DNA of 64,000 bases, from IMG/VR virus record IMGVR_UViG_3300047160_027173, positions 32,001 to 96,000 of that record. The stretch is one strand, 5' to 3'. Positions 1 through 64,000 of this stretch are shown here, one piece after another. The position numbers and the translations under genes were made by a program. Position 1 is the stretch's first letter. The number at the start of each line of letters is the position of its first letter. The notes under the pieces are model-generated. The model saw nothing but the letters and a program-made list of their open reading frames with translations, was not told the DNA's origin and made no database searches. This DNA is from a virus.

Positions 1-3000
1 CCGGGTGGACGAGGAGGATTTCACCGCTGACGATGGCCGAGGAGACCTGCTCGATGAGGCCAACCGGCGGGCTGGGCTCCTGGTTGAGGAAGAGGTCCAT
101 GGTGCTGACCCAGCCGCCCTCGAAGAGGCCAGCGATGAGCACGCAGGGGATGCCGGTCTCGGTCGTGCCCTGGAAGTTGCAGGCGCTGGTCTTGACGGCG
201 TAGAGGTCGTTACCGAAGAAGGCGCCCGACCTGAGCAACGGGAACGTGCCCTCGGTGTCCGTACCACAGCCTTCCAAGTCGATCTGGCTGAAGAGGCCGA
301 AGCCACCGGCACCGAGCATGAAGCTGTAGATGGTGTCGGCCTCGGGCTGGGCGCTGAGGCTGACGTAGCTGCCTGAGACCAGCCAGAACTGGCAGCGACC
401 GCCAGCGGTGACGACGACGTTGTTGGTGTTGTAGCTGTAGAGGCAGGCGCCAACCTGCTGGGCCGTGTAGATGACGGTGTCCGAGACTCGGCTGTAGAAG
501 CCGTTGGCGTTCTCGGCGAGGATGCCCCACTTGGTCGTGTAGCTGACGAGGACGTTGTCGATTCGGGCCAGCGGGCAGCCGTTGAAGATGATGCCGGAGT
601 TGCAGCTGCTGCCGCTGATCTCCAGGTTGTCGATATGGCATCCGCTACCACCGGCCGGAATGCGGGCGTAGTGCTTGACGAGACCGCCTCCGGTAAAGCT
701 ACTGGGGTGGGCCTGGCCGATGACCCAGGGGGCGCCGGAGGGCGCATCGCCCTGGTCCCAGTTGTAGAGGGCCTTGGTGTCCGAGTCCTCGACGAACGGA
801 GCCGTGGGGGCGGCGTAGTTCGAGTTGGTCGTGTGGCGGGCGATGTTGCTGAGCCGCAGGCTCTGGATAGAGCACGGCAGCACCGGGCCCAAGATGTTGT
901 CGTTGCTCTCCGGGGTGGTGTTGGCACCGCCGATGTTGACGTTGTGGAACGGACTCTGGGTGATGGCACCCGTGGCCGCGGCCGAGGTGATGAAGGTGCC
1001 GTTGATGTAGAAACGGACGTTCGAGCCGTCCCAGTCGATGCTGAAGTCGTAGACGGTGCTGTCGGCGACCGAGCCCGGGGCCGAGTCCAGGTTGATCTGA
1101 CCCTGGTTGGTGGTGCCCAGGGTGGCCCGCCAGAACTTACCGCCACCGAGGTCGATGACACTGAGTCCGAAGGCGTACTCGGAGAGGTTCTGGGGTTGGA
1201 TGTCAGGCGGGAAGCAGAAGCTCTGGACGACGCTCCAGTAGCTGCCGGAGCCGACCGTCGTCGTCTTGACGCGGCCGTCGATAGTCAGGGCCGGGAACAC
1301 GCTGGTGTTGTAGAGCTGCGTCCAGTAGTAGCTGTCGTGGAGGTAGACGGGGTTGTTGTTGGCCAGATTCAGCGAACGACCGGAGCCACCGAAGAGGTCC
1401 GGGCCAAAGGTGGGGGCGTTCTCGGCCTGACCGGCGATGACCGTCGGACCCACGAAGCCCTGCTGGAAGTCCGTGTAGCCGCTGCCGCTGTTGGTGGCAT
1501 GGATGCTGGTCTGGCTGCGGCCAGCACCGGTCAGGCGGCTGTTCACACTCATCCAGACGGGCTCGCTGACCCACCAGCGACCGGCGGGGACGACGACCGT
1601 GCCCGTGGGGGTGTTGACCGGGCCCAGGTCCGTGGTCAGGCTGGCGAAGGCGAGCCGGAAGGCCGTGCTGTTCATGACGGCGATGTCGTTCGGACGCGGG
1701 TAGAAGGTGTCGGGCTCGGGGCTGACACGGGCTCCGAAGTTGCGGATGTCCGCAGTCGTCGTGCCCTGGATGAAGGCCCAGTCCTCGGGGTGGTCGGCCC
1801 AGGAAACGCCTGCGCTGGTGAAGCCGTTCTCCAGGGTGCTGTTGTAGACGGTGAGCTTCCGGCCAGGGCTGGGCGGAGCGGCCAGACGAACGACGGCGTA
1901 CGGAGCCGGAGCGTTGAGGTTCACGCGGAACCGGCAGTTGCGCAGCTCCAGGTAGTCGAGGTTGTCGTACGCCAGTGCAGGCTGCGTATGCGAGCCCGGG
2001 CCTTCGCTGGCCAAGAAACAGTCCTCGAAGGTAATCGAGCCGGGGCCGGTACTGTTGCCGCCGGTGGCGATGACTCCGGCCAGATAGCCGGTGGGCAACG
2101 CGACTTCTGCGTCGATGGTCAAGTTCTTGATCGTGGCGACACCGTAGGTATTGCCGCCGGTGGTGACTCGGGCCGGGAGAGCGGTGAGTGAGCCAGGCTG
2201 CAGCTTGACCGTGTTCCAGGTGCCCTTGAGGTCGGCAAGCCAGGCCGCGTACTGGACGAGGATGTTCTCGCCGTCGACGTTGCCGTTGCTGACGTTCCAC
2301 GCGCAGCCCCAGGTGCTATCCGACTGGACGGTGATGTCGGAGGCCCAGTTGTAGAAGCTGTTGACGTCCAAGACCTGGAGGGCATAGTTGCTGTGCGCGA
2401 AGAAGTAGAGGTCTTCCCAGGTGCAGGTGAGGGCCTGGTTGACGGCGATGCCCGAGGCGTAGTGGAAACCCTGGAAGGTGATGCCGGACATCTTCACGCT
2501 GTTGACGCTGCGCAGGAGTGCCGAGTTGAGGGCGTCGAATCCGCGCATGTAGACGGTCATGTTGCCGTAGGGAATCAGGTATCCGGTCTGGCCCACCCAG
2601 CAGCCAACCTCAGCGTCCCAGGTCTGGAAGTCCAGGTTCAGGAGGGTATGGGTATCGCTGGCATACCTGGCCGTGGGCAGACTATAGGTGCTCGTATTCC
2701 GGGCCACGCTGGAGAAGCGCATGCTGTCCATGGTGCCGTTGATGGGCGCCCAGCGCTCGGCGAAGTTCACCGCGTACAGGGCCTGGCTGCCGATGACGAA
2801 GTCCTCGTAGAAGGCCTGGCTGATGGCGCCGTGGACGCCCGGAATCGTCTGCTGGAGGACGCCGTTCAGGAAGAAGAGGATGTTGCCGGTGGTGTTGTCC
2901 CAGTTGAACTCGTAGTTGTAGGTCGAGCCGTAGCTGATGCTGACGGGCGTGATACCGTACGAGGTGCCGCCGACATTGAAGCCGCCCTTGATCTGAAGGC

Positions 3001-5908
3001 CTCCGAAGCCGCTGCCGAAGTCCTGGAGGTAGACGCTCATGGCCTGAGCGCCGTGGGCGCTGTCCAGGTCGCCACCGCTGACGGTGATGATGCCCGTGCT
3101 ACCGGTCAGGCTCGTGCAGTTGAACCAGCCTTCGACGCTGATTGCTGTCAGGCCGTTCAGGCGACCGGCACGGGCGTCCTGGACGAGGATGCGGCTGCCG
3201 CCGTTGCTGCCCTGGCCGAACTGAGCGCTCTGGCCGGTGCCGCTGACCAGGGGAGCACCGAAGCTGATCCAGTCCTGCTGCAGACCCCACATGAGCGTGG
3301 GGCCCTGGAAGGTCGGGTAGCTGTAGGTCGGGTCCAGGGTGGGGCCGATGGTCGTGCCGTGCTCGCCTTGGCCGTAGATGTGCACGCCGGTCAGGTTGTT
3401 GCCGACGAGCACCAGGGGCTTGCTGATGTAAAATTGTCCGGCGGAAAGCTCGATGGCGTTGTTGCTGATCTGGGGGCCGACGAGGTACTCGGTAACGGCA
3501 TTGATGGCGCCCTGGATGTCCGCACGCTGGTCGACGCCGGAGTCGGACTTGGCGTTGACGACGAAGACGTTCGACCGGGCGGCAGCCGAGGTCTGGATGG
3601 TGCCATCGGCAAATTCGATGTAGCCGTCTTTGGTGATGGCCAGCTTCTCGACGTTGTCGTTGCGGACGGACAGCAGCTTTGCGCCTGCCGTGGTGTAGGC
3701 GGACTTGGTGTCGATGGCGGTACCGACGGCGCTGGAGCCGTCCGGCCCACCACTGATGAGGTGCGTGCCGGTGTCGATGGCCGACAGGACCTGGATCCTG
3801 TAGGTCGACGGCGCGATGGGGATGGTTGCACCCAGCCGGTAGGGGTTGGTCAGCGTGACCTGGGCCGTGGTCGGTGACGTGCTGCCGAGGACGGTGTTGA
3901 AGGTGAAGGTGGCGTCGTTGTCGACGTAGAAGGCGCAGTTCTCGAACGTGGCGCCGAAGTTCGGCGTGCCGGCGAAGCCGATGGCTGGCGTGTTGTTGCC
4001 AGCGTTCGTGTTGGCGGCAATCGTGCTCGACGCCATCCGGACCCATTCGGTGTCACCGAGGATGACGACCGGGGCAATCATGTCCGGGTAGAAGCCCTCG
4101 GTGTCCACGGACACGTCGGTCACGTCGATGCCCGAGAAGATACCCTGGCCCGAACCGCCGAAGATGAATCCAGCCAAAGAGCCCGGGGTTCCGCTACCGG
4201 GCTGGTTCGTCAGGCCGGAGATGACGCCAGTCGTGATCCAGCCGCCGACACGGCCACCGAGAATCTGGATGTTGGAGCCCGTCAGGGGGTTGATCTTGAC
4301 GCCGAAGGAGTAGGGGCTCTGGACGAAGATGTCGCGGAAGTCGCTGTAGAAGCTGTTGGCGTCGGCCGAGAGCAGGCCGTAGTGGGACGTGGACTCGATT
4401 TCAACGCCATGCACCGACAGGTGGTTGCAGTTGCTGAGGATGAGGCCGGACTGGTTGTAGCCAGTGGCGCCGAAGCCCATGTCCTCGATGAGAATCTGGC
4501 CCGTCGGGAGGACCTTGTTGTAACGGACCCAGTGCTTGACCATCTGGCCGACAGCAGAGAAGCGACCGGCGGTGCACTGACCGATGACGAAGGGCTCGCC
4601 CGTGAGCGGGTCTCCCTGGTCCCAGTTGTAGAGGGCCAGGGTGTTGCTGTCGACGGGATACGCGTCCGTCGGGGGCACGAAGGAGCCAGTGCCAGTGTGA
4701 CGGGCGACGTTGCTGTAGCGGATGGAGCTGATGAGGCCGTTGAAACCGGCGTCGTAGTTGGTGCCTTCGTCGTAGCCGGCACCGATGGTGACACCTTCCC
4801 AGGGCTTCTGGAGAAGGGTTCCGGTGGCGGCCTGGTGGAGGACGTTGACGCCGTCGACGTATGCATCGAGGTGGGCTCCGTCGTAGTTCAACTCGATGTT
4901 GTACCAAGTGCTAGGAGTGATCGTGCCAGCGCCAAAGCCGCCAAAGCTACCGGCGGTCGTGGTGATGGAGAACCGGAGCTGGTAGGAGCTGAAGTTGGTC
5001 AGACCGATGAAGAACGCCGACGAGCCGGGGTTGCTGAGCGTCGAGAACGAGCTGATGACGGCGCCGTTGTCCGAGTAGATGTGGTCGAAGTTCAGCCAGA
5101 ACTGGATGCTGAAGGCGCTCGTGCCCTCCATCTCATTCCAGACGAAGGCGTCGTGAAGGAAGAACTTCTCGTAGGCGGTGCTGAGCGTGAGTGAGCGACC
5201 CGTCGTGAATCCAGGCGGGGGCGAGGTCATCACCGGCGGCGACGAGTCCGGGCTGGAGGCGATGAACAGAGGTCCGGCGAAGGACGGCAGGTAGAGGCCA
5301 CCGCTGCCGGTGCCCTCAGGGGAGGCGAAAACCAGGCTCAGGTCTCGGCCGTCGCCCTTCAGGTACGTCAGGGTCGGCAGAACGACGGGGCGGCTGATGA
5401 ACCAGCGGCCCTCGGGGACGTAAATCTGGCCAGCCGTTGAGGCGCTGAAGGAACCGTTGGCCGTGAAGGCGGCGATGGCGGCAACGAACGCCGGGTAGCA
5501 GTCGTTGGCCGGAGTCGGCGGGGTGAAGATGTTCGCCGTGCTCGTGGCGCCGTAGTTGACGATGGAGTGGATGGCGGCGGACGTGGACTGAACGCTGCCG
5601 TCCGGGAACTTGATGAAGCCATCCTTGGTGATGGCGAAGACCTGGCTGAAGTTGTTCTGGACGCTGAGGAGGAGGTCCCCGGCGGTGTTCAGGAAGCTGA
5701 CAGAGTTGAGGACGGCCGCCACGGCCGAACCCGTGCTGACGGTGTCGCTGGACAGGACCAGGGAGTTCGTGCTCCTGGCCGTCAGGTGGGAGCTGATGAC
5801 TCCGTTCAGGAAGGTCTTGGCCCCGCCAAAGGTCTGCCCCAGGGTCGAGACGATGCCCGACAGGGAGGCTGTGGCGAACGGCAATGGACCGGGAAGCGGT
5901 GCGGGCAT
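1..5908 (-). CDS. Giant tail fibre/tailspike protein (>1,969 aa, truncated at window edge) with three tandem beta-helix + LamG-like modules
   Basis: ATG at 5908 (MPAPLPGPLPFAT...). Sampled translations stay in frame, and the ORF track omits it, consistent with no stop before the edge. Pectate-lyase-3-like starts (IVNYGA...IYVPEGRW; DIRNFGA...VVVPAGRW) and LamG-like strands (WYNIELNYDG...AYVDG; VYDFSIDWDG..RFYING). CAATCTAG lies 19 nt upstream. Confidence 0.85.
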   Translation of the reverse strand, partial: MPAPLPGPLPFATASLSGIVSTLGQTFGGAKTFLNGVISSHLTARSTNSLVLSSDTVSTGSAVAAVLNSVSFLNTAGDLLLSVQNNFSQVFAITKDGFIKFPDGSVQSTSAAIHSIVNYGATSTANIFTPPTPANDCYPAFVAAIAAFTANGSFSASTAGQIYVPEGRWFISRPVVLPTLTYLKGDGRDLSLVFASPEGTGSGGLYLPSFAGPLFIASSPDSSPPVMTSPPPGFTTGRSLTLSTAYEKFFLHDAFVWNEMEGTSAFSIQFWLNFDHIYSDNGAVISSFSTLSNPGSSAFFIGLTNFSSYQLRFSITTTAGSFGGFGAGTITPSTWYNIELNYDGAHLDAYVDGVNVLHQAATGTLLQKPWEGVTIGAGYDEGTNYDAGFNGLISSIRYSNVARHTGTGSFVPPTDAYPVDSNTLALYNWDQGDPLTGEPFVIGQCTAGRFSAVGQMVKHWVRYNKVLPTGQILIEDMGFGATGYNQSGLILSNCNHLSVHGVEIESTSHYGLLSADANSFYSDFRDIFVQSPYSFGVKINPLTGSNIQILGGRVGGWITTGVISGLTNQPGSGTPGSLAGFIFGGSGQGIFSGIDVTDVSVDTEGFYPDMIAPVVILGDTEWVRMASSTIAANTNAGNNTPAIGFAGTPNFGATFENCAFYVDNDATFTFNTVLGSTSPTTAQVTLTNPYRLGATIPIAPSTYRIQVLSAIDTGTHLISGGPDGSSAVGTAIDTKSAYTTAGAKLLSVRNDNVEKLAITKDGYIEFADGTIQTSAAARSNVFVVNAKSDSGVDQRADIQGAINAVTEYLVGPQISNNAIELSAGQFYISKPLVLVGNNLTGVHIYGQGEHGTTIGPTLDPTYSYPTFQGPTLMWGLQQDWISFGAPLVSGTGQSAQFGQGSNGGSRILVQDARAGRLNGLTAISVEGWFNCTSLTGSTGIITVSGGDLDSAHGAQAMSVYLQDFGSGFGGLQIKGGFNVGGTSYGITPVSISYGSTYNYEFNWDNTTGNILFFLNGVLQQTIPGVHGAISQAFYEDFVIGSQALYAVNFAERWAPINGTMDSMRFSSVARNTSTYSLPTARYASDTHTLLNLDFQTWDAEVGCWVGQTGYLIPYGNMTVYMRGFDALNSALLRSVNSVKMSGITFQGFHYASGIAVNQALTCTWEDLYFFAHSNYALQVLDVNSFYNWASDITVQSDSTWGCAWNVSNGNVDGENILVQYAAWLADLKGTWNTVKLQPGSLTALPARVTTGGNTYGVATIKNLTIDAEVALPTGYLAGVIATGGNSTGPGSITFEDCFLASEGPGSHTQPALAYDNLDYLELRNCRFRVNLNAPAPYAVVRLAAPPSPGRKLTVYNSTLENGFTSAGVSWADHPEDWAFIQGTTTADIRNFGARVSPEPDTFYPRPNDIAVMNSTAFRLAFASLTTDLGPVNTPTGTVVVPAGRWWVSEPVWMSVNSRLTGAGRSQTSIHATNSGSGYTDFQQGFVGPTVIAGQAENAPTFGPDLFGGSGRSLNLANNNPVYLHDSYYWTQLYNTSVFPALTIDGRVKTTTVGSGSYWSVVQSFCFPPDIQPQNLSEYAFGLSVIDLGGGKFWRATLGTTNQGQINLDSAPGSVADSTVYDFSIDWDGSNVRFYINGTFITSAAATGAITQSPFHNVNIGGANTTPESNDNILGPVLPCSIQSLRLSNIARHTTNSNYAAPTAPFVEDSDTKALYNWDQGDAPSGAPWVIGQAHPSSFTGGGLVKHYARIPAGGSGCHIDNLEISGSSCNSGIIFNGCPLARIDNVLVSYTTKWGILAENANGFYSRVSDTVIYTAQQVGACLYSYNTNNVVVTAGGRCQFWLVSGSYVSLSAQPEADTIYSFMLGAGGFGLFSQIDLEGCGTDTEGTFPLLRSGAFFGNDLYAVKTSACNFQGTTETGIPCVLIAGLFEGGWVSTMDLFLNQEPSPPVGLIEQVSSAIVSGEILLVHP

Positions 5909-5938
5909 AGGAGGGGAACTCCCGTCCTAGATTGCTGA

Positions 5939-6391
5939 CTAGACGGGAATCCGCTGGAAGGGATTCGTGAAGGTGGGGCTACCGGCGCTGTCCTTCAGGT
6001 CGAACTTCTTCAGGACGGTGCTGCCGTCCCTGCGGAACATGACCAGGCGGTTGGCGTCCGGGCCCGAGGTCTGGATCTTCCAGGTGCCGAAACCCTCGTC
6101 GTTGAGGTCGGTCAGAAAGTCCACATTGAAGTCTTCAGGCCGCAGGAAGCCCGCCACGAACCTGGGGACGGACGAGACCGTGCCGTCGATGATGAAGGCG
6201 ATAGCCGTCGTCGTCAGGGCCGGGTCCGGGGTGAACATGTAGGCTCCGCCGCCGATCTCCACGATGGAGGGCTGGGCGACGTCGGCACCGGTGGTGTCCT
6301 TGTAGATGCTGAAGTCCGGCGCGGCTCCGGTCAGGGGATGCCCTGAGCTGTCGTAGAGGAAGAAGACTTCGACTTTGGGACTGTTGGCCAT
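5939..6391 (-). CDS. Virion structural protein (tail fibre-associated), function unknown
   Basis: 150-aa ORF between fibre genes, with typical codon usage and a late-motif variant upstream. Confidence 0.7.
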   Translation of the reverse strand: MANSPKVEVFFLYDSSGHPLTGAAPDFSIYKDTTGADVAQPSIVEIGGGAYMFTPDPALTTTAIAFIIDGTVSSVPRFVAGFLRPEDFNVDFLTDLNDEGFGTWKIQTSGPDANRLVMFRRDGSTVLKKFDLKDSAGSPTFTNPFQRIPV

Positions 6392-6406
6392 GGTCTATAG
6401 ATTCCG

Positions 6407-8107
6407 TTAGACGATGCTCAGGGTTCCGGCGTTCGTCACAGACAGCGTCCAGACGGTTCCGTTCGGAGACGCCATTTTGATCGTGCCCGGGACTGTGAGC
6501 AGAACCAGGTTGCCGTCCTTGTCGAAGTAGGCCTTCTCGACACCGCCGTTGCGGATGCTGAGAAGTTCAGCGCCGAGGGTGCCATAGGCGGCGTTGGTGT
6601 CGATGATGGTGCCGACGGCGCTGGCACCGTCGGGCGCGCTACCCGCGAGGTGGAGAGTGATCGAGTCACCCCAGAGGACGTTGTCTTCCCAGGCGGAGCC
6701 GTTCCAGCTCTGCAGGTGGATGTTAGCGGAAGACTGGTGGGGACGGACGTAGGCGTCCGGGTACGAGGGGAGGATGGTGAAGTTAGAGCCCGTGCCCTCG
6801 GTGGCGAAGGAGAAGAAGCTACCACCGGGGCCGGAGTTGCCCTGAGCGCTCATCACCACGCCGAGTGTATCGGCATCGTGCTTGAAGAAAACAGACGGGA
6901 TGCTGACGCCGCCCGTACCCTCACAGATGAAGTTCGCGGTCTGCGAGCCCCGGAGCTTGAGCAGCATGGGCGTCTTGGCGTCCGTGTAGCTGAACGCACT
7001 GGGTCCGCCGATGACCATACCCAGGAGACCGAAGTAAGCGGCCTCGGTGCCGCTGTTCTGGATGCTGACGAGCTTGTCACCGTTCGTGCTGAGGATGGGA
7101 CCGCTGTTGAGGATGGTGGCCACGGTCGAGCCGCTGGTGGTCGCCCAGCCCTGGATCTTCGTAGCACCCGGGCCGACGGGCAACTGCACGTAGTTGTGGG
7201 TGGCGTCGAAGCGCTGGGTGAGAGCGAAGGTGCCAATCGAATCAATCCAGGCTGAGCCGAAGGGGTTGCTGCTGTGGCCGAAGCCGTAGGCTGCCGGTGA
7301 GCCCGGCTGGAGAGTGCCGTCCGCTTCCCAGTAGGCAATTTCGGAGCCGTTGTTGCGGATGCTGTGGACCTTGTTGCCGGGCGTGTTGATGTTGACCTGA
7401 GTATCGAGGATGACGCCGCCGACGTGACCGCTGGTGTTGGGGCCGTCACCTGAGATGGTCCAGGGCAGACCACCGGTAGCCAGCAGCGGGTTGGAGACGC
7501 CGCCACCGCCAGCCGTGGACTGGGTGCTGCCGTCGGCGAAGGTGATGACGCCACCGCCGCCCAGGGTCAGGGTCAGGCCGAGGCCGCTGATGGTGCCGTC
7601 GAAGGCGATGCTGGCGACCTCGGTGCCGCCGCCGAGGATGTTGTTCTGGATGCTGACGAGCTTGGAGCCGCCCGTGACGAGGTTGTTGTAGGAGCCCATC
7701 CTGACGCCGATGGCCGTCGATGAGTCGACCAAGACGCCGACCAGGTTCAGAGTGCTGGTGGTGGTGGCAGCGGCGCCGACGGTACTGTAGTGACCACCGG
7801 AGTAGAGGAACGTGCTTTCCGTCAGGCTTCCCGACAGACCACCCAGCGTCAGGCTGGCGTAGCTCTGCATCTGGCCGCCGCTGCCGTCAATGGAGAACAC
7901 CGGGAAGCTATGGTACTGGACCTGGAAGAGCTTGGCCGTGCTGAGGGTGTCCGTGCTGTTGACGATGACGGCCACGTGGCCGCTGGTGTCCGCGGGGACG
8001 TGGCCCTGGAGCGTGATCTGGCTGCCAGCCGCCGTCTGGACGGTGTTAGCAGCGGCCGTGATGAGCTGGACCAGCGTCGGCGGAGATGGGATTACCTGCA
8101 GCGGCAT
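6407..8107 (-). CDS. Tail fibre-like protein with five ~45-aa repeats
   Basis: G/S/T-rich. Repeats of the type 'T.G.KLvSIqN.GtE'. C-terminal 'MASPNGTVWTLSVTNAGTL' is typical of phage fibre ends. Coupled to the baseplate gene by TAATG. Confidence 0.75.
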   Translation of the reverse strand: MPLQVIPSPPTLVQLITAAANTVQTAAGSQITLQGHVPADTSGHVAVIVNSTDTLSTAKLFQVQYHSFPVFSIDGSGGQMQSYASLTLGGLSGSLTESTFLYSGGHYSTVGAAATTTSTLNLVGVLVDSSTAIGVRMGSYNNLVTGGSKLVSIQNNILGGGTEVASIAFDGTISGLGLTLTLGGGGVITFADGSTQSTAGGGGVSNPLLATGGLPWTISGDGPNTSGHVGGVILDTQVNINTPGNKVHSIRNNGSEIAYWEADGTLQPGSPAAYGFGHSSNPFGSAWIDSIGTFALTQRFDATHNYVQLPVGPGATKIQGWATTSGSTVATILNSGPILSTNGDKLVSIQNSGTEAAYFGLLGMVIGGPSAFSYTDAKTPMLLKLRGSQTANFICEGTGGVSIPSVFFKHDADTLGVVMSAQGNSGPGGSFFSFATEGTGSNFTILPSYPDAYVRPHQSSANIHLQSWNGSAWEDNVLWGDSITLHLAGSAPDGASAVGTIIDTNAAYGTLGAELLSIRNGGVEKAYFDKDGNLVLLTVPGTIKMASPNGTVWTLSVTNAGTLSIV

Positions 8108-11100
8108 TAGGTACCCACGAAGCTGACGAGGACGTCGTCGGCCAGGTTAAGGACCAGGGCCTTCTCGAAGGGCTGGACGCTGATGAGGTCGTTGCCGGGG
8201 CCGTAGGTCGGGCTCAGCACGGTCACGGCGTTGACGCCGTTCACGGACATGGCGGCGTCGACGATGGCGCTGATGGCCACGGGCAGGCCAACGCCGGTCT
8301 GGTTGACGGTGCTGGCCACAGCCGACTGGACCTGGTTGATGATGTCCGTGCTGTTGATGCCGGACTGGACGCGGAGGGCCAGGGAGACCTGGACCCTGCG
8401 GACCAGCGGGCCTTCGATGTTGACGTTGGCACCGGCGGCGACGATGCCCGGGTAAGTCGTGGGATCAGACTCCAGGCCGTAGCTGACCTTGTTGGCTTCC
8501 TGGATGAGGCCCAGGCTGTGCCGGTAGCCGTCGATGCCGGTGGCGGTCGAGGACGGGAAGCCGAGCTTGTCCAGGCTCAGGAGGAGGGTTCCGGCGGCCT
8601 CCGTGACCTTGGTGAAGCCAGCGTCGGTCGTGAACTTGACGTCGACCAGAGCCGGGTTGGCCTGGTTGGGGCTGACGGCGAGAATCTGCTTGATGAGGCT
8701 GCTGGGGAGCTTCTCGACGACTTGGATGAGGGGAGCGTTGGCTCCGAGGGCGGCGACCGCACTCTGGTTGGCGCCGACGCTTTCCAGCGTGTACTGCCAC
8801 TGGTTGTTGCCGAAGCCGGGGTTGATGGTGGCGAGGTCGATGCTCCTCACGACCCAGGTGCCGATGTTGGCCCGGCCCCAGATGGGGGTGTTGATGACGA
8901 GCAAGTCCTTGGGGACGATGCTGTCGTAGGTCAGGAAGGCGAGGTCGGCAATCTGCGTCTCTTCGAGGACGTTGGGGTTCTCGACCCAGAAGGTCTTGGC
9001 GGTGTTGTCGATGCGGACGATGCGGAAGAAGCCCTGGTTGACGCTGCTGACGATGCCCGGACCGCTGAGGGTGTCGCTGACGTTGACCCAGTCACCTTCG
9101 CTGACGCCGCTCAGGTTCGGGCTGCTACCGGCCACGTAGACGAAGGCCACGAAGCGGCCCTGCTTCTCAATCTGCCAGGTCACGCCAGCGATGGGGGCTC
9201 CGCCAGCGTTGGCGAAGGTCCAGGCCTTGGTTCCGGCGCCGTTGTAGACGACGACGCCCGTGCTCAGGGTGATGCTCGTCAGGGTCGTGTTGGCGTCGAT
9301 GTTGGCCTTGGGGACGGCGATGGCGTTCTGCAGCCGGACCCAGTTCTGGGCGTAGATGCTGGCACCGTCGGAGGCGTCGACGCTGACGACGGCGTAGGTG
9401 CTGGCGACGTCCACTGCCGAGCCCTGGACGGCGGCAGAGAGGAAGTTGGCGGCTCCGCCCTGGACCTGGACACTGCCGACCGAGCCCGGGGTCAGGCTGG
9501 CGATCTGCGGGTGGCGACCCTGGGCGGCAACCTCGACCTCGGCGCTGGCGAAGAGGCCACCGGGGCCAGGGGTGGAGAGGAAGTCGACCACGTTCAGGGC
9601 CGTGATGGGCACCAGGAAGACGCGCTCGTTGGCCCAGTCACTGTTGGTGGCCAGGGCCGCGGTGACGGAGTCCTTCAGGGTGAAGACGAAGTTGTTGGCG
9701 GGCAGCGTCGGGGTGTTCGTGCTCCGCACCCAGTTGAGGCCGTCGCTGAAGTACCACCAGGGGTTGGCGCCACCGAGGACGGCGGCCTCGTAGGTGGCAT
9801 CGCTGATGACGCCCGAGTTGCTGACGCCGTTGCCGACGGCCACCGCGGTCACGGGGCTGTTGGTGAGGGCGTTGACGGCGGCGGCGATGGCGACGATGCC
9901 CGAGGCGCCGGTGTTCAGCGGGAAGAAGCTGACGTTGAGGCCAGACAGGTACCAGGTCAGGGTGCCGGTGACGGAGCCCACGACCGGGGACTTACCCAGG
10001 GTGTCGTGGGGGTCGGCGGTGGTGAGCTTGATGGCCTGCTGGAAGTTCGCGGCGAAGGCGCCGCCGACGATGGACTGAATGTCACCGACGACGACACTGG
10101 AGCCAGCCGAGACCTCGCCCTGGTTGTCGAAGCTGAGCGTGCCGATGTTCGGCGTACCGGCGACGGCGTTGGTGTTCTCGCGGTAGTTGACCTGGATGGT
10201 GCCAGGGACCTCGGCGATGGTGTAGGCGCCGGTGGCGAAGTTCGAGTCCGTGCTCTGGGTCCAGATGACCTCGCCCACGGTCAGGCCGTGGTTGGTGACG
10301 GCGCCCGGCAGGGTCAGGAGGAGGCTGGTCATGCCGTAGATGGTGCCGCTGACCTGGGCCGTCGAGCCCGAGCCGCCACCGGTGATGGTCTCGCCGTTGA
10401 TGAAGGCGCCGAGGACGGCGGTCAGGATGAGGCTGCCGTTGGCGCCACCGGGTGCGCCGCCGACGACCTGGATGACGGCCGTGGCACCTGAGACGGCGCC
10501 GGTGATGGTCTCACCTGCGGTCCAGCCGATGCCGACCTTGGCGACGTAGTCCAGGCGCTGGGTACGGCTGGCCGAGCTGATGAGGAAGTTGAAGACGGTC
10601 TGGTAGTCGTAGAGGCTGTTGCCGTCAGGGCCTGCCGTGCAGGCCACGCCGATCCTGGACGTGTTCCTGAGGCTGGTGCCGGTGCGAGCGGCTCCAGAAG
10701 GCAGCAGGACGGTGATGTCGACGTACTGGTCGCTGAAGGTGTTGGTGCGGACCAGGACCGGCTCCGAGGCCACCAGCGGGTAGCCATAGGCGATGCGGGC
10801 GTCGTTGCCGTCAGGGCCCAGGCGCTTGTACCGCCAGAGGACGGTGGAGGTCGTGTCCAGGCTGGAGACGCGGTCGGACTTGGTCCGGCCCGGCATGAAG
10901 ACGGCGAAGTCCTGCCAGTTCATGGCCGTGCCGAAGGACTCGGCCAAGCTGACGCCGCCCTGGCTGGCATCGGTCAGGGTCATGGTGATGCCGTAGGTGC
11001 TGCCCACGGTACCGCCCTGGCGGAACATGTTCTGGACGAAGCGCTTGCTGGCCGTGTCGCCGTCGATGACGACAGCGAGCTGGTCCTGGGGACTGATGGA

Positions 11101-13980
11101 GTAGGGGCTGGCCGCGTAGAGGCGGTCGCTGTTGATGAAGTTCTCGATAGCCGGGCTGCGGACGGTGATGTCCAGGTACGTGGCCATGTTGTCGATGGTC
11201 GTCACGTGGCCGTTGTTGGTCTCCCTGAGCAGGGGGCCGGTGTCAGGCTTCGGCTGCAGGCCGACGAGAATGCTGCCGCTGTTGACGCCGGAAGCCGCCA
11301 GCAGACCGAACTCGTTGCTGGGGCTGACGACGGCGTTGATGGTGCCGACCTGGAAGGCCGGGGTGCCCGTGTCGGGGTTGGCGGCGAGCTGGGAGGCGAG
11401 GTGGCTGCTCTCGTTGAGGACGGCTGAGCTGACCGGCAGGCCCAGCTTGAAGCCTTCGTCGTTGCTGGCCACCAGGGCCATGGTGCCGCCCCCGGTGTGG
11501 AACTCGTTGGTGCGGACCCTGATGCGGTTGGTCCGGAAGACCTCGGCCGTGGCAGAGATCAGCTGGGCGTTGATGAGGGCCGCGAAGCTGGTGGCCGTGT
11601 AGGTGGTCGCGGCGCCCGTCGAGTCCTGGACGAAGACTCGCTGCAGCTGGGCGCTGGTCCTGACCAGGGTCACGGCGCCGGTCCGGAGGGTGTCGGTCTC
11701 GGAGCTGGACCAGGTGGCGGGCTGCTCGACCTCGACCCAGAAGAAGCTCGGGTCGACGCTGGCGATGCGGTAGGCGCCGCGGTTGGGCTGGCTGACGCCC
11801 AGGTCCTGGATGACGATCCAGTCGCCGTGCTGGGCGTTGGCGAAGACGGTCGTCGAGGCCGTCAGGCGGACCCGGAAGCCCCAGGATTCGGAGGTGGCGG
11901 AGAAGGCGAGGACGGTGCCCGCGCCCAGGCTGGACTTGAGGAGTTGGGCGTCGCCGTCGACGTCGAACCAGAGTTCGGCGCCGGTCTGGCCGCTGACTGA
12001 GGTGGCCTCGGCGGCGATGGTGACGGAGCCCAGGGCGGTGGACTGCAGGAAGGCCCGGGTCTCCAGGCTGCCCGCGGTCAGGCGGTCGCCGACGACGAGA
12101 ATTTCGCTGTCGTCGAGGCGGATCTGGCCCAGGTTGCGGTCCAGGGTGTAGTCGCTGTTCAGGCCCTGGGACATGCCCCGGCTGCCATCGGTGGAGAAGA
12201 CCTTGTTCGTGACCAGGGTGCCGCCGCCGATGACGAGGCTGGCGTTGGCGCTACGGCCGCGGTTGCTGGTGATGACGAGGCTGTCGGCGCTGACCGTGCA
12301 GGTGATGCCGGGGACGCGGAAGTTGAAGACGGCCGCCCAGGCGGCGATGCTGTCACCAGCCGAGAGGGTGGCGAAGCCCGTGCCGGCGTTGACGAAGTCG
12401 GCATCGGTGAAGGTGATGAAGCCCGGGGTGACGCCGTCCACGAGGGGGATGCCGTCCAGGGTCAGAGCCAGAGTCTGAGGACTGGACATTGCGCCCCACA
12501 GGCCCTGGGGATTGCCGACCAGGCTTGCCACCTGGCCGTCCTTGCTCAGCAGGCGGTCGTTCTTGTAGAGGCGCAGGGTGTCGATGCGGCCGGCGGGGAA
12601 GCCCAGGTAGGCGTTGGCGCCCGTGTCCAGGACCTCGATGTCCTCGTTGGTGTCGGCCTTGGCGCTGAGGGCGACCTGGGTGCCGTTGTTGGTCGGCTTG
12701 GCCTGGAAGAGCAGGGTCGAGTTGGCGTTGATGCTGGTGGCGACCTCGAAGGCGCTGGCGTTGCTGATGGCCCGGAAGTCGCTGGCTGAGAAGGTGTGGG
12801 CGCTGAGGACGCCACCGACCAGGACCGAGAGGGTGCTGACCTGGAGGTTGTAGGGGGCGCTGAGAAGGGTGATGTCCTGGGCCTTGCTGACGGGGCGGCC
12901 CTGGGCAAGCTGGAAGTACTGCTCGCCGCCGAGGGCGTCGTCGATGAGGACCTCGTAGGCCACGCCACCGGTGATCTCCTCGTAGCCGGTGCCGTCGTCG
13001 ATGTAGAGGGTGGTCGGGAAGTTCTCGCGGGTGACCACGGAGGCGCTGATGACGCGCTTGTTCTCGTCCAGGGCCGTGATGCCCAAGACTGCCGTCGTCA
13101 GGGCCAGCGGGGTGCCCCGGCTACGGCTCTGGCGGACGTCGCGGATGCGCTCCCGGTAGCTGTTGTCGTCCTCGTTGTCGAGGCCGTTCGTGAAGGGAGT
13201 GTCGTTGGTGACGGCGGCGCCCGTGAAGGGAGCCGTGACGAAGGCGTTGACGGTGCCAGCGGGCACATTGCCGATGGTACCTTCCTGGGTGGCCACGGCC
13301 GGGACAGAGGTGATGATGGTCTCGCCGTCGGGGATGAGGGCGTCGTACTGGGTGCTGAACTGGACGGCAAGGCTGGCGTTGCCCTGCGGGGTCTGGACCA
13401 GAGTGCCGGCGAGGATGGCCCGGTTACCGCCCTGGGCGACGACGACGGACTCGTTGAGGTTGTGGTACTTCTGGGTGTGGCTGCCGCCGGCCAGGTTCAG
13501 CACCCAAAAGTTCGTCATGTTGACTTTGCTGGTGTAGCTGAGCGGGCCCTCGTAGTTGACGGTACCGCGGCCGAGGTAGACAGCGCCCGAGGCCGGGAAC
13601 AGGCTGGCGTCGGTCACGTTGACCGTGGCCGAGCCCACGATGGGGGCGGGCTGACCGGGGAAGATCTTGGAGCTGATCTTCGTGAAGCTGGTGTCGGAGA
13701 TGGTCAGGGTACCGACGGCAGGCGTCTGGCCGATGCGGGCCGTGTCTTCGTCGGCGCCGATGTTGTCCAGGGCGAGTCCCGTGGCACGGTCCAGGCTCTG
13801 GCTGTCCAGGAGCTGGAAGATGTCCTGGCTCGAACGCAGGTCGGACTGAGCAGCGGCCTCGATGATGGAGAGGGCTGGGTTACCAACTTGCAATTTTGGG
13901 AGCCCCAGCTTCGAGAGAAGGGCGTTGATCATCGCGCCGCTAATCTGGCTGTAGCTACGCGGCACCGGGATCGTGGCCAT
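8107..13980 (-). CDS. Baseplate wedge protein (baseplate J-like), very large (1,957 aa)
   Basis: N-terminal J-like motifs (ATGLALDNIG; GTIGNVPAGT; GLDNEDDNSYRERIR) and a J-like C-terminus flank a ~1,400-aa beta-rich insert. Confidence 0.85.
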   Translation of the reverse strand: MATIPVPRSYSQISGAMINALLSKLGLPKLQVGNPALSIIEAAAQSDLRSSQDIFQLLDSQSLDRATGLALDNIGADEDTARIGQTPAVGTLTISDTSFTKISSKIFPGQPAPIVGSATVNVTDASLFPASGAVYLGRGTVNYEGPLSYTSKVNMTNFWVLNLAGGSHTQKYHNLNESVVVAQGGNRAILAGTLVQTPQGNASLAVQFSTQYDALIPDGETIITSVPAVATQEGTIGNVPAGTVNAFVTAPFTGAAVTNDTPFTNGLDNEDDNSYRERIRDVRQSRSRGTPLALTTAVLGITALDENKRVISASVVTRENFPTTLYIDDGTGYEEITGGVAYEVLIDDALGGEQYFQLAQGRPVSKAQDITLLSAPYNLQVSTLSVLVGGVLSAHTFSASDFRAISNASAFEVATSINANSTLLFQAKPTNNGTQVALSAKADTNEDIEVLDTGANAYLGFPAGRIDTLRLYKNDRLLSKDGQVASLVGNPQGLWGAMSSPQTLALTLDGIPLVDGVTPGFITFTDADFVNAGTGFATLSAGDSIAAWAAVFNFRVPGITCTVSADSLVITSNRGRSANASLVIGGGTLVTNKVFSTDGSRGMSQGLNSDYTLDRNLGQIRLDDSEILVVGDRLTAGSLETRAFLQSTALGSVTIAAEATSVSGQTGAELWFDVDGDAQLLKSSLGAGTVLAFSATSESWGFRVRLTASTTVFANAQHGDWIVIQDLGVSQPNRGAYRIASVDPSFFWVEVEQPATWSSSETDTLRTGAVTLVRTSAQLQRVFVQDSTGAATTYTATSFAALINAQLISATAEVFRTNRIRVRTNEFHTGGGTMALVASNDEGFKLGLPVSSAVLNESSHLASQLAANPDTGTPAFQVGTINAVVSPSNEFGLLAASGVNSGSILVGLQPKPDTGPLLRETNNGHVTTIDNMATYLDITVRSPAIENFINSDRLYAASPYSISPQDQLAVVIDGDTASKRFVQNMFRQGGTVGSTYGITMTLTDASQGGVSLAESFGTAMNWQDFAVFMPGRTKSDRVSSLDTTSTVLWRYKRLGPDGNDARIAYGYPLVASEPVLVRTNTFSDQYVDITVLLPSGAARTGTSLRNTSRIGVACTAGPDGNSLYDYQTVFNFLISSASRTQRLDYVAKVGIGWTAGETITGAVSGATAVIQVVGGAPGGANGSLILTAVLGAFINGETITGGGSGSTAQVSGTIYGMTSLLLTLPGAVTNHGLTVGEVIWTQSTDSNFATGAYTIAEVPGTIQVNYRENTNAVAGTPNIGTLSFDNQGEVSAGSSVVVGDIQSIVGGAFAANFQQAIKLTTADPHDTLGKSPVVGSVTGTLTWYLSGLNVSFFPLNTGASGIVAIAAAVNALTNSPVTAVAVGNGVSNSGVISDATYEAAVLGGANPWWYFSDGLNWVRSTNTPTLPANNFVFTLKDSVTAALATNSDWANERVFLVPITALNVVDFLSTPGPGGLFASAEVEVAAQGRHPQIASLTPGSVGSVQVQGGAANFLSAAVQGSAVDVASTYAVVSVDASDGASIYAQNWVRLQNAIAVPKANIDANTTLTSITLSTGVVVYNGAGTKAWTFANAGGAPIAGVTWQIEKQGRFVAFVYVAGSSPNLSGVSEGDWVNVSDTLSGPGIVSSVNQGFFRIVRIDNTAKTFWVENPNVLEETQIADLAFLTYDSIVPKDLLVINTPIWGRANIGTWVVRSIDLATINPGFGNNQWQYTLESVGANQSAVAALGANAPLIQVVEKLPSSLIKQILAVSPNQANPALVDVKFTTDAGFTKVTEAAGTLLLSLDKLGFPSSTATGIDGYRHSLGLIQEANKVSYGLESDPTTYPGIVAAGANVNIEGPLVRRVQVSLALRVQSGINSTDIINQVQSAVASTVNQTGVGLPVAISAIVDAAMSVNGVNAVTVLSPTYGPGNDLISVQPFEKALVLNLADDVLVSFVGT

Positions 13981-14507
13981 TAGCGTACCCCGCCTTTACG
14001 GACGTTGTCCGAATGCCAGAGGGGCTGCAGATTCGTGTAGTGGCAGGCTTCCAAAAGTTGCATCCGATCAGTCAGGTTGAAGGCAGACAGCGGCTTGATG
14101 TGGTCAATGCTCCACTGGCCGGGTTTCACGCCCCGGTTTTCCCAGGTCATGCCTGGCAGGAACTTAGATTCGAGGTGGGCCATGAGTTCTTGAACAGTGC
14201 ATCCGAGATCCCGAACAGCCGACCCCGGAGCCTTCTTCAGAGCGTGATGGAGACGAGTCCGTAGATTGTCCGCAATCCGCCTTTGCGGCTTCTGCTTTTG
14301 CTTCTTACGAGCAGCCCTCATTGAGAGACCATAGGCCTCTGAAGCCAGGTACGTCTGCCCCTTCTCTGATGCCAGGTAACGAGCCTGAGCCGCTGCGCTC
14401 TCAGCCCTTCTTCCACTCTGGTAGACCCTGAAACAGGCCTTACACCAGCGCTGACCGGCATGAAAGGCCGTCAAGGGCAGATCCAATTGGCAGTGGCTGC
14501 AGGTCAT
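13980..14507 (-). CDS. HNH/endonuclease VII-like homing endonuclease
   Basis: CxxC...CxxC zinc finger, then 'GMTWENRG...WSIDHIKPL...HYTNLQPLW..DN..K'. Lower GC than neighbours and overlaps both flanking genes. Confidence 0.85.
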   Translation of the reverse strand: MTCSHCQLDLPLTAFHAGQRWCKACFRVYQSGRRAESAAAQARYLASEKGQTYLASEAYGLSMRAARKKQKQKPQRRIADNLRTRLHHALKKAPGSAVRDLGCTVQELMAHLESKFLPGMTWENRGVKPGQWSIDHIKPLSAFNLTDRMQLLEACHYTNLQPLWHSDNVRKGGVR

Positions 14508-17017
14508 TGCCTGACCTCAACACTGATGGGAAGGCTCTTGTTGACGCCAGCGATCTGGACGCCGAAAGTGATGCGGGCCGAGGGGCCGTTCTTGACGATG
14601 CTGACGTCGTTGATGCCAGCGAAGGTCGGGTTGCCCTTGAGGAGGTTCTTGTACGTGGCCAGCATGTCCCGGGCCGTGACTTCGGCCGTGGACTCGCCCA
14701 GGAGGGGTGGGGTACCGTACTCGGGGTGGTGGAGCAGGGTGCCCTGAGGGGTGCTGAGGACGAGCTTGACGGTCTGGATGATGTTCGTCAGGCCCACGGC
14801 CAGGCGGCCACCGCCGTCCGGGGTGATGACGAGGTCGTTGTCCTGGGTCAGGAGCAGGTCGACGCCACCGACCCGGACCAGGGGGTCGAAGTAGTTCACG
14901 CCGGGGATGCTCTTCTCCCGGAAGTCGTCCTGGTCGGGCTCGACGTCGCTGGGGATGTAGAGCTGCTGGAGGCTGTTGACGGTGTTCGGGGCGAAGGCCT
15001 GCAGGTAGGCCTGGTCGTTGACCCTGTACACGGACAGATCGGGGTCGCCGTTGACGTGAACCAGGCTCAGGTCGGGGCTGATGACGTGGATGGCCGTGAC
15101 CCGGCGCTGGGTGCGGAGGGCGGCACGGCTGCCAATCCAGACCAGCTGGGACGTGAAGAGCTGGCTGCTGTCGGCTACGGCGATGACGTTGCCGTTGCCG
15201 TTGGCAGCCAGGGGCAGCTGGAAGCCGACCTCGTCCACGAAGGGGTCTTCGAGGCCGTTGAGGGCGGCGATCTCATGCCAGCGGTCAGGGGTGCCCAGGT
15301 AGAGCAGGCTGAGCTTCTCCAGGGTGTAGCCGTACGGGAACGGGACCAGGAACTTGCCAGCGGGGGTAGTGAAGGCGATACCGGACTGGGTGGCCAGGCC
15401 CGCGATGAAGTCGATGCTGTTGACCTCGTCCCGGTTGATGGTGGAAGAGGCGGCCAGGGCTTCGAGCTGGAGGATGGTCTCGTTGAGGCCGTAGATGGTC
15501 TGGAAGTCGTCGCTGGTCGGGGTCCGGACCGGAGGCCTCACGGGCAGGCTATAGGTGGCCGTGAAGGTCGGGTCGCCGAGGCCCACACTCTGCTCGAAGT
15601 CTGCCAGGAGGGCCTGGATGTTCTTGACCATCTGCTCGAAGTTCTCGCGCTTGAGCTGTCGGACGTGGTTCTTCTCGTCGGCGATCTTCTTCTGCGTGCT
15701 GGCTCGAAGCTGCAGGGCTCCGGGGTTGACGGCGTCGTAGAAGAAGAAGTTGTTCAGGGGGTCGGCGCTGATCTTGTTGGCCGGGGCCGCGCTCTGGTTG
15801 ACGGTGGCTACGCTGGCCTGACCGGCGCTGGTCGTGGCCTTGAGGCTGCTGACGGCCAGGTTCTGCCAGGCGGTGAGACTAGCCGCCGGGGCCGCGCTGG
15901 CCTGGAGGAAGGTGGCGCCGCTCGTGCCCTGCGTGTTGATGGCCTCCAGGATGGGCTCCTTGAGGTCGGACTGGATGTTCGCGGGCAGGTCGGCGGCGGT
16001 GTTGATGACCCCCTGAAAGTCCTTGACGAAGAGAGTGGCCTGGCGAACGGGCTCGAAGAGGACCTGGTGAACGTCGGCACGGATGCCCTGGAGGACGTTC
16101 TTAGCGCCTTCGAGGATGCGGCGGCTGTTCCGGAGACCGTTGAGAATGGCGGCCATGATCTGCGGACTGCGGGCGGCAGGCTGCAGATTGAAGAGGGGGT
16201 TGTTCTGGTTGTTGGGCTTGATTCTCTTCCAGGCCTTGAATTGGAGTCCGTAATGGTACTCCCAGGGACTGGCCGCTGAGCGCTGCATCTCGAAGCTCAT
16301 CGGCGAGACCAGGTAAAGCTCCTGGTCCTTCCAGAGGGCCAGGCCCAGAATCCAGTTACGACCGGCGGTGGTCTTTTTGAAGTTGGTGTAGCTCTCCAGG
16401 AAGCGGCGCAAGAGCTGGAACTGGTAGTAGCCGGTGCCGGTGCCGACGTCAGCGCTGCTGTCGTCGACGACGTTGCTGGCGACGGTGTTGCCGATGAGGC
16501 TGTTGACGGCGTTGCTGATCTGCTGGACACCGCTGAGTGTACCGGCGAAGACGGACTGAACCGGACCCAGGAAGCTGCCCAGAGCCTGGCCGCTGCTTCC
16601 CGGGTTGCCGCGGAGAGGGAGGACGCCCGTGGACCCCTGGATGGCGATCATCCGAATGGGGGCGGCGTTGTGCTCTTCGATGATGCCGCCCAGAGTCGGG
16701 GTCGTGACCACGGCCCAGGGCACGCTGATGCTCAGGGCCTCGGGAGGCACGGGCAGCGTGAAGGGCGGAATCTCGCTGTCGTCCCGAACCCAGTCCTGAC
16801 CCTGGCGCTGCAGGAGTACGAGCTGGTAGGGGAACTGCTTGTTCCAGAGAGTGCTGTCCAGGGTCGCGTAGTCCCAGAACCGGCGATCCTGCAGCTCCTT
16901 CTTGGACTGGGCAGCGTTCTCGATGGCGCCGTTGCTCTGCTGAGCGATCTGCGCAGCCGTCAGATGCTGCTTGACGTCGCCAGGTGCCAGGGATGCGATG
17001 GACGAGAACAAAGACAT
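14504..17017 (-). CDS. Baseplate protein with LysM-like segment and C-terminal gp25-like domain
   Basis: 'TLEKLSLLYLGTPDRWHEIAALNGL' is LysM-like. 'GLTNIIQTVKLVLSTPQGTLLHHPEYG' is gp25-like. Position in the baseplate cluster. Confidence 0.75.
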   Translation of the reverse strand: MSLFSSIASLAPGDVKQHLTAAQIAQQSNGAIENAAQSKKELQDRRFWDYATLDSTLWNKQFPYQLVLLQRQGQDWVRDDSEIPPFTLPVPPEALSISVPWAVVTTPTLGGIIEEHNAAPIRMIAIQGSTGVLPLRGNPGSSGQALGSFLGPVQSVFAGTLSGVQQISNAVNSLIGNTVASNVVDDSSADVGTGTGYYQFQLLRRFLESYTNFKKTTAGRNWILGLALWKDQELYLVSPMSFEMQRSAASPWEYHYGLQFKAWKRIKPNNQNNPLFNLQPAARSPQIMAAILNGLRNSRRILEGAKNVLQGIRADVHQVLFEPVRQATLFVKDFQGVINTAADLPANIQSDLKEPILEAINTQGTSGATFLQASAAPAASLTAWQNLAVSSLKATTSAGQASVATVNQSAAPANKISADPLNNFFFYDAVNPGALQLRASTQKKIADEKNHVRQLKRENFEQMVKNIQALLADFEQSVGLGDPTFTATYSLPVRPPVRTPTSDDFQTIYGLNETILQLEALAASSTINRDEVNSIDFIAGLATQSGIAFTTPAGKFLVPFPYGYTLEKLSLLYLGTPDRWHEIAALNGLEDPFVDEVGFQLPLAANGNGNVIAVADSSQLFTSQLVWIGSRAALRTQRRVTAIHVISPDLSLVHVNGDPDLSVYRVNDQAYLQAFAPNTVNSLQQLYIPSDVEPDQDDFREKSIPGVNYFDPLVRVGGVDLLLTQDNDLVITPDGGGRLAVGLTNIIQTVKLVLSTPQGTLLHHPEYGTPPLLGESTAEVTARDMLATYKNLLKGNPTFAGINDVSIVKNGPSARITFGVQIAGVNKSLPISVEVRQ

Positions 17018-17024
17018 AGGGGGA

Positions 17025-18116
17025 TTAGTCGCTTAGATTGACCTTAGACAGGTACGTGCTGGCCATGCCCTCGAAGCTGGCGGCGGCGCTGGCGATGGTG
17101 TTCATGGCCGTGGCGACCTGAGCCAGGGCCTGAGCGGCGGCCTGGAAGAAGGGCTTGGCGCTGGGCAGCGTGGACTGGCTGCTACCGGCGCTGATCTGGG
17201 CGCTGGCCGTGTTCAGGGCCCCACTAGCCTGGGCACAGGCCCTGTTGATGGCGTCGTTGAGCTGCTTCTGGGCGGCCCGGAACGTGGTGCCGAGCATGGT
17301 CGCGTCCGTGGCCGCACCCGTGAGCACGCCCGCAGACCTGAGGACGATGTTGTCCGTGGCCGTGACGTTGAAGGCTGCCGAGGTCTTGAAGCTGGCGTCG
17401 TCCTGAACGGTCCAGGTCAGGGCGTTCTTGGTCTGGCCCTCGAAGTCGTCGGTGAGGATGCTGAGTTTCTTGTTCTCGTGGTCGAGGAAGACGAACTGGT
17501 CTTCCTGGGGGGTCGAGGACTTGATGCCACCAGTCTTGGTGAAGAGGATGGTGCTGCCTTCGGCGTTGGGGTCGGCGTCCTTGGTCAGGGCTCCGTAGAC
17601 GGTGGTGGCGCCGCGAAACATGAACTGGAGCTGGCCGTCCTTGTCCACGGTCTGCTGGGCGCCGTTGAACTCCCAGAAGTAGTTGTGGCCCTGGTTGGTG
17701 TCCACGCCCTGGGGGAGATCCCGGCTGGCGTTGCTATCGCGGACGCCGCCGATGATGAAGGCGCGGCTCTGCTCGCCGTCGATGCAGAGCAAGAGGACCT
17801 TGGCGCCGACGCCAACAGTATCCTGGTCCGGATTCCCGGTTCGGAGCGTGTACCGACAGAGGTCTGCGGCGGAGCCGAAGATGTTGACGAGCTGGCAGGT
17901 GTGGTAGCGGATAGTGGTCCTGGCGCCGAAGCCATCCTTGCCGGTGACGTCCACGTAGTACTCGATGAAACGCCCGTTCTGATTCTTGTCGTTGTCCGGG
18001 TAGAGCAACACCTTGACCTCTCCGTAGCGGAGGGTGATGTTGGTCTGGAAGCCGTTGTCCTTACTCAGGCCCACGGGAGCACTGCTCAGGTAGCTGGGGA
18101 TGATGACGCCGTCCAT
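17025..18116 (-). CDS. Baseplate central spike-like protein (gpV/gp5-type)
   Basis: OB-fold-like N-terminus (VGAKVLLLCIDG...FIIGG) followed by beta repeats. Located after the hub gene. Confidence 0.65.
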   Translation of the reverse strand: MDGVIIPSYLSSAPVGLSKDNGFQTNITLRYGEVKVLLYPDNDKNQNGRFIEYYVDVTGKDGFGARTTIRYHTCQLVNIFGSAADLCRYTLRTGNPDQDTVGVGAKVLLLCIDGEQSRAFIIGGVRDSNASRDLPQGVDTNQGHNYFWEFNGAQQTVDKDGQLQFMFRGATTVYGALTKDADPNAEGSTILFTKTGGIKSSTPQEDQFVFLDHENKKLSILTDDFEGQTKNALTWTVQDDASFKTSAAFNVTATDNIVLRSAGVLTGAATDATMLGTTFRAAQKQLNDAINRACAQASGALNTASAQISAGSSQSTLPSAKPFFQAAAQALAQVATAMNTIASAAASFEGMASTYLSKVNLSD

Positions 18117-20110
18117 TACTGGCTCCCGGGGTCCTTGATGTTGCCGGGGCGAACACTCAAGTCGGCAGCGGGCTGGCTGCCCTGGTCACTGGTGATGCCC
18201 GGATTGAAGGTGCTCTCATCGCTGGGCAGTAGGAAGCTGTAGATGCCCATGTCGGGGTTGCCCGCCGTATCCCGCAGGGGGTTGGTCCGAATGCCGTGAG
18301 AAAGGCTCAGGCCCGTGTTGAAGACCTTCATGCCGTTGCCGTCGATGCTGCAGCTGTGGTTGATGGCCTCGATGTGGTAGGTATCGCCATCCCACTCGAC
18401 GTTGTCACCGATGCAGACCGGAGCCTGGATGCCGAGTGAGTTCATGGTGCCGGTCATGGTCATGTGCTGCCCCATGAGGAAGTCGCTGAGGACGTTCATC
18501 CACTTACCAGCGCTGTGGTTGATGACGTCACCGACCCAGATGGGTACCGTGGCCATGTACGGGCGCAGGCCCGAGCGGCTGATGTCGAGGTCGTCACGGA
18601 TGGGCGGGTTGAAGATGATCTGAATCTTGTCAAAGCCCGGCGTGGCGCAGTTGCCGTAGACGTGGACGAAGTTGAAGCGGAGGGCGTCGCTGCGGCCGAC
18701 GTCGACGTGGTTCACCAGGACCGGGTCAATGCCCCAGGTGGGGAGGTTCAAGTACCTGGTCGTGAACAGGGTGCGGTCAAGGTCCAGGCCTGCGCTCTCG
18801 TCGGCGGCATTCCCGGAGTTCAGGTTCAGGCCTGCGCTCTCGTCGGACGGGTCGGCCGTGTCGATCCCAGAGCGAGTGTTCAACTTGGCCACGAAGCGGT
18901 CCGTGGTGAACGGGAACTGGCGGGCGATGAACGTCGGCATGACCCGACCGTCCTGGTTCACGCGCAGGGTCATGTACATCTCGTTGATGCCCGGGTTCAG
19001 GTACTGGCGGAGGATGGACCAGACGGGGACGTTGTTGAACTGGGGGGCCTGCGGGAGAACGTCGCCCAGCAGGGGCTGAGTCGTCAGGCGCCGGTTGCCG
19101 AGCTGCTGAAGGTTCTCGGGCATGAAGGCGGCGGCGATGGCCAGGTCGGCGTTGGAGCCGCCCTTGTTCACGTCCTGCGGCCCCAGGCTCCCGGCCGTGG
19201 ACTGGCCGTCGTACTGCTGGATGCCGATGGTGGTCTCCAGGATGTCGGCGAAGGCGACGATGCCCCTGGGGCTGGTGCCGGAGATTCCCAGGCACTGAGC
19301 GACCAGGGTGGGAACTCCATAGGCGAAAGTGGCATCGGAGTCGCTGTTCTGAGTCCTGGCTTCGAGACCAGCGGTGGCCTGCTGGCCGACGGCTCCGCCG
19401 TGGCCCTCGCCGCGGGGGATGCCGCGGCCCAAGAGGAGGTCGATGATGTAGGGCAGGGCCTTGTTGATGTCGATGCCCCGCTGTCCTTCACGGATGAGCT
19501 TGCTGATGTCCGCATCGAGGTGACCCCAGAGCAGGCCCAGGGCCTTGGTCTGATCGGCGAGGAGCGGATCGTAGAAGATCTGCGCGTCCATCTCCTGGAA
19601 GCCGGTACCGGTCAGTGCGTACCGGACCTGGCGGTGACCGCTAGCTGCCTGGTCCAGAGACTTGCGGATGCTCGACACCCGGCCGACGAACTTGAGACCG
19701 TCCCGGAAGCCGTTCAGGGGCACACCGCCCTGGGCGCCGATGCCGGTCATGCGCTGGAGGACGTCCTGGAAGTCCTGGTCGTTGGTGAACATCCAGGCCA
19801 TGCACCAGTCGCCGGGGAAGATCTCGGACTCGTAGTTGATGCCAGGGGCCAGCGTCGCCGACATCTGCGGAGTGTGCTGGCTCTTCGCCATCTGGACCTG
19901 CAGCTGCAGGCAGTCACCGGTGATGATGAGGGGCTTGCCGCGGATTTCTAGACCCGGTGGATAGTTGGTCGTGAAGCTGTTCTGGTTCTGGCGGCTGTAC
20001 GTGGCCGGGTAGCGGAACCTGAAGACGCAGACCACCCAGTTTGCCGACTGAGAGACGTAGTCGGCTCCGGGCTGTGCTCCGTAGTCTGCGACGCATTCGT
20101 AGGTGGCCAT
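18116..20110 (-). CDS. Baseplate hub-like protein (gp27/gpD-type)
   Basis: Follows the tape-measure-like gene. C-terminal 'GTMNSLGIQAPVCIGDNV...YHIEAINHS....FNTGLSL' is typical of hub proteins. Confidence 0.65.
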   Translation of the reverse strand: MATYECVADYGAQPGADYVSQSANWVVCVFRFRYPATYSRQNQNSFTTNYPPGLEIRGKPLIITGDCLQLQVQMAKSQHTPQMSATLAPGINYESEIFPGDWCMAWMFTNDQDFQDVLQRMTGIGAQGGVPLNGFRDGLKFVGRVSSIRKSLDQAASGHRQVRYALTGTGFQEMDAQIFYDPLLADQTKALGLLWGHLDADISKLIREGQRGIDINKALPYIIDLLLGRGIPRGEGHGGAVGQQATAGLEARTQNSDSDATFAYGVPTLVAQCLGISGTSPRGIVAFADILETTIGIQQYDGQSTAGSLGPQDVNKGGSNADLAIAAAFMPENLQQLGNRRLTTQPLLGDVLPQAPQFNNVPVWSILRQYLNPGINEMYMTLRVNQDGRVMPTFIARQFPFTTDRFVAKLNTRSGIDTADPSDESAGLNLNSGNAADESAGLDLDRTLFTTRYLNLPTWGIDPVLVNHVDVGRSDALRFNFVHVYGNCATPGFDKIQIIFNPPIRDDLDISRSGLRPYMATVPIWVGDVINHSAGKWMNVLSDFLMGQHMTMTGTMNSLGIQAPVCIGDNVEWDGDTYHIEAINHSCSIDGNGMKVFNTGLSLSHGIRTNPLRDTAGNPDMGIYSFLLPSDESTFNPGITSDQGSQPAADLSVRPGNIKDPGSQ

Positions 20111-22315
20111 TTAGTGACCTGGAGGGCCGGCCTTGTGGTTCCAGGGCATGGTGTCCATGATCCGCTGGAAGGTGTCCCTGAGCTTGGTGCTGACTCCGGC
20201 CAGGCCGAGCATGTGCTCGGCGGCCTTGTCGGCAGCGTCCGAGGCGCCGTAGAGGCCGGTCTCGGCAGCCTTGATGGCGTCCTGAAACTCCTGCTCCATG
20301 ACGGGCCTGGCCGTGCCGCCCTTGCCGAGCTTGCGCTCAAGTTCGTACTGGGTCTTGGCGTCGGCGTCAGCCTTGGCCTGCTGGAGTTTGCTCAGCCTAC
20401 CTGCCGGGGTCCTACCGGCCTTGAAGGTCTTCCCCTCGGGAGTGGCCAGCATCCGGTTCATGAAGACAGCGCCTTCAGGGCCCAGCTCGGGCCTGCTCAG
20501 GGCTTCCGCGGAACCCAGCGCAGAGGCCTGGTCGGGGTTCTGCTGCAGGTAGCTCTTCAGAGGCAGACCGCTGGCCCGGTACCGCTTCACGGCCAAGCTG
20601 GCCGGGCTGTTGTCGTCGGCGGCGTAGTCCAGGAGGGCGCTGTTGGCCACGCTCTCGTAGTACTTCTTGACCATGTTGATGTTGACGCCAGCGTCCTTGA
20701 GGAAGTCAGGGATGGTGCCCGTGCGGACGATGTCCTGGACCTGCTGGAAGCTGAGCTGGCTCAGCGCGACCTGGGCGTAGGTGTTCCCGCCCGGGCCAGT
20801 GGCCTCGATGGCGGAGAGCAGGTTGCGACCGGCCTGAAGGCCGCTGCTGTCGCTGAACAGGGTTCCGCCAGTCTGCAGACCAGCCTTGGCCTGCTCCACG
20901 AGGAAGGCGTCACCGAGACCGGCCTTCTGGCCGAGTTCGACGCCGCCCTGCAGTCCGGCCAGGGTGCCGAGACCGCCAGTAGTACCGGCCGGGTTGAAGC
21001 CCGTCAGAGCCAGGCCGCCGAGCTTTGCAGCCATGGCCGCGTTCTTGCCCAAGGGTCCGCCGAAGACGTTGTTGACGCCACCGAAGCCGCTCTGGGTTCC
21101 GGCCGCAACGAGGCCACTGATGTCGTAGCCCACGGCCTGAGCCTGCATGATGGCGTCCGCCCAGGGCGTGGCCTGGTTACCGGCCTGGTTGCGGATGCCC
21201 AAGTAGGCGCCGTAGAACTGGTCTTCGCTGTAGCCGCGCGACTGCAGTCTCTTGTGGAAATCGCCGTAGTACTTCGCCTTCTTGGCGGCGGGATCATTGG
21301 CGTTGATGGCGTCGCCGACACCCTCTTCCAAGCCGAAAAGGCGGGCTCCGGTGATGCGCGAGCCCATGCTCTGGTTCCAGTAGTCCTCGCTGAGGCCGAC
21401 GTCGCGCTGATAGCCGAGACTATTCTTCCGGGCGCTGATGATCTCGTTGATCTTGCCCATCCTGAAGGCGTTCAGGTTTTCCTGATACGCGCCCGGTCCC
21501 GCGAAAATGGCGTCGATGGGATGCGATTTCCAATAGTCCATTTCGGACATGGTGCCGGTCTGTTCACCGATCTGCATGGCCAGGGCCTGGCCGCCCTGGC
21601 GGAGCGCGCCCAGGGTGCTGTAGTCGCCACCGGCAATGGCCCTGAGGTTGGGAACGTAAGCCGCGCCCTGGGCAGCCGTGGCCTGAGCAGGCATCATGGA
21701 CATGCTACGGAGCAGGGAGAAGGTGGTACCGGCGACGCCAGCACCGATTCCCGCGACCTGCGCAAACTCAGACAGACCTGAGAGGAAACCACCGCCACCA
21801 CCGCCGCCGATGGCAAGCTGGGAGCCGCTGAAGCCGCCGCCACCCGGACCGAGCATGCCGTAGCCGCCGCCGGTGTAGCTGGGGCCGCCCATGCGCATGA
21901 CGCCGCCCAGGAGGCCACCGCCAAGGCCGCCGAAGGCCTTGGTGACACCCGACAGGGCGCCGGTGAGTTCGCTGAGGTCTCGCTTCTGTTGCTGGACACT
22001 GCTGCGCAGCTCGCGGGTGAGCTTCTGCAGGGCGGTGACGCCTTCGTCGGCCTGCTTCTTGATGCCGCCAGAGGCAGCACCGACAGCACCGGCAACGCCG
22101 GTCTGAGCGCCGGCAGCGGTCTGGGCCACACTCTTGCCAGCCGTACCACCGCCGACGTTACCACCGCCGAAGAAGCCACCGCCAGCCGACTTCATGGCCT
22201 CGGAGAACTTCAGGGCCTGCTGGGTCAGGTCCTGGAGCGCCGTCTTGACCTGAGCAAGGCTCTGCTGGTCGACTACGAACTTGAAATTGACGCTCTTAGT
22301 GCCGGTTTCTGCCAT
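20111..22315 (-). CDS. Tape-measure-like protein
   Basis: 734 aa, A/G-rich and helical, located between chaperones and hub. Late motif upstream. Confidence 0.65.
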   Translation of the reverse strand: MAETGTKSVNFKFVVDQQSLAQVKTALQDLTQQALKFSEAMKSAGGGFFGGGNVGGGTAGKSVAQTAAGAQTGVAGAVGAASGGIKKQADEGVTALQKLTRELRSSVQQQKRDLSELTGALSGVTKAFGGLGGGLLGGVMRMGGPSYTGGGYGMLGPGGGGFSGSQLAIGGGGGGGFLSGLSEFAQVAGIGAGVAGTTFSLLRSMSMMPAQATAAQGAAYVPNLRAIAGGDYSTLGALRQGGQALAMQIGEQTGTMSEMDYWKSHPIDAIFAGPGAYQENLNAFRMGKINEIISARKNSLGYQRDVGLSEDYWNQSMGSRITGARLFGLEEGVGDAINANDPAAKKAKYYGDFHKRLQSRGYSEDQFYGAYLGIRNQAGNQATPWADAIMQAQAVGYDISGLVAAGTQSGFGGVNNVFGGPLGKNAAMAAKLGGLALTGFNPAGTTGGLGTLAGLQGGVELGQKAGLGDAFLVEQAKAGLQTGGTLFSDSSGLQAGRNLLSAIEATGPGGNTYAQVALSQLSFQQVQDIVRTGTIPDFLKDAGVNINMVKKYYESVANSALLDYAADDNSPASLAVKRYRASGLPLKSYLQQNPDQASALGSAEALSRPELGPEGAVFMNRMLATPEGKTFKAGRTPAGRLSKLQQAKADADAKTQYELERKLGKGGTARPVMEQEFQDAIKAAETGLYGASDAADKAAEHMLGLAGVSTKLRDTFQRIMDTMPWNHKAGPPGH

Positions 22316-22321
22316 GGTGGA

Positions 22322-22858
22322 TTACGGCTTAGATTGCCCGAGTGCGTCCCCTCGGACGGCGGCCTCGAAATCGTCGTCCGTGACGAAGCTGACCTTCACG
22401 TCGGGCTCTACCTTCTTCGAGGGGAGCTTGCTCAGGCTGGGGTCCTTACTGCTGTCCTGGGGCTTAGCGAACTTCATGAAGGGCTTGGCGGCCGTTGGAG
22501 CGTCCTGGCCCGCGGCCTTGGCGGCAGCAGCCAGGGCCTCGTTCTTCTCGATCTTCTTCCGGATGCGGATGCTGGCGACCTCTTCGCGTTGGAAGTCGCG
22601 GTCGCGCTCGATGGCCTCTTCCCGGGTCTCCAGCATGTCCTCGATTTCCTGCTCGCGGCGGTCATCCTCCAGGTCCGAGTAGTGCTCCTCCCAGTACTCG
22701 CGGAGGATCATGAACGGGTCCAAGGCCTCGACCTCAGCCAGAGGCGTGTTCAGGGTCTTGCTGTACCAGCGCCGAACCCGGCGCAGGAGGGCGGCCTCGT
22801 CGGGGTCGACGACGGCCAGCATGGCCTGGTAGCGGATGGCGTCGTAGACCGACGTCAC
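22322..22858 (-). CDS. Probable tail assembly chaperone (second part)
   Basis: 'RRWYSKTLNTPLAEVEALD...EYWE', directly upstream of the tape-measure-like gene. AAGGAG RBS. Confidence 0.55.
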   Translation of the reverse strand: MTSVYDAIRYQAMLAVVDPDEAALLRRVRRWYSKTLNTPLAEVEALDPFMILREYWEEHYSDLEDDRREQEIEDMLETREEAIERDRDFQREEVASIRIRKKIEKNEALAAAAKAAGQDAPTAAKPFMKFAKPQDSSKDPSLSKLPSKKVEPDVKVSFVTDDDFEAAVRGDALGQSKP

Positions 22859-22861
22859 GGC

Positions 22862-23260
22862 TTACTCCTTGGCGGCGCTCTTCTTCAGCTCCGCCCGGGC
22901 CTCTTCGCCCTTCTTGACGACGGCGTCCTGGGCTTCCTTCTCGATGCGGAGAATGTTCGAGTAGACGGCGGCCACGGGATCCTCGTCGACGAGGTTGATG
23001 CCCTGGCCAGACTCCTGCCACCAGCGGGGACCGGGACCAACAAGGTGGGCCCAGATCTTGGAGAAGGCCGAGGCCACGTTCTGGGCGTCGGGGGAGGCCA
23101 ACTCGGGCTTGGGGCCGAGAAGGTCACGCCGAAGCTGGTCCATCTTCAGGGTGTCGAGGTGACTGAGACGGGGGCGGGCCTTGAAGACGCCCGGGTAGGA
23201 CTCTCCGGTCTTCTCGCCCTTGACGTCGACGGTGAACTCCACGGGTTCGTTGCTGTACAT
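22862..23260 (-). CDS. Probable tail assembly chaperone (first part)
   Basis: Start reassigned to ATG 23260 (CAGGAG RBS; MYSNEPVEF...). Gene order supports the call. Confidence 0.6.
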   Translation of the reverse strand: MYSNEPVEFTVDVKGEKTGESYPGVFKARPRLSHLDTLKMDQLRRDLLGPKPELASPDAQNVASAFSKIWAHLVGPGPRWWQESGQGINLVDEDPVAAVYSNILRIEKEAQDAVVKKGEEARAELKKSAAKE

Positions 23261-23335
23261 GTTGCTCCTGGGGATGCGAAACTCGCGACCAAGGAGTATA
23301 CCACGCTCGACTCGATCACTGATTCGGAGCCTAGA

Positions 23336-23797
23336 TTGCTCGCCTATCGCTACTACGCCCGAGAGCGGAAGCTGTTCAGAGCCTACGAGGAGTACTACTT
23401 CGAGACCGAGCTGGACGTCCGCAAGGCCGTCGACTACGTCTGCCGGACCTGGGGCGTGCACAGGGCTGAAGTCATCATTCTTGACACTGACGAGCGCACT
23501 CGCTTCGGGGGTTGGTACCGGCCCCAGACCTGGCTCCTCAACATGAAGTCAGGCGTCCTGGGCTTCTACCCGGACCAGCTAGACTTCCGGACCGTGGCCC
23601 ACGAGCTGGCCCACCACGTGGACGCCGAGGAGAAGGTCCTCACCTACAAATGGGCCCGGGGCTGGCCGAGGAAGAACCACCGAGCCCACCGGAACCGGCA
23701 CATGGAGTTGATGGCCTGGATCCTGGCCCAGCTCACCGCGGGCAGCCGAGAAGTCCGTGGCGCCAGGCCCCGCGCCGCTGTTAAGGTCAGAACGTGA
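23336..23797 (+). CDS. HExxH zincin-like metallopeptidase
   Basis: 'TVAHELAHH...H..RH' motif. Probable TTG start after GGAG. Corresponds to the 3' part of track ORF 21989..23797. Confidence 0.6.
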   Translation: MLAYRYYARERKLFRAYEEYYFETELDVRKAVDYVCRTWGVHRAEVIILDTDERTRFGGWYRPQTWLLNMKSGVLGFYPDQLDFRTVAHELAHHVDAEEKVLTYKWARGWPRKNHRAHRNRHMELMAWILAQLTAGSREVRGARPRAAVKVRT

Positions 23798-23948
23798 AGA
23801 TGCTCGACGACATCCACGACCGGCTGCACACCCTGTTGGCGGCGGCTGTGGTCGGGAGCATCTTCCTAATGGCCTACACCATCGTCTACCTCCGTGGAGC
23901 GTGGATCGATGCCATGGAAGAAAAACGCCGTAACATCCGAGGGAACTG

Positions 23949-25349
23949 ATGGACACCGAGAAGACCGAGCAGGAGCTGGTCGGAGTGAGCATCGACAGAG
24001 AGCTGGAGCTGGACTACGAGCTGAGCGCTGAGCGCAAGGAACTGGCCAGCGCCGTCCCCTTCAGGCGCAAGGCCGCCCCCTGGAGGAGCTACGGCTACGC
24101 CCGGGACCGCATCCTCTTCAGCGAGGACGACGCCGTCCGTGGCCTCATGCAGCAGGTCCAGGCCGGTGGCGTGGACCCCTTCATCCATCACCAGATCAGC
24201 GTCCAGCACAAGGACGACATGCCGGCCAAGACCCTCCTGGACGCCTTCGACACGGAGTTCGGCACCGAGCTGGCCGTCATGGAGGACTCCTTCATGACCA
24301 AGGCCGACAACGAAGAGGTCTTCGGCGCCAGCGAGGAGCTGCGCTTCGAGATCAGCTCCGAGGCCCAGCTGACTGAGGAGAATCTCCGGAAGTACAACTA
24401 TCAGATGCTCGGCCGCCTCGACCGTCACCGGACCTACATCGGCGACCAGGCCTTCATCCGCTTCGAGATCGACGAGATCCGCCACCTGGTCCGGGCCGAC
24501 ACGTACACCACCGACCGGGCCCTGTACAAGCGCCTGCTGAAGTTCATGGCCCGCTTCCAGGTCGGTCCCACGGTGCGCGCCGCCAAGGGCAGCAGCGTCA
24601 ACGTCATCATCCAGAGCAACCAAGGCCTGAAGCTGAGCAGCGTCGGCTTCGACGGCGAGCCCCTGGAGCGCGGCAACTACCAGGACAGCTTCCTCACGGC
24701 CTACGACCGCATCGTCAGCGACCTCCGGACCACCAAGCCCACGGGGCGCATCGCCATCTTCCGCGGGCCTCCGGGCACGGGCAAGACCTGGGCCCTCCGC
24801 GGCCTCCTCTTCGACGTCACCGAGGTCACCTACATCATGGTCAGCCCACACATGGTGCCGCAGCTGGCGACCCCGGGCTTCGTCGAGCTGCTCATGGGCC
24901 TGAAGAAGAAGAAGCGGACCATGGTACTGGTCGTCGAAGATGCCGACGAGGTTCTCGCGGATCGTGGCGAGGGCAACATGTCCGCCATCGCCGCCGTCCT
25001 GAACCTCAGCGACGGCATCCTCGGCGCCCTCCTGGACCTGCGCATCGTCGCCACGACCAACGCCCACAAGGCGGCCCTGGACGCGGCCGTCATGCGCGCC
25101 GGCCGTCTGTCGGCAGTCGCCGAGGTCGGCAAGCTCAGCGCCGAGCGCGCCACCGAGGCCTACCGACGCATCACCGGCGGCAAGGGTGACCGCGTCTTCA
25201 AGGCCGAGACCAGCATCGCCGACGTCTACCGTCAGGTCGGTGAGGATGGCCTGGAGCCTGAGAAGCGCATGAAGCTCCAGAACCTGGACAAGGGCACGAT
25301 GGGCTTCGGCGACGACGGCGACGACGAAGAGTCCTTCGACGAGGAGTGA
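23949..25349 (+). CDS. AAA+ ATPase
   Basis: Walker A GPPGTGKT, Walker B LVVEDAD, 'LNLSDGILG', sensor ATTN, arginine finger RAGRL. Confidence 0.9.
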   Translation: MDTEKTEQELVGVSIDRELELDYELSAERKELASAVPFRRKAAPWRSYGYARDRILFSEDDAVRGLMQQVQAGGVDPFIHHQISVQHKDDMPAKTLLDAFDTEFGTELAVMEDSFMTKADNEEVFGASEELRFEISSEAQLTEENLRKYNYQMLGRLDRHRTYIGDQAFIRFEIDEIRHLVRADTYTTDRALYKRLLKFMARFQVGPTVRAAKGSSVNVIIQSNQGLKLSSVGFDGEPLERGNYQDSFLTAYDRIVSDLRTTKPTGRIAIFRGPPGTGKTWALRGLLFDVTEVTYIMVSPHMVPQLATPGFVELLMGLKKKKRTMVLVVEDADEVLADRGEGNMSAIAAVLNLSDGILGALLDLRIVATTNAHKAALDAAVMRAGRLSAVAEVGKLSAERATEAYRRITGGKGDRVFKAETSIADVYRQVGEDGLEPEKRMKLQNLDKGTMGFGDDGDDEESFDEE

Positions 25350-25350
25350 C

Positions 25351-25938
25351 GTGAACGCCAGCGACGCCTACAGAGCCCACCAGCTGGTCCAGCAGCTCTA
25401 CGAGAACCGCCCCGAGCGCCTTGTTCACGTCCATGACGTGGCCGGGGTGCTCCGGGAGATGGGGACCACCGCCGAGCTGCGGATATGGGACGAGGCCGAG
25501 GTCTTCGTCGCGGCCTACCTGCACGACGTCCTCGACGACGTCGTCATCACCAGGCCCGAGCTTCGGGACGCCCTCGGTGAGGAGGCCCTGAAGCTCGCCG
25601 ACGACCTCAGCGAGAACTTCGTCGTCGGCTGCGCCAGGCGCTGCACGTTCTTCGAGAACCTGCCCGCGCTCCGCGCCAGCCCCGTGGCCCTGGAGGTCAG
25701 GCTCGCGGCCCGCTTCGCGAACTGGCGCCAGGCCCTGGAGACCGGGGACGACCACCGCCGGGCCTGGTACAGGAAGGACTACCTCCTGTTCCGGTCCGAG
25801 CTGATCAAGCTGCCCGTGAAGAATCCCCAGTACTGGCTGCGCCTCGACGGTCTCATGGACGAACTGCCCGAGGCCAGCTGGGAAGTCGACGGCGTCCGCC
25901 ACTTCGGCATCGTTACACCCGGAGTTGATTTCCGCTGA
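25351..25938 (+). CDS. HD-domain protein, RelA/SpoT-hydrolase (MESH1/SAH)-like, divergent
   Basis: 'HVHDVA...AAYLHDVLDD..IT..EL...LGEE...L...LS' pattern. Confidence 0.65.
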   Translation: MNASDAYRAHQLVQQLYENRPERLVHVHDVAGVLREMGTTAELRIWDEAEVFVAAYLHDVLDDVVITRPELRDALGEEALKLADDLSENFVVGCARRCTFFENLPALRASPVALEVRLAARFANWRQALETGDDHRRAWYRKDYLLFRSELIKLPVKNPQYWLRLDGLMDELPEASWEVDGVRHFGIVTPGVDFR

Positions 25939-25953
25939 GGTTCGTGTTATAGT
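25925..25953 (+). promoter_or_regulatory. sigma70-type promoter
   Basis: TTGATT-17 nt-TATAGT with extended TG, upstream of a run of small plus-strand genes. Confidence 0.7.
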
Positions 25954-25992
25954 GTAGTTCGTGGACATTCTCATCCACTGATCGGAGACATC

Positions 25993-26463
25993 GTGTCGAA
26001 GAAGGTCAGCATCACCGAAGTCCGCAAGCAGCTCCGCACGGAGATGAAGGCCATGGCCCTGCACTACCAGGCGCCGGTCGAGCTGGATGCCCGCTTCGAG
26101 GGCAAGCTCAAGGCCCTGCCGGCGGCCCGGACCGAGGCCCAGGCCCAGTACCTGATCATCGCCAAGGCCCGGCTCCTGACCGGCTACCAGACGCACCTGC
26201 TGAGCCTCTGGGCCCAGGGGAAGATCGACGGCCCCCGGACCCCGGAATCCCTGGTGAAGAAGGCCGACAAGCTCGACAACCTGGCCAAGTTCATCGAGAC
26301 CAAGGGCAACACCGAGAAGGCCTACGAGTACCGCCGCGAGGCCATCGGCCTCCGCAGTGAGGCCGTGGAGCTGGAGAGGTCCAGGGCCCGCAACAAGGGC
26401 ACGTCCGTGGACTCGGACCTCGGCGAGGAGATCACCCTGGCGAGGCCCCCGCGCCAGAGTTAA
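25993..26463 (+). CDS. Hypothetical protein
   Basis: GGAGA RBS and phage-typical codon usage. Confidence 0.7.
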   Translation: MSKKVSITEVRKQLRTEMKAMALHYQAPVELDARFEGKLKALPAARTEAQAQYLIIAKARLLTGYQTHLLSLWAQGKIDGPRTPESLVKKADKLDNLAKFIETKGNTEKAYEYRREAIGLRSEAVELERSRARNKGTSVDSDLGEEITLARPPRQS

Positions 26464-26472
26464 GGAACCCGC

Positions 26473-26640
26473 ATGAAGCCCAAAGCCCAGAAGCGTGAAG
26501 AGGCCGAGATCCGGCTGAAGGCCTACCAGGCCATGACCGTGGCAGAGAAGCTCGCCGAGCTTGACCGCAAGTTCGGCCCGGGCCAGGGCGCCAGCAAGCA
26601 GCGGGCTCGCCTTGCTGCAGAGAGCGAGAAGAAGTCGTGA
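26473..26640 (+). CDS. Small basic hypothetical protein (55 aa, MKPKAQKREEA...)
   Basis: AAGGA RBS, coupled by GTGA to the next gene. Below the ORF-track cutoff. Confidence 0.6.
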   Translation: MKPKAQKREEAEIRLKAYQAMTVAEKLAELDRKFGPGQGASKQRARLAAESEKKS

Positions 26641-26894
26641 GCAAGGCAGAGCGCGTCCTCGACGTCAAGACCATCCCCGTCATGGAGTACAAGACCATCC
26701 CCGTCATGGAGTACAAGACCATCCCCGACGTCATCGACGGCAAGCTGGAGACGGAGCTGAACGCCATCGCCCGCCAGGGCTGGAAGCTGGAGCAGATCGT
26801 CCGCGGTCCGGGCAGCTGGACTCTGATCATGGTCCGGGAGACCCTCTTCGTCACCGAGCTGGTGCCGACCGTGGAGTTGCCGGAGGGCGGCTGA
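26637..26894 (+). CDS. DUF4177-like small protein with N-terminal tandem repeat
   Basis: 'MEYK...LNAIARQGWKLE' pattern. Confidence 0.6.
   Translation: MSKAERVLDVKTIPVMEYKTIPVMEYKTIPDVIDGKLETELNAIARQGWKLEQIVRGPGSWTLIMVRETLFVTELVPTVELPEGG
26668..26728 (+). repeat. 24-nt tandem repeat, ~2.5 copies (AAGACCATCCCCGTCATGGAGTAC)
   Basis: Read directly. Encodes KTIPVMEY repeats. Confidence 0.9.
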
Positions 26895-28875
26895 TGGTCT
26901 GGCTGTTCTTCGTCACGTTCTACCTGAAGGCAGACGGACTGCCCTGGTGGGGCTGGGTTCTCTTCGTGGGCTGCATCATCTACGACTGGCAGAAGGAACA
27001 CCGGGAGGCCAAGCAGGTCGATGAGCTGAGGGCAGAGATTCACTTCCTGCGAGAGATCGCCAAGAGCTATGAAGACCAGCGCAACAGTCAGGGTTGACGG
27101 CTTCGGCAACCTCTTCGTCTACCACCGCGAAGGCGTCTTCGAGGATGGCCGGGGGAAGTTCTACGACGACGGCCTCGTCCGGGACACAGTCTACCTCAGC
27201 GACCTGGAACCCTGCCCGCACCAGTACGTCCACGCCGACGGCGTCAGCTGGGTCTGCATCCGCTGCGATGACGTTACGAGGAACCCATGACCGAGACCGA
27301 GAAGGCCATCAAGAAGATCAGCCAGTACGCGACCAAGCACGGCCTGGACCTGCGTGAGTTTGCCGAGCGCGTAGGAGCCGCAGTCAGCATCTACACACCC
27401 CTGAGCGAGGCCTTGTGGAGCATCCGTCGCACGATGGAGAACGAGCGCTACGAGCGCAACATGAAGCTGGCTTGCCAGGCCCTGGCTCAGGTCGCGAAGG
27501 ATACGCCATGACCACTCCGACCCCGACGCCCGCGTGCGACTGCCATCAGAGCGGCGACCTAGCGCATGCCCGCGACTGCCCCGCCGCGCCGCCCGCTGAG
27601 GTGTGCGAGCCCGATTGTCCTTATATCCACCCCGCCGCGCCGCCCGCCCGTATCTGTGGCTGCTGTGGCGGTAGCAATGACGGACAGCCTGAGGCCTGTC
27701 ACTGGTGCGGTACCGTGTTGGGCCCCGCCGACGAGAACGTCCACAGCGAATGCTGCTCATGCTGCTTCGACCTGCGCGACGCTCGCCGCGAACGCGACGC
27801 GCTCCGGGCCGAGTCGGACGTGCTCGGCGGTCACATGGAATGCGCCAAGCTGGAGCAGGAGCGGCTCCGGCGCGACCTCGACGCGGCACGAGCGGAGGTG
27901 GAGCGGCTGCGCGCATATGACCTTCAGTGGGCCGAGGCGTTGCAGTCGGCCAACGAGGGGCGGAAACGCGCCGAGGCCGAGGTGGAGCGGCTGCAGGGCG
28001 ACGTTGGCGAGGAGTTCCTGCGCGCCGAACGCGCCGAGGCGAACGTGGTCCGGCTCGTCCGGGCCTTCTGCACCTGTGGCGGGACCTCAGTGCACCGGCA
28101 CGACTGTCCCATCACCATCGAACTCGACCGGGAGACGCCGTGAAGAAGTACATCGTCATGCTCTACGCCGGTTTCGAGGTAGAGGCCGAGAACATCGCCC
28201 AGGCCCGGAAGATGGCCAAGAAGCACATCCAGACCATCCCGCAGAGCAAAGGCGGTATCTGTGGCAGCTACCCAGTCAGCCACAAGGACCGGACCAGGCT
28301 CAAGTACTCGATTGAGAGGCAGTTCATGAACCTCGACGTCTGGAGGAAGTTCTAGTGGGTCACACGTTCAGAGAATCGCTCAAGGCCGAGCCAGGCCAGC
28401 GCATGGGCATCGTCCGCGACAGCCACTGGCTGCTCTGGGGCTACGGCTACGGCTTCATGATCGGAGCCCCGAACTGGCTGAAGCGATTCATCGTCATGAA
28501 CTGGAACCGGGTCACGTGTCGCATCTGGCGGCACTGGCAGTTCCAGGACGTCTGCGTCATGTGCTGCAAGAAGATGGAGCTGCCGTGAACGAGCGCGCCT
28601 ACCGGCAGCTGCTTGACCGGAACCGCGACCTGGAGGAGCTACTCAGGGCCTTCCGGAACACGACCGTGGCCGAGAAGTACTACCCGCGGGCATTCCTGGC
28701 CAAGGTTGATGCTGCCCTGGGTCCGGAGAAGACCTACGGCATCCTGGAGCTGACCCCGGAGATCCTGATCAGCCACGAGGACTGCCCGTTCTGCGAGGCC
28801 TACAAGAAGATCGCCGGGAAGTACCCGGACCTGGGCTGCCCGTCGGAGACCGACGAGAACCTCGGAGACGACTAG
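26894..28875 (+). CDS. Run of seven small translationally coupled hypothetical genes (26894-27097, 27069-27290, 27287-27511, 27508-28143, 28140-28355, 28355-28588, 28585-28875)
   Basis: Overlapping start/stop junctions. Several are Cys-rich or membrane-like. Confidence 0.6.
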
Positions 28876-29774
28876 TCCTCGGCGGGAGCCGCGGGCTTCT
28901 CAGCCTTGGGCTCGGGAGCGCTGGGCGCGTCCATGGGATCGACGACGGCGTCGATGGCGTGGATCTGCAGGGCTTCTTCGGGGCTGAGCCACCAGTCGTG
29001 GCCGTAGACCTTGGCGCGGTAGGCCTCCAGGGGCATCCCCAGACGGCTGCTGACCAAGGTATCGACCATGATATTCAGGCGGTGGATGAGAGCCATCTCG
29101 TCGTCGCCCTGGGCCTCGTTGCGGGCGTCGATGCCGTTGATCTGAACCTCGTGGAAGAGAATCAGCGTCGCCGGACCGACGGCGTAGCGCTCATCGCAGG
29201 CTGCTTCGAGGGTGATCGCGGCTGCGCTCGCGGCCATGATGTCGGCGTAACAAACCAGCGAAGCGCCGGTCTGCTTCTTGAGGTCGGCCATGGACTGGAG
29301 GAACTTCAGCATGGCGAAGCCCGAACCTCCGGGCGACGTGATCCTCACCAGAACCCGCTTGTGGTTCTTGGCGGCCTTCCAGGCCTGCTGAGTCCAGTCT
29401 TCGACGGAGCCCGACGAGAACTGGCTGTCCATGAGGACGTCGAACACCTTGCCCTTGTCCGGGGCGAAGCGCGGGGCCATCATCGGGGACGGAGCGGCCT
29501 CGACCTTGGGCTCAGCCTTCGGAGCAACAGGAGCCGGGGCAGGCGCCGGAGCTTCGGCCTTCGGGGCCGGCTTCGGGGCGTGCTTCTTGTGGGGGAGATG
29601 CTTCTTCACCCAGCCCTTGATGGCCTTGCCGTGGACGAGCCAGGTGTGCCAGCCGGCGAAGCTCAGAGCGCCGAGGCTGAGTCCGAGTAGAACCAGCAGC
29701 GCCCACTTGCGGAGTTGCTTCCAGGAGGGGGACTTCTTCGGGGCGGCGGGCTTCTTCTCGGGGCGATCAGCCAT
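28872..29774 (-). CDS. ClpP-like (crotonase-fold) serine protease with N-terminal membrane anchor
   Basis: 'ITSPGGS', catalytic 'AASAAA', 'LFHE', 'WWLSPEEAL..HAID'. Hydrophobic segment plus Pro/Ala/Lys linker at the N-terminus. Confidence 0.85.
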   Translation of the reverse strand: MADRPEKKPAAPKKSPSWKQLRKWALLVLLGLSLGALSFAGWHTWLVHGKAIKGWVKKHLPHKKHAPKPAPKAEAPAPAPAPVAPKAEPKVEAAPSPMMAPRFAPDKGKVFDVLMDSQFSSGSVEDWTQQAWKAAKNHKRVLVRITSPGGSGFAMLKFLQSMADLKKQTGASLVCYADIMAASAAAITLEAACDERYAVGPATLILFHEVQINGIDARNEAQGDDEMALIHRLNIMVDTLVSSRLGMPLEAYRAKVYGHDWWLSPEEALQIHAIDAVVDPMDAPSAPEPKAEKPAAPAED

Positions 29775-29973
29775 GTCGTCTATCCTCTAAGGGTTGCCTC
29801 CCCTCGGGACGATGACACGCTTGATCTGTACCCAACAGACGCCCATGCAGCCTCCACGAAGGGCTGACTCAGACGTAGGTTAAGTCAGGAGTCGATTCTG
29901 CCCAAGAACCAGCGAGCGATGAGCATCACCACGAGCTGGACGGCGGCGAGGACGATGATGGCCTTGAGGAGCA

Positions 29974-30422
29974 TCACTTGGACCCCCGGACTTCCTGGAC
30001 GATGCGCAGCCAGTTGCGGCTGGCGTCGCGCTGCTGACGGGCGAGCTTCAGCTCGGCGACGAGGACGCGGATGAGCTTGACGTGGAAGCTGACGAGCTTG
30101 CCACTGCGGGCCCAGTCCACGAGGTACTCCTCGGCGGCCTCAACGGGGTCTTGAGTCGGTTGGTCGGTCATCATGGCCTTCTCTACTCCTCGCCGTTGCG
30201 GATTGCTTCCAGCTCCCGGTACATGCGGCGGATGGTGTCCTGGTGCAGGGCCAGCTTCTCGCGAAGCTCGGCGTTCTCCGCGACGACCTTGTCGTAGAGG
30301 GCCTGCAGCTGGGCCTTGATCATGTTCTGCTCGATCTTGGCGTGGAGCTTCCTGAGGTCGATGTTGCCGACCTTGGTCATGGCCTGGGCGACGGCCTTGT
30401 CGAACTTCCCCAGCGTGGTCAT
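29974..30422 (-). CDS. Two small hypothetical genes (29974-30174, 30183-30422)
   Basis: RBS-like motifs and coiled-coil character. Confidence 0.6.
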
Positions 30423-30841
30423 GGCATTTCTCCGGTGAGGATGTAGTGGGTGGCGTTCAGGCTCCCGTAGAACCAGAGCCAGTAGGGGACGAACATCAGG
30501 TTGAAGATCATCGGCGCCTCTTGAGGCCGAGGATGTGCAGAAGGAGCAGGCCGACGGCGAGCATCACCAGGGCCTTGGTCGGGAGCAGGGCCAGGATGAA
30601 GAGGCCGATGATGGCGAGGAGGAGGCCGCCCCAGGCGTCGGAGTTCACTGGTGCCTCCAGCTCTCGTCGATGCCGGTCAGGGGGAGCTTCTCGTCGGCGT
30701 CGGGAATCTCGATGGGGGCGTAGCTGCGGACGGGCTTCGGCTTCGGCCGTGAGGTCACGACCGGCACCGGCTTGGGCTTCGGACGGAACAGCCAGGAGAA
30801 GAGGCTCATGGACCCCCTCTAACGGCTAGAGTTCGGAAATG

Positions 30842-31846
30842 CTACTCCAGGTCGATGCTGTCCTCGGACCGCTGCCGGAAGTAGGCGCGGATGTCATCCC
30901 GGAGGCTAATACTCCTGGGAGTTCCATGGTCTACGAGGTGCCACACGCCCTGCCAGTCCTTCTTGATGTCCCTCTCGGGATCGAACTGGTTCTTGGTCAG
31001 GACCGACCAACGTTCCGCGTACTTGCGATTTTTCTTCTTACCGTGAAAGTAGTGAACGATGGAGCCAGGTGTGAAGCCGACATCCTGGCGGATGGTCTTC
31101 TCGACCCGAGTCTGGAACGTGAGGAGCTTGCGCTTGAAGTTCGGATGGGCGTTGGTCGGGACCGAGCGCATGACGTCACCGATGAAGGCCATGGCCATGT
31201 GGTGGTCAGCGCTGCCCAGGATGGGGAAGTCCATGAGACCGCCCATGTTGTCGATGGCCTCGCGGCGAGCAGCCCAGGCGTAGCCCGGGTGCCAGAAGGC
31301 GGCCGAGGCTGCGACCTTGCCGGAGAGATCGTAGCCGCTGGGACCAGAGACCACGTTCCGGGGGGCGCCGAGCGCGAACTGACTGCCGAAGGACTTGTGC
31401 GTCTGCAGGGTCTCGCCGTCCGGGCCGAGGTCGATGCAGTCCCGCCAGGGCTGCACGAGCTGGTGGTGCTGCAGGGCCTGGATGGTCTGGTTCACCCAGT
31501 GCGGGTTCGTGAAGTGGATGTCGGCGTCGAGCCAGGCCATGTAGCGCCAGTCCGAGGGCAGGCGGCTGATGCCGATGTTGAGGAGGTTTTCCTTGTGCCA
31601 GAGTTCGTGCTGGAGGTTCACGACGACGGTGTTGTCGCCGGCAGGAGCCACGGGCTCGCGATGGCCGAAGGCACCCTCGACGACGGTCAGGTGCACGTTC
31701 TTCTGCTGGCGCATGTGCTCGTGGAACTGCTCGAAGAGACGGTAGCGGGACTTGTACCCGACCGGGTTCGAGACCATGGTGACGACGTGAAGTGTGGAGG
31801 AGGGCGGGGCTGGCGGGGCCAGTCGAGAATGAGTGTGATAGAGCAC
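30842..31846 (-). CDS. GT-A fold glycosyltransferase-like protein
   Basis: 'LWHKENLLNIG...WRYMAWLDAD' (DxD) and 'GG.MD..ILGSADHHMA'. Confidence 0.7.
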   Translation of the reverse strand: MLYHTHSRLAPPAPPSSTLHVVTMVSNPVGYKSRYRLFEQFHEHMRQQKNVHLTVVEGAFGHREPVAPAGDNTVVVNLQHELWHKENLLNIGISRLPSDWRYMAWLDADIHFTNPHWVNQTIQALQHHQLVQPWRDCIDLGPDGETLQTHKSFGSQFALGAPRNVVSGPSGYDLSGKVAASAAFWHPGYAWAARREAIDNMGGLMDFPILGSADHHMAMAFIGDVMRSVPTNAHPNFKRKLLTFQTRVEKTIRQDVGFTPGSIVHYFHGKKKNRKYAERWSVLTKNQFDPERDIKKDWQGVWHLVDHGTPRSISLRDDIRAYFRQRSEDSIDLE

Positions 31847-31864
31847 GGGGATTCCCTTCCTGCT

Positions 31865-32398
31865 CTAGATTGCGGAGCTGCCGCCGACTACGTCGAGGAA
31901 CTGTGTGTCAACTCCGTTAAGACAGTTCAGGGCTCGGGTGTAGTACTTGCGGCGGACGTCGAGACTGGCCTGTGTGGCGCCCTGTCCGTTGATCTTGCGG
32001 GTGGCACCGTCGCAGTCGTTGGCGTCGGCGAAGGCGTTGAGGTTGAACTTCATCCAGAACCAGGTGCAGACGGCGGCGTTCTTCTGGATGGCCTCCTCGG
32101 GATGGTTCACGAGGTCGATGCCGATGGCGTCACCGCAGGCCTTGTAGTTGTACTTCCAGGTCAGCTGAATCCACGACCGACCGTAGTAGGGCACGTAGGC
32201 CTTGCCGGTCCAGGACATGGGGTCCTCTTCGAGGGCGCGAAAGTAGTCGGACTCGACGCCGAGCTGGGCGACGATGAGGGCCACGCGCTGCTTGCTGTCG
32301 GCCTTGCAGGAGATGAGAATCGCGTTCAGGTCCGCGATGGCGAGACCGGCTTGCGACGCAGGGCAGATGGCCTGTAGCTGGTCAGCTGTCAGCTGCAC
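31865..32398 (-). CDS. Endolysin, glycoside hydrolase family 19
   Basis: 'AQLGVES..F...EE', 'YYGRSWIQLTWKYNY', 'TRKING'. Confidence 0.85.
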   Translation of the reverse strand: MQLTADQLQAICPASQAGLAIADLNAILISCKADSKQRVALIVAQLGVESDYFRALEEDPMSWTGKAYVPYYGRSWIQLTWKYNYKACGDAIGIDLVNHPEEAIQKNAAVCTWFWMKFNLNAFADANDCDGATRKINGQGATQASLDVRRKYYTRALNCLNGVDTQFLDVVGGSSAI

Positions 32399-32798
32399 CG
32401 GGACCGCCAGGCGGGAGCTTGTCGTCTACGCGGTCGTTGAGCTTGCCGAGAATCCCCTTCAGGAAGTCCTGGCCGCTGATGCGGGACAGATTCTCGTAGA
32501 TGGACTTCAACTCGGTGATGCCGACGTAGCCGGCGGCGATCTTCGCGAACGGCAGCATGTCGTCAACGAGGTAGCGCTCGGTCAGGAAACCGCAGATGAT
32601 GGCCAGCTGGTAGACGAAGATCTTCGTCACGGTGCGGCCCAAGCGGTTGCTGCTGATGGGGATGCCAGTCTTCAGACTGGCCCAGATCCCCGTCAGGAGA
32701 TCCATGAACACGAGCACACCGGCTGTCACCAACATGGCCTTGATCGGCGCCAGTACGGCAAACGTCGAAAGGAGTAGCAACCAGAGGGCGGATTTCAT
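32382..32798 (-). CDS. Holin (phage holin 4-type)
   Basis: Transmembrane segments, 'DLLTGIWAS', 'ELKSIYENL'. Adjacent to the endolysin. Start reassigned to MKSALW. Confidence 0.8.
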   Translation of the reverse strand: MKSALWLLLLSTFAVLAPIKAMLVTAGVLVFMDLLTGIWASLKTGIPISSNRLGRTVTKIFVYQLAIICGFLTERYLVDDMLPFAKIAAGYVGITELKSIYENLSRISGQDFLKGILGKLNDRVDDKLPPGGPGAADS

Positions 32799-32856
32799 CT
32801 TCGCAGGCACTTTCGGGGCAGAGGGTAGAGGTGTCCTCAGACAGGCCGTAGATTGC

Positions 32857-33213
32857 ATGTCCGATGCCATCGGATTAGATGATTCTCAACCTGTGACCTT
32901 TGAAGAGTTCTCGGCCCTGTCCCCGGCCCAGCAGCGGGACCTGATGATCGCTGACGGCGTCGTCTGCCGATTCGACGACCCCAACCACTTCGACATCGAG
33001 GCCTGCCCCAGCTGCAAGGAGAGCAAGGAACTGCGATGCCTGCACCTCTACGGGGCTCAAGACAAGCTCATCTACGTGGGTACCATGGGTGGCAACAATC
33101 AGATGCTGTACTGGCTCGGCAAGTCTCCCCACAACAAGAGTGGAAGCTGGGTCCGGGGCAAGAACCCAGACCGTTGGGGTCGGCGAGGCTGGCTCGGTCC
33201 GACCTCGCGCTAG
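32857..33213 (+). CDS. Hypothetical protein
   Basis: MSDAIGLDD... with a CxxC motif. Convergent with 33210..33566. Confidence 0.5.
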   Translation: MSDAIGLDDSQPVTFEEFSALSPAQQRDLMIADGVVCRFDDPNHFDIEACPSCKESKELRCLHLYGAQDKLIYVGTMGGNNQMLYWLGKSPHNKSGSWVRGKNPDRWGRRGWLGPTSR

Positions 33214-33566
33214 AGCCCGATCTCCCGGAGGCAACGCTGCCAGGCCAGGACGATGCGCTCCTCGTCGTGCATGGGCACCTGCTGATAGACGCCGCTGCCG
33301 CTCTGACCCCAGAACAGCTCCAGATTCTTGGCCATTGTACCGCGGTAGTAGACGGTCGCGTAGCAGTACCAGCGCTCGGCGCTTTCGTCGGGCTCACGGT
33401 CGACGACGATGAAGCTATGGGGCCCGGCGTCCTCGTCCCGGGCCGAGACCAGAGCCCATTCCAGCTGACGGCGCTGGCAGATGGCGGCGATCCGCTGGAG
33501 GATGTGGGGCAGGTCCGGTAGTTGCTGGACGCGATAGTCAGGGAACAGGCGGGATCGATGGGGCAT
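33210..33566 (-). CDS. Hypothetical protein
   Basis: ORF with a late-motif variant upstream. Confidence 0.55.
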   Translation of the reverse strand: MPHRSRLFPDYRVQQLPDLPHILQRIAAICQRRQLEWALVSARDEDAGPHSFIVVDREPDESAERWYCYATVYYRGTMAKNLELFWGQSGSGVYQQVPMHDEERIVLAWQRCLREIGL

Positions 33567-33635
33567 CAGGTCCTAGATAACGAACGGGCCCAGACCTTGC
33601 GATCTGAGCCCGCTTTGGCGACTCCTAAAAGTGTG

Positions 33636-34109
33636 TTACGGCAGGGTCGAGGCGCCCGGAAGCTCGGCGTTCTCGGTGCTCTCGTCGCTGACGAGGAGAC
33701 CCATGAAGGTGACCGTGGTCTCAACCGACTGGCGGTTGGCAACGCTCATCGCCCAGGACATCGGGCGGACGCTGCTGATACGGGCCACGCGCTCACCGGT
33801 CTCGCGGTCGAGAATGGCAAGCTCGATGTATTCGTGAGCGAGTAGGTCCTGGAGCTGGGGGACCTTGGCGATGACGTGGGGACCGCTGTTGACGACGCGC
33901 CAGCCGGTCGCGGTCACGTGGACCACGTCCTGGGCCGTGTAGACGATCTCGTCAGCCGAGTACCGGCCGAGGAGGAAGATCGGGTCCGCGCTGTAGCTGA
34001 GGCCGACGCTGACGTTGTTGAAGATACCCATGACGCGGGCGTCGTTGGTATTCGGGTCAACGATGATCAGCTGGGCTCGTGCGCCGGTGAAAGTCTTAGC
34101 TGGTGCCAT
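33636..34109 (-). CDS. Tail tube protein
   Basis: 157 aa, directly after the sheath. 'FTGARA...LGRYSADEIVYT'. Confidence 0.8.
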   Translation of the reverse strand: MAPAKTFTGARAQLIIVDPNTNDARVMGIFNNVSVGLSYSADPIFLLGRYSADEIVYTAQDVVHVTATGWRVVNSGPHVIAKVPQLQDLLAHEYIELAILDRETGERVARISSVRPMSWAMSVANRQSVETTVTFMGLLVSDESTENAELPGASTLP

Positions 34110-34121
34110 TTACGTTCCTCG

Positions 34122-36659
34122 TTACTGTCCCGTGGCCGTCTGCTGAACCGGAGCGACGACGAAGCTGATGTCGATGAAGTACAGGGCCGTGGCGAGCTTG
34201 ATCTGCAGGCTCACGAACATGGCCGGGGCAGCGATCTTGATGACAACGTTCCGGAAGCCGCGGGGAGCGTCGTCGCTGGGGGCGATGAGCTTCAGCCGGA
34301 GGAAGTTCGCCATGATGTTCTCGATGGCGGACTCTGCGACCTTGGCGTTGATGTCAGCCAGGCTCTGGCCGACGAACTGAGCGTTCATCTGCTGGGCGGT
34401 GGTCACGCTGACCACGTCCGCGGCGTAGACGGCCTGGATGCTGTTGAAGACGAAGTTGTTGTCCTTGCCGTAGGTGGTCTGGTCCGAAACCCAGGTGAAG
34501 CCACCGCCGGCAGCGGGCTGAGCCGGGAGCAGACCGGCCTGGAGGGCCTGGGTGATCTGGTCGCGGTTGCGGGGGTTGTAGCTACCGTCGGCCATCAGGA
34601 CGCCGCTGGTGTTGATCTGCTTGTTGACGATGGCCTTGTAGAAGCCCGCGGCCTGCATACCGGCGGCGAGAGCAGCGCCCATCCAGGACGGGAACTGGAC
34701 CAGGTTGCCCTGGCTGTCGGTCTGCTTCATGTCGAGGAAGCAGAGGCTGGCGCGGAAGCTGGCGAGGTCGGCAGCAGCGGCCTGAGCCAGGGCGAAGCTG
34801 GTGTCCTTGGAGAGGAAGCTCTGACGGTTGCGGCCGAACTTGGTCTCGGACATCAGCAGGACGTGGTTCAGGGTGGCGGTGTTGATGCTGTCGATGGTGT
34901 AGGTCGAGCTGGGGTCGGTGACGCCGTTGGCGATGTCCTGGCTGGCGTCGCGGCTGAAGGCCGGGACGACGAAGTTCAGCTGGGCGCTCTGCAGGGCGTC
35001 GAGAGCAGCCTGGACCTGGGCGTTGCTGGTGCCACCCTTGCTGCCGCCGGTCAGGAAGGAAGGACCGCTGGTGACGTCGGGGAGACCGGCATCGGCGCGG
35101 GCCGCGGGGCTGTTCTCCTGGAGGAGGACCGACTGCTGGCTGATGACGTTGAAGAGGTCGGAGGCGTCAACCTTGACGCGGAGGGCGCCGACACCCCACT
35201 GGGTGCTGGCGTTGGCGGCGCTGACGCGGTCCAGGTCGGCGCTGGGGCGCTGGCCGAGGACGGCGGTACCGACGCTGGCCACGTAGTTGGGCTGGGCGTT
35301 GATGAACGAGGCCAGGGCGGCCACGGTCGGGAAGTCCGAGAAGTTGATGGTGAGGCTGTCGGCCGAAACCGAGGCCGTGGTCACCAGCTGGGTAGCGCTG
35401 ATGGTCACCGTGCAGCTGGTGCCCTTGTAGCCCATCTTCAGGGCGACGCGGCCACCGGCAACCAGGCTTTCGCTGGTGGCGGTCGACTGGCGGTTGACGT
35501 TGAGCTTGATCTGGTACTCGGCGCCGCTGACGAGCTGGGCCGGGGCACCGGTGAGGCTGACCCAGCTGACCTGGGTGTTGGTGCCGAGGAGGTAGGCGGT
35601 GCGGATGAGCTGGTCGCCACCGGTACCGAGGTCGGCGATCTCCAGGCTCTTGCCGACGCCGTCGATGACGCTGGCCGAGGTGAGGCTGATGCTGACCGGC
35701 GACCAGGCCTTGGCGTCGGTCAGGGCGGCGATGGGAGTAGCGGCCACAGCGCGGGGGGCGGTGACGGTGCCAGCGACGGGGCTGTTCGTGCTGCCGGCAT
35801 CGCTGAGCTTGATGGCGGTCAGGGTCGAGGTCGAGACGGCGGTGATGACGTAGGCGCCGACGTTGCAGTCAGCGTGGACGCCGTCGTCCTGGAGGACGGA
35901 GCCGTGGGGGATGGTCAGGGTGTCGCCGATGACGGGGCTGGCGGCCCAGGCAACGGAACGGGTCACGGTCACGGTGCGGCTGGTGCCGGGGACGCCGACA
36001 ATGGCCAGAGCCAGAGTGCCGGACACGGCGAGGATGACGCGGTCAACGCCACCGACGGCGGTGATTCCGGAGAGGGCGCCGACCAGGCCCTGGAAGCTGG
36101 CCGGGGTCATGTTGGCGGTGACCGTGAAGGTCTCGCTGGCGCCACCGTTCACGCGGAGGGCGGCGTTCACGCCACCGACGGGCGGGATGTACGTGAAGGC
36201 GCTGGTCGTCGGGACGACTTCGGCGACGTTGGACAGGGTCTGCCAGTAGATCTGGTTGCCGAGGGCGCCCTGGCTCTTGTCGAGGATGGTGGCGTAGGTG
36301 CCGCCGCCGATCTTCGGCAGGGCGCCAGAGGCCTTGCCGCTGACGTTGGTCTTGACGATGATGATGGCCTGAGGAGCGCCGGTGATGCCGGGATCCTTCG
36401 AGGGAGCGCACATGGCGCGGAAACCGTCCACGAGGGGGCCGCTGCCGTACTTGGCAGCAACAGAGGCGAAGCTGTCCGGACCGAAAGCGTTCAGCTGGAG
36501 GTCCTGCTCCAGGGTGAAGTCGGGGCCCTGGTTGGACTCACCGATGAGGGCGATGACGCCGGTGGTGGCCAGGCCTGAGGGCGTGGTCTGCACCGTGTAC
36601 CTGGAGTATGCTCCAGGGATAGTAACGGTTCCGTCGACAGTTGCGAGACTCTGGGCCAT
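34122..36659 (-). CDS. Tail sheath protein
   Basis: 'IPGAYS...GVIALIGESNQGP', 'FLTGGSKG', and a C-terminal sheath domain. Confidence 0.9.
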   Translation of the reverse strand: MAQSLATVDGTVTIPGAYSRYTVQTTPSGLATTGVIALIGESNQGPDFTLEQDLQLNAFGPDSFASVAAKYGSGPLVDGFRAMCAPSKDPGITGAPQAIIIVKTNVSGKASGALPKIGGGTYATILDKSQGALGNQIYWQTLSNVAEVVPTTSAFTYIPPVGGVNAALRVNGGASETFTVTANMTPASFQGLVGALSGITAVGGVDRVILAVSGTLALAIVGVPGTSRTVTVTRSVAWAASPVIGDTLTIPHGSVLQDDGVHADCNVGAYVITAVSTSTLTAIKLSDAGSTNSPVAGTVTAPRAVAATPIAALTDAKAWSPVSISLTSASVIDGVGKSLEIADLGTGGDQLIRTAYLLGTNTQVSWVSLTGAPAQLVSGAEYQIKLNVNRQSTATSESLVAGGRVALKMGYKGTSCTVTISATQLVTTASVSADSLTINFSDFPTVAALASFINAQPNYVASVGTAVLGQRPSADLDRVSAANASTQWGVGALRVKVDASDLFNVISQQSVLLQENSPAARADAGLPDVTSGPSFLTGGSKGGTSNAQVQAALDALQSAQLNFVVPAFSRDASQDIANGVTDPSSTYTIDSINTATLNHVLLMSETKFGRNRQSFLSKDTSFALAQAAAADLASFRASLCFLDMKQTDSQGNLVQFPSWMGAALAAGMQAAGFYKAIVNKQINTSGVLMADGSYNPRNRDQITQALQAGLLPAQPAAGGGFTWVSDQTTYGKDNNFVFNSIQAVYAADVVSVTTAQQMNAQFVGQSLADINAKVAESAIENIMANFLRLKLIAPSDDAPRGFRNVVIKIAAPAMFVSLQIKLATALYFIDISFVVAPVQQTATGQ

Positions 36660-36690
36660 CGTTAATTCCTCAAGGTCCTAGTTTGCCGGT

Positions 36691-39600
36691 TCACTTGCCC
36701 TGGAGCTTCCCGAAGATGCCCGGCTTCTTCGGTGCGGGGGCGGCGGCGGGCTTGTTGGCCAGCGGGCCCGGGCGGGCACTGAGCTGGGGGCGCTGGCTGG
36801 GCAGCGGGTTGGAAGCCATCGGGGTGGAGGGCGGCTTGATCTGGGACTGGACCTTGGCGGCGGTCGCGTCCATGTGGGGCTTGACCATGCCACCGGTCAG
36901 GGCTGCACCGGCACCGAGCATGGCACCGGCGACCTTGCCCTTCCAGTTCTTCTCCAGGTCACCCTTGGCCACGGGGGGCTTCGGGGCCTGGACCAGCTTG
37001 GCCTTGGCGTCCTTCAGGTCCTGCATGGTGAACTTCTTCTTGGGCTTGGAAGCCTCTTCGCTGCGCTCCGGGAGACCTTCACCGGCCCAGGTGTCGAGGC
37101 CACCGGCCTTCTTCACGGGGGCGGCGTCTTCGAGAGCCGAGTTCTCACCGCTGTCCTTCTTGGAGGCAGCGTCCGAGGCCAGGGCGTCGTTCTTGCCGCT
37201 GTCCTTCTTGCTGGGGGCGTCACTCATGAGGGCGTCGTTCTTGCCGGAGTCCTTCTTCGAGGCAGGGGCGGCGTCCAGGCCCTTGTTGTCGGCGGGGACC
37301 TTGTCGGGGGCGGCGTTCTCCAGGGCCGAGTTCTCACCCGAGTCCTTCTTGGACGGGGCGTCGGTCATGAGGGCGTCGTTCTCGGACTTCTTGGCGGCGA
37401 GCTTCTTACCGGCCTCGACGCGGTGCTCGACCTTGGCCTTGGTGGCGTCCATGTGGGGCTTGACGGCGCCAGCCGTCAGGGCGACGCCAGCAGCCAGGGC
37501 ACCGGCAGCGACCTTGTCCTTCCAGCCCTTCTCCATCGGCAGCTGGGGACCAGCAGGCGGGCGGAGATGCGAGCCCGGGAGCTTGATGTGGGACTCGACG
37601 CGCTTGGCGGCGTGATGAGCCTGGGCGGGGATGGCACCGGCAGTCATGGCCGTACCAGCGGCCAGAGCAGCGGCGGCGACCTTCTCCTTCCAGCCCTTCT
37701 CGACGGCTTCACCCTTCATGGCCATGCCCGTGCTGGCAGTGCCAGGGGCAGCACCCATCTTCGGGGGCTTGGCCATGGCCGGGGCCGGCATGCCGCCCAT
37801 ACCCTTGGCAACGCCGGAGACACTGGTCTCCATGGGGCTGGCCTCGGGCTTGGCGGGCTTCTTCATCCAGTCCTTGGTCTCGGCGCTGGCGGGCTTCTTG
37901 ACGCCGTCAGCCAGTGACTTGGCGTAGGTCTTGTCGTTGGCACCCTCGCCGCGCTTGCTGTAGGTCTTGTCGCCGTTGGCACGGCCAGGACCGGGGGCAT
38001 CCTTGCCCTCGCCACGCTTCGAGTAGGTCTTGTCGGCGTCGGACGGACCGCTGTCGGCCTTGTAGGGATCATTGCTGCCCTTGTCAGAGAACTGACGGGC
38101 GCTGGCGTCGTCGGCCTTCTGGCCGGGGTTGCGCTTGAGCTTGGCACCGGGCAGCACCGCGCCACCGGAGCCGTTGGACTCTTCGTCGCGGAACTTCTGG
38201 CCGTTGCCGACGGGCTTCTCGGGAACGCCCTTGCTACGGGTCTTGCCGCTGGCCTTCGGGGGGAGGACCGCGTCGGGGTCGACGCCGTTCTCCACGAGGT
38301 GTCCCTGGTTGTCCACGAACTCTTCGGCCTTCTCCAGGGCCTTCTTCATCTTGTTGTGGATCTTCCAGGCGGTGGCGTAGGCCTTTTCCTTGTCGCCGCC
38401 GTACTGGGCCTTGAGCTTGTGCATCGTCTTCTCAGACACGCCCGGAGGAGTTACCTTCTCCAGCATGTCCTGATGCTCGTCGCTAGCTGACTTCTCGCCC
38501 TCGGGCTTGGAGTCGCTGACGGTCTGAGCCTGGGGGGATTCCCGGGGCTCGTCCTTCTTCACGGGCTTGGCCTTGCCACTGTGGGCAGAGCAGAAGTCCT
38601 TGTCACCCCTGATGCCCTTGCCGCAGGCCGGGTAGTTGCAGACGTGGGTCGGGCCACCGCCCTTCGCCATCTCGTCCTTGGCCTCGCAGCCCTTCTCCAG
38701 GTCGTGGGCCTTGCCACACTTCTTGCACAGAGCTTCGGCCTTGACGGCCATGTCAGCAGCGGGCACGTCCTCGGCGCCACCGCTCGCGGAAGACGCGGGC
38801 TTGTGGGCGTGGACAGGGATCAGAGACTTGGCAAGCTCGCGCTTGCGGAGACCATCGATCTCCTTCGCGAACGCATCGATCTTCTCACGAGTAGCCTTCA
38901 GAAGAATGTCCCGAGCTTCCTCGGGCGTGTAGAGCTTCTCGTTCTTGGCGTCGGCCATGGATACCTGTCCTCGGACGTATGTGTAGATTGCGTCCAGTTC
39001 CTGCACTTCAGCCTTGGCGACCGGGCTAGGTACGGGCTTGGACTTTAGGGTTTCGTGGGGCTTCAGACCCATGCGGGCAGCGTGTCCGCTGACCAGGGCC
39101 AGGGAGGTCGTCAGGGGCACCTGGCCGTTGTGGGGCTGGAAGCCTTCCTTGACGGGGTCCGTGAACTTACCGGTGACGGCGCGGTGGGCGGCGTCGTGCA
39201 TGACGGTGTTGTACTCACGGTTGAAGTCGTCATCGCTGATGTGCACGCCGAGCTTGGCGCTCAGCTCCCGCTGCTTGTGAGCGGCGAGGTGCTCCCAGTG
39301 GACGGCGCGCAGGGCCTCGTTGGGGGTGCGGTGCTGGCCGAGCTTGCCGATGCGGCGACCCTCGCCGTAGAGGCGGTTAACCTCGGGGTAGGTCAGCGCA
39401 TGTGCTAGTTCGTGAACTTTCCGCCAGTTGTCGGTGTACTCGCGCTCGCCGAAGTCACCACCCGTGCCCGGGTCCGGGTCGTAGATCATCAGGTGCTTGG
39501 TGTTGTAGTTGCGGTTGGCCAGGTCGGGCTTGCCGTACTTGCCACCGGCGTAGTAGTGGCTGTAGCCGTGCTGCTGGAGGAGGTCGTTGATGGCCTGGCC

Positions 39601-40347
39601 GTGGCCCCCATAGTTGTAGAACTTGAGATTCTGGCTGCCGGGCTTTCCAATGCCACCATAGTGCTGGGCGAACTCGCCGTAGGTGCTGACGCCTGCCGGC
39701 GCGAACTGCTCGTTGGCCTTGTTCAGGCTCCGGTCGAGCTTCATGCCCTCGCCGACGGGCATGTTCTGCGGGCCCTGCTCGACGACGGTGCTGCCCTGGT
39801 TGGCGGGACCGCGCGGGGTCGGGAAGCCGGCCGCATCAGGCGGGAGCTTCTCCATCTGCGTGGCCTTCTTGACGGGCTCCTCGGTCTCGACGCGCTTGTG
39901 GTGCTCGGTGTTGCCGTCGTGCCAGCTGTAGGCGTTCGGGTGAGGGGTGCCGCCTTCAAGGTTCAGCCGGAAGAAGCCCTGGCCGGGGATCTCCGTGTAG
40001 AAGTCCTCGGGGGCCTCGGAGAAGACCTCGTGGCCGTGGCCGGTCTGGTGCTGGCCGCGCTTGGGGCCGTTGGTGAAGAGGAGCTTGTTCTGGTGGCCGA
40101 TGCTGTGGATGACCGATTCCTGGCCGTAACGCTCGCCGAGGTCGCGGAGATTCTCCTCGCTGATGCCGGGCAGGAAGAAGCTGCGCTCGGGCTCGCCGTA
40201 CTTGCCGTTGACGACCTGGAAGGGAATCTGACGCCTGGTCAGCTCCCGATGCAGGCCCTCGTGGCCACCGTTGGCCGTGGCCCTGAACAGGGGTCGGTCA
40301 CCGGACATGAGGCCGAAGGCTTGGCCGCTGAGGATGGCGTGTTTCAT
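36691..40347 (-). CDS. Polyvalent virion (internal head) protein: SAM-lyase-like domain, HExxH domain, low-complexity repeats
   Basis: See findings. About 20 hydrophobic-x-K-[AGSD] motifs. Located in the structural operon. Confidence 0.75.
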   Translation of the reverse strand: MKHAILSGQAFGLMSGDRPLFRATANGGHEGLHRELTRRQIPFQVVNGKYGEPERSFFLPGISEENLRDLGERYGQESVIHSIGHQNKLLFTNGPKRGQHQTGHGHEVFSEAPEDFYTEIPGQGFFRLNLEGGTPHPNAYSWHDGNTEHHKRVETEEPVKKATQMEKLPPDAAGFPTPRGPANQGSTVVEQGPQNMPVGEGMKLDRSLNKANEQFAPAGVSTYGEFAQHYGGIGKPGSQNLKFYNYGGHGQAINDLLQQHGYSHYYAGGKYGKPDLANRNYNTKHLMIYDPDPGTGGDFGEREYTDNWRKVHELAHALTYPEVNRLYGEGRRIGKLGQHRTPNEALRAVHWEHLAAHKQRELSAKLGVHISDDDFNREYNTVMHDAAHRAVTGKFTDPVKEGFQPHNGQVPLTTSLALVSGHAARMGLKPHETLKSKPVPSPVAKAEVQELDAIYTYVRGQVSMADAKNEKLYTPEEARDILLKATREKIDAFAKEIDGLRKRELAKSLIPVHAHKPASSASGGAEDVPAADMAVKAEALCKKCGKAHDLEKGCEAKDEMAKGGGPTHVCNYPACGKGIRGDKDFCSAHSGKAKPVKKDEPRESPQAQTVSDSKPEGEKSASDEHQDMLEKVTPPGVSEKTMHKLKAQYGGDKEKAYATAWKIHNKMKKALEKAEEFVDNQGHLVENGVDPDAVLPPKASGKTRSKGVPEKPVGNGQKFRDEESNGSGGAVLPGAKLKRNPGQKADDASARQFSDKGSNDPYKADSGPSDADKTYSKRGEGKDAPGPGRANGDKTYSKRGEGANDKTYAKSLADGVKKPASAETKDWMKKPAKPEASPMETSVSGVAKGMGGMPAPAMAKPPKMGAAPGTASTGMAMKGEAVEKGWKEKVAAAALAAGTAMTAGAIPAQAHHAAKRVESHIKLPGSHLRPPAGPQLPMEKGWKDKVAAGALAAGVALTAGAVKPHMDATKAKVEHRVEAGKKLAAKKSENDALMTDAPSKKDSGENSALENAAPDKVPADNKGLDAAPASKKDSGKNDALMSDAPSKKDSGKNDALASDAASKKDSGENSALEDAAPVKKAGGLDTWAGEGLPERSEEASKPKKKFTMQDLKDAKAKLVQAPKPPVAKGDLEKNWKGKVAGAMLGAGAALTGGMVKPHMDATAAKVQSQIKPPSTPMASNPLPSQRPQLSARPGPLANKPAAAPAPKKPGIFGKLQGK
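37125..37390 (-). repeat. Imperfect coding repeats (SKKDSG[EK]N[SD]AL x4)
   Basis: Read directly in protein and DNA. Confidence 0.85.
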
Positions 40348-40350
40348 GGC

Positions 40351-42978
40351 TTAGGTCAGAGCGAACGGGCCCACGAAGACGGTCTCGGTTCCGGCCGAGG
40401 TCCAGACAGTCTGCGGGATGGCGTTGAGGGCGGTGTCGGCCATCGTGAACCGGAACGAGGTCGTGAACGGCGTCGTGCACTGGCACAGGTACCAGCCGCT
40501 GCCGAGAGAGGTGATGGCGCCGACGGCACCGCCAGCGGTGGCGGCGACCGTGCCCAGGCTGAGGTCGAAGATGGCGTAGGCGCCGTCGTTGCTCTGGTCC
40601 CAGATGGTGATGAAGTTGACCGTGCCCGCCTTGTAGGCACCGCTGCCCTGGCTGCCGGTGCCGAGGAGGGTGTTCGAGTACGCCGAGTGGACGTCCGTGA
40701 CCGCGGCCAACGTGACCGTGCAGGCAGCGAAGAACTGTCCCGTCCAGCTGGAGACGTCTTGAGCCGCGCTCAGGTTCTGGAACACGGACCAGTGCGTGAA
40801 CAGGGCGGCGTCGCCAGAGTTGAGGAACACGTTGGTCGGGATGGGATTACCGCGAGCCTCCACGTAGTAGGAGATGAGGTAGTTCGTCAGGCCCGCTCCG
40901 AGCCAGCTGCTCTCAGGCGGCGTGTGACCGAGGATATCCGCGCCCTGGATGGCCCAGTTCGAGCCGAAGTGGAGCGCGGTCGGAACCGTCATCTCGAAGA
41001 AGTAGAAGCCGTTGCCGGCCGTGTTGACCGTGGACGTGGCCGCGCCGAAGTTCGTGTTGATGCCGGTCTGGAGATCGAGGACGGAGTAGTCGGCCAGGAC
41101 GGTGTTGTTGTACAGGGTTACGTAGCGGACGCCGGGACCCTGCTTGAAGAAGCCACCGACTTTGGTCGTGCCCAGGGGCAACTGACCATTGCTCCAGGTC
41201 CGGTGACCGCTGTTGGATGGCTGCAGCTGCAGGCTCCAGGCCGCGTTGGCGTTGCCGTCCTGGTCCTGCTGGTCCTGCGCCGGGAACACGCCCAGGTTCA
41301 GCCAGCCAGTGAAGTCGACGCCGCCCGCGGGCGGGTTGAAGTGGCCAGAGGTGACGTCGAAGCTGACGTTGAAGGTCTGCGGGCTGTTGGTGACACCCGA
41401 GGCGAAGACGCTGACGACGGCGTTGTACGTGGCCACGGTCAAGGAGCCAGTCACGGGCTGAGCGGTGATGAGCTGGGAGTTGCCGCTACCGGACTGAGTC
41501 AGGCCGAGCCAGCCGCTGCCCTGGAGGTAGTTGATGCTGGTCGTGACCGTGGGCAGGATACCGCCACCGGTGTTGGAGACGGTCTCGTCCTGGCTGGCCG
41601 GGTTGGCGCCACCAGCCGTGGCCGTGAAGCTGAGGTCGCCTGGGCTCAGGGCGAGCACGGGAGCCACGGAGACCGTGAAGCCGACGTCAACGACCTGAGG
41701 GGTGTTCGAGGCGCCAGGGCTGTTGATGCTGACCTGAGCCGAGTACGAACCCGCGGCCAATGAGCCCGTGCTGGGCGCGACCTGCAGCGAGAAGGCGTCA
41801 CCGCCACCGACGATGGTCGCGTCCAGCCAGCCCGTGGCGCCGGTGCCGTAGGTGACGAGGACGAAAGGCGAGGCCAGGCTACCGCCACCGCTGTTGAAGA
41901 CGGCCAGGGTCTGGAGGGCGGGATCGCTGCCGCCCTCGATGGCACTGAAGGACAGCGACGAGCCCGACGGGAACATGGTCGGGCGACGGGCGCTGGCGGC
42001 TGCACCGGCCGCGGCCGAGGGAGACTGGACCGTGCCCCAGTTCTGGTCAAACTCAAGATCGGTGAGATTCGAGATGACCTTGACGTCGGGCTCCACGACG
42101 AGGATCTTCTGCGTGAAGGCCTTGGGCCAGTACTGGCGGACCTTGCCGGTGATGGTGATGTACCGGCTGAAGAAGGACTCGGTGTCGACGATGGGGTTGC
42201 GGCTGAAGTCCGAGCTGGAGAAGACGCTCTGCTCGAAGCCGCGGTGCTCCAGGAGGTCCTGCTTGTAGCGGAGCAGGATGAAGCAGACGATGCTGTGCAG
42301 CCAGGTCAGGTAGGTGGGCTCGGCGGCGCAGTGCACGCCGATCTGGTAGACCTCGTTGTAGAGCACGGACTCCAGGAAGTTGATGCCCGTCGGGGGCACG
42401 CCGCGGACGACCATGCCCTGGAGGTTGCCTACCGCGCCCGGGCGAATCTGGATGGTGTCGGCGCCGGCAGTGCCGACGACGGGGATGCGGGTGCCGTCCC
42501 GGAGGAGGACGAGCATGTCCGAGACGATGATGAAGGAGCCGATAGTGCCCTGGGGCCAGGTGATGATGCCTGTCGCGGGGTCGTAGCCGATGGGGTCAAC
42601 AGGGCCCAAGAGGTTGGGCCAGGTAAGGTCGTTCTCTTCCTGGGGAATGTAGTGGGTGTCGCCGGTCGTGACTTCGGTCTCGGAGCTGCTGACGAGCTTG
42701 ATGCTGATGGTGAACGGCTTGGGCTCGTTCGAGACCGGGACCATGCGGACGCTGATCTGGTTGTTCTGGAACCACTTCCGGGCCTGGGCGATGTCGCGCT
42801 CGCCGTACTTGGCCCGGGTCAGGTCGTCCTGGGCCTCGCTGGCGAAGACGTAGTCCAGCAGCCAGGGATTCCTGCGCAGGTCTGCGATCCCCTCCTCAAG
42901 GGCGGAGCGGATGATGATGTCGCTCTGAAAGATGCCCTGAGCTTCGGTGGTCCGGACCGGGACCTGGTAGTCAGCCAT
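40351..42978 (-). CDS. Neck/tail-completion protein fused to BACON/Ig-like and carbohydrate-binding-like domains
   Basis: Start reassigned to MADYQVP (late motif 6 nt upstream). Two 'LSF.A..GG..PA.Q...V.N.GGG.L...GWL' repeats. Confidence 0.65.
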   Translation of the reverse strand: MADYQVPVRTTEAQGIFQSDIIIRSALEEGIADLRRNPWLLDYVFASEAQDDLTRAKYGERDIAQARKWFQNNQISVRMVPVSNEPKPFTISIKLVSSSETEVTTGDTHYIPQEENDLTWPNLLGPVDPIGYDPATGIITWPQGTIGSFIIVSDMLVLLRDGTRIPVVGTAGADTIQIRPGAVGNLQGMVVRGVPPTGINFLESVLYNEVYQIGVHCAAEPTYLTWLHSIVCFILLRYKQDLLEHRGFEQSVFSSSDFSRNPIVDTESFFSRYITITGKVRQYWPKAFTQKILVVEPDVKVISNLTDLEFDQNWGTVQSPSAAAGAAASARRPTMFPSGSSLSFSAIEGGSDPALQTLAVFNSGGGSLASPFVLVTYGTGATGWLDATIVGGGDAFSLQVAPSTGSLAAGSYSAQVSINSPGASNTPQVVDVGFTVSVAPVLALSPGDLSFTATAGGANPASQDETVSNTGGGILPTVTTSINYLQGSGWLGLTQSGSGNSQLITAQPVTGSLTVATYNAVVSVFASGVTNSPQTFNVSFDVTSGHFNPPAGGVDFTGWLNLGVFPAQDQQDQDGNANAAWSLQLQPSNSGHRTWSNGQLPLGTTKVGGFFKQGPGVRYVTLYNNTVLADYSVLDLQTGINTNFGAATSTVNTAGNGFYFFEMTVPTALHFGSNWAIQGADILGHTPPESSWLGAGLTNYLISYYVEARGNPIPTNVFLNSGDAALFTHWSVFQNLSAAQDVSSWTGQFFAACTVTLAAVTDVHSAYSNTLLGTGSQGSGAYKAGTVNFITIWDQSNDGAYAIFDLSLGTVAATAGGAVGAITSLGSGWYLCQCTTPFTTSFRFTMADTALNAIPQTVWTSAGTETVFVGPFALT

Positions 42979-43003
42979 GGCCCCTAGATTGACGGGTGAA
43001 GAT

Positions 43004-43190
43004 TCGTACGCCGGACGTATCTCACGCCGGTGGCGACGACCTGGTGGGGTGCGGCCTGGGGTGCGACCCCAGGGCCCGTTCCAGGTTGGCTCCCGATCCC
43101 GAGGCGGCTGCAGCAACCTCTTTCACACCGGCTCTAGGCCGGCGGCACGTACGAGTTGCCTAGGTTAACGGCGACGGTTGCGTCCGGCAA
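43004..43190 (-). ncRNA. Unidentified highly structured RNA at the distal end of the tRNA array
   Basis: At least six complementary stems including crossing pairs, and no credible ORF. Strand is assumed from the array. Confidence 0.5.
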
Positions 43191-43213
43191 AGGAGTCTCT
43201 AACAACAGGACAG

Positions 43214-43286
43214 TTCCCCCGCTACGACTCGAACGTAGATTTTCGGATTCAGAGTCCGACGGGCTGCCAATTACCACCACGGGGGA
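43214..43286 (-). tRNA. tRNA-Gln(CUG)
   Basis: Cloverleaf; loop CTCTGAA. Confidence 0.9.
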
Positions 43287-43291
43287 TCAAG

Positions 43292-43365
43292 CTCCAGGGG
43301 TTGGGATCGAACCAACCTAGTCCGAATTAACAGTTCGGCGCAGTCACCCTGATTGCTACCCTGGA
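43292..43365 (-). tRNA. tRNA-Asn(GUU)
   Basis: Loop CTGTTAA. Confidence 0.9.
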
Positions 43366-43374
43366 ACACTACAG

Positions 43375-43446
43375 AGCGGGAGAAGGGGATCGAACCCTCG
43401 GCCCTCGCCTTGGCAAGGCGATGCTCTACCGCTGAGCTACTCCCGC
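43375..43446 (-). tRNA. tRNA-Gly(GCC)
   Basis: Loop TTGCCAA. Confidence 0.95.
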
Positions 43447-43459
43447 ATGCGGTACGACA

Positions 43460-43532
43460 TGGAGCTTGTGGGGGTCGAACCCACGACCTCAACACTGCCA
43501 GCGTTGCGCTCTCCCAACTGAGCTAAAGCCCC
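43460..43532 (-). tRNA. tRNA-Ala(GGC)
   Basis: Loop CTGGCAG; G3:U70. Confidence 0.95.
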
Positions 43533-43918
43533 GGAAACTTCTCGTAGGTTGCTGCGTAGTGGATGCCCGTCTTCTGCCCATTCAACGGCGGAGTCAGTCG
43601 CAGCTGGCCGGGACCGTCAAGGGGAATCCAATAAACGACGTCCTTGTGCACAACGGCGAAGAGATCAATCTCCTCGGCTGTGTACTTCCGCCGCACGCCC
43701 GGACGTGGGTAGGACTGTTTCGGGAAGGCAATGGCTGTACCACCTCTCACCAACTGCCCAGTCTTGACCTGGACCCGGATCAGCTTGGTACCGACCTCGA
43801 CGAGGAGGTCGCAGCGCCCGCCATCCCCAAAGGGGAGGTAGGGGACCAGATTCTCTCGGAGGAGCCAACTGGTCACAATCGCGAGCGAGCGGTTCCCGAT
43901 GGCGCTGGTGTTCTTCAC
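43523..43918 (-). CDS. PD-(D/E)XK endonuclease (group I intron-associated family-like)
   Basis: 'PFGDGGRCDLLV....IRVQVKT...KYTAEEIDLFAV'. Confidence 0.85.
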   Translation of the reverse strand: MKNTSAIGNRSLAIVTSWLLRENLVPYLPFGDGGRCDLLVEVGTKLIRVQVKTGQLVRGGTAIAFPKQSYPRPGVRRKYTAEEIDLFAVVHKDVVYWIPLDGPGQLRLTPPLNGQKTGIHYAATYEKFPGL

Positions 43919-43942
43919 GTTCTGTACTTAACACCGACACAG

Positions 43943-44014
43943 AGCCCGCGCTCGGAGTCGAACCGAGTCCTTCCGTCTTACAAGGGCGGCGCTCTCCCTC
44001 TGAGCTACGCGGGC
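43943..44014 (-). tRNA. tRNA-Thr(UGU)
   Basis: Loop CTTGTAA. Confidence 0.9.
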
Positions 44015-44016
44015 AA

Positions 44017-44085
44017 TACCCCCGCCCGGACTCGAACCGGGGAGGCTGGTTTAGGAAACCGGCCGCTGACTCCATCAGCGGGGGC
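44017..44085 (-). tRNA. tRNA-Arg(CCU), reduced D-arm
   Basis: Loop TTCCTAA; short D region. Confidence 0.75.
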
Positions 44086-44089
44086 GTGA

Positions 44090-44160
44090 AGCTCCGGGGC
44101 AGAGTCGAACTGCCGTCTCCAAGGTACGAGCTTGGCGTTCTGCCGTTGAACCACGAGAGC
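44090..44160 (-). tRNA. tRNA-Thr(CGU)
   Basis: Loop CTCGTAC. Confidence 0.85.
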
Positions 44161-44163
44161 GTG

Positions 44164-44250
44164 CGGAGCCACGAGGATTCGAACCTCGGTAACGGTTTCC
44201 CGTCAACTGGTTTAGCAAACCAGCGCCTTCAGCCTCTCGGCCATGGCTCC
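44164..44250 (-). tRNA. tRNA-Ser(GCU)
   Basis: Loop TTGCTAA; long variable arm. Confidence 0.9.
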
Positions 44251-44253
44251 ATG

Positions 44254-44324
44254 TCGGTGATGGTGGAGTCGAACCACCGTCGAAGCGTTATGAGCACCCC
44301 GTCCTGCCGTTGAACGAATCACCG
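44254..44324 (-). tRNA. tRNA-Met or Ile2 (CAU)
   Basis: Loop CTCATAA; wobble-rich anticodon stem. Confidence 0.75.
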
Positions 44325-44329
44325 ATGAG

Positions 44330-44404
44330 ATGCGGACCCGAGAGTCGGACTCGGTATCTCCAGCTTATGAGGCTGGCGTGGTTCTTCCGTTCCACTCGCC
44401 CGCG
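44330..44404 (-). tRNA. tRNA-Met(CAU), initiator-like
   Basis: 5' CGCGGG with C1:A72 mismatch; loop CTCATAA. Confidence 0.8.
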
Positions 44405-44406
44405 AG

Positions 44407-44477
44407 CAGGCCGTGAAGGAGTCGAACCCTCACCAAGGGGTTTGGAGTCCCTTGTGCTACCGCTACACCAACGGCCT
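44407..44477 (-). tRNA. tRNA-Trp(CCA)
   Basis: Loop CTCCAAA. Confidence 0.9.
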
Positions 44478-44481
44478 ATAA

Positions 44482-44552
44482 TGCTCCCTCTGAGAATCGA
44501 ACTCAGATCGCGACCGTACCAGGGCCGTGCTCTTCCACTGAGCTAAGGGAGC
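44482..44552 (-). tRNA. tRNA-Thr(GGU)
   Basis: Loop CTGGTAC. Confidence 0.9.
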
Positions 44553-44980
44553 TTGCGCTGCTGCTTCCAGGTCCGAACGCGATGGCAGTTCGCGCAGACC
44601 AGGTCGCACTTGGCGATCTCTTCCAGGACACGCTGCTTGTTGAAGCCTGTCACGCGCATCATGGAGACGTTCTCGGTTTTCTGCGTCGGATCGCGGTGGT
44701 CGAAGTCCATGACGTACGGCGGATACTTCACACCGCAGTCCATGCAGGGATGGTCCTTGATCTCATGGATCATGACATCCAGCTCAGCTCGGTGCTTGAT
44801 CTCACGTCGCCGAGCCTTGTCCTTGTACATCTTCGGGTTCTCCAGGTAGTGATTCCGGTGATACTCGGCCTGGCAAGGCTTGCACTTACCGATGCGGCCG
44901 TCCTTGCTGCGCGCGTTCTTGTGGAACTCGCCCAAGGGCTTCTCGACCTGGCACGTGTTGCAGCGCTTCATCCGGATCAT
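44543..44980 (-). CDS. HNH endonuclease with N-terminal zinc finger
   Basis: 'KRCNTC...CKPC', 'PCMDCG.....VMDFDH', 'EIAKCDLVCANCHRVRT'. Start reassigned because the track extension runs through tRNAs. Confidence 0.9.
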   Translation of the reverse strand: MIRMKRCNTCQVEKPLGEFHKNARSKDGRIGKCKPCQAEYHRNHYLENPKMYKDKARRREIKHRAELDVMIHEIKDHPCMDCGVKYPPYVMDFDHRDPTQKTENVSMMRVTGFNKQRVLEEIAKCDLVCANCHRVRTWKQQRKLP

Positions 44981-44989
44981 ATAACAGTG

Positions 44990-45062
44990 GGCGGCCACTC
45001 GGACTCGAACCGAGATCTCAAGGCTTGGAAGGCCTGCGTCTTGCCATTGGAGCCATGGCCGC
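44990..45062 (-). tRNA. tRNA-Gly(UCC)
   Basis: Loop CTTCCAA. Confidence 0.9.
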
Positions 45063-45065
45063 GTA

Positions 45066-45151
45066 CGGAGGAAGTAGGAATCGAACCCGGCCGCTTGCGC
45101 AGCTTCCGGTTTTCGAGACCGGCGAGAGCACCATTGCCCTCCGCTTCCTCC
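45066..45151 (-). tRNA. tRNA-Ser(CGA)
   Basis: Loop CTCGAAA; long variable arm. Confidence 0.85.
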
Positions 45152-45154
45152 ATG

Positions 45155-45226
45155 TGACCCCACCGGGTGTCGATCCCGGTCCTGCAGCGTGAGAGGCTGC
45201 TGACCTAGCCGGTAGTCTATGGGGCC
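45155..45226 (-). tRNA. tRNA-Glu(CUC)
   Basis: Loop CTCTCAC. Confidence 0.9.
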
Positions 45227-45296
45227 AAAAATAGGGGTCGGGGGCAGATGTTATCCCCGACTGCTTCAGGCGCGTCCGCCGCTGTGCTTTCCCCAG

Positions 45297-45368
45297 TGCA
45301 GCCTAGTGGGATTGAACCACTGACCTCCCCCGTGTCAGGGGGGCGCTCTTCCGCTGAGCTAAGGCTGC
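45297..45368 (-). tRNA. tRNA-Val(GAC)
   Basis: Loop CTGACAC. Confidence 0.9.
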
Positions 45369-45371
45369 ATG

Positions 45372-45443
45372 TCGAAGGACTGGGACTCGAACCCAGAACG
45401 CCGGCTTCCGACGCCGGAAGGTTAGCCATTACCTCATCCCTCG
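45372..45443 (-). tRNA. tRNA-Pro(CGG)
   Basis: Loop GTCGGAA; C1:G72. Confidence 0.8.
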
Positions 45444-45448
45444 ATGTA

Positions 45449-45521
45449 TTGCGGAACTCCGGGTCGAACGGAGATCTACGGGTTCAAAGCCCGCCGGGCT
45501 GCCAGTTACCACCATTCCGCA
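45449..45521 (-). tRNA. tRNA-Gln(UUG)
   Basis: Loop CTTTGAA. Confidence 0.85.
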
Positions 45522-45522
45522 G

Positions 45523-45595
45523 AGACAGATGCGAGAGTCGAACTCGCCTCTTCGGGGTTGCAACCCGAGGCCCTCACCGCGAGGACGAATCTGTC
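45523..45595 (-). tRNA. tRNA-Cys(GCA)
   Basis: Loop TTGCAAC; U73. Confidence 0.85.
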
Positions 45596-45597
45596 GT

Positions 45598-45670
45598 TGA
45601 GTCTGCTCGGATTCGAACCGAGAACGCATGGTTTAAAAGACCAGTGTGATAGCCGTTTCACCACAAACTC
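45598..45670 (-). tRNA. tRNA-Lys(UUU)
   Basis: Loop CTTTTAA. Confidence 0.85.
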
Positions 45671-45673
45671 GTA

Positions 45674-45754
45674 TGGGCAGGGAGGGACTCGAACCCTCAA
45701 GCCTTTCGGCGCTGGCTTCTGAGACCAACGTGTATACCATTCCACCACCGGCCC
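45674..45754 (-). tRNA. tRNA-Leu(CAG)
   Basis: Loop CTCAGAA; long variable arm. Confidence 0.9.
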
Positions 45755-45757
45755 GTG

Positions 45758-45831
45758 TGCCGCGGGAGGGACTCGAACCCTCACAATCCAGACTCTCAGT
45801 CTGGCACGTATACCAATTCCGTCACCTCGGC
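45758..45831 (-). tRNA. tRNA-Leu(GAG), short variable arm
   Basis: Loop CTGAGAG; Leu-type D-arm. Confidence 0.85.
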
Positions 45832-45835
45832 ATGC

Positions 45836-45907
45836 AGCGCTGCAGGGAATCGAACCCTGAACTCCACGTTCGTAGCATGGCGTGATGAATCCGTTTCACC
45901 ACAGCGC
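45836..45907 (-). tRNA. tRNA-Arg(ACG)
   Basis: Loop CTACGAA. Confidence 0.85.
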
Positions 45908-45910
45908 CAG

Positions 45911-45984
45911 CACGACCGAAGGGAATCGAACCCTCATCACCGCCTTCGGAGGGCGGTACTCTTCATCCGTTGAGCTACGGTCGC
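45911..45984 (-). tRNA. tRNA-Arg(CCG)
   Basis: Loop CTCCGAA. Confidence 0.9.
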
Positions 45985-45986
45985 AG

Positions 45987-46071
45987 TTGAGGAGGAGGGA
46001 ATCGAACCCTCTTGTGAGATCGTCACACCGGTTTTACAGACCGGCGTCCCTTCCAGTGGAACCTCTCCTCA
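45987..46071 (-). tRNA. tRNA-Tyr(GUA)
   Basis: Loop CTGTAAA; long variable arm. Confidence 0.85.
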
Positions 46072-46072
46072 G

Positions 46073-46144
46073 TAGTTCCTCAGGGGATCGAACCCTGGAC
46101 CTTCGCCTTGTAAGGGCGCCGCTCTTCCGCTGAGCTAAGGAACT
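46073..46144 (-). tRNA. tRNA-Val(UAC)
   Basis: Loop CTTACAA. Confidence 0.9.
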
Positions 46145-46147
46145 GTG

Positions 46148-46218
46148 TAGGCTCGTAGGGAATCGAACCCTCGTCATGCGCCTATCGAGCGCAGGTCTTA
46201 CCACTAGACGACGAGCCA
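46148..46218 (-). tRNA. tRNA-Ile(GAU)
   Basis: Loop TCGATAG (C33). Confidence 0.8.
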
Positions 46219-46219
46219 G

Positions 46220-46293
46220 TCGAGAGACCGAGATTCGAACTCGGAACGAAGGCTTCCAAGGCCAACATGATACGCAGGTTTCAACATCTCTCG
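46220..46293 (-). tRNA. tRNA-Pro(UGG)
   Basis: Loop CTTGGAA. Confidence 0.8.
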
Positions 46294-46297
46294 TTGA

Positions 46298-46371
46298 TGC
46301 ATCGGGGAGGACTCGAACCTCCACTGGTCGGGGTTTGAAGCCGCTGTCTCCTACCGTTGGACTACCGATGC
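46298..46371 (-). tRNA. tRNA-Leu(CAA), short variable arm (alternative register gives UCA)
   Basis: Anticodon arm AGCGGCTTCAAACCCCGA pairs imperfectly in either register. Confidence 0.65.
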
Positions 46372-46373
46372 GT

Positions 46374-46444
46374 TGGACCGCCGGGGAATCGAACCCGGGT
46401 TGACCGGTTAAGAGCCGGCTGTTCTACCATTGAACTAGCAGTCC
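46374..46444 (-). tRNA. tRNA-Lys(CUU)
   Basis: Loop CTCTTAA. Confidence 0.9.
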
Positions 46445-46445
46445 G

Positions 46446-46527
46446 TGAAACGCCCTGTTGCTCTTCCTTTAAGCTAGCCGCCCCATACGGGACGGCGCCG
46501 GATTCGAACCGGCATCACAGGGTCTAG
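46446..46527 (-). ncRNA. Circularly permuted tRNA-like (YrlA-like) RNA
   Basis: Order on the minus strand: CCCTGT, T-arm GCCGG TTCGAAT CCGGC, acceptor hairpin GCCGTCC-CGTATG-GGGCGGC, D-arm TAGCTTAAAGGAAGAGC, ACAGGG. Confidence 0.75.
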
Positions 46528-46599
46528 TTGCTCCGAACGGGTTTGAGCCGTTACCCTCCCAGGTAGAAGCTGGGCGCTCTCTCATTGAGCTACGGAGCA
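46528..46599 (-). tRNA. tRNA-Arg(UCU)
   Basis: Loop CTTCTAC. Confidence 0.85.
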
Positions 46600-46600
46600 G

Positions 46601-46672
46601 TGGAGTCGCAGGGAGTCGAACCCTGAATTTCTGGGTGCAAACCAGATGTGTTCCCGCTAGCACTACGACCCC
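46601..46672 (-). tRNA. tRNA-Ala(UGC)
   Basis: Loop TTTGCAC; G3:U70. Confidence 0.9.
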
Positions 46673-46675
46673 ATG

Positions 46676-46748
46676 CGCCTTCTCTTGGTTCCGACCCAAG
46701 GTCTCCGGCTTTTCAGACCGGCGCTTCCACCAGGTTAGCTTAGAAGGC
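46676..46748 (-). tRNA. tRNA-Phe(GAA)
   Basis: Loop CTGAAAA. Confidence 0.85.
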
Positions 46749-46751
46749 AAG

Positions 46752-46823
46752 CACCTCGTAGGGGTTTCGATCCCCTCTCTTCGGCTTGAAAGGCCGAGGA
46801 CCTCACCAGAAGTCGAACGAGGC
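46752..46823 (-). tRNA. tRNA-Glu(UUC)
   Basis: Loop CTTTCAA. Confidence 0.85.
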
Positions 46824-46827
46824 ACAG

Positions 46828-46895
46828 CGTATCCCCCGAGAATCGAACTCGGCTTAGCCGGTTAACAGCCGGCCCTAGGACCCAGCACGGGACAC
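46828..46895 (-). tRNA. tRNA-Asn(GUU)-like, shrunken D-arm
   Basis: Good acceptor, anticodon and T arms; D region only ~12 nt. Confidence 0.65.
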
Positions 46896-46972
46896 AAGCT
46901 CCCTCCACTTCGTGCACAAGTCCGCTAAGGGTCTCGGCCAATGCCGACGCGGTTACGGGGGGAAGAACCCAG

Positions 46973-47044
46973 CGCTCCGTACGAGGGTCGAACTCGTCTC
47001 AACTGCTAGACAGGCAGTCTGCGACACCGGTCGCATCACGAAGC
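46973..47044 (-). tRNA. tRNA-Asp(GUC)
   Basis: Loop CTGTCTA. Confidence 0.85.
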
Positions 47045-47046
47045 AA

Positions 47047-47120
47047 GGGCGATTGTCCGGTATCGATCCGGAACTGCGAGGGTCACGACCTCGCGTGCAG
47101 GCCACTACACTACAACCGCC
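47047..47120 (-). tRNA. tRNA-His(GUG)
   Basis: Loop TCGTGAC (C33); C73. Confidence 0.85.
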
Positions 47121-47206
47121 ATCATCTATTCCGCGCTAAGCCTCTTCATCGGGTCCACCGTGAGGCCGCTCCTGGGCACTGTGACTACTCCATCATCTCC
47201 GTTCTG

Positions 47207-47689
47207 TCAACGGCCGATCACCTTGGCCTTGACGACGTGGTCGCCGAGGTGGGTCGCAGCCCACGACTCCGGCTTCAGAACACAGTACAGCCCCTGGCTG
47301 ACGACCATTGCCGTCAGCTCCTTGACGTACAGGCTCGACTTGAACTTGACGTTCGGGTTGGCGTCGACGTGTACCTCCAGGCTGCTTTCCTTGTTGAGCA
47401 TGGGCTCCAGCTCCAGAGCCAGCTGAACGCTGTGGAAGACCTCGCGGAGCAGGCGCTCGCGAAGCGACTTGATGCGGTCGGCGGTCTCCACGGTGTAGAA
47501 GGCACGGCCGCCCTTGCCGGGCTCGTGGACGGCGACCACGGTCACGAACTGCGTGACCTTGCCGTCCTGCTGGCTGTCGGTGCCGACGTAGACAGTCCGC
47601 TGGCCGGCGAGAGCCTCGCGGATCACCGCCAGGGGCTCGGCCAGGACTGCTCCGTCTACCGTCTTCCACCTCTTTTCGAACATGCTCAC
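47207..47689 (-). CDS. RNase H-like YkuK (DUF458) family protein
   Basis: 'VYVGTDSQ...FVTVVAVH..GKGG', 'LRERLLREV..S', 'EVHVDAN', 'KPESWAATHLGDH'. Confidence 0.9.
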   Translation of the reverse strand: MSMFEKRWKTVDGAVLAEPLAVIREALAGQRTVYVGTDSQQDGKVTQFVTVVAVHEPGKGGRAFYTVETADRIKSLRERLLREVFHSVQLALELEPMLNKESSLEVHVDANPNVKFKSSLYVKELTAMVVSQGLYCVLKPESWAATHLGDHVVKAKVIGR

Positions 47690-47704
47690 GTTTGCTTCCT
47701 TTCT

Positions 47705-47744
47705 GAAACGACGAAGGGGCCCGCGGTTTCCCGGGGGCCCCTTC
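47705..47744 (-). terminator. Intrinsic terminator (attenuator 3:4 hairpin)
   Basis: GAAGGGGCCC-CCGG GAAA CCGC-GGGCCCCTTC followed by GTCGTTTC, ending ~15 nt before the ykuK-like start. Confidence 0.75.
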
Positions 47745-47767
47745 CATGGTCTATCTGGTCTCTCGGA

Positions 47768-47905
47768 TCAGTCCATGGAAGGGGCGGTATCGGGCTTGAT
47801 GCTGAAACCGCCCTCGGTACCCTGATTCGGGCACACGACGACCGCGGCGGCCCGAAGGGACGCGCGATACCACATCGTATGCAAGGACAGAGCTTCCAAG
47901 TTCAT
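47768..47905 (-). CDS. Putative attenuator leader peptide (45 aa from ATG, 43 aa from TTG 47899) containing all 20 amino acids
   Basis: AGGAG RBS. MNLEALSLHTMWYRASLRAAAVVVCPNQGTEGGFSIKPDTAPSMD*. The last codons overlap the antiterminator arm. Confidence 0.65.
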   Translation of the reverse strand: MNLEALSLHTMWYRASLRAAAVVVCPNQGTEGGFSIKPDTAPSMD

Positions 47906-47916
47906 CTCCTGACGAG

Positions 47917-47942
47917 CTAGATTGAGGGCGACACTATAACAC
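47917..47942 (-). promoter_or_regulatory. Tandem promoters: extended -10 (TGtTATAGT) plus late motif CAATCTAG
   Basis: GTGTTATAGTGT is identical to the 12-mer at 25944-25955. The late motif is at 47917-47924. Confidence 0.65.
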
Positions 47943-47958
47943 AGCCGCCCGACAGCCG

Positions 47959-48279
47959 CTACTTGGGCTGCTTCACCCGGGTCAGGGCCGAGTTGAGGAC
48001 GTCGTAGAGGTCCTGCTGGCTGCAGCGGTCCTGGGGGAAGTCCTCGTTGAACTTCTGGCAGCGGTCGCCGAGAAACTCGAACAGGTCCTTGACGGTGGCC
48101 AGCAGCCATTCGTAGCGGTAGTGGTTGGGGCGCTCGCCGCGGGCGATCTGCTGCCTGATCATCTCCCGCTGGCGGATGCCGTAGCGGAGCTTGCTGTCGT
48201 TGTCGCTGACCAGGCGCCGGAGGACGTCGATGGCGTTGTCCAGGGTGCGGTCGTCGATCTCGGTCACGGTGTCGGTCAT
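47959..48279 (-). CDS. Hypothetical protein
   Basis: MTDTVTEID..., coupled by ATGA to the upstream gene. Confidence 0.65.
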   Translation of the reverse strand: MTDTVTEIDDRTLDNAIDVLRRLVSDNDSKLRYGIRQREMIRQQIARGERPNHYRYEWLLATVKDLFEFLGDRCQKFNEDFPQDRCSQQDLYDVLNSALTRVKQPK

Positions 48280-49097
48280 AGGCTCTTGGTCACGGAAACA
48301 ATGAACTTGTCTTTGATCTTCTCTTCCCACTGCTTCAGCGCCCACACCGCGGCCTCGTCGAGGAACTTCTTCGCTTCCAGGCCCGGATGGACCCAGCGCC
48401 CGCTGCCCTTCATCTTCGAAGAGGCCGTTCGGAATGTTACCACAGACCTCCGCATCTTCTCCTCGCCGTTCTTATCCTTGTAGGGCTTCTGGTAGACGCG
48501 GACGCCGGCCAGGAAGGGGACGCCGGTCGGGCCCTGGCGGGGAGCGCCGATGGGCCCATGCCCCTGGCCAGGACCGCTCCCGTCCTTCAACGGAGCCGTG
48601 AGAATGTCAAAGCTGTGAATGAGGCCCTGCTTGGGCTGGCCGGCGGCATCACTCTCTAGCCCGCCCCAGGGGATGCCGCGGTCCTTCATCTCCTGCTTGA
48701 TGGTGGAGGTCAGGTCTCGCTGGGCCTGGGTCTGTTGGGTGGGGCCCTTCTTGTGCTCGAAGGGCACAGCCAGGTACTTGCTGCCGTCCGCGGCGGTCTT
48801 CGTCGACTTGGACTTCAGGAGGTCGTCGATCATCTCGTGCTCGTCCATGCCTTCCTCGATCCACATGGCGTCGGGGTCGAGAATGATGGACCAGGTATCG
48901 GCGTCCACCTGTTCCACGTGCAGCGCCTCCAGATACTTCTCGCGGCTACTGTGGAGCTTGGCCTGGACCTCTTCGATGATGTGGGCCTCGGTCTGGATGA
49001 CGAGATCCTGCAGGGCCTTCTTGCTCTCGGTCGCAGCAACATCTTCCAGGTCCTTGAGGGACAGGAGGTCGCCGATGTCAAGGTTGAGGTAGATCAC
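48276..49097 (-). CDS. Probable neck/virion morphogenesis protein
   Basis: 'WIEEG...MIDDLL...YLAVPF.H', 'VTFRTAS....WVHPG'. Structural operon context. Confidence 0.6.
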   Translation of the reverse strand: MIYLNLDIGDLLSLKDLEDVAATESKKALQDLVIQTEAHIIEEVQAKLHSSREKYLEALHVEQVDADTWSIILDPDAMWIEEGMDEHEMIDDLLKSKSTKTAADGSKYLAVPFEHKKGPTQQTQAQRDLTSTIKQEMKDRGIPWGGLESDAAGQPKQGLIHSFDILTAPLKDGSGPGQGHGPIGAPRQGPTGVPFLAGVRVYQKPYKDKNGEEKMRRSVVTFRTASSKMKGSGRWVHPGLEAKKFLDEAAVWALKQWEEKIKDKFIVSVTKSL

Positions 49098-51595
49098 TGT
49101 TGGGGCAGGTCGCCGTCCGAGTAGTGCTCGGGCTGCGCTTCGGGCTTGTCCTTGGGCAGGCCACCTGGATGCTTGGCGCTGGTCGGGCGGCCAGTCGGGC
49201 TCGGGACGACACCGGAGCGCATGGCCTGCCAGCTGCTGTGACCGTCGGCGTGGGCTACCTTCCTCTTGCCGCCCTCACGGGCTCCGCTGGGGCTGGTGTC
49301 CTTCTGGCTGCCGTCGGGGAGGATGACGTTGTGCCTGCCGGTCTTGCCGGCCTCGGTGGCGGCCTTCTCCAGCTCCGAGCCGGGCTTGATGCCCTGCTTG
49401 GTCGGATCCAGGTCGGTGCCGTCGTGCAGCCGAATCCACTGATGGCTCTCGCCCTTTGGGGTCTCGCCAACGACGGCCTCATGGGGAATGCGGTGGTGAC
49501 GAAGGGTATCGCTGAGCAGCTCGGCGGCATCGTCACAGAAAAGGAACTCGCCACGACCGATGTGCCCGGCAATCTCACCCTCGTGCGCACCGATAAGGTC
49601 GCTCATTTCCTGGGGAGACTTCGCACCGCGGAGCTTCTTGGCGATGTGCCCGGGGATGTGAGCTAGCCTGAGACCGCGGGGCTTCGACTCAGCCTTCTCG
49701 ACCATGTCGGGCTCGGCCGCGGCCAGCTTCTGCGGCAGCTGGACGTCGAGCAGGCGACCGGCCATGTCGGCGGCGCCAGCCGGGTGGCTCTGGTGCGGCG
49801 TCACGAGGAGTTCGGTCTGGGCACCGGAGTTGCGGCCAAACCCAACCGAATGACTGGGGTCGAGCAGGTCGAACGAGGTGCGGACACTCTTAGTCGGCAC
49901 CCAGCTGATGTACGGGCGCATGCCCTTGCCAATGGGGCTGTCGCCCTTCGGATAGAGCTTGTGAGAGTAGCTGGCGAGCGCCTGGTCCGGAACGCGCTTC
50001 ATCCCCAGCACGCCCTTGTCGTCCAGGTACCGGGCCAGTGGCACGTGGGGCTCGCCGTTGATCATCTTCGACTTGGGCAACAGCGCCTTCTGGACCTGCA
50101 GATAGTGCTGATGGGCCTCATCGACGAGGTGGGAGTTCTTCACCAGCGAGGACGCCAGTTCGGCCACGTTCGGGATCTCGTGCTTGCTCGCGGCCAGACC
50201 GGCGGCGTGCTTGAGTCCGGCCATGAACCTCTGGTCCGCGTGCTGCGGATCGCTGTTGTACGAGGCCATGTTCTCCATGCGATGGTGGAGGTAACGGAGC
50301 AGCTGGGCCTTCGGCGTGTGCGCGTTCTTCTTGTAGCTGTTGTGGAGGTCCTTCAGGTCGTGGACTGCCTTGCCGGCCCGATGACCTTCCACAGCCAGCT
50401 GGAAGGCCAGTTCATCTTTTGGGCTTGGAGGGCCCTCGCTCTTGGCGAGGCCAGCCTCGGCGAGCAGTCCCTGGATGGCCTTTGAATCAAGGCCCTCCGC
50501 CTCCAGACGCTTGACGGTGTTCGCCATGGCGATGGCGGCCTGCTCGGGACGGTCCTGCTTGAACTTCGCGATGGCGCGAAGGGTATTCTTCGCGTGCGCG
50601 AGGTCCTCTTCGGGGGTCGTCGGGCGGGTACCGTGCTCCAGCGTGTCCGTCTCGTCAGGCGGAGTGCTGTTGCGGTTGTGGTCGGTGGCGATGAAGCGGC
50701 CCTGCTCGTCGCGGGGATGAGTCTTGGGGTCGAAGATGTCGGCCTTCTGCAGGCCCTTGCTCATGCCCTCGACCTCGGCGGGCTCGCCTTCCTCGGGGTC
50801 CTGGGGGGCGGCCCAGAGCGTGCGGCCCATGGCGATCATCGTCTGGGCCATCTGATTGACGGCCTCGGCAATCTCCGGGTTCTGCTGCTGGAGCAGGGCC
50901 AGGGTCTGGGGGTTGCCCTTGAGCTGCTGGAGGATGGCGGCGATCTTCATCTTCAGGGCGTCGTTGGCGGCGTCCTGAGCGTGGGCCTCGGCGTCGGCCT
51001 TCTGCTTGTCGGCGGCGGCGTGGAAGTCCTTGAGGAAGTCAGCGGGCTGCTTCTCTTCCTTGGCGCCTTCCTCACCGTGGCCGCCTTCCATGTGCTGCAT
51101 GAGCTGCTGCATGTGGGGGTCGTCGACGGTGCCCTGGATGGCCTCTGGAGTCTCCTCGGCGCGGGCCAGGTACTCGTGGCCGAGCTTCTCCTGCTCGTCC
51201 TGCTGGAGCTGGAGGTTCTGGATGGTGTTCTCGACGTGGGGGCCGTAGGTGACGATGCGGTCTTTCCCTTCGAGTTTGGCCACGAGCAGGGCCTTCTGGG
51301 CCTCGCTGAGGCGCATGCCCAAGCCGACGCTGGCGCTGGCGCCCACCAGGGCGTGGTACTGCTGGCGGAGGGTGGGGACCTCGCCGATGCGGCTGGCGTC
51401 GACCTGGACGACGACCTCGTCGCCGCCGGCACTGACGACCTGGCCACCGACACCCAGGGCCCACTTGGTCCAGAGGTCGTTGCCGTCGGTGATGAGCTTG
51501 CTCAGGCGGCGGACCTCGGCCACGTCATCGGCGAGGCTGGCCCGACCGACCTGGGACCCGATGCTGTCGCCGTCGATGCTGACGAAGAGATCCAT
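49094..51595 (-). CDS. Polyvalent virion protein: mCpol-like cyclase/polymerase palm domain, ART-like domain, papain-like domain
   Basis: Start reassigned to MDLFVSIDGD (late motif 9 nt upstream). See findings. Confidence 0.75.
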   Translation of the reverse strand: MDLFVSIDGDSIGSQVGRASLADDVAEVRRLSKLITDGNDLWTKWALGVGGQVVSAGGDEVVVQVDASRIGEVPTLRQQYHALVGASASVGLGMRLSEAQKALLVAKLEGKDRIVTYGPHVENTIQNLQLQQDEQEKLGHEYLARAEETPEAIQGTVDDPHMQQLMQHMEGGHGEEGAKEEKQPADFLKDFHAAADKQKADAEAHAQDAANDALKMKIAAILQQLKGNPQTLALLQQQNPEIAEAVNQMAQTMIAMGRTLWAAPQDPEEGEPAEVEGMSKGLQKADIFDPKTHPRDEQGRFIATDHNRNSTPPDETDTLEHGTRPTTPEEDLAHAKNTLRAIAKFKQDRPEQAAIAMANTVKRLEAEGLDSKAIQGLLAEAGLAKSEGPPSPKDELAFQLAVEGHRAGKAVHDLKDLHNSYKKNAHTPKAQLLRYLHHRMENMASYNSDPQHADQRFMAGLKHAAGLAASKHEIPNVAELASSLVKNSHLVDEAHQHYLQVQKALLPKSKMINGEPHVPLARYLDDKGVLGMKRVPDQALASYSHKLYPKGDSPIGKGMRPYISWVPTKSVRTSFDLLDPSHSVGFGRNSGAQTELLVTPHQSHPAGAADMAGRLLDVQLPQKLAAAEPDMVEKAESKPRGLRLAHIPGHIAKKLRGAKSPQEMSDLIGAHEGEIAGHIGRGEFLFCDDAAELLSDTLRHHRIPHEAVVGETPKGESHQWIRLHDGTDLDPTKQGIKPGSELEKAATEAGKTGRHNVILPDGSQKDTSPSGAREGGKRKVAHADGHSSWQAMRSGVVPSPTGRPTSAKHPGGLPKDKPEAQPEHYSDGDLPQQ

Positions 51596-51759
51596 GCACG
51601 GGCCTAGATTGCCGGATAGAGGAGGTTGCTGGCCGGAAGTCGAGGGCAGAGGTGGTGACTGGGTTGCCGTCCTAAAAGTGGGTCCAATGAGACCCCTCTC
51701 CGGGGCGAGCGGCGCCGGGCTTAAACTGAAGCGGCCACCTCTGCCTACATCTTCGGTGC

Positions 51760-51789
51760 TTGACTCCCGCCCCCGTCCCATGAGATAGT
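51760..51789 (+). promoter_or_regulatory. Probable sigma70-type promoter giving a leaderless transcript
   Basis: TTGACT-18 nt-GATAGT with extended TG. ATG 7 nt downstream, no RBS. Confidence 0.5.
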
Positions 51790-51795
51790 TTCTCC

Positions 51796-53211
51796 ATGCC
51801 GACCGCCATCCCCGAAGTCTCCACCGCGACCTACTCGATTCCCGAGGCCCACCTCCACGAGCTGGAGGCCAAGCTCCAGAAGTTGGTCAAGAAGTCCGCC
51901 AAGCTCTCCATGGGCGGCGTCAGCTACAGCGTCGACCGCGACAACCCCGAGGACCGCGTCATCAGCCAGCGCCGCGCCATCGCCCACCGCCTCGGCGAGG
52001 AGCCCCAGGTCGAGCAGACCTTCCGCCGCTACTTCACGGTGACCATCACCGGGACCATCCCCCGCCTCGCGGGCTGGGACTTCCTCGCGACCCTCGACCA
52101 CATGGAGGTCGACGGCGAGAAGGCGAACATCCTCCGCGTCGTCCCCGGCTTCGACGGCGTCATCCCGACCGCGTTCCGGACCGCGACCCCCGAGAACTGC
52201 GACCACTGCCACAAGGCCATCCGGACCCGGAAGAACACCTTCATCGTCCGCAACGCCGAGACCGGCGAGTTCAAGCAGGTCGGTCGGAACTGCACCCAGG
52301 ACTTCCTCGGCGGCCTCGACCCGCACGAGGTCGGTAAGATGCTGGAGCTGGTCCGGCTGGCGAACGACGCCGCGGGCTCGGACTTCGAGGGCGGCCTGGG
52401 CGGCGGCTCCGACAAGGACATGGGCTTCGGCTTCGAGACCTTCCTGGCGACGGTGAACGCGGTCATCCGCCTGGAGGGCTGGCTCAGCCGCGGCAAGGCC
52501 CGCATCGAGGACCGCCTGGAGATGGCGACCGCGAACCGCGCCCTGTACGCCCTCACCCCGCCCCGCGGCGGTGGCCAGGCCCGCGCCGACTGGGAGAAGT
52601 TCGTCGAGGAGCTGGCCGTCGGCCCCGAGGACCTGGAGGTCGCTGAGGCCGCCATCGACATGGTCCGCGACACCATCGACTTCCAGACCGAAGACAACGA
52701 CTACCGCCGCAACCTCCGCATCGCCTTCGGCCAGGACGTGGTCTACAACAAGCTCGCGGGCATCGTGGCCTCGGGCGTCAGCTTCTACCTCCGCGAGGTC
52801 CAGAAGCTGAAGGAGGCCGAGGGTCTCCGCCAGGCCACCAGCACCGAGTTCATCGGCACCGTCGGCGAGAAGGTCTCCCTGGAAAACGTCCAGCTGGTCT
52901 TCATCCGCCGCCTGGAGGGTCAGTTCGGCGGCTACGACCTGGCGAAGTTCGTGACCGCGGACGGCAAGGCGGTCACCGTCTTCGGCCAGGTCGAGGGCGC
53001 CGTCGGCGAGTTCGGCAGCCTGGTCGGCAAGGTCAGCAAGCACGACTCCTACCAGGGCAAGCCCAGCACCCAGGTCAAGGGTCGCACCCTCTTCACCAGC
53101 ACCGCCCGCCAGGCCGAGCTGGACGCGCTGAAGGCCGAGCAGAAGGCCGCCAAGAAGGCCCAGAAGGCCGCAGAGAAGGCCGCCCTAAAGGCGGCCGAGG
53201 AGACCAAGTGA
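51796..53211 (+). CDS. Phage protein with zinc-binding motif and probable C-terminal OB-fold
   Basis: 'CDHC...R.R......VGRNC' and 'EFIGTVGEK...GKVSKHDSYQGKPSTQV'. Strongly biased codon usage. Confidence 0.75.
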   Translation: MPTAIPEVSTATYSIPEAHLHELEAKLQKLVKKSAKLSMGGVSYSVDRDNPEDRVISQRRAIAHRLGEEPQVEQTFRRYFTVTITGTIPRLAGWDFLATLDHMEVDGEKANILRVVPGFDGVIPTAFRTATPENCDHCHKAIRTRKNTFIVRNAETGEFKQVGRNCTQDFLGGLDPHEVGKMLELVRLANDAAGSDFEGGLGGGSDKDMGFGFETFLATVNAVIRLEGWLSRGKARIEDRLEMATANRALYALTPPRGGGQARADWEKFVEELAVGPEDLEVAEAAIDMVRDTIDFQTEDNDYRRNLRIAFGQDVVYNKLAGIVASGVSFYLREVQKLKEAEGLRQATSTEFIGTVGEKVSLENVQLVFIRRLEGQFGGYDLAKFVTADGKAVTVFGQVEGAVGEFGSLVGKVSKHDSYQGKPSTQVKGRTLFTSTARQAELDALKAEQKAAKKAQKAAEKAALKAAEETK

Positions 53212-53531
53212 GCTACCACCAGCCGATTCGAGTCAAGGTCGTCCGCAACGCCCGGAAGTACGACCCCGACGAGACCTCCCTCTGGAAGGTCGCCCTGGTG
53301 GCCCTGGCCATCATCGGCGGCATCGTCGGGGCCGTCATCCACTACAGCGACGGCGGCAACCAGCTGCAGTCGACGTGCTCGGAGAAGGCCGCCGAGGAGA
53401 ACCAGCTCCGGACCGTCCTGAAGACTCTCGACCACGACCTCCCCGGCTACAAGGTCAACCGGGCCCGGGTCGTCCAGCTCCAGAAGCAGCTCCAGTTCTG
53501 CACCAGCGAGCCCCCCGAAGAGATCCCATGA
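53208..53531 (+). CDS. Membrane-anchored hypothetical protein
   Basis: One transmembrane segment; coupled overlaps. Confidence 0.65.
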   Translation: MSYHQPIRVKVVRNARKYDPDETSLWKVALVALAIIGGIVGAVIHYSDGGNQLQSTCSEKAAEENQLRTVLKTLDHDLPGYKVNRARVVQLQKQLQFCTSEPPEEIP

Positions 53532-54046
53532 GCGACGACTACAACGACCACTATCCCCTGGACATCCTCGGGCCCGTCGGCCGGCAGAAGTCAGTGTCCA
53601 CGGCCCTGGCCGTCACCAACCGGGTCCGCCAGCGCGTCCTGAACTGGCTCCAGGGCCTGGAGGACGACGACGAGTTCCCGGAGATCGACCTCGATGACAT
53701 GACCGGGGCCTGTGCCATCGTCAGCTGGATTGCCCAGCGGGTGCTCACCAACCTCGGCTACCAGGTCCACCTGGTCCGGGGCGAGTTCGACGAGCAGGTT
53801 CACTGCTGGGTCCAGATCGGCCACGTCATCATCGACGGCACCGCGACCCAGTTCGGCATCCCCGGCCCGGTCTACCTGACCACCAGGGGCAAGGACCCAC
53901 GCTACGTGGAGCTGTTCCGGGACGACGACGCCGAAGAGGAGTTCCTCCGGGACTGGCGCAGCCAGAGCCCGTACCGATTCGGCCGGGAAGTCACGACCAT
54001 CGCCGACGAAGTCGTCAAGCTCTACCGGAGACGGAAGAAGGCCTGA
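53528..54046 (+). CDS. Papain/transglutaminase-like fold protein
   Basis: 'GACAIVS...HCWV....IIDGTATQF' Cys-His-Asp triad. Start MSDDYND. Confidence 0.7.
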   Translation: MSDDYNDHYPLDILGPVGRQKSVSTALAVTNRVRQRVLNWLQGLEDDDEFPEIDLDDMTGACAIVSWIAQRVLTNLGYQVHLVRGEFDEQVHCWVQIGHVIIDGTATQFGIPGPVYLTTRGKDPRYVELFRDDDAEEEFLRDWRSQSPYRFGREVTTIADEVVKLYRRRKKA

Positions 54047-54163
54047 TGGACCCTGCCCTGGACTTCCTGGAGTCCGCATTCTTGTTTTTGGCGCTCCCCC
54101 TGGTTACATGGGCGTTCATCCAGGTAAGCCTGCGACTTTGGGCCAGCCTGAGGGAGCGATCTG

Positions 54164-54400
54164 ATGCGACTCAAGCAAGGCGAGAACCAGGCCCGAAAGG
54201 CCTACGTGATGACGATGTTGACGGAGAACCCCCGGGCTAGCTACGCCGCCCTCCAGCGAGGCCTGAAGGACAGATTCGGCCACGCCATGCAGCAGGGCCT
54301 GCTCAGGGGCTACGTCGAGGAGTACACGGTGACACTGACGGCACCCATCAAGGTCACCATCACCGAGGCCGGTGACAACACCGACGTGGTGATCGAGTGA
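54164..54400 (+). CDS. Small hypothetical protein
   Basis: GGGAG RBS; coupled to the kinase gene. Confidence 0.55.
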   Translation: MRLKQGENQARKAYVMTMLTENPRASYAALQRGLKDRFGHAMQQGLLRGYVEEYTVTLTAPIKVTITEAGDNTDVVIE

Positions 54401-55257
54401 GCTACCCGCTAATCGGCATCCTCGGCGGGTCCAAGTCCGGCAAGGACACCGTCGCCGAGTACATCAACGAGTTCCTGGGCGGGGTGAACATCGCCCAGGC
54501 CGACCCCATGAAGCGCTTCGCCAAGCAGATCTTCGACTTCACCGACGCCCAGCTCTGGGGTCCGAGCGAGAACCGGAACGCTGTCGACCACCGGGGCACG
54601 GACTATTTCTACTGGGACCACGTCGCCAAGAACATCACAGCTTCCGCCAAGGACTTCTTCGAGGCCTGGAGCCTGCCCCAGAAGAGGCGCGACTATGGCA
54701 CCTGGCCAGAGAGGCCGGTCGCCCTCAACGACTACGAGGCCGCTGGAGCCCTGACCGCCCACTACGACATGCTGCGCGAGCACTACCGGAACACCTTCAG
54801 CCCCCGGATTCAGCTCCAGCACTTCGGCACGGAGTTCGGTCGGGCCCTGGACAAGAACCTCTGGAGCCGCCAGGCCATCTGGCTGGCTGAGGGCCTCCTC
54901 GAAGGCAAGGTGCTCTACGCCCGCGAGGGTGCTGTCGGGAGCAAGCTGGGCATGGTCACCGGCACCAGGGCTCGGATGGACCACGAGCCCACGCCGGCCT
55001 GGGTGACGGTTTCCGACGTCCGCTTCCGCAACGAGGCCCTGAACATCAAGGCCAAGGGCGGCCTCCTGGTCAAGGTCGTGAACCCGGAGATCACCGGCGC
55101 CGTCAAGGTCGGCCTCCAGAACCACGCCAGCGAAACCGAGCTGCTCTCCATCCCCCAGAGCTGGATGGACTTCACGCTGACCAACGACAAGACCCTGGGC
55201 CTGGAAGCTCTTCGGGCCATGGTCAAGAGCGCCCTGCGCAGCCTGGAGCTGCTGTGA
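54397..55257 (+). CDS. Deoxynucleoside monophosphate kinase
   Basis: 'GILGGSKSGKDT', 'ADPMK', 'SPRIQLQHFGTEFGR', 'SDVRFRNE', 'HASE'. Confidence 0.9.
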   Translation: MSYPLIGILGGSKSGKDTVAEYINEFLGGVNIAQADPMKRFAKQIFDFTDAQLWGPSENRNAVDHRGTDYFYWDHVAKNITASAKDFFEAWSLPQKRRDYGTWPERPVALNDYEAAGALTAHYDMLREHYRNTFSPRIQLQHFGTEFGRALDKNLWSRQAIWLAEGLLEGKVLYAREGAVGSKLGMVTGTRARMDHEPTPAWVTVSDVRFRNEALNIKAKGGLLVKVVNPEITGAVKVGLQNHASETELLSIPQSWMDFTLTNDKTLGLEALRAMVKSALRSLELL

Positions 55258-55868
55258 GGGTCCACGACCCACGTCCGGTGGTTGGCGTCGACGTCGACGA
55301 CACCGTCTGCAACCTCATCGGGGGCTGGATTCCGGCCATCAACCGGGACTTCGGCCTCAACGTCCGCCTGGACCAGATCACGGAGTGGTTGCTGGCTGAC
55401 TGCACGCCGGAGCTGAAGGCCATCGGCGACGACCGCCTGGCCGAGTACTTCGGCAAGCCCGGATTCCACCTGAACCTGGACCCGATGCCGGGCGCCATCG
55501 AGTCCCTGCGGCGCCTGAGCAAGGACTACCGGCTGTACTTCATCACGGCCCGGCACGGTCCGCTGGCCATCAGCGAGACCTTCGACTGGTTCAAGAAGCA
55601 CCTGCGCTGGGTCCAGCACAAGCAGATCATCTTCGCCCGGGAGAAGCACATCTTCCAGCTGGACGCGGCCATCGATGACAAGCTCGACCACCTGAAGGGA
55701 TTCCGGATGGCCCCGCACCTGGCCCAGGCCAAGGTCCTCGGCGTCGAGCGCCCGCACAACCTCCGGGAGCGGACGCCAGACGTCGCCCACTTCTGGTTCG
55801 AGCCCAGCGTGACCGGCTGGAACGCAGCCGTCGACTACCTGTACACCAACGTCCACCCCAAGGAGTAG
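55254..55868 (+). CDS. 5'(3')-deoxyribonucleotidase (HAD, NT5C-like)
   Basis: 'VDVDDTV', 'PMPGAIE', 'FITAR', 'IDD'. Confidence 0.85.
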   Translation: MRVHDPRPVVGVDVDDTVCNLIGGWIPAINRDFGLNVRLDQITEWLLADCTPELKAIGDDRLAEYFGKPGFHLNLDPMPGAIESLRRLSKDYRLYFITARHGPLAISETFDWFKKHLRWVQHKQIIFAREKHIFQLDAAIDDKLDHLKGFRMAPHLAQAKVLGVERPHNLRERTPDVAHFWFEPSVTGWNAAVDYLYTNVHPKE

Positions 55869-55870
55869 AC

Positions 55871-56083
55871 ATGGCCTGGCTCTACGCGGTTCCCATCCTC
55901 TTCGCCGTAGTCTGGTTGTTCTCCATCGCCTACCACTGGGGCTGGACCAGTCGACAAAAGGACCTCGACCACTGGCACGAGCTAGCCACCAAGCAGGCTC
56001 TGGAAATCATCCGCCTGAAGACCGCCCTCTTCAAGCTCCAGGGCCGGGCTGGCATCCGCCGCCTGAACGAGCCCGAGAACTAG
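55871..56083 (+). CDS. Small membrane protein
   Basis: AAGGAG RBS; one transmembrane segment. Confidence 0.6.
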   Translation: MAWLYAVPILFAVVWLFSIAYHWGWTSRQKDLDHWHELATKQALEIIRLKTALFKLQGRAGIRRLNEPEN

Positions 56084-56127
56084 CCGGGATCATTGACAGT
56101 TGCGCGGGACACCTGACCGTCGTTAGC

Positions 56128-56343
56128 ATGTTAGTCATGAACCTCCCATCCGACACGAAGTTGGTGCTGCTGGCGTTTACCGTCGAAGACCACGAGCTTC
56201 TCTACGACGTGCTTCACAACGCCCTGACCGCTACGAGCTGTGCCGACCGCATCGCCGCCATCAAGATGTTGGAGGAAGTGGTCGAGCGTGCCGAGGCCCG
56301 TGGAGAAGCCTTCCAAGGCGATGCTGTAATCGAACTAGCCTGA
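56128..56343 (+). CDS. Small hypothetical protein
   Basis: ORF fills the intergenic gap. Confidence 0.45.
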   Translation: MLVMNLPSDTKLVLLAFTVEDHELLYDVLHNALTATSCADRIAAIKMLEEVVERAEARGEAFQGDAVIELA

Positions 56344-56439
56344 AAACTAAGTTCGGCGTTAATTGCAGATCTGGGGTGTACTCTGTATAGAAGGTTCGGT
56401 GGCAATTTCGCCATCGAAAACTCAACCGAGGAAACCATC

Positions 56440-57294
56440 ATGCCCACCTTTGCCGGATACCAATTCACCGAAGAGAGCATCCCGCTCGCCTCCATCCTTC
56501 CCTCCGACACCCAGCCCCGCAACCGAGACGACCTCTCGGACCCGAAGCGTCAGGCCCTGCTCCGTAGCATGGCCAAGAACGGTCTCAAGGACCCCATCGA
56601 CGTGGAGCTTCTGCCCAGCGGCATGTACTCCATCATCGAGGGTCACGGCCGCTACACCTGCGCCCTCTTTCTGGAGGGGCCCGACAGCCTCTTCGACTGG
56701 AGCCGCATCCGCGCCAAGGTCTACCGCGTCTCCCCGGAAGAGAGCCCCAGGCTGCGCTCCGTCATCATGGAGGCCGAGGCCGCCAAGAAGAAGATGAACG
56801 GCCAGCAGGCCGCTGAGTTCATCTACCGCAACCGTCTCCTGAAGAACGACGTCAGCGAGGCCGAGGAGGCCAACCCGAAGGCGGCCCGCCTCGTGGACTT
56901 CCTCCTGGACCCGAAGCGGTTCACCGAGCAGCAGGCCGAACGGCTGCTGATCAAGCTCCAGGCCAGCCCCGAGACCCTGTCCGTGGCCAGCATGCACGTC
57001 CGTCGCCGGCTGGGATTCGGAGAGCGTGGCGTGTTGCCCGAGAGCCCGGAAGCCCAGGGACTGCTCCGACGCACCTTCGTCTGGCTGGCCGAGTACGGCA
57101 TGGTCGGTCCCGTCAAGGAACACTACAGCAACAGCGAAAGCGGCTGGCGCAAGGTCCAGGAGTCCATCGACAACGACAAGCCCATGGCCCGGAGCCGAAA
57201 GGCCAAGGAAATCGAGGCCCGGAGGGCTGAGCGCGAGGCCCGCCGGCTGGACGACATCCTCGACACCGATGACGACACGGCGGCGTTGAATTAG
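56440..57294 (+). CDS. ParB/Srx N-terminal domain protein
   Basis: 'QPR......L..SM..NGL.DPI.V......Y.IIEGHGRY'. GAGG RBS. Confidence 0.8.
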   Translation: MPTFAGYQFTEESIPLASILPSDTQPRNRDDLSDPKRQALLRSMAKNGLKDPIDVELLPSGMYSIIEGHGRYTCALFLEGPDSLFDWSRIRAKVYRVSPEESPRLRSVIMEAEAAKKKMNGQQAAEFIYRNRLLKNDVSEAEEANPKAARLVDFLLDPKRFTEQQAERLLIKLQASPETLSVASMHVRRRLGFGERGVLPESPEAQGLLRRTFVWLAEYGMVGPVKEHYSNSESGWRKVQESIDNDKPMARSRKAKEIEARRAEREARRLDDILDTDDDTAALN

Positions 57295-57363
57295 CGTCGG
57301 GTCGCTGTTAGAGGCACCCCATGGGCGGCCGGATTCCCCGGCCGCCCCAACAAGGAAGAAGTC

Positions 57364-57717
57364 ATGAAGAAGCTGCTCGCCGCCCTGTTCCTGATGTCTG
57401 GCTGTGCCACCACCTACAGCGCCGGAGGCCATGTCACCGATGGCTGCGACGCCACGACCGACTCCCGGGCCCCCGGGTACTCGATCTACGTCTGCCATCG
57501 TCCGTTCCCGTCCCAGTGGGCGGCCTACAACGGCAAGGACAAGTCCCAGGCCACCCGTGAGGCCAGCTCCGCCAAGGGGCCGTTCATCCCCGCCGGCTGG
57601 ACCGATGGCTTCACCGACCGCGCTCACCAGGAGATCTTCGTCTACGACGTCTTCCTGCCGGAGAACTTCGAGCACGAGCTTCGCCACGTCCGCGGCGAGA
57701 TCCGGGACAGCGAGTGA
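57364..57717 (+). CDS. Lipoprotein with C-terminal HExxH motif
   Basis: Signal MKKLLAALFLMSG|C; 'EHELRH'. Confidence 0.7.
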   Translation: MKKLLAALFLMSGCATTYSAGGHVTDGCDATTDSRAPGYSIYVCHRPFPSQWAAYNGKDKSQATREASSAKGPFIPAGWTDGFTDRAHQEIFVYDVFLPENFEHELRHVRGEIRDSE

Positions 57718-58322
57718 GCCTGGCTTCCTGGTGGAAGTACGGTCGTCGGACCGGAACCAGCGTGAACGGGCAACAGGACTACCCTGAGCCCGTTCACAGC
57801 TTCCTGGAGACAGTCCTCAAGCGCCTGTTCAAGTACTACGACATCGTCGGCAAGGACGAGGGCGGCGGGAACGCCCTCTACCTGCGCCGGTTCATCCTCC
57901 GCTGGGGGAACGGTCAGAAGGGCCACATCTTCCTCCATCACATCTACCGCTCGGACAGCGACCGCTATCCTCACTCGCATCCGTGGGCATTCAAAACCCT
58001 GGTGCTGAGCGGCGGCTACACCGACGAGTCCTACGACGTCCACTGGACTCTGGGGCCTCCGACCCGGGACGCCGTCGACAAGGCCCAGGTCTACCGGTGG
58101 CCAGTCGTTCGCAGCAGCGAGCCCCGCCGCACCCAGGCCATCCCCGGGCACCTGTACTACCGTCCCCGGACCCACGTGCACCTGCTCAAGCTCCCGGAGG
58201 GGGAAACGGCCTGGACCCTGGTTAAGACCTCGGGACGCGTTCAGCCCTGGGGCTTCCTCACGGAGAAGCAATGGGTGTACTGGCGCGAATACCTCAACGA
58301 TTGGACCTCGGAGCCCGGATAA
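57714..58322 (+). CDS. Cupin-like protein
   Basis: 'YLRRF...IFLHHI..SD...PHSHPW......GGY.DE...WGF'. Confidence 0.75.
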   Translation: MSLASWWKYGRRTGTSVNGQQDYPEPVHSFLETVLKRLFKYYDIVGKDEGGGNALYLRRFILRWGNGQKGHIFLHHIYRSDSDRYPHSHPWAFKTLVLSGGYTDESYDVHWTLGPPTRDAVDKAQVYRWPVVRSSEPRRTQAIPGHLYYRPRTHVHLLKLPEGETAWTLVKTSGRVQPWGFLTEKQWVYWREYLNDWTSEPG

Positions 58323-59019
58323 TGAGCGTTCTCAAACACAAGATGTGGCGGTCGCTGAAGCCCTTCATCGTCCTGGAGCCCGACGGGACCCGGAACCGGA
58401 TCGAGTTCGCTCCGATGCCGACCAGCCTCCGGCGGTCTGCGCTGCGGTGCTCGATGAAGTGCGTGGCCTGCGGCCGGCGGATTCGATTCGTCCGATCCCG
58501 CACTCCTGGTGGCCGAAAGCCGAGCCACAACCTTTACTTCGCCCCGACCTGTCCGCTCAACGTTCGCATCGGCTGCAGCCGAGGCACGGCTGCCAGAAAC
58601 GAGTACAAGGCCGTGGCCTGGGCCGTGAACTGGCAGCCATGAGTCTGCAGGAAGTCCTCGACCAGCTCCGGGAGTTCAACTACCTCGGGGCCCGGATTGA
58701 GATCGAGCGCCCACTGGCCAAGGACTACGACTCCAGCTGGAAGCGTCTGTTCCGCTACGGCGACCAAAACTGCCACATCGCCTTCAAGTACTGGGTGGTC
58801 ATCGACGACGGCCGCGGTCAGACCTGCGAGCAGCAGGCCGTGATTCTGGAGGAGTTGATTCCCAGGGCCCATCGCCTGGGCGTGGACCGCCAGCTGCGGA
58901 AGATCGTCGACGACCTCCGCATCGAGCGTAAGATGCGAGCCTACTGGGATCTGACCGAGCGCTTCTCGCAGCTGGTCCTGCACTACACCGCAGACGACGC
59001 CTTCGAGAGCGAGTCTTAG
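58322..59019 (+). CDS. Two hypothetical genes (58322-58642, Cys-containing; 58639-59019)
   Basis: TAATG/ATGA coupled overlaps. Confidence 0.6.
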
Positions 59020-60290
59020 TCTACGCCAGTCGTGCCCTGGCCGTAGCTGCCGACGCCACTGTCGTAGTTGCCGGTGCCGTCCGAGCTGGCACGCTTCTGG
59101 GGGTGCTCGCTCTTCTTGACCGCGGATCCCACGCCGGGGCACGGGTGACGGCCAGCGCCGGGGGCCTGGTAGGTGTGCATGGGGAACTTCTCGCCCGGAG
59201 CCAGCTTGAAGTTGGCCTCGCAGTGCTCGCAGGTCTCGTACTTGGCCTTGGGCTTCGGCTCTTCCTTCTGCACGTCGTGACTATGGGCGCCTTCACCGGC
59301 GTCAGGACGATTGTTGGCCGGAGCCTCGGGGGTCTGGGGCTTGGCCTGGTCCTGGCCGCTGAAGCCGTGGTCCATGGTCTCGACCTTGCGGACGCTAGGA
59401 ACCGGGTAGCCCTGGGTGAGGAAGTGGCGGGCCAGGCCGTCGCTGACGTGGCCGAGGTCTTCGCTGTTGTCCAGGGCCCTGCCGCCGTGCTCCAGCAGGC
59501 CTTCCTGAACGACGGCCTGGGGAATCCGGAAGCGCTTGCTGAGGCCGTCGCTGACGGCACCGAAGTCACCGGCGTTGTCCAGAGCCCGGCCGCCGTGATT
59601 GTTGGCCAGGTGGTGGCGGATCTCCGCGGACCAGTTCTGGTAGGCGGGCGGCTTGCCACCCTTGAGGCTGGCGTACTTGGCACCGGTCCTCTGCATCTCG
59701 GCCATGATGGCCTTGGGGTCCTTGCTGGCGATACCGGCCATGGTGTCGCCCATGGACTGGGGCTTCTGGAAGGGGCGGCTGGCGGCAGCGATACGGCTGA
59801 CGTCGGCATCAGCGCCGAGGTCCTTGCCGGGAGCTACGCGCTCGCTGGGGAACCTGAGCAGGTCACCCTTGGCCAGCTCGGCCTTGGCGACGGCGTCCTG
59901 GTGGTCGTGGACGAGGAGGCCGTCACCCTTGTGGGCGCGGAACTTGTAGTGCTTCTGGGCGTTGGCGTCCAGGCGGCTGCTGACGGCGGAGTCGATGCCC
60001 GCCATGGGGTCCTTGCCAGCAGCGCGGGTGTGGAGATCGTACATGACGCCGTGCTTGTGGGCGGCCTCGTGGTCACCGACGGCCAGGGCGGCCTTCATGC
60101 CGGCGAAGTGGTGGGCGCGGGCGTCCTCGTGGTGGCCCTGGCGGTACTCGCGATAGGCGCGCTCCTCGGCGGCGCCACGCTCCAGACCGTCCCGGAACTC
60201 CTTGACGGCGGCGTTGTTCTCCAGGACCTGTCCGTCCTGAGCGTTGAGGAGCTTGCGGCCCTTCCAGAGATCGTTGTGCTTGTCAGCCAT
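59016..60290 (-). CDS. Probable internal head protein with K-[AGS] motifs and an internal duplication
   Basis: VAKAE, LAKGD, VKKSE motifs; HGGRALDN repeat x2; C-terminal CxxC...H...C. Confidence 0.6.
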   Translation of the reverse strand: MADKHNDLWKGRKLLNAQDGQVLENNAAVKEFRDGLERGAAEERAYREYRQGHHEDARAHHFAGMKAALAVGDHEAAHKHGVMYDLHTRAAGKDPMAGIDSAVSSRLDANAQKHYKFRAHKGDGLLVHDHQDAVAKAELAKGDLLRFPSERVAPGKDLGADADVSRIAAASRPFQKPQSMGDTMAGIASKDPKAIMAEMQRTGAKYASLKGGKPPAYQNWSAEIRHHLANNHGGRALDNAGDFGAVSDGLSKRFRIPQAVVQEGLLEHGGRALDNSEDLGHVSDGLARHFLTQGYPVPSVRKVETMDHGFSGQDQAKPQTPEAPANNRPDAGEGAHSHDVQKEEPKPKAKYETCEHCEANFKLAPGEKFPMHTYQAPGAGRHPCPGVGSAVKKSEHPQKRASSDGTGNYDSGVGSYGQGTTGVD

Positions 60291-61572
60291 GGAGGGCATC
60301 CCTCTTAAAGTTCAAGATTAGAGCCCGGGCCTCGTCGGGGTCGATGTCGTCGGCGAAGTCCAGGACGAAGCCGTCCCGGTAGGCACTGGTGGTGATGGAC
60401 TTGGCCAGACTGGCGAAGCACATGCAGCCCCGGAACCTCGTGCCCTGGAACTGACGGCCGCCGCAGCGCTTGCACGCCACCTGGGCCTCGGACTTGTTCA
60501 GACCCAGGCTCGGCAGGCGACGCTTCTGCTGCTTCTTGGACTGGAAGCCCATCGGGCCACGGGGGCCTTCCGGAGCCTGAGGCGGGGCTGGCTGGCCCGG
60601 GCCTTCCTGGCCACCGGCCTTGTCCATGCTCTGCTCGCCCTTGCCGAAGGGACGGTTGGGCTGGGCCCAGAGAGCTGAGCCCTCGTCGGTCTGGATGCTG
60701 CCGGGGTTGATCTTCTTGCCCAGGACTCGCTCGGCGTGCTGGTACATGGCCGTGGCCAGACCCCGCCTGCGGTGGTCCTCGTCGACGACGACGTAGCCCG
60801 GCTTGAGGACGTTGCCGGTGTTGGCGCCGTGGATGAGCTTGGCGATGCCGACCTGCTGGCCGTTGGGGCCGTGCGCGGTGACGGTCAGGCTGCTCAGGCC
60901 GGGAGCGTCGTGCTGCTCATGACTGATGCGGTAGCCAGCGCCTGGGTCCAGCTCCTTCTTCGAGAGGTCCTTGCGGAAGCTGCCGCCCCACATGGTCTGT
61001 TGCCGGTCGGCGTGGTCGGCAGCGTCACGGAGTCGACCGAAACCTGCCTTGACCACGCCCCCTGACTTGGCGACGACCGCGTAGCCATCTTCAGACTTCT
61101 CCACGCGGTAGTGGCCGTGCTCAGACACGACCTGGGGGCCCAGCCGTGACTTGCGAAGCTCCTGGACCTCGATCTGGGTCCGGAGCAGAGAATCGACGTG
61201 CTTGCCGAGGACCGATACGACCTGGTCTCGGAGCCTGGCGTCGGCGGCCTGAACCTGCAGGCCGAGGGCCGTGGCCACGGTGGCCGCCATCTGGCTCAGG
61301 CTGCTGCCGTGGAAGTCCAGGAGGCCGTCGACGTCGGGTAGACTCACGGAGCCCGTGAAGGTGTCCTGCTCGGTCTTCTTGAAGACGAGGTAGCTGTTGT
61401 CGCAGCCCGGAATCGAGCCCTCGAACTGCTCCTGCATGGACAGCCATCCCAGGATAGCCCTGGGTAGAAGGATGGGCTCCAGGAACTCGTCCCGCCGGCA
61501 AGCCTTGCGGAGCGCATCTGCGCCCTGCTGCCCGAGGGTGATCGTCAAGAAGTCTGGAGCCTGGTGCGCCAT
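60283..61572 (-). CDS. Polyvalent virion protein with central GNAT acetyltransferase domain
   Basis: 'VVVDEDHRRRGLATAMY' acetyl-CoA motif and 'QTDEGSALW'. Late motif upstream. Confidence 0.75.
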   Translation of the reverse strand: MAHQAPDFLTITLGQQGADALRKACRRDEFLEPILLPRAILGWLSMQEQFEGSIPGCDNSYLVFKKTEQDTFTGSVSLPDVDGLLDFHGSSLSQMAATVATALGLQVQAADARLRDQVVSVLGKHVDSLLRTQIEVQELRKSRLGPQVVSEHGHYRVEKSEDGYAVVAKSGGVVKAGFGRLRDAADHADRQQTMWGGSFRKDLSKKELDPGAGYRISHEQHDAPGLSSLTVTAHGPNGQQVGIAKLIHGANTGNVLKPGYVVVDEDHRRRGLATAMYQHAERVLGKKINPGSIQTDEGSALWAQPNRPFGKGEQSMDKAGGQEGPGQPAPPQAPEGPRGPMGFQSKKQQKRRLPSLGLNKSEAQVACKRCGGRQFQGTRFRGCMCFASLAKSITTSAYRDGFVLDFADDIDPDEARALILNFKRDALHG

Positions 61573-61578
61573 CGGGTC

Positions 61579-61929
61579 CTAGATTGACCTGGGGAGGACG
61601 CTTTCCGGCACCGGCCAGTCAGTGAACAGCTCGTGGGCGATGGCGTCCTGCTCCATGGGGATCTTGTCGTGGCTGAAACCGTGCGTGACGGCCTGCCAGA
61701 GGTACTTGCAGTAGAACTTGAGCGCGCCCCAGAGGCCTCCGCCCATGTCCAACCACTGCCGGACGTGCTGGGCCTCGTGCCTGCGGACGAAGCTGTAGCC
61801 GTAGGGGAAGCCAGCCGCGGGCGGCTTCAGCTCATCCTTCGACCAACGGTAGAAGATGCCGAACGGGGGCAGGGTGATGGCACCCATGCCGATGACCTTC
61901 GGGACCCAACTGCTGAAGTGCTCTTTCAT
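61579..61929 (-). CDS. Small HExxH zincin-like protein
   Basis: 'GAITLPPFGI...RHEAQHVRQW...PMEQDA'. Confidence 0.7.
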   Translation of the reverse strand: MKEHFSSWVPKVIGMGAITLPPFGIFYRWSKDELKPPAAGFPYGYSFVRRHEAQHVRQWLDMGGGLWGALKFYCKYLWQAVTHGFSHDKIPMEQDAIAHELFTDWPVPESVLPRSI

Positions 61930-61932
61930 GCC

Positions 61933-62823
61933 TTACCTCGGTTCAAAGCTCGGGGCCTGCGGTGCGAAGTTCTGGCGCAGGGTCTCGGCGGGAGCCGTGC
62001 CACCGCCACGACGGATCTCGTCGGCGCTGCTGTGGTCAGGGCCGAGGTTCTGGCTGTCGAGGAAGAGGTACTCGCGGTTGAGGATGCACTGCTGGGGGCC
62101 GCGGACCAGTTCCCGCTGATCGTCGAGGGGCTCCTGGCTGACGCGGATCTCGTGCTGGTAGCGGGCGATGTACCAGAAGGGCCGGTACCGGTAGCGGACG
62201 CTGATGACGGCCTTGCCGCTACCCTCGTCAGGAACAGGCTGCCGGTCCGGCCTCCAGACGATCTGACCGTTGCTGTCCAGGTCAAAGTCCTGACCGCAGA
62301 CATAGCTGACGCCGCGGAAGTCGATGAGGCGGTCGACGAAGACGGCCGGGAAGGCCAGACGGTCCTTGCCGTTGCCGCTGATGACGTGGGTCTGCCAGGT
62401 CGGGACGACGATGCTCTTCTCCGCCAGGTAGAAGCGGTCGAAGGGTGCGCCGTAGAACTGACGGTCGTCGGCCTTGCAGCTGTTCGGGTCGTAGTAGCGG
62501 GGAAAGGTCGCGAAGCAGCTGGCGCCGTTCACGTAGCCGATGTCCTCCAGCTTCTGGTTTTTGCTGTTGCCACTCATCCAACCGGTGATGGTGCCGCGGT
62601 AAGTGAAGAGGAAGCCGTTAGAGCAGCCGCTGTGATCGTGGGTCGGGCGCCTGTTGTCGTTGGTGTCGACCATGCCGACTGGACACCTAAGAGATTCGTA
62701 GTGTTCGAGCTTTACGCCCTGGGAGTGGATGAACGCATCGAAGGCCTCGTTGTCGAACGAGAGCGCCGAGTGCGGCATCTGGGTGATGATGGTCTCGTCT
62801 GAATCCCAGGCGCGATCAGCCAT
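61933..62823 (-). CDS. Probable neck/head-tail adaptor protein
   Basis: 'FDAFIHSQG......LRCP...C.NGF', 'SVRYRYRP'. Structural context. Confidence 0.6.
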   Translation of the reverse strand: MADRAWDSDETIITQMPHSALSFDNEAFDAFIHSQGVKLEHYESLRCPVGMVDTNDNRRPTHDHSGCSNGFLFTYRGTITGWMSGNSKNQKLEDIGYVNGASCFATFPRYYDPNSCKADDRQFYGAPFDRFYLAEKSIVVPTWQTHVISGNGKDRLAFPAVFVDRLIDFRGVSYVCGQDFDLDSNGQIVWRPDRQPVPDEGSGKAVISVRYRYRPFWYIARYQHEIRVSQEPLDDQRELVRGPQQCILNREYLFLDSQNLGPDHSSADEIRRGGGTAPAETLRQNFAPQAPSFEPR

Positions 62824-62826
62824 GGC

Positions 62827-63138
62827 TTACCCCTGGCTTTCGAGGGCTCGGGCTCGGGCGGTCAGCTCTTCGGCGGCGGGGATCATGTCCTGGTACAGGC
62901 GAATGTCCCAGTGCTCGGACTTGCTCAGCTCGGTCCAGACCACGTCGGGCTCGTACCTTTGGGCCATGTGCTTGGCGACGGCAACGTGATGAGCCATGCC
63001 CAGCGTCTCGTGGCCCATGCCCTTGGCGGCGGCGATGATGTGCAGGCCACCCTTGAGGCGGACGTGCATCACCGGCCGACCCTTCAGGGTGCCGAGCTTG
63101 CGGGGCTGTCCCTCGACTTCCTTTCGATCAATCTGCAT
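62827..63138 (-). CDS. Small virion-associated hypothetical protein
   Basis: Late motif upstream; LSKSE motif. Confidence 0.6.
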   Translation of the reverse strand: MQIDRKEVEGQPRKLGTLKGRPVMHVRLKGGLHIIAAAKGMGHETLGMAHHVAVAKHMAQRYEPDVVWTELSKSEHWDIRLYQDMIPAAEELTARARALESQG

Positions 63139-63175
63139 CGTGGCCTAGATTGCCCCCAGCCGTTATCTACAGTTC

Positions 63176-63490
63176 ATGGCCGAACGGAGTCCAGCAGACA
63201 AACGCCTGGAGGACTTCCTCAACGCGAAGTCCATCGCCTGGCTCCGTAGCCGGGAGCACGGCGGCAAGGAGCGGGTGCTGTTCGGCTGCTTCTGCCCGGA
63301 CATGGACATCGACGGCCCCTTCCTGACGATCAGCACGAACCGGGACGGGACCCTGCGTCTGCTCAAGCACGGCCTGGGCGGCTACAAGCGGGACTCGTAC
63401 TGGAACCATCACTGGGCGAAGGCCACCTTCAGGGACGCCGAGATGGGCATCCTCTGGGCCTGCCTGCGGTCGATGGGGTACTCGATTTAG
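63176..63490 (+). CDS. Hypothetical protein
   Basis: 104-aa ORF with typical codon usage. Confidence 0.55.
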   Translation: MAERSPADKRLEDFLNAKSIAWLRSREHGGKERVLFGCFCPDMDIDGPFLTISTNRDGTLRLLKHGLGGYKRDSYWNHHWAKATFRDAEMGILWACLRSMGYSI

Positions 63491-64000
63491 CGCGACACCA
63501 AACGGCGAGCCCAGGCCAGGAACTCCTCCACCGTCATCGACGCTTTCGCGTTGTTGCAAGTCCGACAGGCCGGGACGCAGTTCTCCGGCGTGTATCCCTT
63601 CAGCGAATCCTGACGGTCGATACCGTTGTGGCGAATCTGGTCACGGTGCTTGATGGCCAGCATGCTGTCTGCAACGCCGCAGTAGTGACACGGCGACATG
63701 ATCAGCTTCTTGAAGAGAGCCAGAGAGATCTTCCACGCCAACCCGCGCTTGCGTGCATTCGCTCGGTAGGAGCCCAGAACCTGGTTGGTGGCAGCCGTGC
63801 CTGCGGGCTTGCTCATCCGGGCTCGCGTCAGCTCGGACTTGAGACAGCCGCAGCTGTTGGAGTTCTTCAGGTTCGAGACCTGCACCCGACGCTCAGTGCC
63901 GCAGTCACAGCGACAGCTCCAGGTGTAGATGACCCAACCGCCCGGAGTGGTTTCGCTCTGTCGAGCGCCTAGAACAGTCCAACGCCCGAAGCGCTGTCCG
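63487..64000 (-). CDS. HNH homing endonuclease (5' end beyond the window)
   Basis: 'GQRFGRWTVL...WSCRCDCG...SCGC', 'CHYCG...NGIDRQDS.KGY..ENCVPAC..CN.AK'. Confidence 0.85.
   Translation of the reverse strand, partial: GQRFGRWTVLGARQSETTPGGWVIYTWSCRCDCGTERRVQVSNLKNSNSCGCLKSELTRARMSKPAGTAATNQVLGSYRANARKRGLAWKISLALFKKLIMSPCHYCGVADSMLAIKHRDQIRHNGIDRQDSLKGYTPENCVPACRTCNNAKASMTVEEFLAWARRLVSR

Follow-up and report, generated by a model that had tools for sequence, protein, structure and literature searches.

We analysed a 64,000-nucleotide stretch of viral DNA (the window; positions 32,001 to 96,000 of IMG/VR record IMGVR_UViG_3300047160_027173) from a soil phage that is kin to Myxococcus phage Mx1. 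Its minus strand carries, at 36691-40347, an open reading frame (ORF) for a protein of 1,218 aa with a SAM-lyase-like N-terminal domain. The features of this region are, in window coordinates and in the direction of transcription:

40351..43116, minus strand: 921-aa gene, upstream; a conserved neighbour in the clade with weak similarity to head spike fibres
39943..40347, minus strand: SAM-lyase-like domain (aa 1-135), supported by AlphaFold2 (AF2) fold, T3 match, Pfam, motif alignment and conservation
39766..39942, minus strand: linker (aa 136-194) with the conserved His-rich motif HPxAYxWHDxxTxHH (aa 136-151)
38938..39765, minus strand: conserved HExxH domain (aa 195-470), from invariant residues, AF2 and relatives
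38617..38727, minus strand: Cys cluster (about aa 541-590), possible zinc ribbon, read from the translation
36691..38616, minus strand: low-complexity, A/K/G/P-rich C-terminal part, from composition, hydropathy and repeats
34122..36659, minus strand: tail sheath gene, directly downstream (phrog_279, E 2.1e-28; 42-45% identity to the annotated tail sheath of Mx1)

A preliminary description of this DNA had proposed a SAM-lyase-like domain at 39958-40347, which corresponds to aa 1-130 of the 1,218-aa ORF. All four motifs that it quoted lie within these residues: FGLMSGDRP (aa 11-19, window 40291-40317), VNGKYGEPERSFFL (aa 46-59, 40171-40212), LGERYGQESVIH (aa 70-81, 40105-40140) and FYT (aa 116-118, 39994-40002). 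The fusion to a large protein adjoining the sheath gene was likewise described correctly.

The gene neighbourhood is conserved among related phages

The genes are tightly spaced: 3 nt separate the stop codon of the 921-aa gene from the ATG that opens the 1,218-aa gene, and a 31-nt spacer lies between the latter and the sheath gene. The order of upstream gene, SAM-lyase-like gene, sheath and tube recurs in 34 of 70 related viral loci and in Mx1, with which the genome shares synteny over the stretch that begins with the major capsid protein and ends with the tube. Mx1, which can be grown on M. xanthus DK1050, encodes the homolog WNM70344.1, whose SAM-lyase-like domain spans aa 263-400. Homologs of the 921-aa protein are encoded directly upstream in 34 of the 70 loci, locus L026, where the homolog lies ~3 kb away, being the exception. 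The N-terminal part of the 921-aa protein matches an Mx1 hypothetical protein at the same position, and comparison with NF048003 (GTA_spike_fiber) gave an E-value of 8.7e-5, below the cut-off of that family. At the same position, five loci (L026, L033-L035 and L041) carry the SAM-lyase-like domain as a separate gene of ~200 aa; linkage to the long tail is therefore not obligatory.

A megablast search of the 9.2-kb region against phage records returned no match. DNA methyltransferases of families PF01555, PF00145 and PF02086 were absent from the record, which is weak evidence because the record is ~80% complete. A sigma-70 promoter scan, uninformative for phage late promoters, found 0 sites, and the four terminator-like sites, fewer than in shuffled sequences, all fell outside the spaces between genes. 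One Flavobacterium phage record bears the record label 'structural protein'; a literature search turned up no relevant paper on that phage.

The N-terminal domain is predicted to adopt a T3-type SAM lyase fold

An AF2 model of residues 1-160 (pLDDT 89, pTM 0.81) consisted, according to DSSP, of nine strands and two main helices. Compared with 48,161 chains, it matched best the T3 SAM lyase (7ock_L; Z 10.5, rmsd 3.5, 121 of 152 residues aligned), followed by the SAM lyase Svi3-3 (6zm9_A; Z 5.6), with the remaining chains at or below 4.7. Foldseek likewise placed a T3 SAM lyase chain first among PDB entries (8bb1_E; E 5.1e-4, TM 0.54/0.58) and Svi3-3 at ranks 2 and 4. The predicted model is thus ferredoxin-like/PII-type, with the T3-type nine-stranded single-chain barrel and two outer helices; the T3 paper describes a monomeric barrel of nine strands and two helices.

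Profile comparison gave a different result. [quoted passage not shown] Similarity inside the SAM lyase family is itself barely detectable (PMC7877911).

Family membership, judged from sequence, is borderline. The best Pfam match of the N-terminal domain is DUF3293 (PF11697), whose model spans ~73 positions, beginning at helix 1 and ending with the QES motif: the domain alone scored 24.5 bits (E 4.2e-5), missing the 25-bit cut-off by 0.5, and the whole 1,218-aa protein 21.5 bits. For S-AdoMet_lyase (PF23780), aa 1-160 scored 17.4 bits and the whole protein 12.7 bits, short of the gathering cut-off of 28 bits. NCBIfam gave no match for either the N-terminal or the middle domain.

Relatives also match the two families. 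DUF3293 was matched at E≤0.01 by 29 of 30 short relatives and PF23780, at the same threshold, by 19 of the 30 (best E 4.7e-9); among long relatives, 32 of 43 match DUF3293. One relative (P0003) reached 35 bits against PF23780, above the cut-off, and the domains in loci L042, L045 and L056 scored 50-59 bits against DUF3293. PF23780 is carried by all 45 T3 relatives listed. An exhaustive phmmer search retrieved 624 cluster representatives (50% identity) at E≤1e-3, 212 of them at E≤1e-10, and tblastn to Mx1 gave an E-value of 6e-21; a word-indexed search returned no relatives of similar length. With these figures and the Z-score of 10.5, the resemblance to the relatives and to the T3 fold lies well beyond chance. 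DUF3293 is, to our knowledge, a family without assigned function, and our literature search found no mention of it.

Putative SAM-holding residues are conserved in the domain

We next consider the putative substrate-binding residues, G48, Y50, E54, S56, Q76, E77 and S78. In a MAFFT L-INS-i alignment, G48/Y50, E54 and Q76-E77-S78 stand opposite T3 G55/Y57, E68 and Q94-D95-C96, and E54-x-S56 aligns with the E-x-S/T of T3, as does the Q-[ED]-[SC]-V motif. Because the profile-profile comparisons gave nothing, this residue mapping comes from one MAFFT alignment and the fold match. By computation, then, the domain has retained the residues by which SAM is held at its ribose, its sulfonium and its homoserine moiety. 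The corresponding residues named for Svi3-3 are G56, Y58, E69, S71 and Q104-E105 (PMC7877911), and a T3 preprint reports the E68/Q94 double mutant to be inactive.

G48, Y50, E54 and Q76 are invariant in alignment A1. Of 150 family representatives, which are 30-47% identical to the query overall, 144 retain all four, a pattern predicted by selection on a working site; Q76 is kept in 150 of 150. (We scanned 151 representatives and dropped one without core coverage; P0003, which came from another search, was left out.) Among 57 distinct viral domains, two partial domains of locus L066 having been set aside, the G-Y-E-Q set is changed in 20, mostly by replacement of Y with F, W or H.

The S-x-x-R motif, which the preliminary description had listed among the hallmarks of T3-type enzymes, is present here and matches T3 S16 and R19 (alignment A4). 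Across relatives, S15 is S in 98 of 150 and T in 41 of 150, and R18 is R in just 7 of 150, so the motif does not define the family. The remainder of the domain assignment held up, as the predicted fold is of T3 type and G-x-Y, E and Q-E-S align with T3 and are kept across the family. The hairpin from Y50 to E54 comprises 4 residues as opposed to 11 in T3, and the site may thus be more open or of other specificity.

The remainder of the protein carries an HExxH domain and a low-complexity tail

Alignments A2 and A3 both show the His-rich motif of the linker in their consensus, its Y, W and H columns being near-invariant in A3; AF2 assigned pLDDT values <50 to aa 141-147.

The middle domain, with HELAH at aa 312-316 (window 39400-39414), is probably a zincin-like metallopeptidase. 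Of 153 proteins compared, 61 matched it at E<1e-40, and H118, E119 and H122 as well as E150 and E158 are invariant (numbering of the first row of A3). Its AF2 model (pLDDT 86) contains strands at 37-39, 69-73 and 91-95 and helices at 56-65, 108-133 (with HExxH) and 148-171, while MPTase domains are defined by a three-stranded sheet, an N-terminal helix, an HExxH helix and a Glu helix (PMC5512222). Fold matches were weak (ArdC 6sna_A, Z 4.6; PprI/IrrE 8sln_A, Z 3.9), an Atlas lead pointed to Peptidase_M78 (score 0.88), no Pfam peptidase family was matched by the domain, and PDB sequences, searched with the single sequence and with a profile, contained no convincing match. As the Foldseek and VIA-align matches are weak, we left the domain outside named peptidase families. 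At its start, aa 247-275 form a weak repeat of two elements of the SAM-lyase-like domain, helix 1 and the GKYG strand (conditional E 0.013).

Further downstream, the Cys cluster (CKKCGK...C and CNYPACGK...C..H) is possibly a zinc ribbon by its sequence pattern; CxxCG appears in the A3 consensus, and the cluster had no family match. The C-terminal part is composed of 17.8% A, 14.4% K, 10.8% G and 9.7% P. The hydrophobic repeats named in the preliminary description do exist in the translation and in the hydropathy profile: three G/A-rich hydrophobic segments follow KGWKEKV, KGWKDKV and KNWKGKV (aa 884, 940 and 1133), with hydropathy peaks at aa 888-892, 944-948 and 1137-1139. This part also holds four SKKDSG[EK]N[DS]AL repeats and ends in a KPGIFGKL motif (aa 1208-1215); of 29 distinct clade loci, 13 have a version of it (PGIFG[KR][LM]) close to the C-terminus. 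The 130-kb record contains no paralogs of the 1,218-aa protein or of its C-terminal motifs.

The protein resembles phage polyvalent proteins

Polyvalent proteins have MPTase as a hub domain (PMC5512222, Iyer et al. 2017); those encoded among virion genes are predicted to be packaged, and the proteins are argued to be injected (PMC5512222). The 1,218-aa ORF contains at least two disparate domains, SAM-lyase-like and HExxH, and is encoded among virion genes, with sheath and tube downstream; no MPTase-PolyVal or LPD family of Pfam was matched by the protein. Other phages encode the SAM-lyase-like domain within ORFs that reach 3,513 aa in length, and an ORF of 3,238 aa combines it with LPD22 and ART-PolyVal; relatives are fused to NUDIX, kinase, GGDEF/mCpol, GNAT and ParB_N domains. 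The main text of PMC5512222 names no SAM-degrading domain and no DUF3293.

The carrier fits the polyvalent-protein pattern better than the 'head polyprotein' of the preliminary description, because an enzyme domain, an HExxH domain and a low-complexity tail are joined in a protein encoded among virion genes. The terms 'head polyprotein', packaging and SAM depletion at entry, as used there, stand as unproven inferences.

Possible roles of the domain during infection

Our best explanation, to which as a whole we give about an even chance, is that the first ~135 residues fold into a SAM lyase domain of T3 type (single-chain beta-barrel), and that this domain heads a phage polyvalent protein made late, packaged and delivered with the DNA. 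The modules would follow one another as enzyme domain, HExxH zincin-like domain, Cys cluster and low-complexity tail with hydrophobic segments. Late synthesis, loading into the particle and delivery alongside the DNA seem most likely for this protein because there is virtually no intergenic gap to the virion-gene block (921-aa gene, sheath, tube); with its gene beside that of the tail sheath, the enzyme may travel inside the particle rather than be made post-infection. Once inside, the domain, possibly released by the HExxH domain, would cleave SAM or a SAM-derived molecule into methylthioadenosine and homoserine lactone and so act on SAM-dependent defences ahead of any phage gene expression. 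An entering SAM (or SAM-conjugate) lyase could in this manner disarm type I restriction-modification, BREX or SAM-AMP signalling. Tentatively, and at rather less than an even chance when taken jointly with entry and release, we suggest that DUF3293-type domains are a large branch of the SAM lyase superfamily that has escaped notice, and that several phage lineages (Mx1-like myoviruses, and phages whose virion-type ORFs measure 2,300-3,500 aa) load them into particles within polyvalent proteins.

The quantities involved deserve attention. [quoted passage not shown] At such rates and numbers, a few injected copies would drain the pool slowly, so the published rates argue against rapid depletion of bulk SAM by them. 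Do few delivered molecules face a bulk cofactor, or is a rarer SAM-derived signal the target?

Bulk depletion needs many molecules, and late cytoplasmic expression would supply them. The domain could thus be an active SAM lyase that is not packaged, being made late and working in the producing cell, for example in a late shut-down of SAM-dependent host defences or methylation, or the long protein could have some other non-virion role. The stand-alone ~200-aa genes agree with this account, which we nevertheless regard as unlikely: 34 of 70 loci keep the gene between virion genes, the domain recurs in giant polyvalent-type ORFs with ART-PolyVal and LPD22, polyvalent proteins are argued to be injected (PMC5512222), and the record (~80% complete) contains none of the three DNA methyltransferase families searched for, whose timing such an enzyme would serve.

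Alternatively, the substrate may be a SAM-derived or related signal such as SAM-AMP, in which case the delivered enzyme would neutralise a signalling defence and few copies would be enough. Several points favour this substrate. The fold and the catalytic Glu recur in published SAM-AMP lyases, and a phage-encoded lyase with an N-terminal fusion is reported to act on SAM-AMP but not on SAM; moreover, our domain has a shorter hairpin over its site than T3, and a low-copy delivered enzyme suits a scarce signal better than a bulk cofactor. To our minds the substrate is nevertheless quite improbable: the model matched the T3 SAM lyase with Z 10.5, far more closely than it did the SAM-AMP lyase 9gab_D (Z 3.7), E54 and S56, which contact the ribose around its 3'-OH, are the residues of SAM enzymes, and we saw no sign that the host signals through SAM-AMP.

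There is, finally, little likelihood of a non-catalytic relic kept as a ligand-binding or structural module (e.g. a handle for packaging, or a SAM/nucleoside sensor that regulates the HExxH domain): Pfam scores under the cut-offs, the shortened hairpin and the degenerate partial module copy embedded in the HExxH domain, from which it follows that the module can lose its motifs, would suit a relic, but the retention of G48, Y50, E54 and Q76 in 144 of 150 representatives speaks against it.

Comparison with known systems

Known SAM lyases are small proteins that T3-like phages make early and that weaken type I restriction and BREX. A literature search on SAM lyases or SAMases as polyvalent, packaged or virion proteins turned up no paper describing the arrangement seen here, a SAM-lyase fold with its binding residues at the front of large virion-block proteins.

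The T3 SAM lyase (gp0.3; PDB 7OCK, 8BB1; PF23780) has, like the domain described here, nine strands and two helices arranged in a single chain. It is, however, a stand-alone protein of 152 aa encoded by the first early gene, whereas here the domain forms the N-terminus of a 1,218-aa protein in a virion-gene block, and its Y-to-E hairpin is 7 residues shorter than that of T3. The residues with which the T3 enzyme contacts MetK (M1-N9, Q103, T104 and T106; T3 paper), of which eight of the nine in M1-N9, Q103 and T104 are invariant or nearly so in the T3 clade, lack counterparts in our domain; T3-like MetK binding is therefore unsupported, and we rejected it.

In Svi3-3 (PDB 6ZM9, 6ZNB), the ligand contacts G56, Y58, E69, S71, Q104 and E105 each correspond to a residue of our domain, and their order is preserved. 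That enzyme forms trimers whose sites lie at the subunit interfaces (PMC7877911); as our model matches the monomeric T3 barrel more closely, we did not adopt a Svi3-3-like trimer with inter-subunit sites.

With the polyvalent proteins (PMC5512222), the 1,218-aa protein shares its plan of several unrelated domains, an HExxH motif and a gene among virion genes. P1 DarB/DdrB and T4 Alt (PMC5512222) embody the same proposed logic of a pre-made late-gene effector entering with the DNA; no sequence or fold relation between them and our protein was found, and delivery, demonstrated for them, is suggested for ours by its gene context. Should the domain prove active and delivered with the DNA, DUF3293 would gain a function, the idea could be tested in the culturable Mx1 on Myxococcus xanthus, and a metabolite-destroying enzyme would join the known injected counter-defence proteins.

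A T3-type SAM lyase fold at the start of a 1,218-aa protein

The preliminary description reported a SAM-lyase-like domain fused to a head polyprotein beside the tail sheath gene. All four motif strings it quoted lie within one 1,218-aa protein (aa 11-19, 46-59, 70-81 and 116-118), and the domain, the fusion and the sheath neighbour hold, while no test supports the label 'head polyprotein'. The features are:

Window 40351-43116, minus strand: 921-aa gene, the conserved upstream neighbour
Window 36691-40347, minus strand: 1,218-aa ORF with the SAM-lyase-like domain (aa 1-135) at its 5' end
aa 195-470 of the 1,218-aa protein: HExxH domain, with an invariant HELAH at aa 312-316 and invariant downstream glutamates
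C-terminal to the HExxH domain: Cys cluster
After the Cys cluster: A/K/G/P-rich tail in which three segments are hydrophobic; it also holds four short repeats and, C-terminally, a KPGIFGKL motif
Directly downstream of the 1,218-aa gene, same (minus) strand: tail sheath gene (phrog_279, E 2.1e-28)

From sequence alone, the SAM lyase assignment is borderline: searched by itself, aa 1-160 scored 24.5 bits against DUF3293 (cut-off 25) and 17.4 bits against S-AdoMet_lyase PF23780 (cut-off 28). The latter profile represents the T3 family, since it is present in 45 of 45 T3 SAMase relatives among the matches listed. An exhaustive phmmer search returned 624 cluster representatives at E ≤ 1e-3 (212 at E ≤ 1e-10). 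Among 30 short relatives, 29 matched DUF3293 and 19 matched PF23780 (E ≤ 0.01; best E-value 4.7e-9), and one relative, P0003, exceeded the PF23780 cut-off. Profile-profile comparison of the domain family with the narrow T3 clade gave no signal.

Structure prediction clearly assigns the domain to the T3-type SAM lyase fold. The comparison with T3 SAMase and Svi3-3 proposed in the preliminary description recovered both: an AlphaFold2 model built from a 30-sequence alignment (pLDDT 89, pTM 0.81) had as its top match among 48,161 PDB representatives the T3 SAM lyase 7ock_L (Z 10.5, rmsd 3.5, 121 residues), followed by Svi3-3 6zm9_A (Z 5.6), with generic ferredoxin-like proteins at ≤4.7. Foldseek against the full PDB likewise ranked T3 SAM lyase 8bb1_E first (E 5.1e-4), with Svi3-3 at ranks two and four. 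Matching predicted viral structures included proteins annotated as SAM hydrolase from Vibrio and Pectobacterium phages, an ART-PolyVal protein and a Flavobacterium phage 'structural protein'. With nine strands and two main helices, the model has the architecture reported for monomeric T3 SAMase in the T3-MetK structure paper and contrasted there with trimeric Svi3-3.

Substrate-binding residues are retained

In Svi3-3, G56, E69 and Q104 are reported as strictly conserved, with Y58 stacking the sulfonium, S71 contacting the ribose and E105 adjoining Q104 (PMC7877911); a T3 preprint describes the E68Q/Q94A variant of T3 SAM lyase as inactive. G48, Y50, E54 and Q76 of our domain are invariant in the family alignment. 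A MAFFT L-INS-i alignment with 15 T3-clade sequences paired G48/Y50 with T3 G55/Y57, E54-R-S56 with E68-K-T70 and Q76-E77-S78-V79 with Q94-D95-C96-V97, the Y-to-E hairpin being 7 residues shorter than in T3. Of the T3-type motifs named earlier, G-x-Y, E and Q-E-S thus align to T3 and are kept in the family, whereas S-x-x-R is not a family feature among 150 representatives. All four core residues were retained in 144 of these 150 core-covering representatives (Q in 150, G in 149, Y and E in 147 each). The exact G-Y-E-Q set occurred in 37/57 distinct viral-contig domains; changes were mostly Y to F, W or H, which would still permit a cation-pi contact.

An HExxH domain, a linker and a variable tail

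The HExxH domain was matched at E < 1e-40 in 61 of 153 collected proteins. Its model (pLDDT 86) combines a three-stranded sheet and a preceding helix with two further helices, the HExxH one and another long one, a layout that PMC5512222 describes for zincin-like MPTases. Fold matches were weak (ArdC, Z 4.6; PprI/IrrE, Z 3.9), and the Atlas gave a lead to Peptidase_M78 (score 0.88).

At the start of this domain (aa 247-275, window 39523-39609), the sequence GGH..L..L..G....GGKYGKPD reads as a weak repeat of two elements of the SAM-lyase-like domain, helix 1 and the GKYG strand; the Q-E-S motif is missing. Since the middle-domain query also aligned to the N-terminal domain of 28 relatives, this partial repeat suggests an old internal duplication.

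Between both domains lies a His-rich motif, HPxAYxWHDxxTxHH (aa 136-151, window 39895-39942), conserved in the relatives' consensus and of low confidence in the model; possible roles are metal binding, or service as a cleavage or docking site. In 13 of 29 distinct Mx1-like loci, the tail motif PGIFG[KR][LM] (here aa 1208-1215, window 36703-36726) lies 4 to 114 residues from the C-terminus, amid highly divergent low-complexity tails. The motif may act in docking or targeting, and no further ORF of the 130-kb record carries it.

A conserved place among virion genes

The virus record (130,239 nt, estimated 80% complete, ~65% G+C, 34 tRNA genes) shows synteny with Myxococcus phage Mx1 over the stretch between the major capsid protein and the tail tube. 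The stop of the 921-aa gene lies 3 nt upstream of the ATG of the 1,218-aa gene; the sheath gene, 42-45% identical to the annotated Mx1 sheath, is followed by a tube-like gene. Downstream of the latter, a 162-aa ORF (window 32382-32870, minus strand) weakly matches holin PHROG phrog_199 (E 6.3e-5). The N-terminal part of the 921-aa protein is similar to a hypothetical protein encoded at the equivalent position in Mx1; its C-terminal part resembles, weakly and below threshold, a GTA head spike fibre domain (NF048003, E 8.7e-5).

Scanning viral contigs yielded 70 loci with the SAM-lyase-like domain, 34 of which share the order 921-aa-gene homolog, SAM-lyase-like gene, sheath. In 31 of them the sheath precedes a tube-gene homolog; in the other three, where none was found, the fetched DNA stops within or soon after the sheath gene. 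Within the 34, the domain occupies the N-terminus of ORFs 199 to 1,317 aa long; elsewhere its ORFs are either large (1,158-3,513 aa, with the domain inside) or small (200-290 aa). Gene boundaries vary in this clade: the domain stands alone (~200 aa, same position) in L026, L033-L035 and L041, and the ORF stops just past the HExxH domain (468-513 aa) in L030, L031, L032 and L037.

One 3,238-aa ORF combines LPD22, DUF3293 (58.7 bits) and ART-PolyVal, and among 43 long relatives, one or few cases each were fused to NUDIX, PI3/PI4-kinase, GGDEF, mCpol, GNAT or ParB_N. This carrier architecture and context is the polyvalent-protein pattern. The Mx1 late block holding the homolog encodes a 1,479-aa 'NUDIX hydrolase', a 'kinase' and a 'nucleotide cyclase'. 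The capsid-to-sheath block of Mx1-like phages (L075, i.e. Mx1, 13002-30710; window 49094-51781; genome 97-104 kb) carries several large enzyme-bearing proteins, including a 1,239-aa 'prohead protease'. The domain types of the Mx1 enzymes also appear as fusion partners of the SAM-lyase-like domain elsewhere among its relatives; the block looks like a modular effector cassette.

Timing and substrate of the putative lyase

Computation yielded a T3-type SAM lyase fold with intact binding residues, fused to an HExxH domain and conserved in place among virion genes. The 1,218-aa protein would be expressed late, packaged and delivered with the DNA; the HExxH domain would release the SAM-lyase-like domain, which would cleave SAM. 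We give this full reading roughly even chances, and are much more confident of the narrower claim that the fold is shared and the binding site retained. No match to the DNA methyltransferase families PF01555, PF00145 and PF02086 was found in the ~80% complete record, consistent with a phage not relying on SAM for its own DNA.

Depletion of SAM at the moment of entry, as originally envisaged, meets a quantitative objection: Svi3-3 turns over 9.5 per second, and T3 reportedly makes ~10,000 SAMase molecules per cell. These figures leave room for the enzyme to act late in the producing cell, and also for a scarcer SAM derivative, for example SAM-AMP, as its substrate. A lyase that is fused and specific for SAM-AMP has been described from a phage. 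The fold comparison prefers SAM enzymes (Z 10.5 versus 3.7 for the SAM-AMP enzyme).

Comparison with known systems

In the literature library searched, we found no paper on a SAM lyase in polyvalent proteins or on DUF3293 as a SAM lyase, and the main text of PMC5512222 (Iyer et al. 2017) mentions neither a SAM-degrading domain nor DUF3293. SAM lyases and polyvalent proteins were each known separately. The novelty lies in finding the two combined and in placing a large unannotated family near DUF3293 within the SAM lyase fold.

Follow-up and report, generated by a model that had tools for sequence, protein, structure and literature searches.

A conserved, probably translated leader with a reading frame of all 20 amino acids heads a phage ykuK-tRNA unit and is a possible ribosome-dependent attenuator

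The tRNA array of a soil phage and the ykuK-like gene in front of it are headed by a highly structured leader with a short open reading frame (ORF) in which every amino acid occurs. As judged from sequence and comparison, this leader is real, conserved and probably translated. We tentatively propose that it is a ribosome-dependent attenuator, which would time one ribosome through an all-amino-acid frame at the head of the ykuK-tRNA unit, and with the same reserve we consider sensing of tRNA supply by the leader plausible. The further step to a general sensor of decoding capacity, in which selection keeps every amino acid and shortage or cleavage of almost any tRNA switches on the array, is rather doubtful. 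With the array as its presumed regulated cargo, the leader may allow the phage to match its supply of tRNAs to the current performance of translation.

The leader lies on the minus strand of the window, i.e., the whole stretch of 64,000 bases that was analyzed (Table 1). A script reproduced the ORF of the original prediction with its 45 codons, 20 distinct amino-acid types and 34 distinct codons; U-ending codons number 9. The AGGAG announced before it is present as well, but abuts ATG 47905 with a spacer of 0 bases, whereas an in-frame TTG at 47899 lies 6 bases away. Given this usual spacing and the comparison with the related locus L013, the TTG appears the likelier start, in which case the ORF has 43 codons and retains 20/20 amino acids. 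A search for sequencing runs that contain the stretch listed no RNA run, and four DNA runs consisted of identical low-depth pieces, with variants, starts and ends absent.

Table 1. Coordinates of the leader, its predicted RNA structures and the downstream unit in the window.
Feature	Positions	Strand	Description
Promoter-like motif	47932..47946	-	extended -10 TGTTATAGT at 47941-47933
Shine-Dalgarno-like AGGAG	47906..47910	-	read from sequence
Leader ORF	47768..47905	-	45 codons + TGA; found by script
Long hairpin inside ORF	47831..47882	-	approximately codons 9-25; predicted, in minimum-energy folds only
Hairpin '1:2'	47782..47813	-	7-bp stem, 47813-47807 with 47788-47782, exact complement; 18-base loop
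Helix A, candidate antiterminator	47737..47785	-	47785-47773 with 47749-47737, perfect 13 bp
Hairpin T	47713..47744	-	10 + 3 bp, C.C mismatch, GAAA loop
U-poor tail after T	47705..47715	-	6 U in 11 bases after CCCC; continues into the ykuK SD (GAAAGGAAG)
ykuK-like gene	47207..47689	-	160 aa, RNase H-like DUF458, Pfam PF04308 (E=2.9e-31); first gene after leader
tRNA array	43213..47119	-	34 tRNA genes called by ARAGORN

The chance of 20/20 amino acids in 45 codons proved to be low (P=0.0013-0.0043, iid models), and the coverage of the window's ORF is likewise in excess of stop-free dinucleotide shuffles of the same ORF (P=0.0078). Among in-frame 45-aa segments of 16 genes of the phage, 1 of 2060 reaches 20/20. 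The support for translation comes from two features, codon-position composition (GC3) and CAI. GC1/2/3 of the leader is 0.56/0.51/0.78, the same pattern as in the phage's genes, and its CAI of 0.461 is above that of 98.5% of off-frame windows and below that of 87.5% of in-frame windows.

The ORF was compared with four distinct relatives (L002, L011, L012 and L013) found through YkuK (49-57% identity), giving a sample of five loci in which start codons were picked by their Shine-Dalgarno sequence (SD); coverage is independent of the exact start. The expectation that a short ORF would be conserved in related phages despite divergence held in all four. At the same place, the head of the ykuK/tRNA unit, each carries an SD followed by an ORF of 44-50 codons, the SD lying 5-9 bases before the start. 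Coverage over the five loci, window included, is 20, 19, 20, 20 and 20 of 20, that is 20, 20, 20 and 19 in the relatives. Against stop-free dinucleotide shuffles, P is 0.135, 0.027, 0.035 and 0.081 for the four relatives, and the combined excess over the five loci is significant (Fisher p=3e-4). In each leader the commonest residue occurs 5-6 times, 7-8 residues are singletons and no codon forms a run. Moreover, in the four loci whose ykuK has GC3 bias, the GC content of the ORF frame peaks at the third codon position. The leaders of L011 and L013 are found between divergently oriented genes, and thus constitute the 5' end of the array transcript.

Recurrence in the relatives weighs against chance, under which the leader would be an unremarkable intergenic stretch in DNA of 65% GC, a composition at which open frames and GC hairpins arise often. 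Indeed, 8 kb of the window hold 81 ORFs of at least 30 aa, and 10 of 4142 open 45-aa segments of the window have 20/20 amino acids. The same combination is nevertheless found in 4/4 relatives, whose GC is lower (44-58%) and whose sequences are independent. Chance is therefore disfavoured and, in our judgment, very improbable.

The peptide itself is poorly conserved. No Pfam match was found for it, and a search of 5.8 billion proteins returned one match, from a near-identical phage. In a near relative whose YkuK is 98% identical to that of the window, a gene caller called the peptide (P0121), which has a 2-residue insertion relative to the window peptide that stays in frame. In this closest pair, the leader peptide evolves approximately 5x faster than YkuK. 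Among the five loci, 8 of 10 peptide pairs align no better than shuffles, while the adjacent YkuK proteins are 49-57% identical. Neither detectable sequence conservation nor a family match, by which a conserved small-protein family would be recognized, was thus found for the leader peptide, and the peptides of the five loci are unalignable and share no conserved arrest motif.

These data bear on the possibility that the ORF is a small protein gene of the ordinary kind, placed as final cistron ahead of the array and having a functional peptide, a stabilising or terminating hairpin behind it and an incidental amino-acid coverage. The SD, the coding-type GC3 and CAI, the conserved length of 44-50 codons and the calling of P0121 by a gene caller are all in keeping with such a gene. 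Its peptide, on the other hand, would be one that is unconserved beside a conserved YkuK, changes rapidly and lacks a Pfam match, while the RNA across the ORF is structurally constrained. Additionally, the space between hairpin T and ykuK, 24 bases from the end of the hairpin to the gene start, is too small for a promoter, and none is called there, leaving ykuK no room for a separate one. We therefore consider an ordinary small protein gene improbable.

The structures predicted around the ORF end in the window are those of a candidate antiterminator, helix A, and a terminator-like hairpin, T. The strands of helix A, an exact reverse complement as claimed in the original prediction, are the last five codons of the ORF and a segment 24 bases downstream, with the stop codon inside the 23-base loop; a helix of 13 bp joining the final 30 coding bases to the 70 that follow is rarely obtained by chance (P=0.0007). 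The predicted energies of helix A (-28.5 kcal/mol) and hairpin T (-27.4 kcal/mol) are near-equal. Both structures use the 8 bases 47744-47737, which form the 5' foot of T and the 3' part of the downstream segment of A. In spite of these common bases, the mutual exclusion claimed for the two hairpins is not strict: the minimum-energy fold (-105.5 kcal/mol) keeps 7-8 bp of helix A beside a nearly full T, compared with -101.5 kcal/mol for forced full A and -104.8 kcal/mol for forced full T. According to these folding energies, hairpin T would win at equilibrium with or without A. Because T has a free inner toehold and is predicted to win at equilibrium, A could act only kinetically.

The GAAA-capped terminator of the original prediction is confirmed as a hairpin, but its U-tract is weak, and the consensus terminator scan does not call it, since the tail lacks 5 T in 8. 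In an alignment inspected by eye (A4), hairpin T coincides in position with the 5' arm of the canonical terminator of L013. A whole-window hairpin scan for the usual terminators of the phage gave 239 matches, mostly in coding regions, and was uninformative.

A further arm, which had been taken to complete a trp-type layout, is an exact 7-bp complement. The resulting '1:2' hairpin overlaps helix A by 4 bases with its 3' arm, has an isolated energy of -15.7 kcal/mol and shows pair probabilities of 0.7-1.0 in the full leader. It does not lie at the place of the stop-codon hairpin of the relatives (S1), for which the test in the window gave P=0.89, and the case for a trp-type 1:2 arm in the window is weak. 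The long hairpin predicted inside the ORF could serve as a pause or timing element; the predicted folds of the relatives contain mid-ORF hairpins as well.

Pairing of the ORF end with a segment further downstream recurs in all five loci, the segment differing in sequence from one to the next. Tested by per-locus shuffles, this pairing has P=0.0007 (window), 0.070, 0.054, 0.003 and 0.036 (Fisher 3e-6). The stop codon is inside a hairpin in L013 (P=0.009), L011 (P=0.0003) and L012 (P=0.0003), whereas the hairpin of L002 ends two bases before it. In the MAFFT alignment A5, the stop-codon hairpin of L013 is shifted by one column, for which reason the loci were tested one by one. In L013, a terminator with a U-tail that abuts tRNA-Gln is called at 445-470, and the ORF end (403-410) forms its pairing with the 5' arm of this terminator (445-452). 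The downstream partner therefore doubles as the 5' foot of a terminator or terminator-like hairpin in the window and in L013. From leader to first tRNA, neither L011 nor L012 yielded a terminator-like call, and the sole such site of L002 is inside the ORF. The stems expected in related phages are thus present as ORF-end pairing in 5/5 loci, but a canonical intrinsic terminator is called in only 1/5 (1/4 relatives), so the conserved output may not be termination. For the attenuator interpretation, this leaves the leader ORF and the ORF-end pairing in support, with an unconserved terminator and a hairpin T predicted to win at equilibrium regardless of A on the other side.

Part of this evidence would be accommodated by a 5' leader that is translated and structured but has a conserved output other than tRNA sensing, its all-20 composition being a by-product or serving something else. 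In one variant, ribosome passage would remodel the ORF-end pairing and so affect precursor processing or stability, e.g., RNase P/E access near the first tRNA; in another, T would be a fixed leaky terminator tuning the level of the array. Conservation of ORF and ORF-end pairing but not of the terminator, which 3/4 relatives lack, is what such a leader would give, as are the position of tRNA-Gln(UUG) within 12-24 bases after the ORF-end pairing in the relatives and the predicted formation of T at equilibrium regardless of A. It leaves the excess amino-acid coverage without a reason, however, and does not sit easily with an ORF-end partner that overlaps a terminator or terminator-like hairpin in two loci. 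We also considered whether the ORF end pairs with the first tRNA at its 5' acceptor strand, as seemed conspicuous in L011 (7 bp) and L012 (6 bp), but rejected this as nonsignificant over 6 loci (Fisher p=0.11), which also speaks against a processing role. Taken together, we regard a leader of this kind as unlikely.

Folding of the leader is very strong in all five loci (z of -3.91, -4.89, -4.74, -3.78 and -5.15, with 0/200 shuffles as good in each), and the predicted structures of L013, L012 and L002 pair the SD region with sequence from the leader's 3' part. Both observations would suit a non-coding structured RNA, either cis-acting or a small RNA that ends at T, of which the apparent SD is a helix strand and the frame and composition are accidental, and so would a weak Moco-riboswitch-like match in the window. 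This match scores 24.5 bits, below the gathering score of 36 (E=0.0044 in a 1.6-kb search), has no counterpart at threshold in the relatives and was rejected as a GC-hairpin look-alike. Yet the frame is open in 5/5 loci (stop-free shuffle fractions 0.13-0.39) behind a rightly spaced SD, GC3 periodicity follows the ORF frame and the coverage exceeds that of composition-keeping shuffles. Furthermore, no non-tRNA Rfam family reaches threshold in the window or the relatives: Rfam 15 gave only tRNA-His above threshold at 46800-48400 (E<=10), and the covariance search of the four relatives and a remoter locus, L027, gave tRNA-clan matches only (31/31). Little probability is accordingly left for a non-coding RNA. 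The leader is absent from Rfam. A tRNA-like remnant replacing the tRNA-Gln of the relatives was discarded as well, as 47700-47942 contains no tRNA-model match even at E<=10.

A promoter-like motif lies just ahead of the leader ORF, directly after the stop codon (47959) of an upstream 128-aa gene. Of the promoter motifs originally noted, the extended -10 with a recurring 11-base core was recovered, but the -35 is poor, and for this reason the sigma-70 consensus scan does not call the motif; it calls no sigma-70-like promoter between 46800 and 48600. The 11-base core has exactly 2 copies in the 130,239-base record (0 for the reversed control), and TGNTATAGT has 2 matches in the window versus 0.14 expected. 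The other copy of the 11-mer, at 25944-25954 (+), likewise follows a stop codon and precedes a gene start with SD+GTG. As to the downstream unit, the array had been counted as 37 tRNAs, three more than ARAGORN calls, and in the relatives ykuK is found within or at the head of tRNA arrays.

If the leader is an attenuator, a ribosome reaching the stop codon on time would cover and melt helix A or, in the relatives, the hairpin-plus-loop pairing around the stop codon. With A melted, T would complete to its foot, and many polymerases would stop there. Slow decoding at any codon, by loss or non-charging of almost any tRNA, would make the ribosome late; A would then hold the foot of T and polymerase would transcribe on through ykuK and the array. 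In this scheme the timer would be the ORF in its entirety, the only reading proposed for the retention of all 20 amino acids. As a general sensor, the leader would respond to a delayed pioneer ribosome, which would preserve the antiterminator at the ORF end and turn on the 34 tRNA genes and their RNase H-like companion. The phage would thereby obtain tRNAs on demand under a negative feedback inherent in the circuit, and might gain a counter-measure to anticodon nucleases, a link that is purely speculative. Counting against the attenuator reading, 37 of the 45 codons of the leader (82%) are readable by the phage's own called tRNAs versus 85% in phage genes, so that readability is no greater than that of the genes.

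Classic attenuators are the trp, his, leu, thr, ilv and pheA leader peptides, with Trp, His, Leu and Thr leader families in Rfam. As in the ribosome-mediated transcription attenuators of amino-acid operons, a short SD-led ORF here heads the regulated unit at its 5' end. Its 3' end is in a helix whose partner is the 5' arm of a terminator or terminator-like hairpin in the window and L013, while L011, L012 and L002 have the pairing without a terminator partner. The proposed logic is also alike, a ribosome at the stop leading to termination and a late ribosome to read-through. In contrast to these attenuators, tandem or enriched regulatory codons are absent in all five leaders; no single regulatory codon stands out, and all 20 amino acids (19 in one relative) are represented, most of them by one to three residues. 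At 43-50 codons, compared with 14-32 in classic leaders, the ORF is longer; the setting is a phage and the cargo a tRNA array with an RNase H-like gene instead of biosynthetic enzymes; and a canonical terminator occurs in only one of the five loci, with no match to an Rfam leader family.

Other leaders report the state of the ribosome and not one amino acid. Those of ermC, cat and bmrB-bmrCD depend on drug-bound ribosomes and specific arrest motifs, and the phage leaders differ from them in having no conserved arrest motif. Leader peptides of this type, for general translation stress or antibiotics, resemble the phage leader in that leader translation switches alternative RNA structures. In common with T-box riboswitches, the leader would sense tRNA supply or charging and control translation-related genes by terminator/antiterminator choice. 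T-boxes bind one specific uncharged tRNA directly, translation not being needed, whereas sensing is proposed here to proceed via the ribosome and for all tRNAs, and no T-box match was found in Rfam. Finally, pyrBI senses UTP through polymerase pausing, and tnaC senses tryptophan and acts through Rho. As in these two systems, the outcome would be set by the distance between ribosome and polymerase (a kinetic race) or by a ribosome parked at the leader stop, but unlike the phage leader they make no use of amino-acid breadth.

The current view of phage tRNA arrays is that they act both as codon-usage aids and as counter-defences, and to our knowledge little has been described of how their expression is controlled. 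A large tRNA set could replace depleted host tRNAs, as with the phage tRNAs that counter the tRNA-cleaving retron PtuAB and PARIS systems; the papers on these (PMC11555353 and PMC11464382) concern, as far as their abstracts show, the function of the tRNAs. Regulated, on-demand expression of phage tRNAs through a leader peptide was not found in the portions of the literature returned by full-text searches. If the ORF is indeed selected for amino-acid breadth, it would represent a new attenuator design principle, a timer integrating the whole tRNA pool, and would imply that the phage monitors the translation state of the host before investing in tRNAs. Even if the sensing is wrong, a conserved, probably translated and highly structured leader heads these tRNA operons. 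The YkuK family is abundant, with 421 homologues at E<=1e-20 in public metagenomes.

Searches for additional loci gave the following picture. Three YkuK queries against viral contigs returned the same 7 loci each time, and genome contigs yielded 2 distant loci, both without tRNAs. The phage genome collection searched by DNA gave 0 matches, as did the upstream 128-aa protein against phages and viral contigs. The tRNA region (29 hits) of Myxococcus phage Mx1, the only isolate matched by a virion protein, has no such leader, and no comparable ORF was found at the array head of L026. Like these two arrays, a remoter pair counts against the attenuator reading: its analogous ORF has 20/20 amino acids in L027 (54 codons) but 17/20 in L025 (41 codons). 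A three-segment competition around the stop codon of these two was rejected, the helices of only 4-5 bp being too weak. In L025 a perfect TTGACA-17-TATAAT separates the ORF from the first tRNA, which also counts against the attenuator reading. A pattern scan for this remoter family recovered the two known members and contig L030, the leader sequence of which is identical to that of L025.

The leader, a 45-codon minus-strand open reading frame (ORF) with associated hairpins, lies on a minus-strand path running from a 128-aa gene through the leader stretch to ykuK and the tRNA array. The parent IMG/VR record comprises 130,239 bases at 65% GC. Near-identical DNA is present in soil metagenome runs, no DNA match to the region was found in the phage genome collection, and a virion protein matched a single isolate, Myxococcus phage Mx1 (36.5% identity across 32% of the query). 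Recomputation reproduced the ORF, with its 20 amino-acid types and 34 codons, and three predicted structures: helix A, a candidate antiterminator joining the ORF end to a downstream segment; a 7-bp helix; and T, a terminator-like hairpin. The AGGAG proposed as Shine-Dalgarno (SD) sequence is there, touching the ATG with no spacing at all. An in-frame TTG two codons later has a 6-base SD spacing, as at the relatives' starts, and the resulting 43-codon version still contains 20/20 amino acids. The tRNA count, given originally as 37, is lower with ARAGORN. T lies 24 bases from the ykuK start and a consensus scan called no promoter between 46800 and 48600, so that ykuK, and probably the array too, would be expressed only by passing T.

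Positions of the leader, its helices and associated features (window coordinates unless a locus is named)
Feature	Position	Strand	Remark
128-aa gene	ends 47959	-	upstream of leader
Leader ORF, 45 codons	47905..47768	-	43 codons from TTG at 47899
7-bp helix	47813-47807 with 47788-47782	-	
Helix A	47785-47773 with 47749-47737	-	perfect 13 bp
Hairpin T	47744-47713	-	GAAA-capped
GCGGTTTC with GAAACCGC	47804-47811 with 47723-47730	-	perfect 8-bp complement
YkuK/DUF458 gene, RNase H-like, 160 aa	47689-47207	-	Pfam E=2.9e-31
34 tRNA genes	47119 to 43213	-	ARAGORN
tRNA-Gln(UUG) within array	45449-45521		
Second copy of 11-base motif core	25944-25954	+	
156-aa gene	starts 25993		
895-aa protein	49094-51781	-	upstream
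206-aa ORF	44543-45163	-	within tRNA array
tRNA-Gln(UUG), leader-to-ykuK slot, L002	2896-2970		
tRNA-Gln(UUG), leader-to-ykuK slot, L011	551-626		
tRNA-Gln(UUG), leader-to-ykuK slot, L012	2398-2471		
tRNA-Gln(UUG), leader-to-ykuK slot, L013	477-551		
ORF-end partner, L013	445-452		
Called terminator, L013	445-470		

Under iid models, 20/20 coverage in 45 codons is expected with P=0.0013-0.0043. It occurs in 10 of 4142 open 45-aa windows over the six frames of the window and in one of 2060 in-frame windows from 16 genes of the phage. In the window alone, full coverage is rare, though not decisive; a 64-kb scan could turn up one such case, and it is therefore the relatives that decide. These were sought by YkuK protein in viral and metagenome contigs, giving four distinct loci (L002, L011, L012 and L013; 49-57% identity); L009 and L016 (same contig as L002) and L010 (same upstream sequence) were counted once. 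All four carry tRNA-Gln(UUG) directly before ykuK and, upstream of it, an ORF of 44, 46, 46 or 50 codons with an SD 5-9 bases 5' of the start codon. In the window, the tRNA model found no tRNA in this slot even at E<=10; T occupies it, and tRNA-Gln(UUG) is located within the array.

The relatives' ORFs encode 19 (without Trp), 20, 20 and 20 of the 20 amino acids. Since all types present fall within the last 37-43 codons, coverage is independent of the chosen start. Each ORF was compared with its own composition-preserving dinucleotide shuffles, restricted to the stop-free ones (a fraction of only 0.13-0.39 of all shuffles per locus); the probability of at least the observed coverage was 0.0078 in the window and 0.135, 0.027, 0.035 and 0.081 in the relatives (Fisher p=3e-4). 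For eight of the ten peptide pairs, 19 or more of 300 shuffles equaled the alignment score, and 5-15 residues are identical per pair; judged by these alignments, the five peptides may be taken as effectively independent of each other. The only closer relative visible, a called 37-aa peptide (P0121) on a contig with a 98%-identical YkuK, differs from the window peptide at three substituted residues and in an insertion of two residues that stays in frame, indicating that the leader peptide evolves several times faster than YkuK while the frame is kept. The comparison that the original prediction called for, a short ORF retaining full coverage despite divergence, came out largely in its favor. 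The leader element is real and conserved.

The ORF is probably translated, judging indirectly from its composition. GC at codon positions 1/2/3 is 0.56/0.51/0.78, the same pattern as in the phage genes (0.68/0.47/0.82), and its CAI (0.461) exceeds that of 98.5% of off-frame 44-codon windows and is lower than that of 87.5% of in-frame ones. As had been remarked, it includes U-ending codons that are uncommon in the phage genes (20% versus 10.8%, P=0.048). Position 3 has the highest GC in the ORF frame of L013, L011 and L012; L002 is flat across codon positions, and its ykuK has little GC3 bias. In the minimum-energy folds of L013, L012 and L002, the leader SD region pairs with a CUCC-containing sequence near or beyond the ORF 3' end, so initiation may be confined to the time of the leader's transcription.

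All five leaders fold far more stably than their dinucleotide shuffles (z=-3.91, -4.89, -4.74, -3.78 and -5.15), none of 200 shuffles per leader doing as well. At every locus, and with differing sequences, part of the final 30 coding bases pairs with a segment lying 6-34 bases past the stop (pairing S2, which is helix A in the window). Its longest perfect helix measures 13 bp in the window and 7, 7, 9 and 6 bp in the relatives (P=0.0007, 0.070, 0.054, 0.003 and 0.036, respectively; Fisher 3e-6). The relatives alone have a second element, S1, an 8-12-bp hairpin whose loop includes the 5' strand of S2; its 3' arm includes the stop codon in L013 (P=0.009), L011 (P=0.0003) and L012 (P=0.0003). The 11-bp S1 of L002 ends two bases before the stop and is cut by the S1 test window. 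In L012 both helices have 12 bp, and because S2 takes 12 of the 14 loop bases of S1 the two must compete. In L013, L011 and L002 the geometry would permit a pseudoknot around the stop codon. In the window, the place of S1 is taken by the 7-bp hairpin that immediately precedes A.

The link to termination is less clear-cut. T was not called by the consensus scan and has only 6 U in its 11-base tail, which speaks against its assignment as a terminator. Nor are A and T strictly mutually exclusive as proposed: they have 8 bases in common, yet shortened forms can coexist. Isolated energies are -28.5 for A, -27.4 for T and -15.7 kcal/mol for the 7-bp hairpin. In prefix folding, full A forms once its 3' arm is made, and T invades as its own 3' arm appears. 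Over the whole leader, T wins at equilibrium (forced A -101.5, forced T -104.8, minimum-energy fold -105.5 kcal/mol), with its three lowest pairs at probabilities of 0.1-0.5; A could therefore block just the foot of T, and just kinetically. The GAAACCGC segment, comprising the loop and inner 3' arm of T, is complementary to GCGGTTTC in the 5' arm region of the 7-bp hairpin, and this pairing is a possible further competitor of T. In L013, the ORF-end partner is the 5' arm of a called terminator with 11 pairs and a U-rich tail, which abuts tRNA-Gln and, by eye, lines up with T in the alignment. No terminator-like site was called in L011 or L012, and the sole call in L002 lies inside the ORF; a terminator thus belongs to the design at no more than two of the five loci.

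These features fit a ribosome-dependent switch with the ORF end as sensor. On reaching the stop codon, a ribosome would have to melt S2, freeing its partner, whereas one delayed anywhere upstream would leave S2 paired; A, or the knot of S1 and S2, would serve as antiterminator and the whole ORF as a timer. In a design of the trp type, where the 1:2 hairpin is strong, sensing would be limited to about ten codons next to segment 1, judging from ribosome footprint sizes; the timer is the only reading offered for selection of amino-acid breadth. We infer both further steps, from pairing state to termination and from there to sensing of tRNA loss, and both are made less likely by T's weak U-tract, by its advantage at equilibrium and by the relatives that have no terminator. 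The phage's called tRNAs match 37 of 45 leader codons and 85% of those in genes; with the leader no better matched, a closed feedback loop is invisible in codon choice. The originally proposed attenuation and tRNA-sensing mechanism is thus partly supported, and we regard it as possible, if somewhat short of probable.

No Rfam family reached threshold in the window or the relatives. The leader was also set beside classic attenuators, drug-sensing leaders, T-boxes, pyrBI and tnaC as these are generally described. Full-text literature searches, with most subscription journals outside their coverage, returned neither a phage tRNA array controlled through a leader peptide nor an attenuator that draws on all 20 amino acids. 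If true, the mechanism would represent leader-peptide attenuation with a new sensing principle.

The predicted leader promoter was not called by the consensus scan; what stands is an extended -10, TGTTATAGT. Its 11-base core has exactly two copies in the whole record (reversed control, 0), and TGNTATAGT has 2 matches in the window versus 0.14 expected. The other copy, likewise flanked by a stop codon and an SD+GTG gene start, precedes the 156-aa gene by about 40 bases, and its -35 (TTGATT, 17-base spacer) is the better of the two. The promoter idea gains support from this recurrence, and the motif may define a promoter class of the phage. A conserved membrane-protein gene is oriented divergently in L011 and L013, 105-134 bases upstream of the leader start, making the leader the first element of the array's transcript.

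Within the window's family, coverage is 20/20 at four of five loci and 19/20 at one. The heads of three further arrays were compared, two of which (L027 and L025) form a remoter family. In L027, 78 bases separate the first tRNA from a 54-codon ORF with 20/20, which is accompanied by an SD and a perfect TTGACA-17-TATAAT. In L025 the homologous SD and ORF (41 codons) give only 17/20, with Cys, Asp and Gly missing; a second perfect TTGACA-17-TATAAT at 1430-1460, between this ORF and the first tRNA and identical in L030, means that the array there does not have to rely on the ORF's transcript. A pattern scan for the remoter family added nothing beyond L030, whose leader is identical in sequence to that of L025. 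No candidate leader ORF was present at the L026 array head, nor any such ORF in the tRNA region of Mx1. Full coverage is accordingly characteristic of the window's own family without being general outside it. In L004/L005 no leader was seen, ykuK lying directly 3' of a longer ORF; the L003 contig begins inside the array, with the array head outside it. L014, L015, L023 and L024, which have no tRNAs, were left out of the leader comparison.

Inspection by eye of Mx1 (OR576727.2) revealed an unannotated tRNA-like stretch at ~1470-1565, upstream of the first annotated tRNA-Lys, and a GC hairpin with a TTTT tail directly 5' of that tRNA (1630-1662, approximate). In the window, an mCpol (minimal CRISPR polymerase) domain occupies residues 66-179 in the N-terminal part of the 895-aa protein (PF18182, E=4.4e-14), and the 206-aa ORF has Cys/His motifs resembling an HNH endonuclease by eye. 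A YkuK/DUF458 gene lies inside or heads a tRNA array in nine of ten distinct phage-like contigs among L002-L013 (L002, L003, L005-L008, L011-L013); the 3.8 kb of L004 that were analyzed contain no tRNA. This placement suggests a tRNA-related role for the RNase H-like YkuK.
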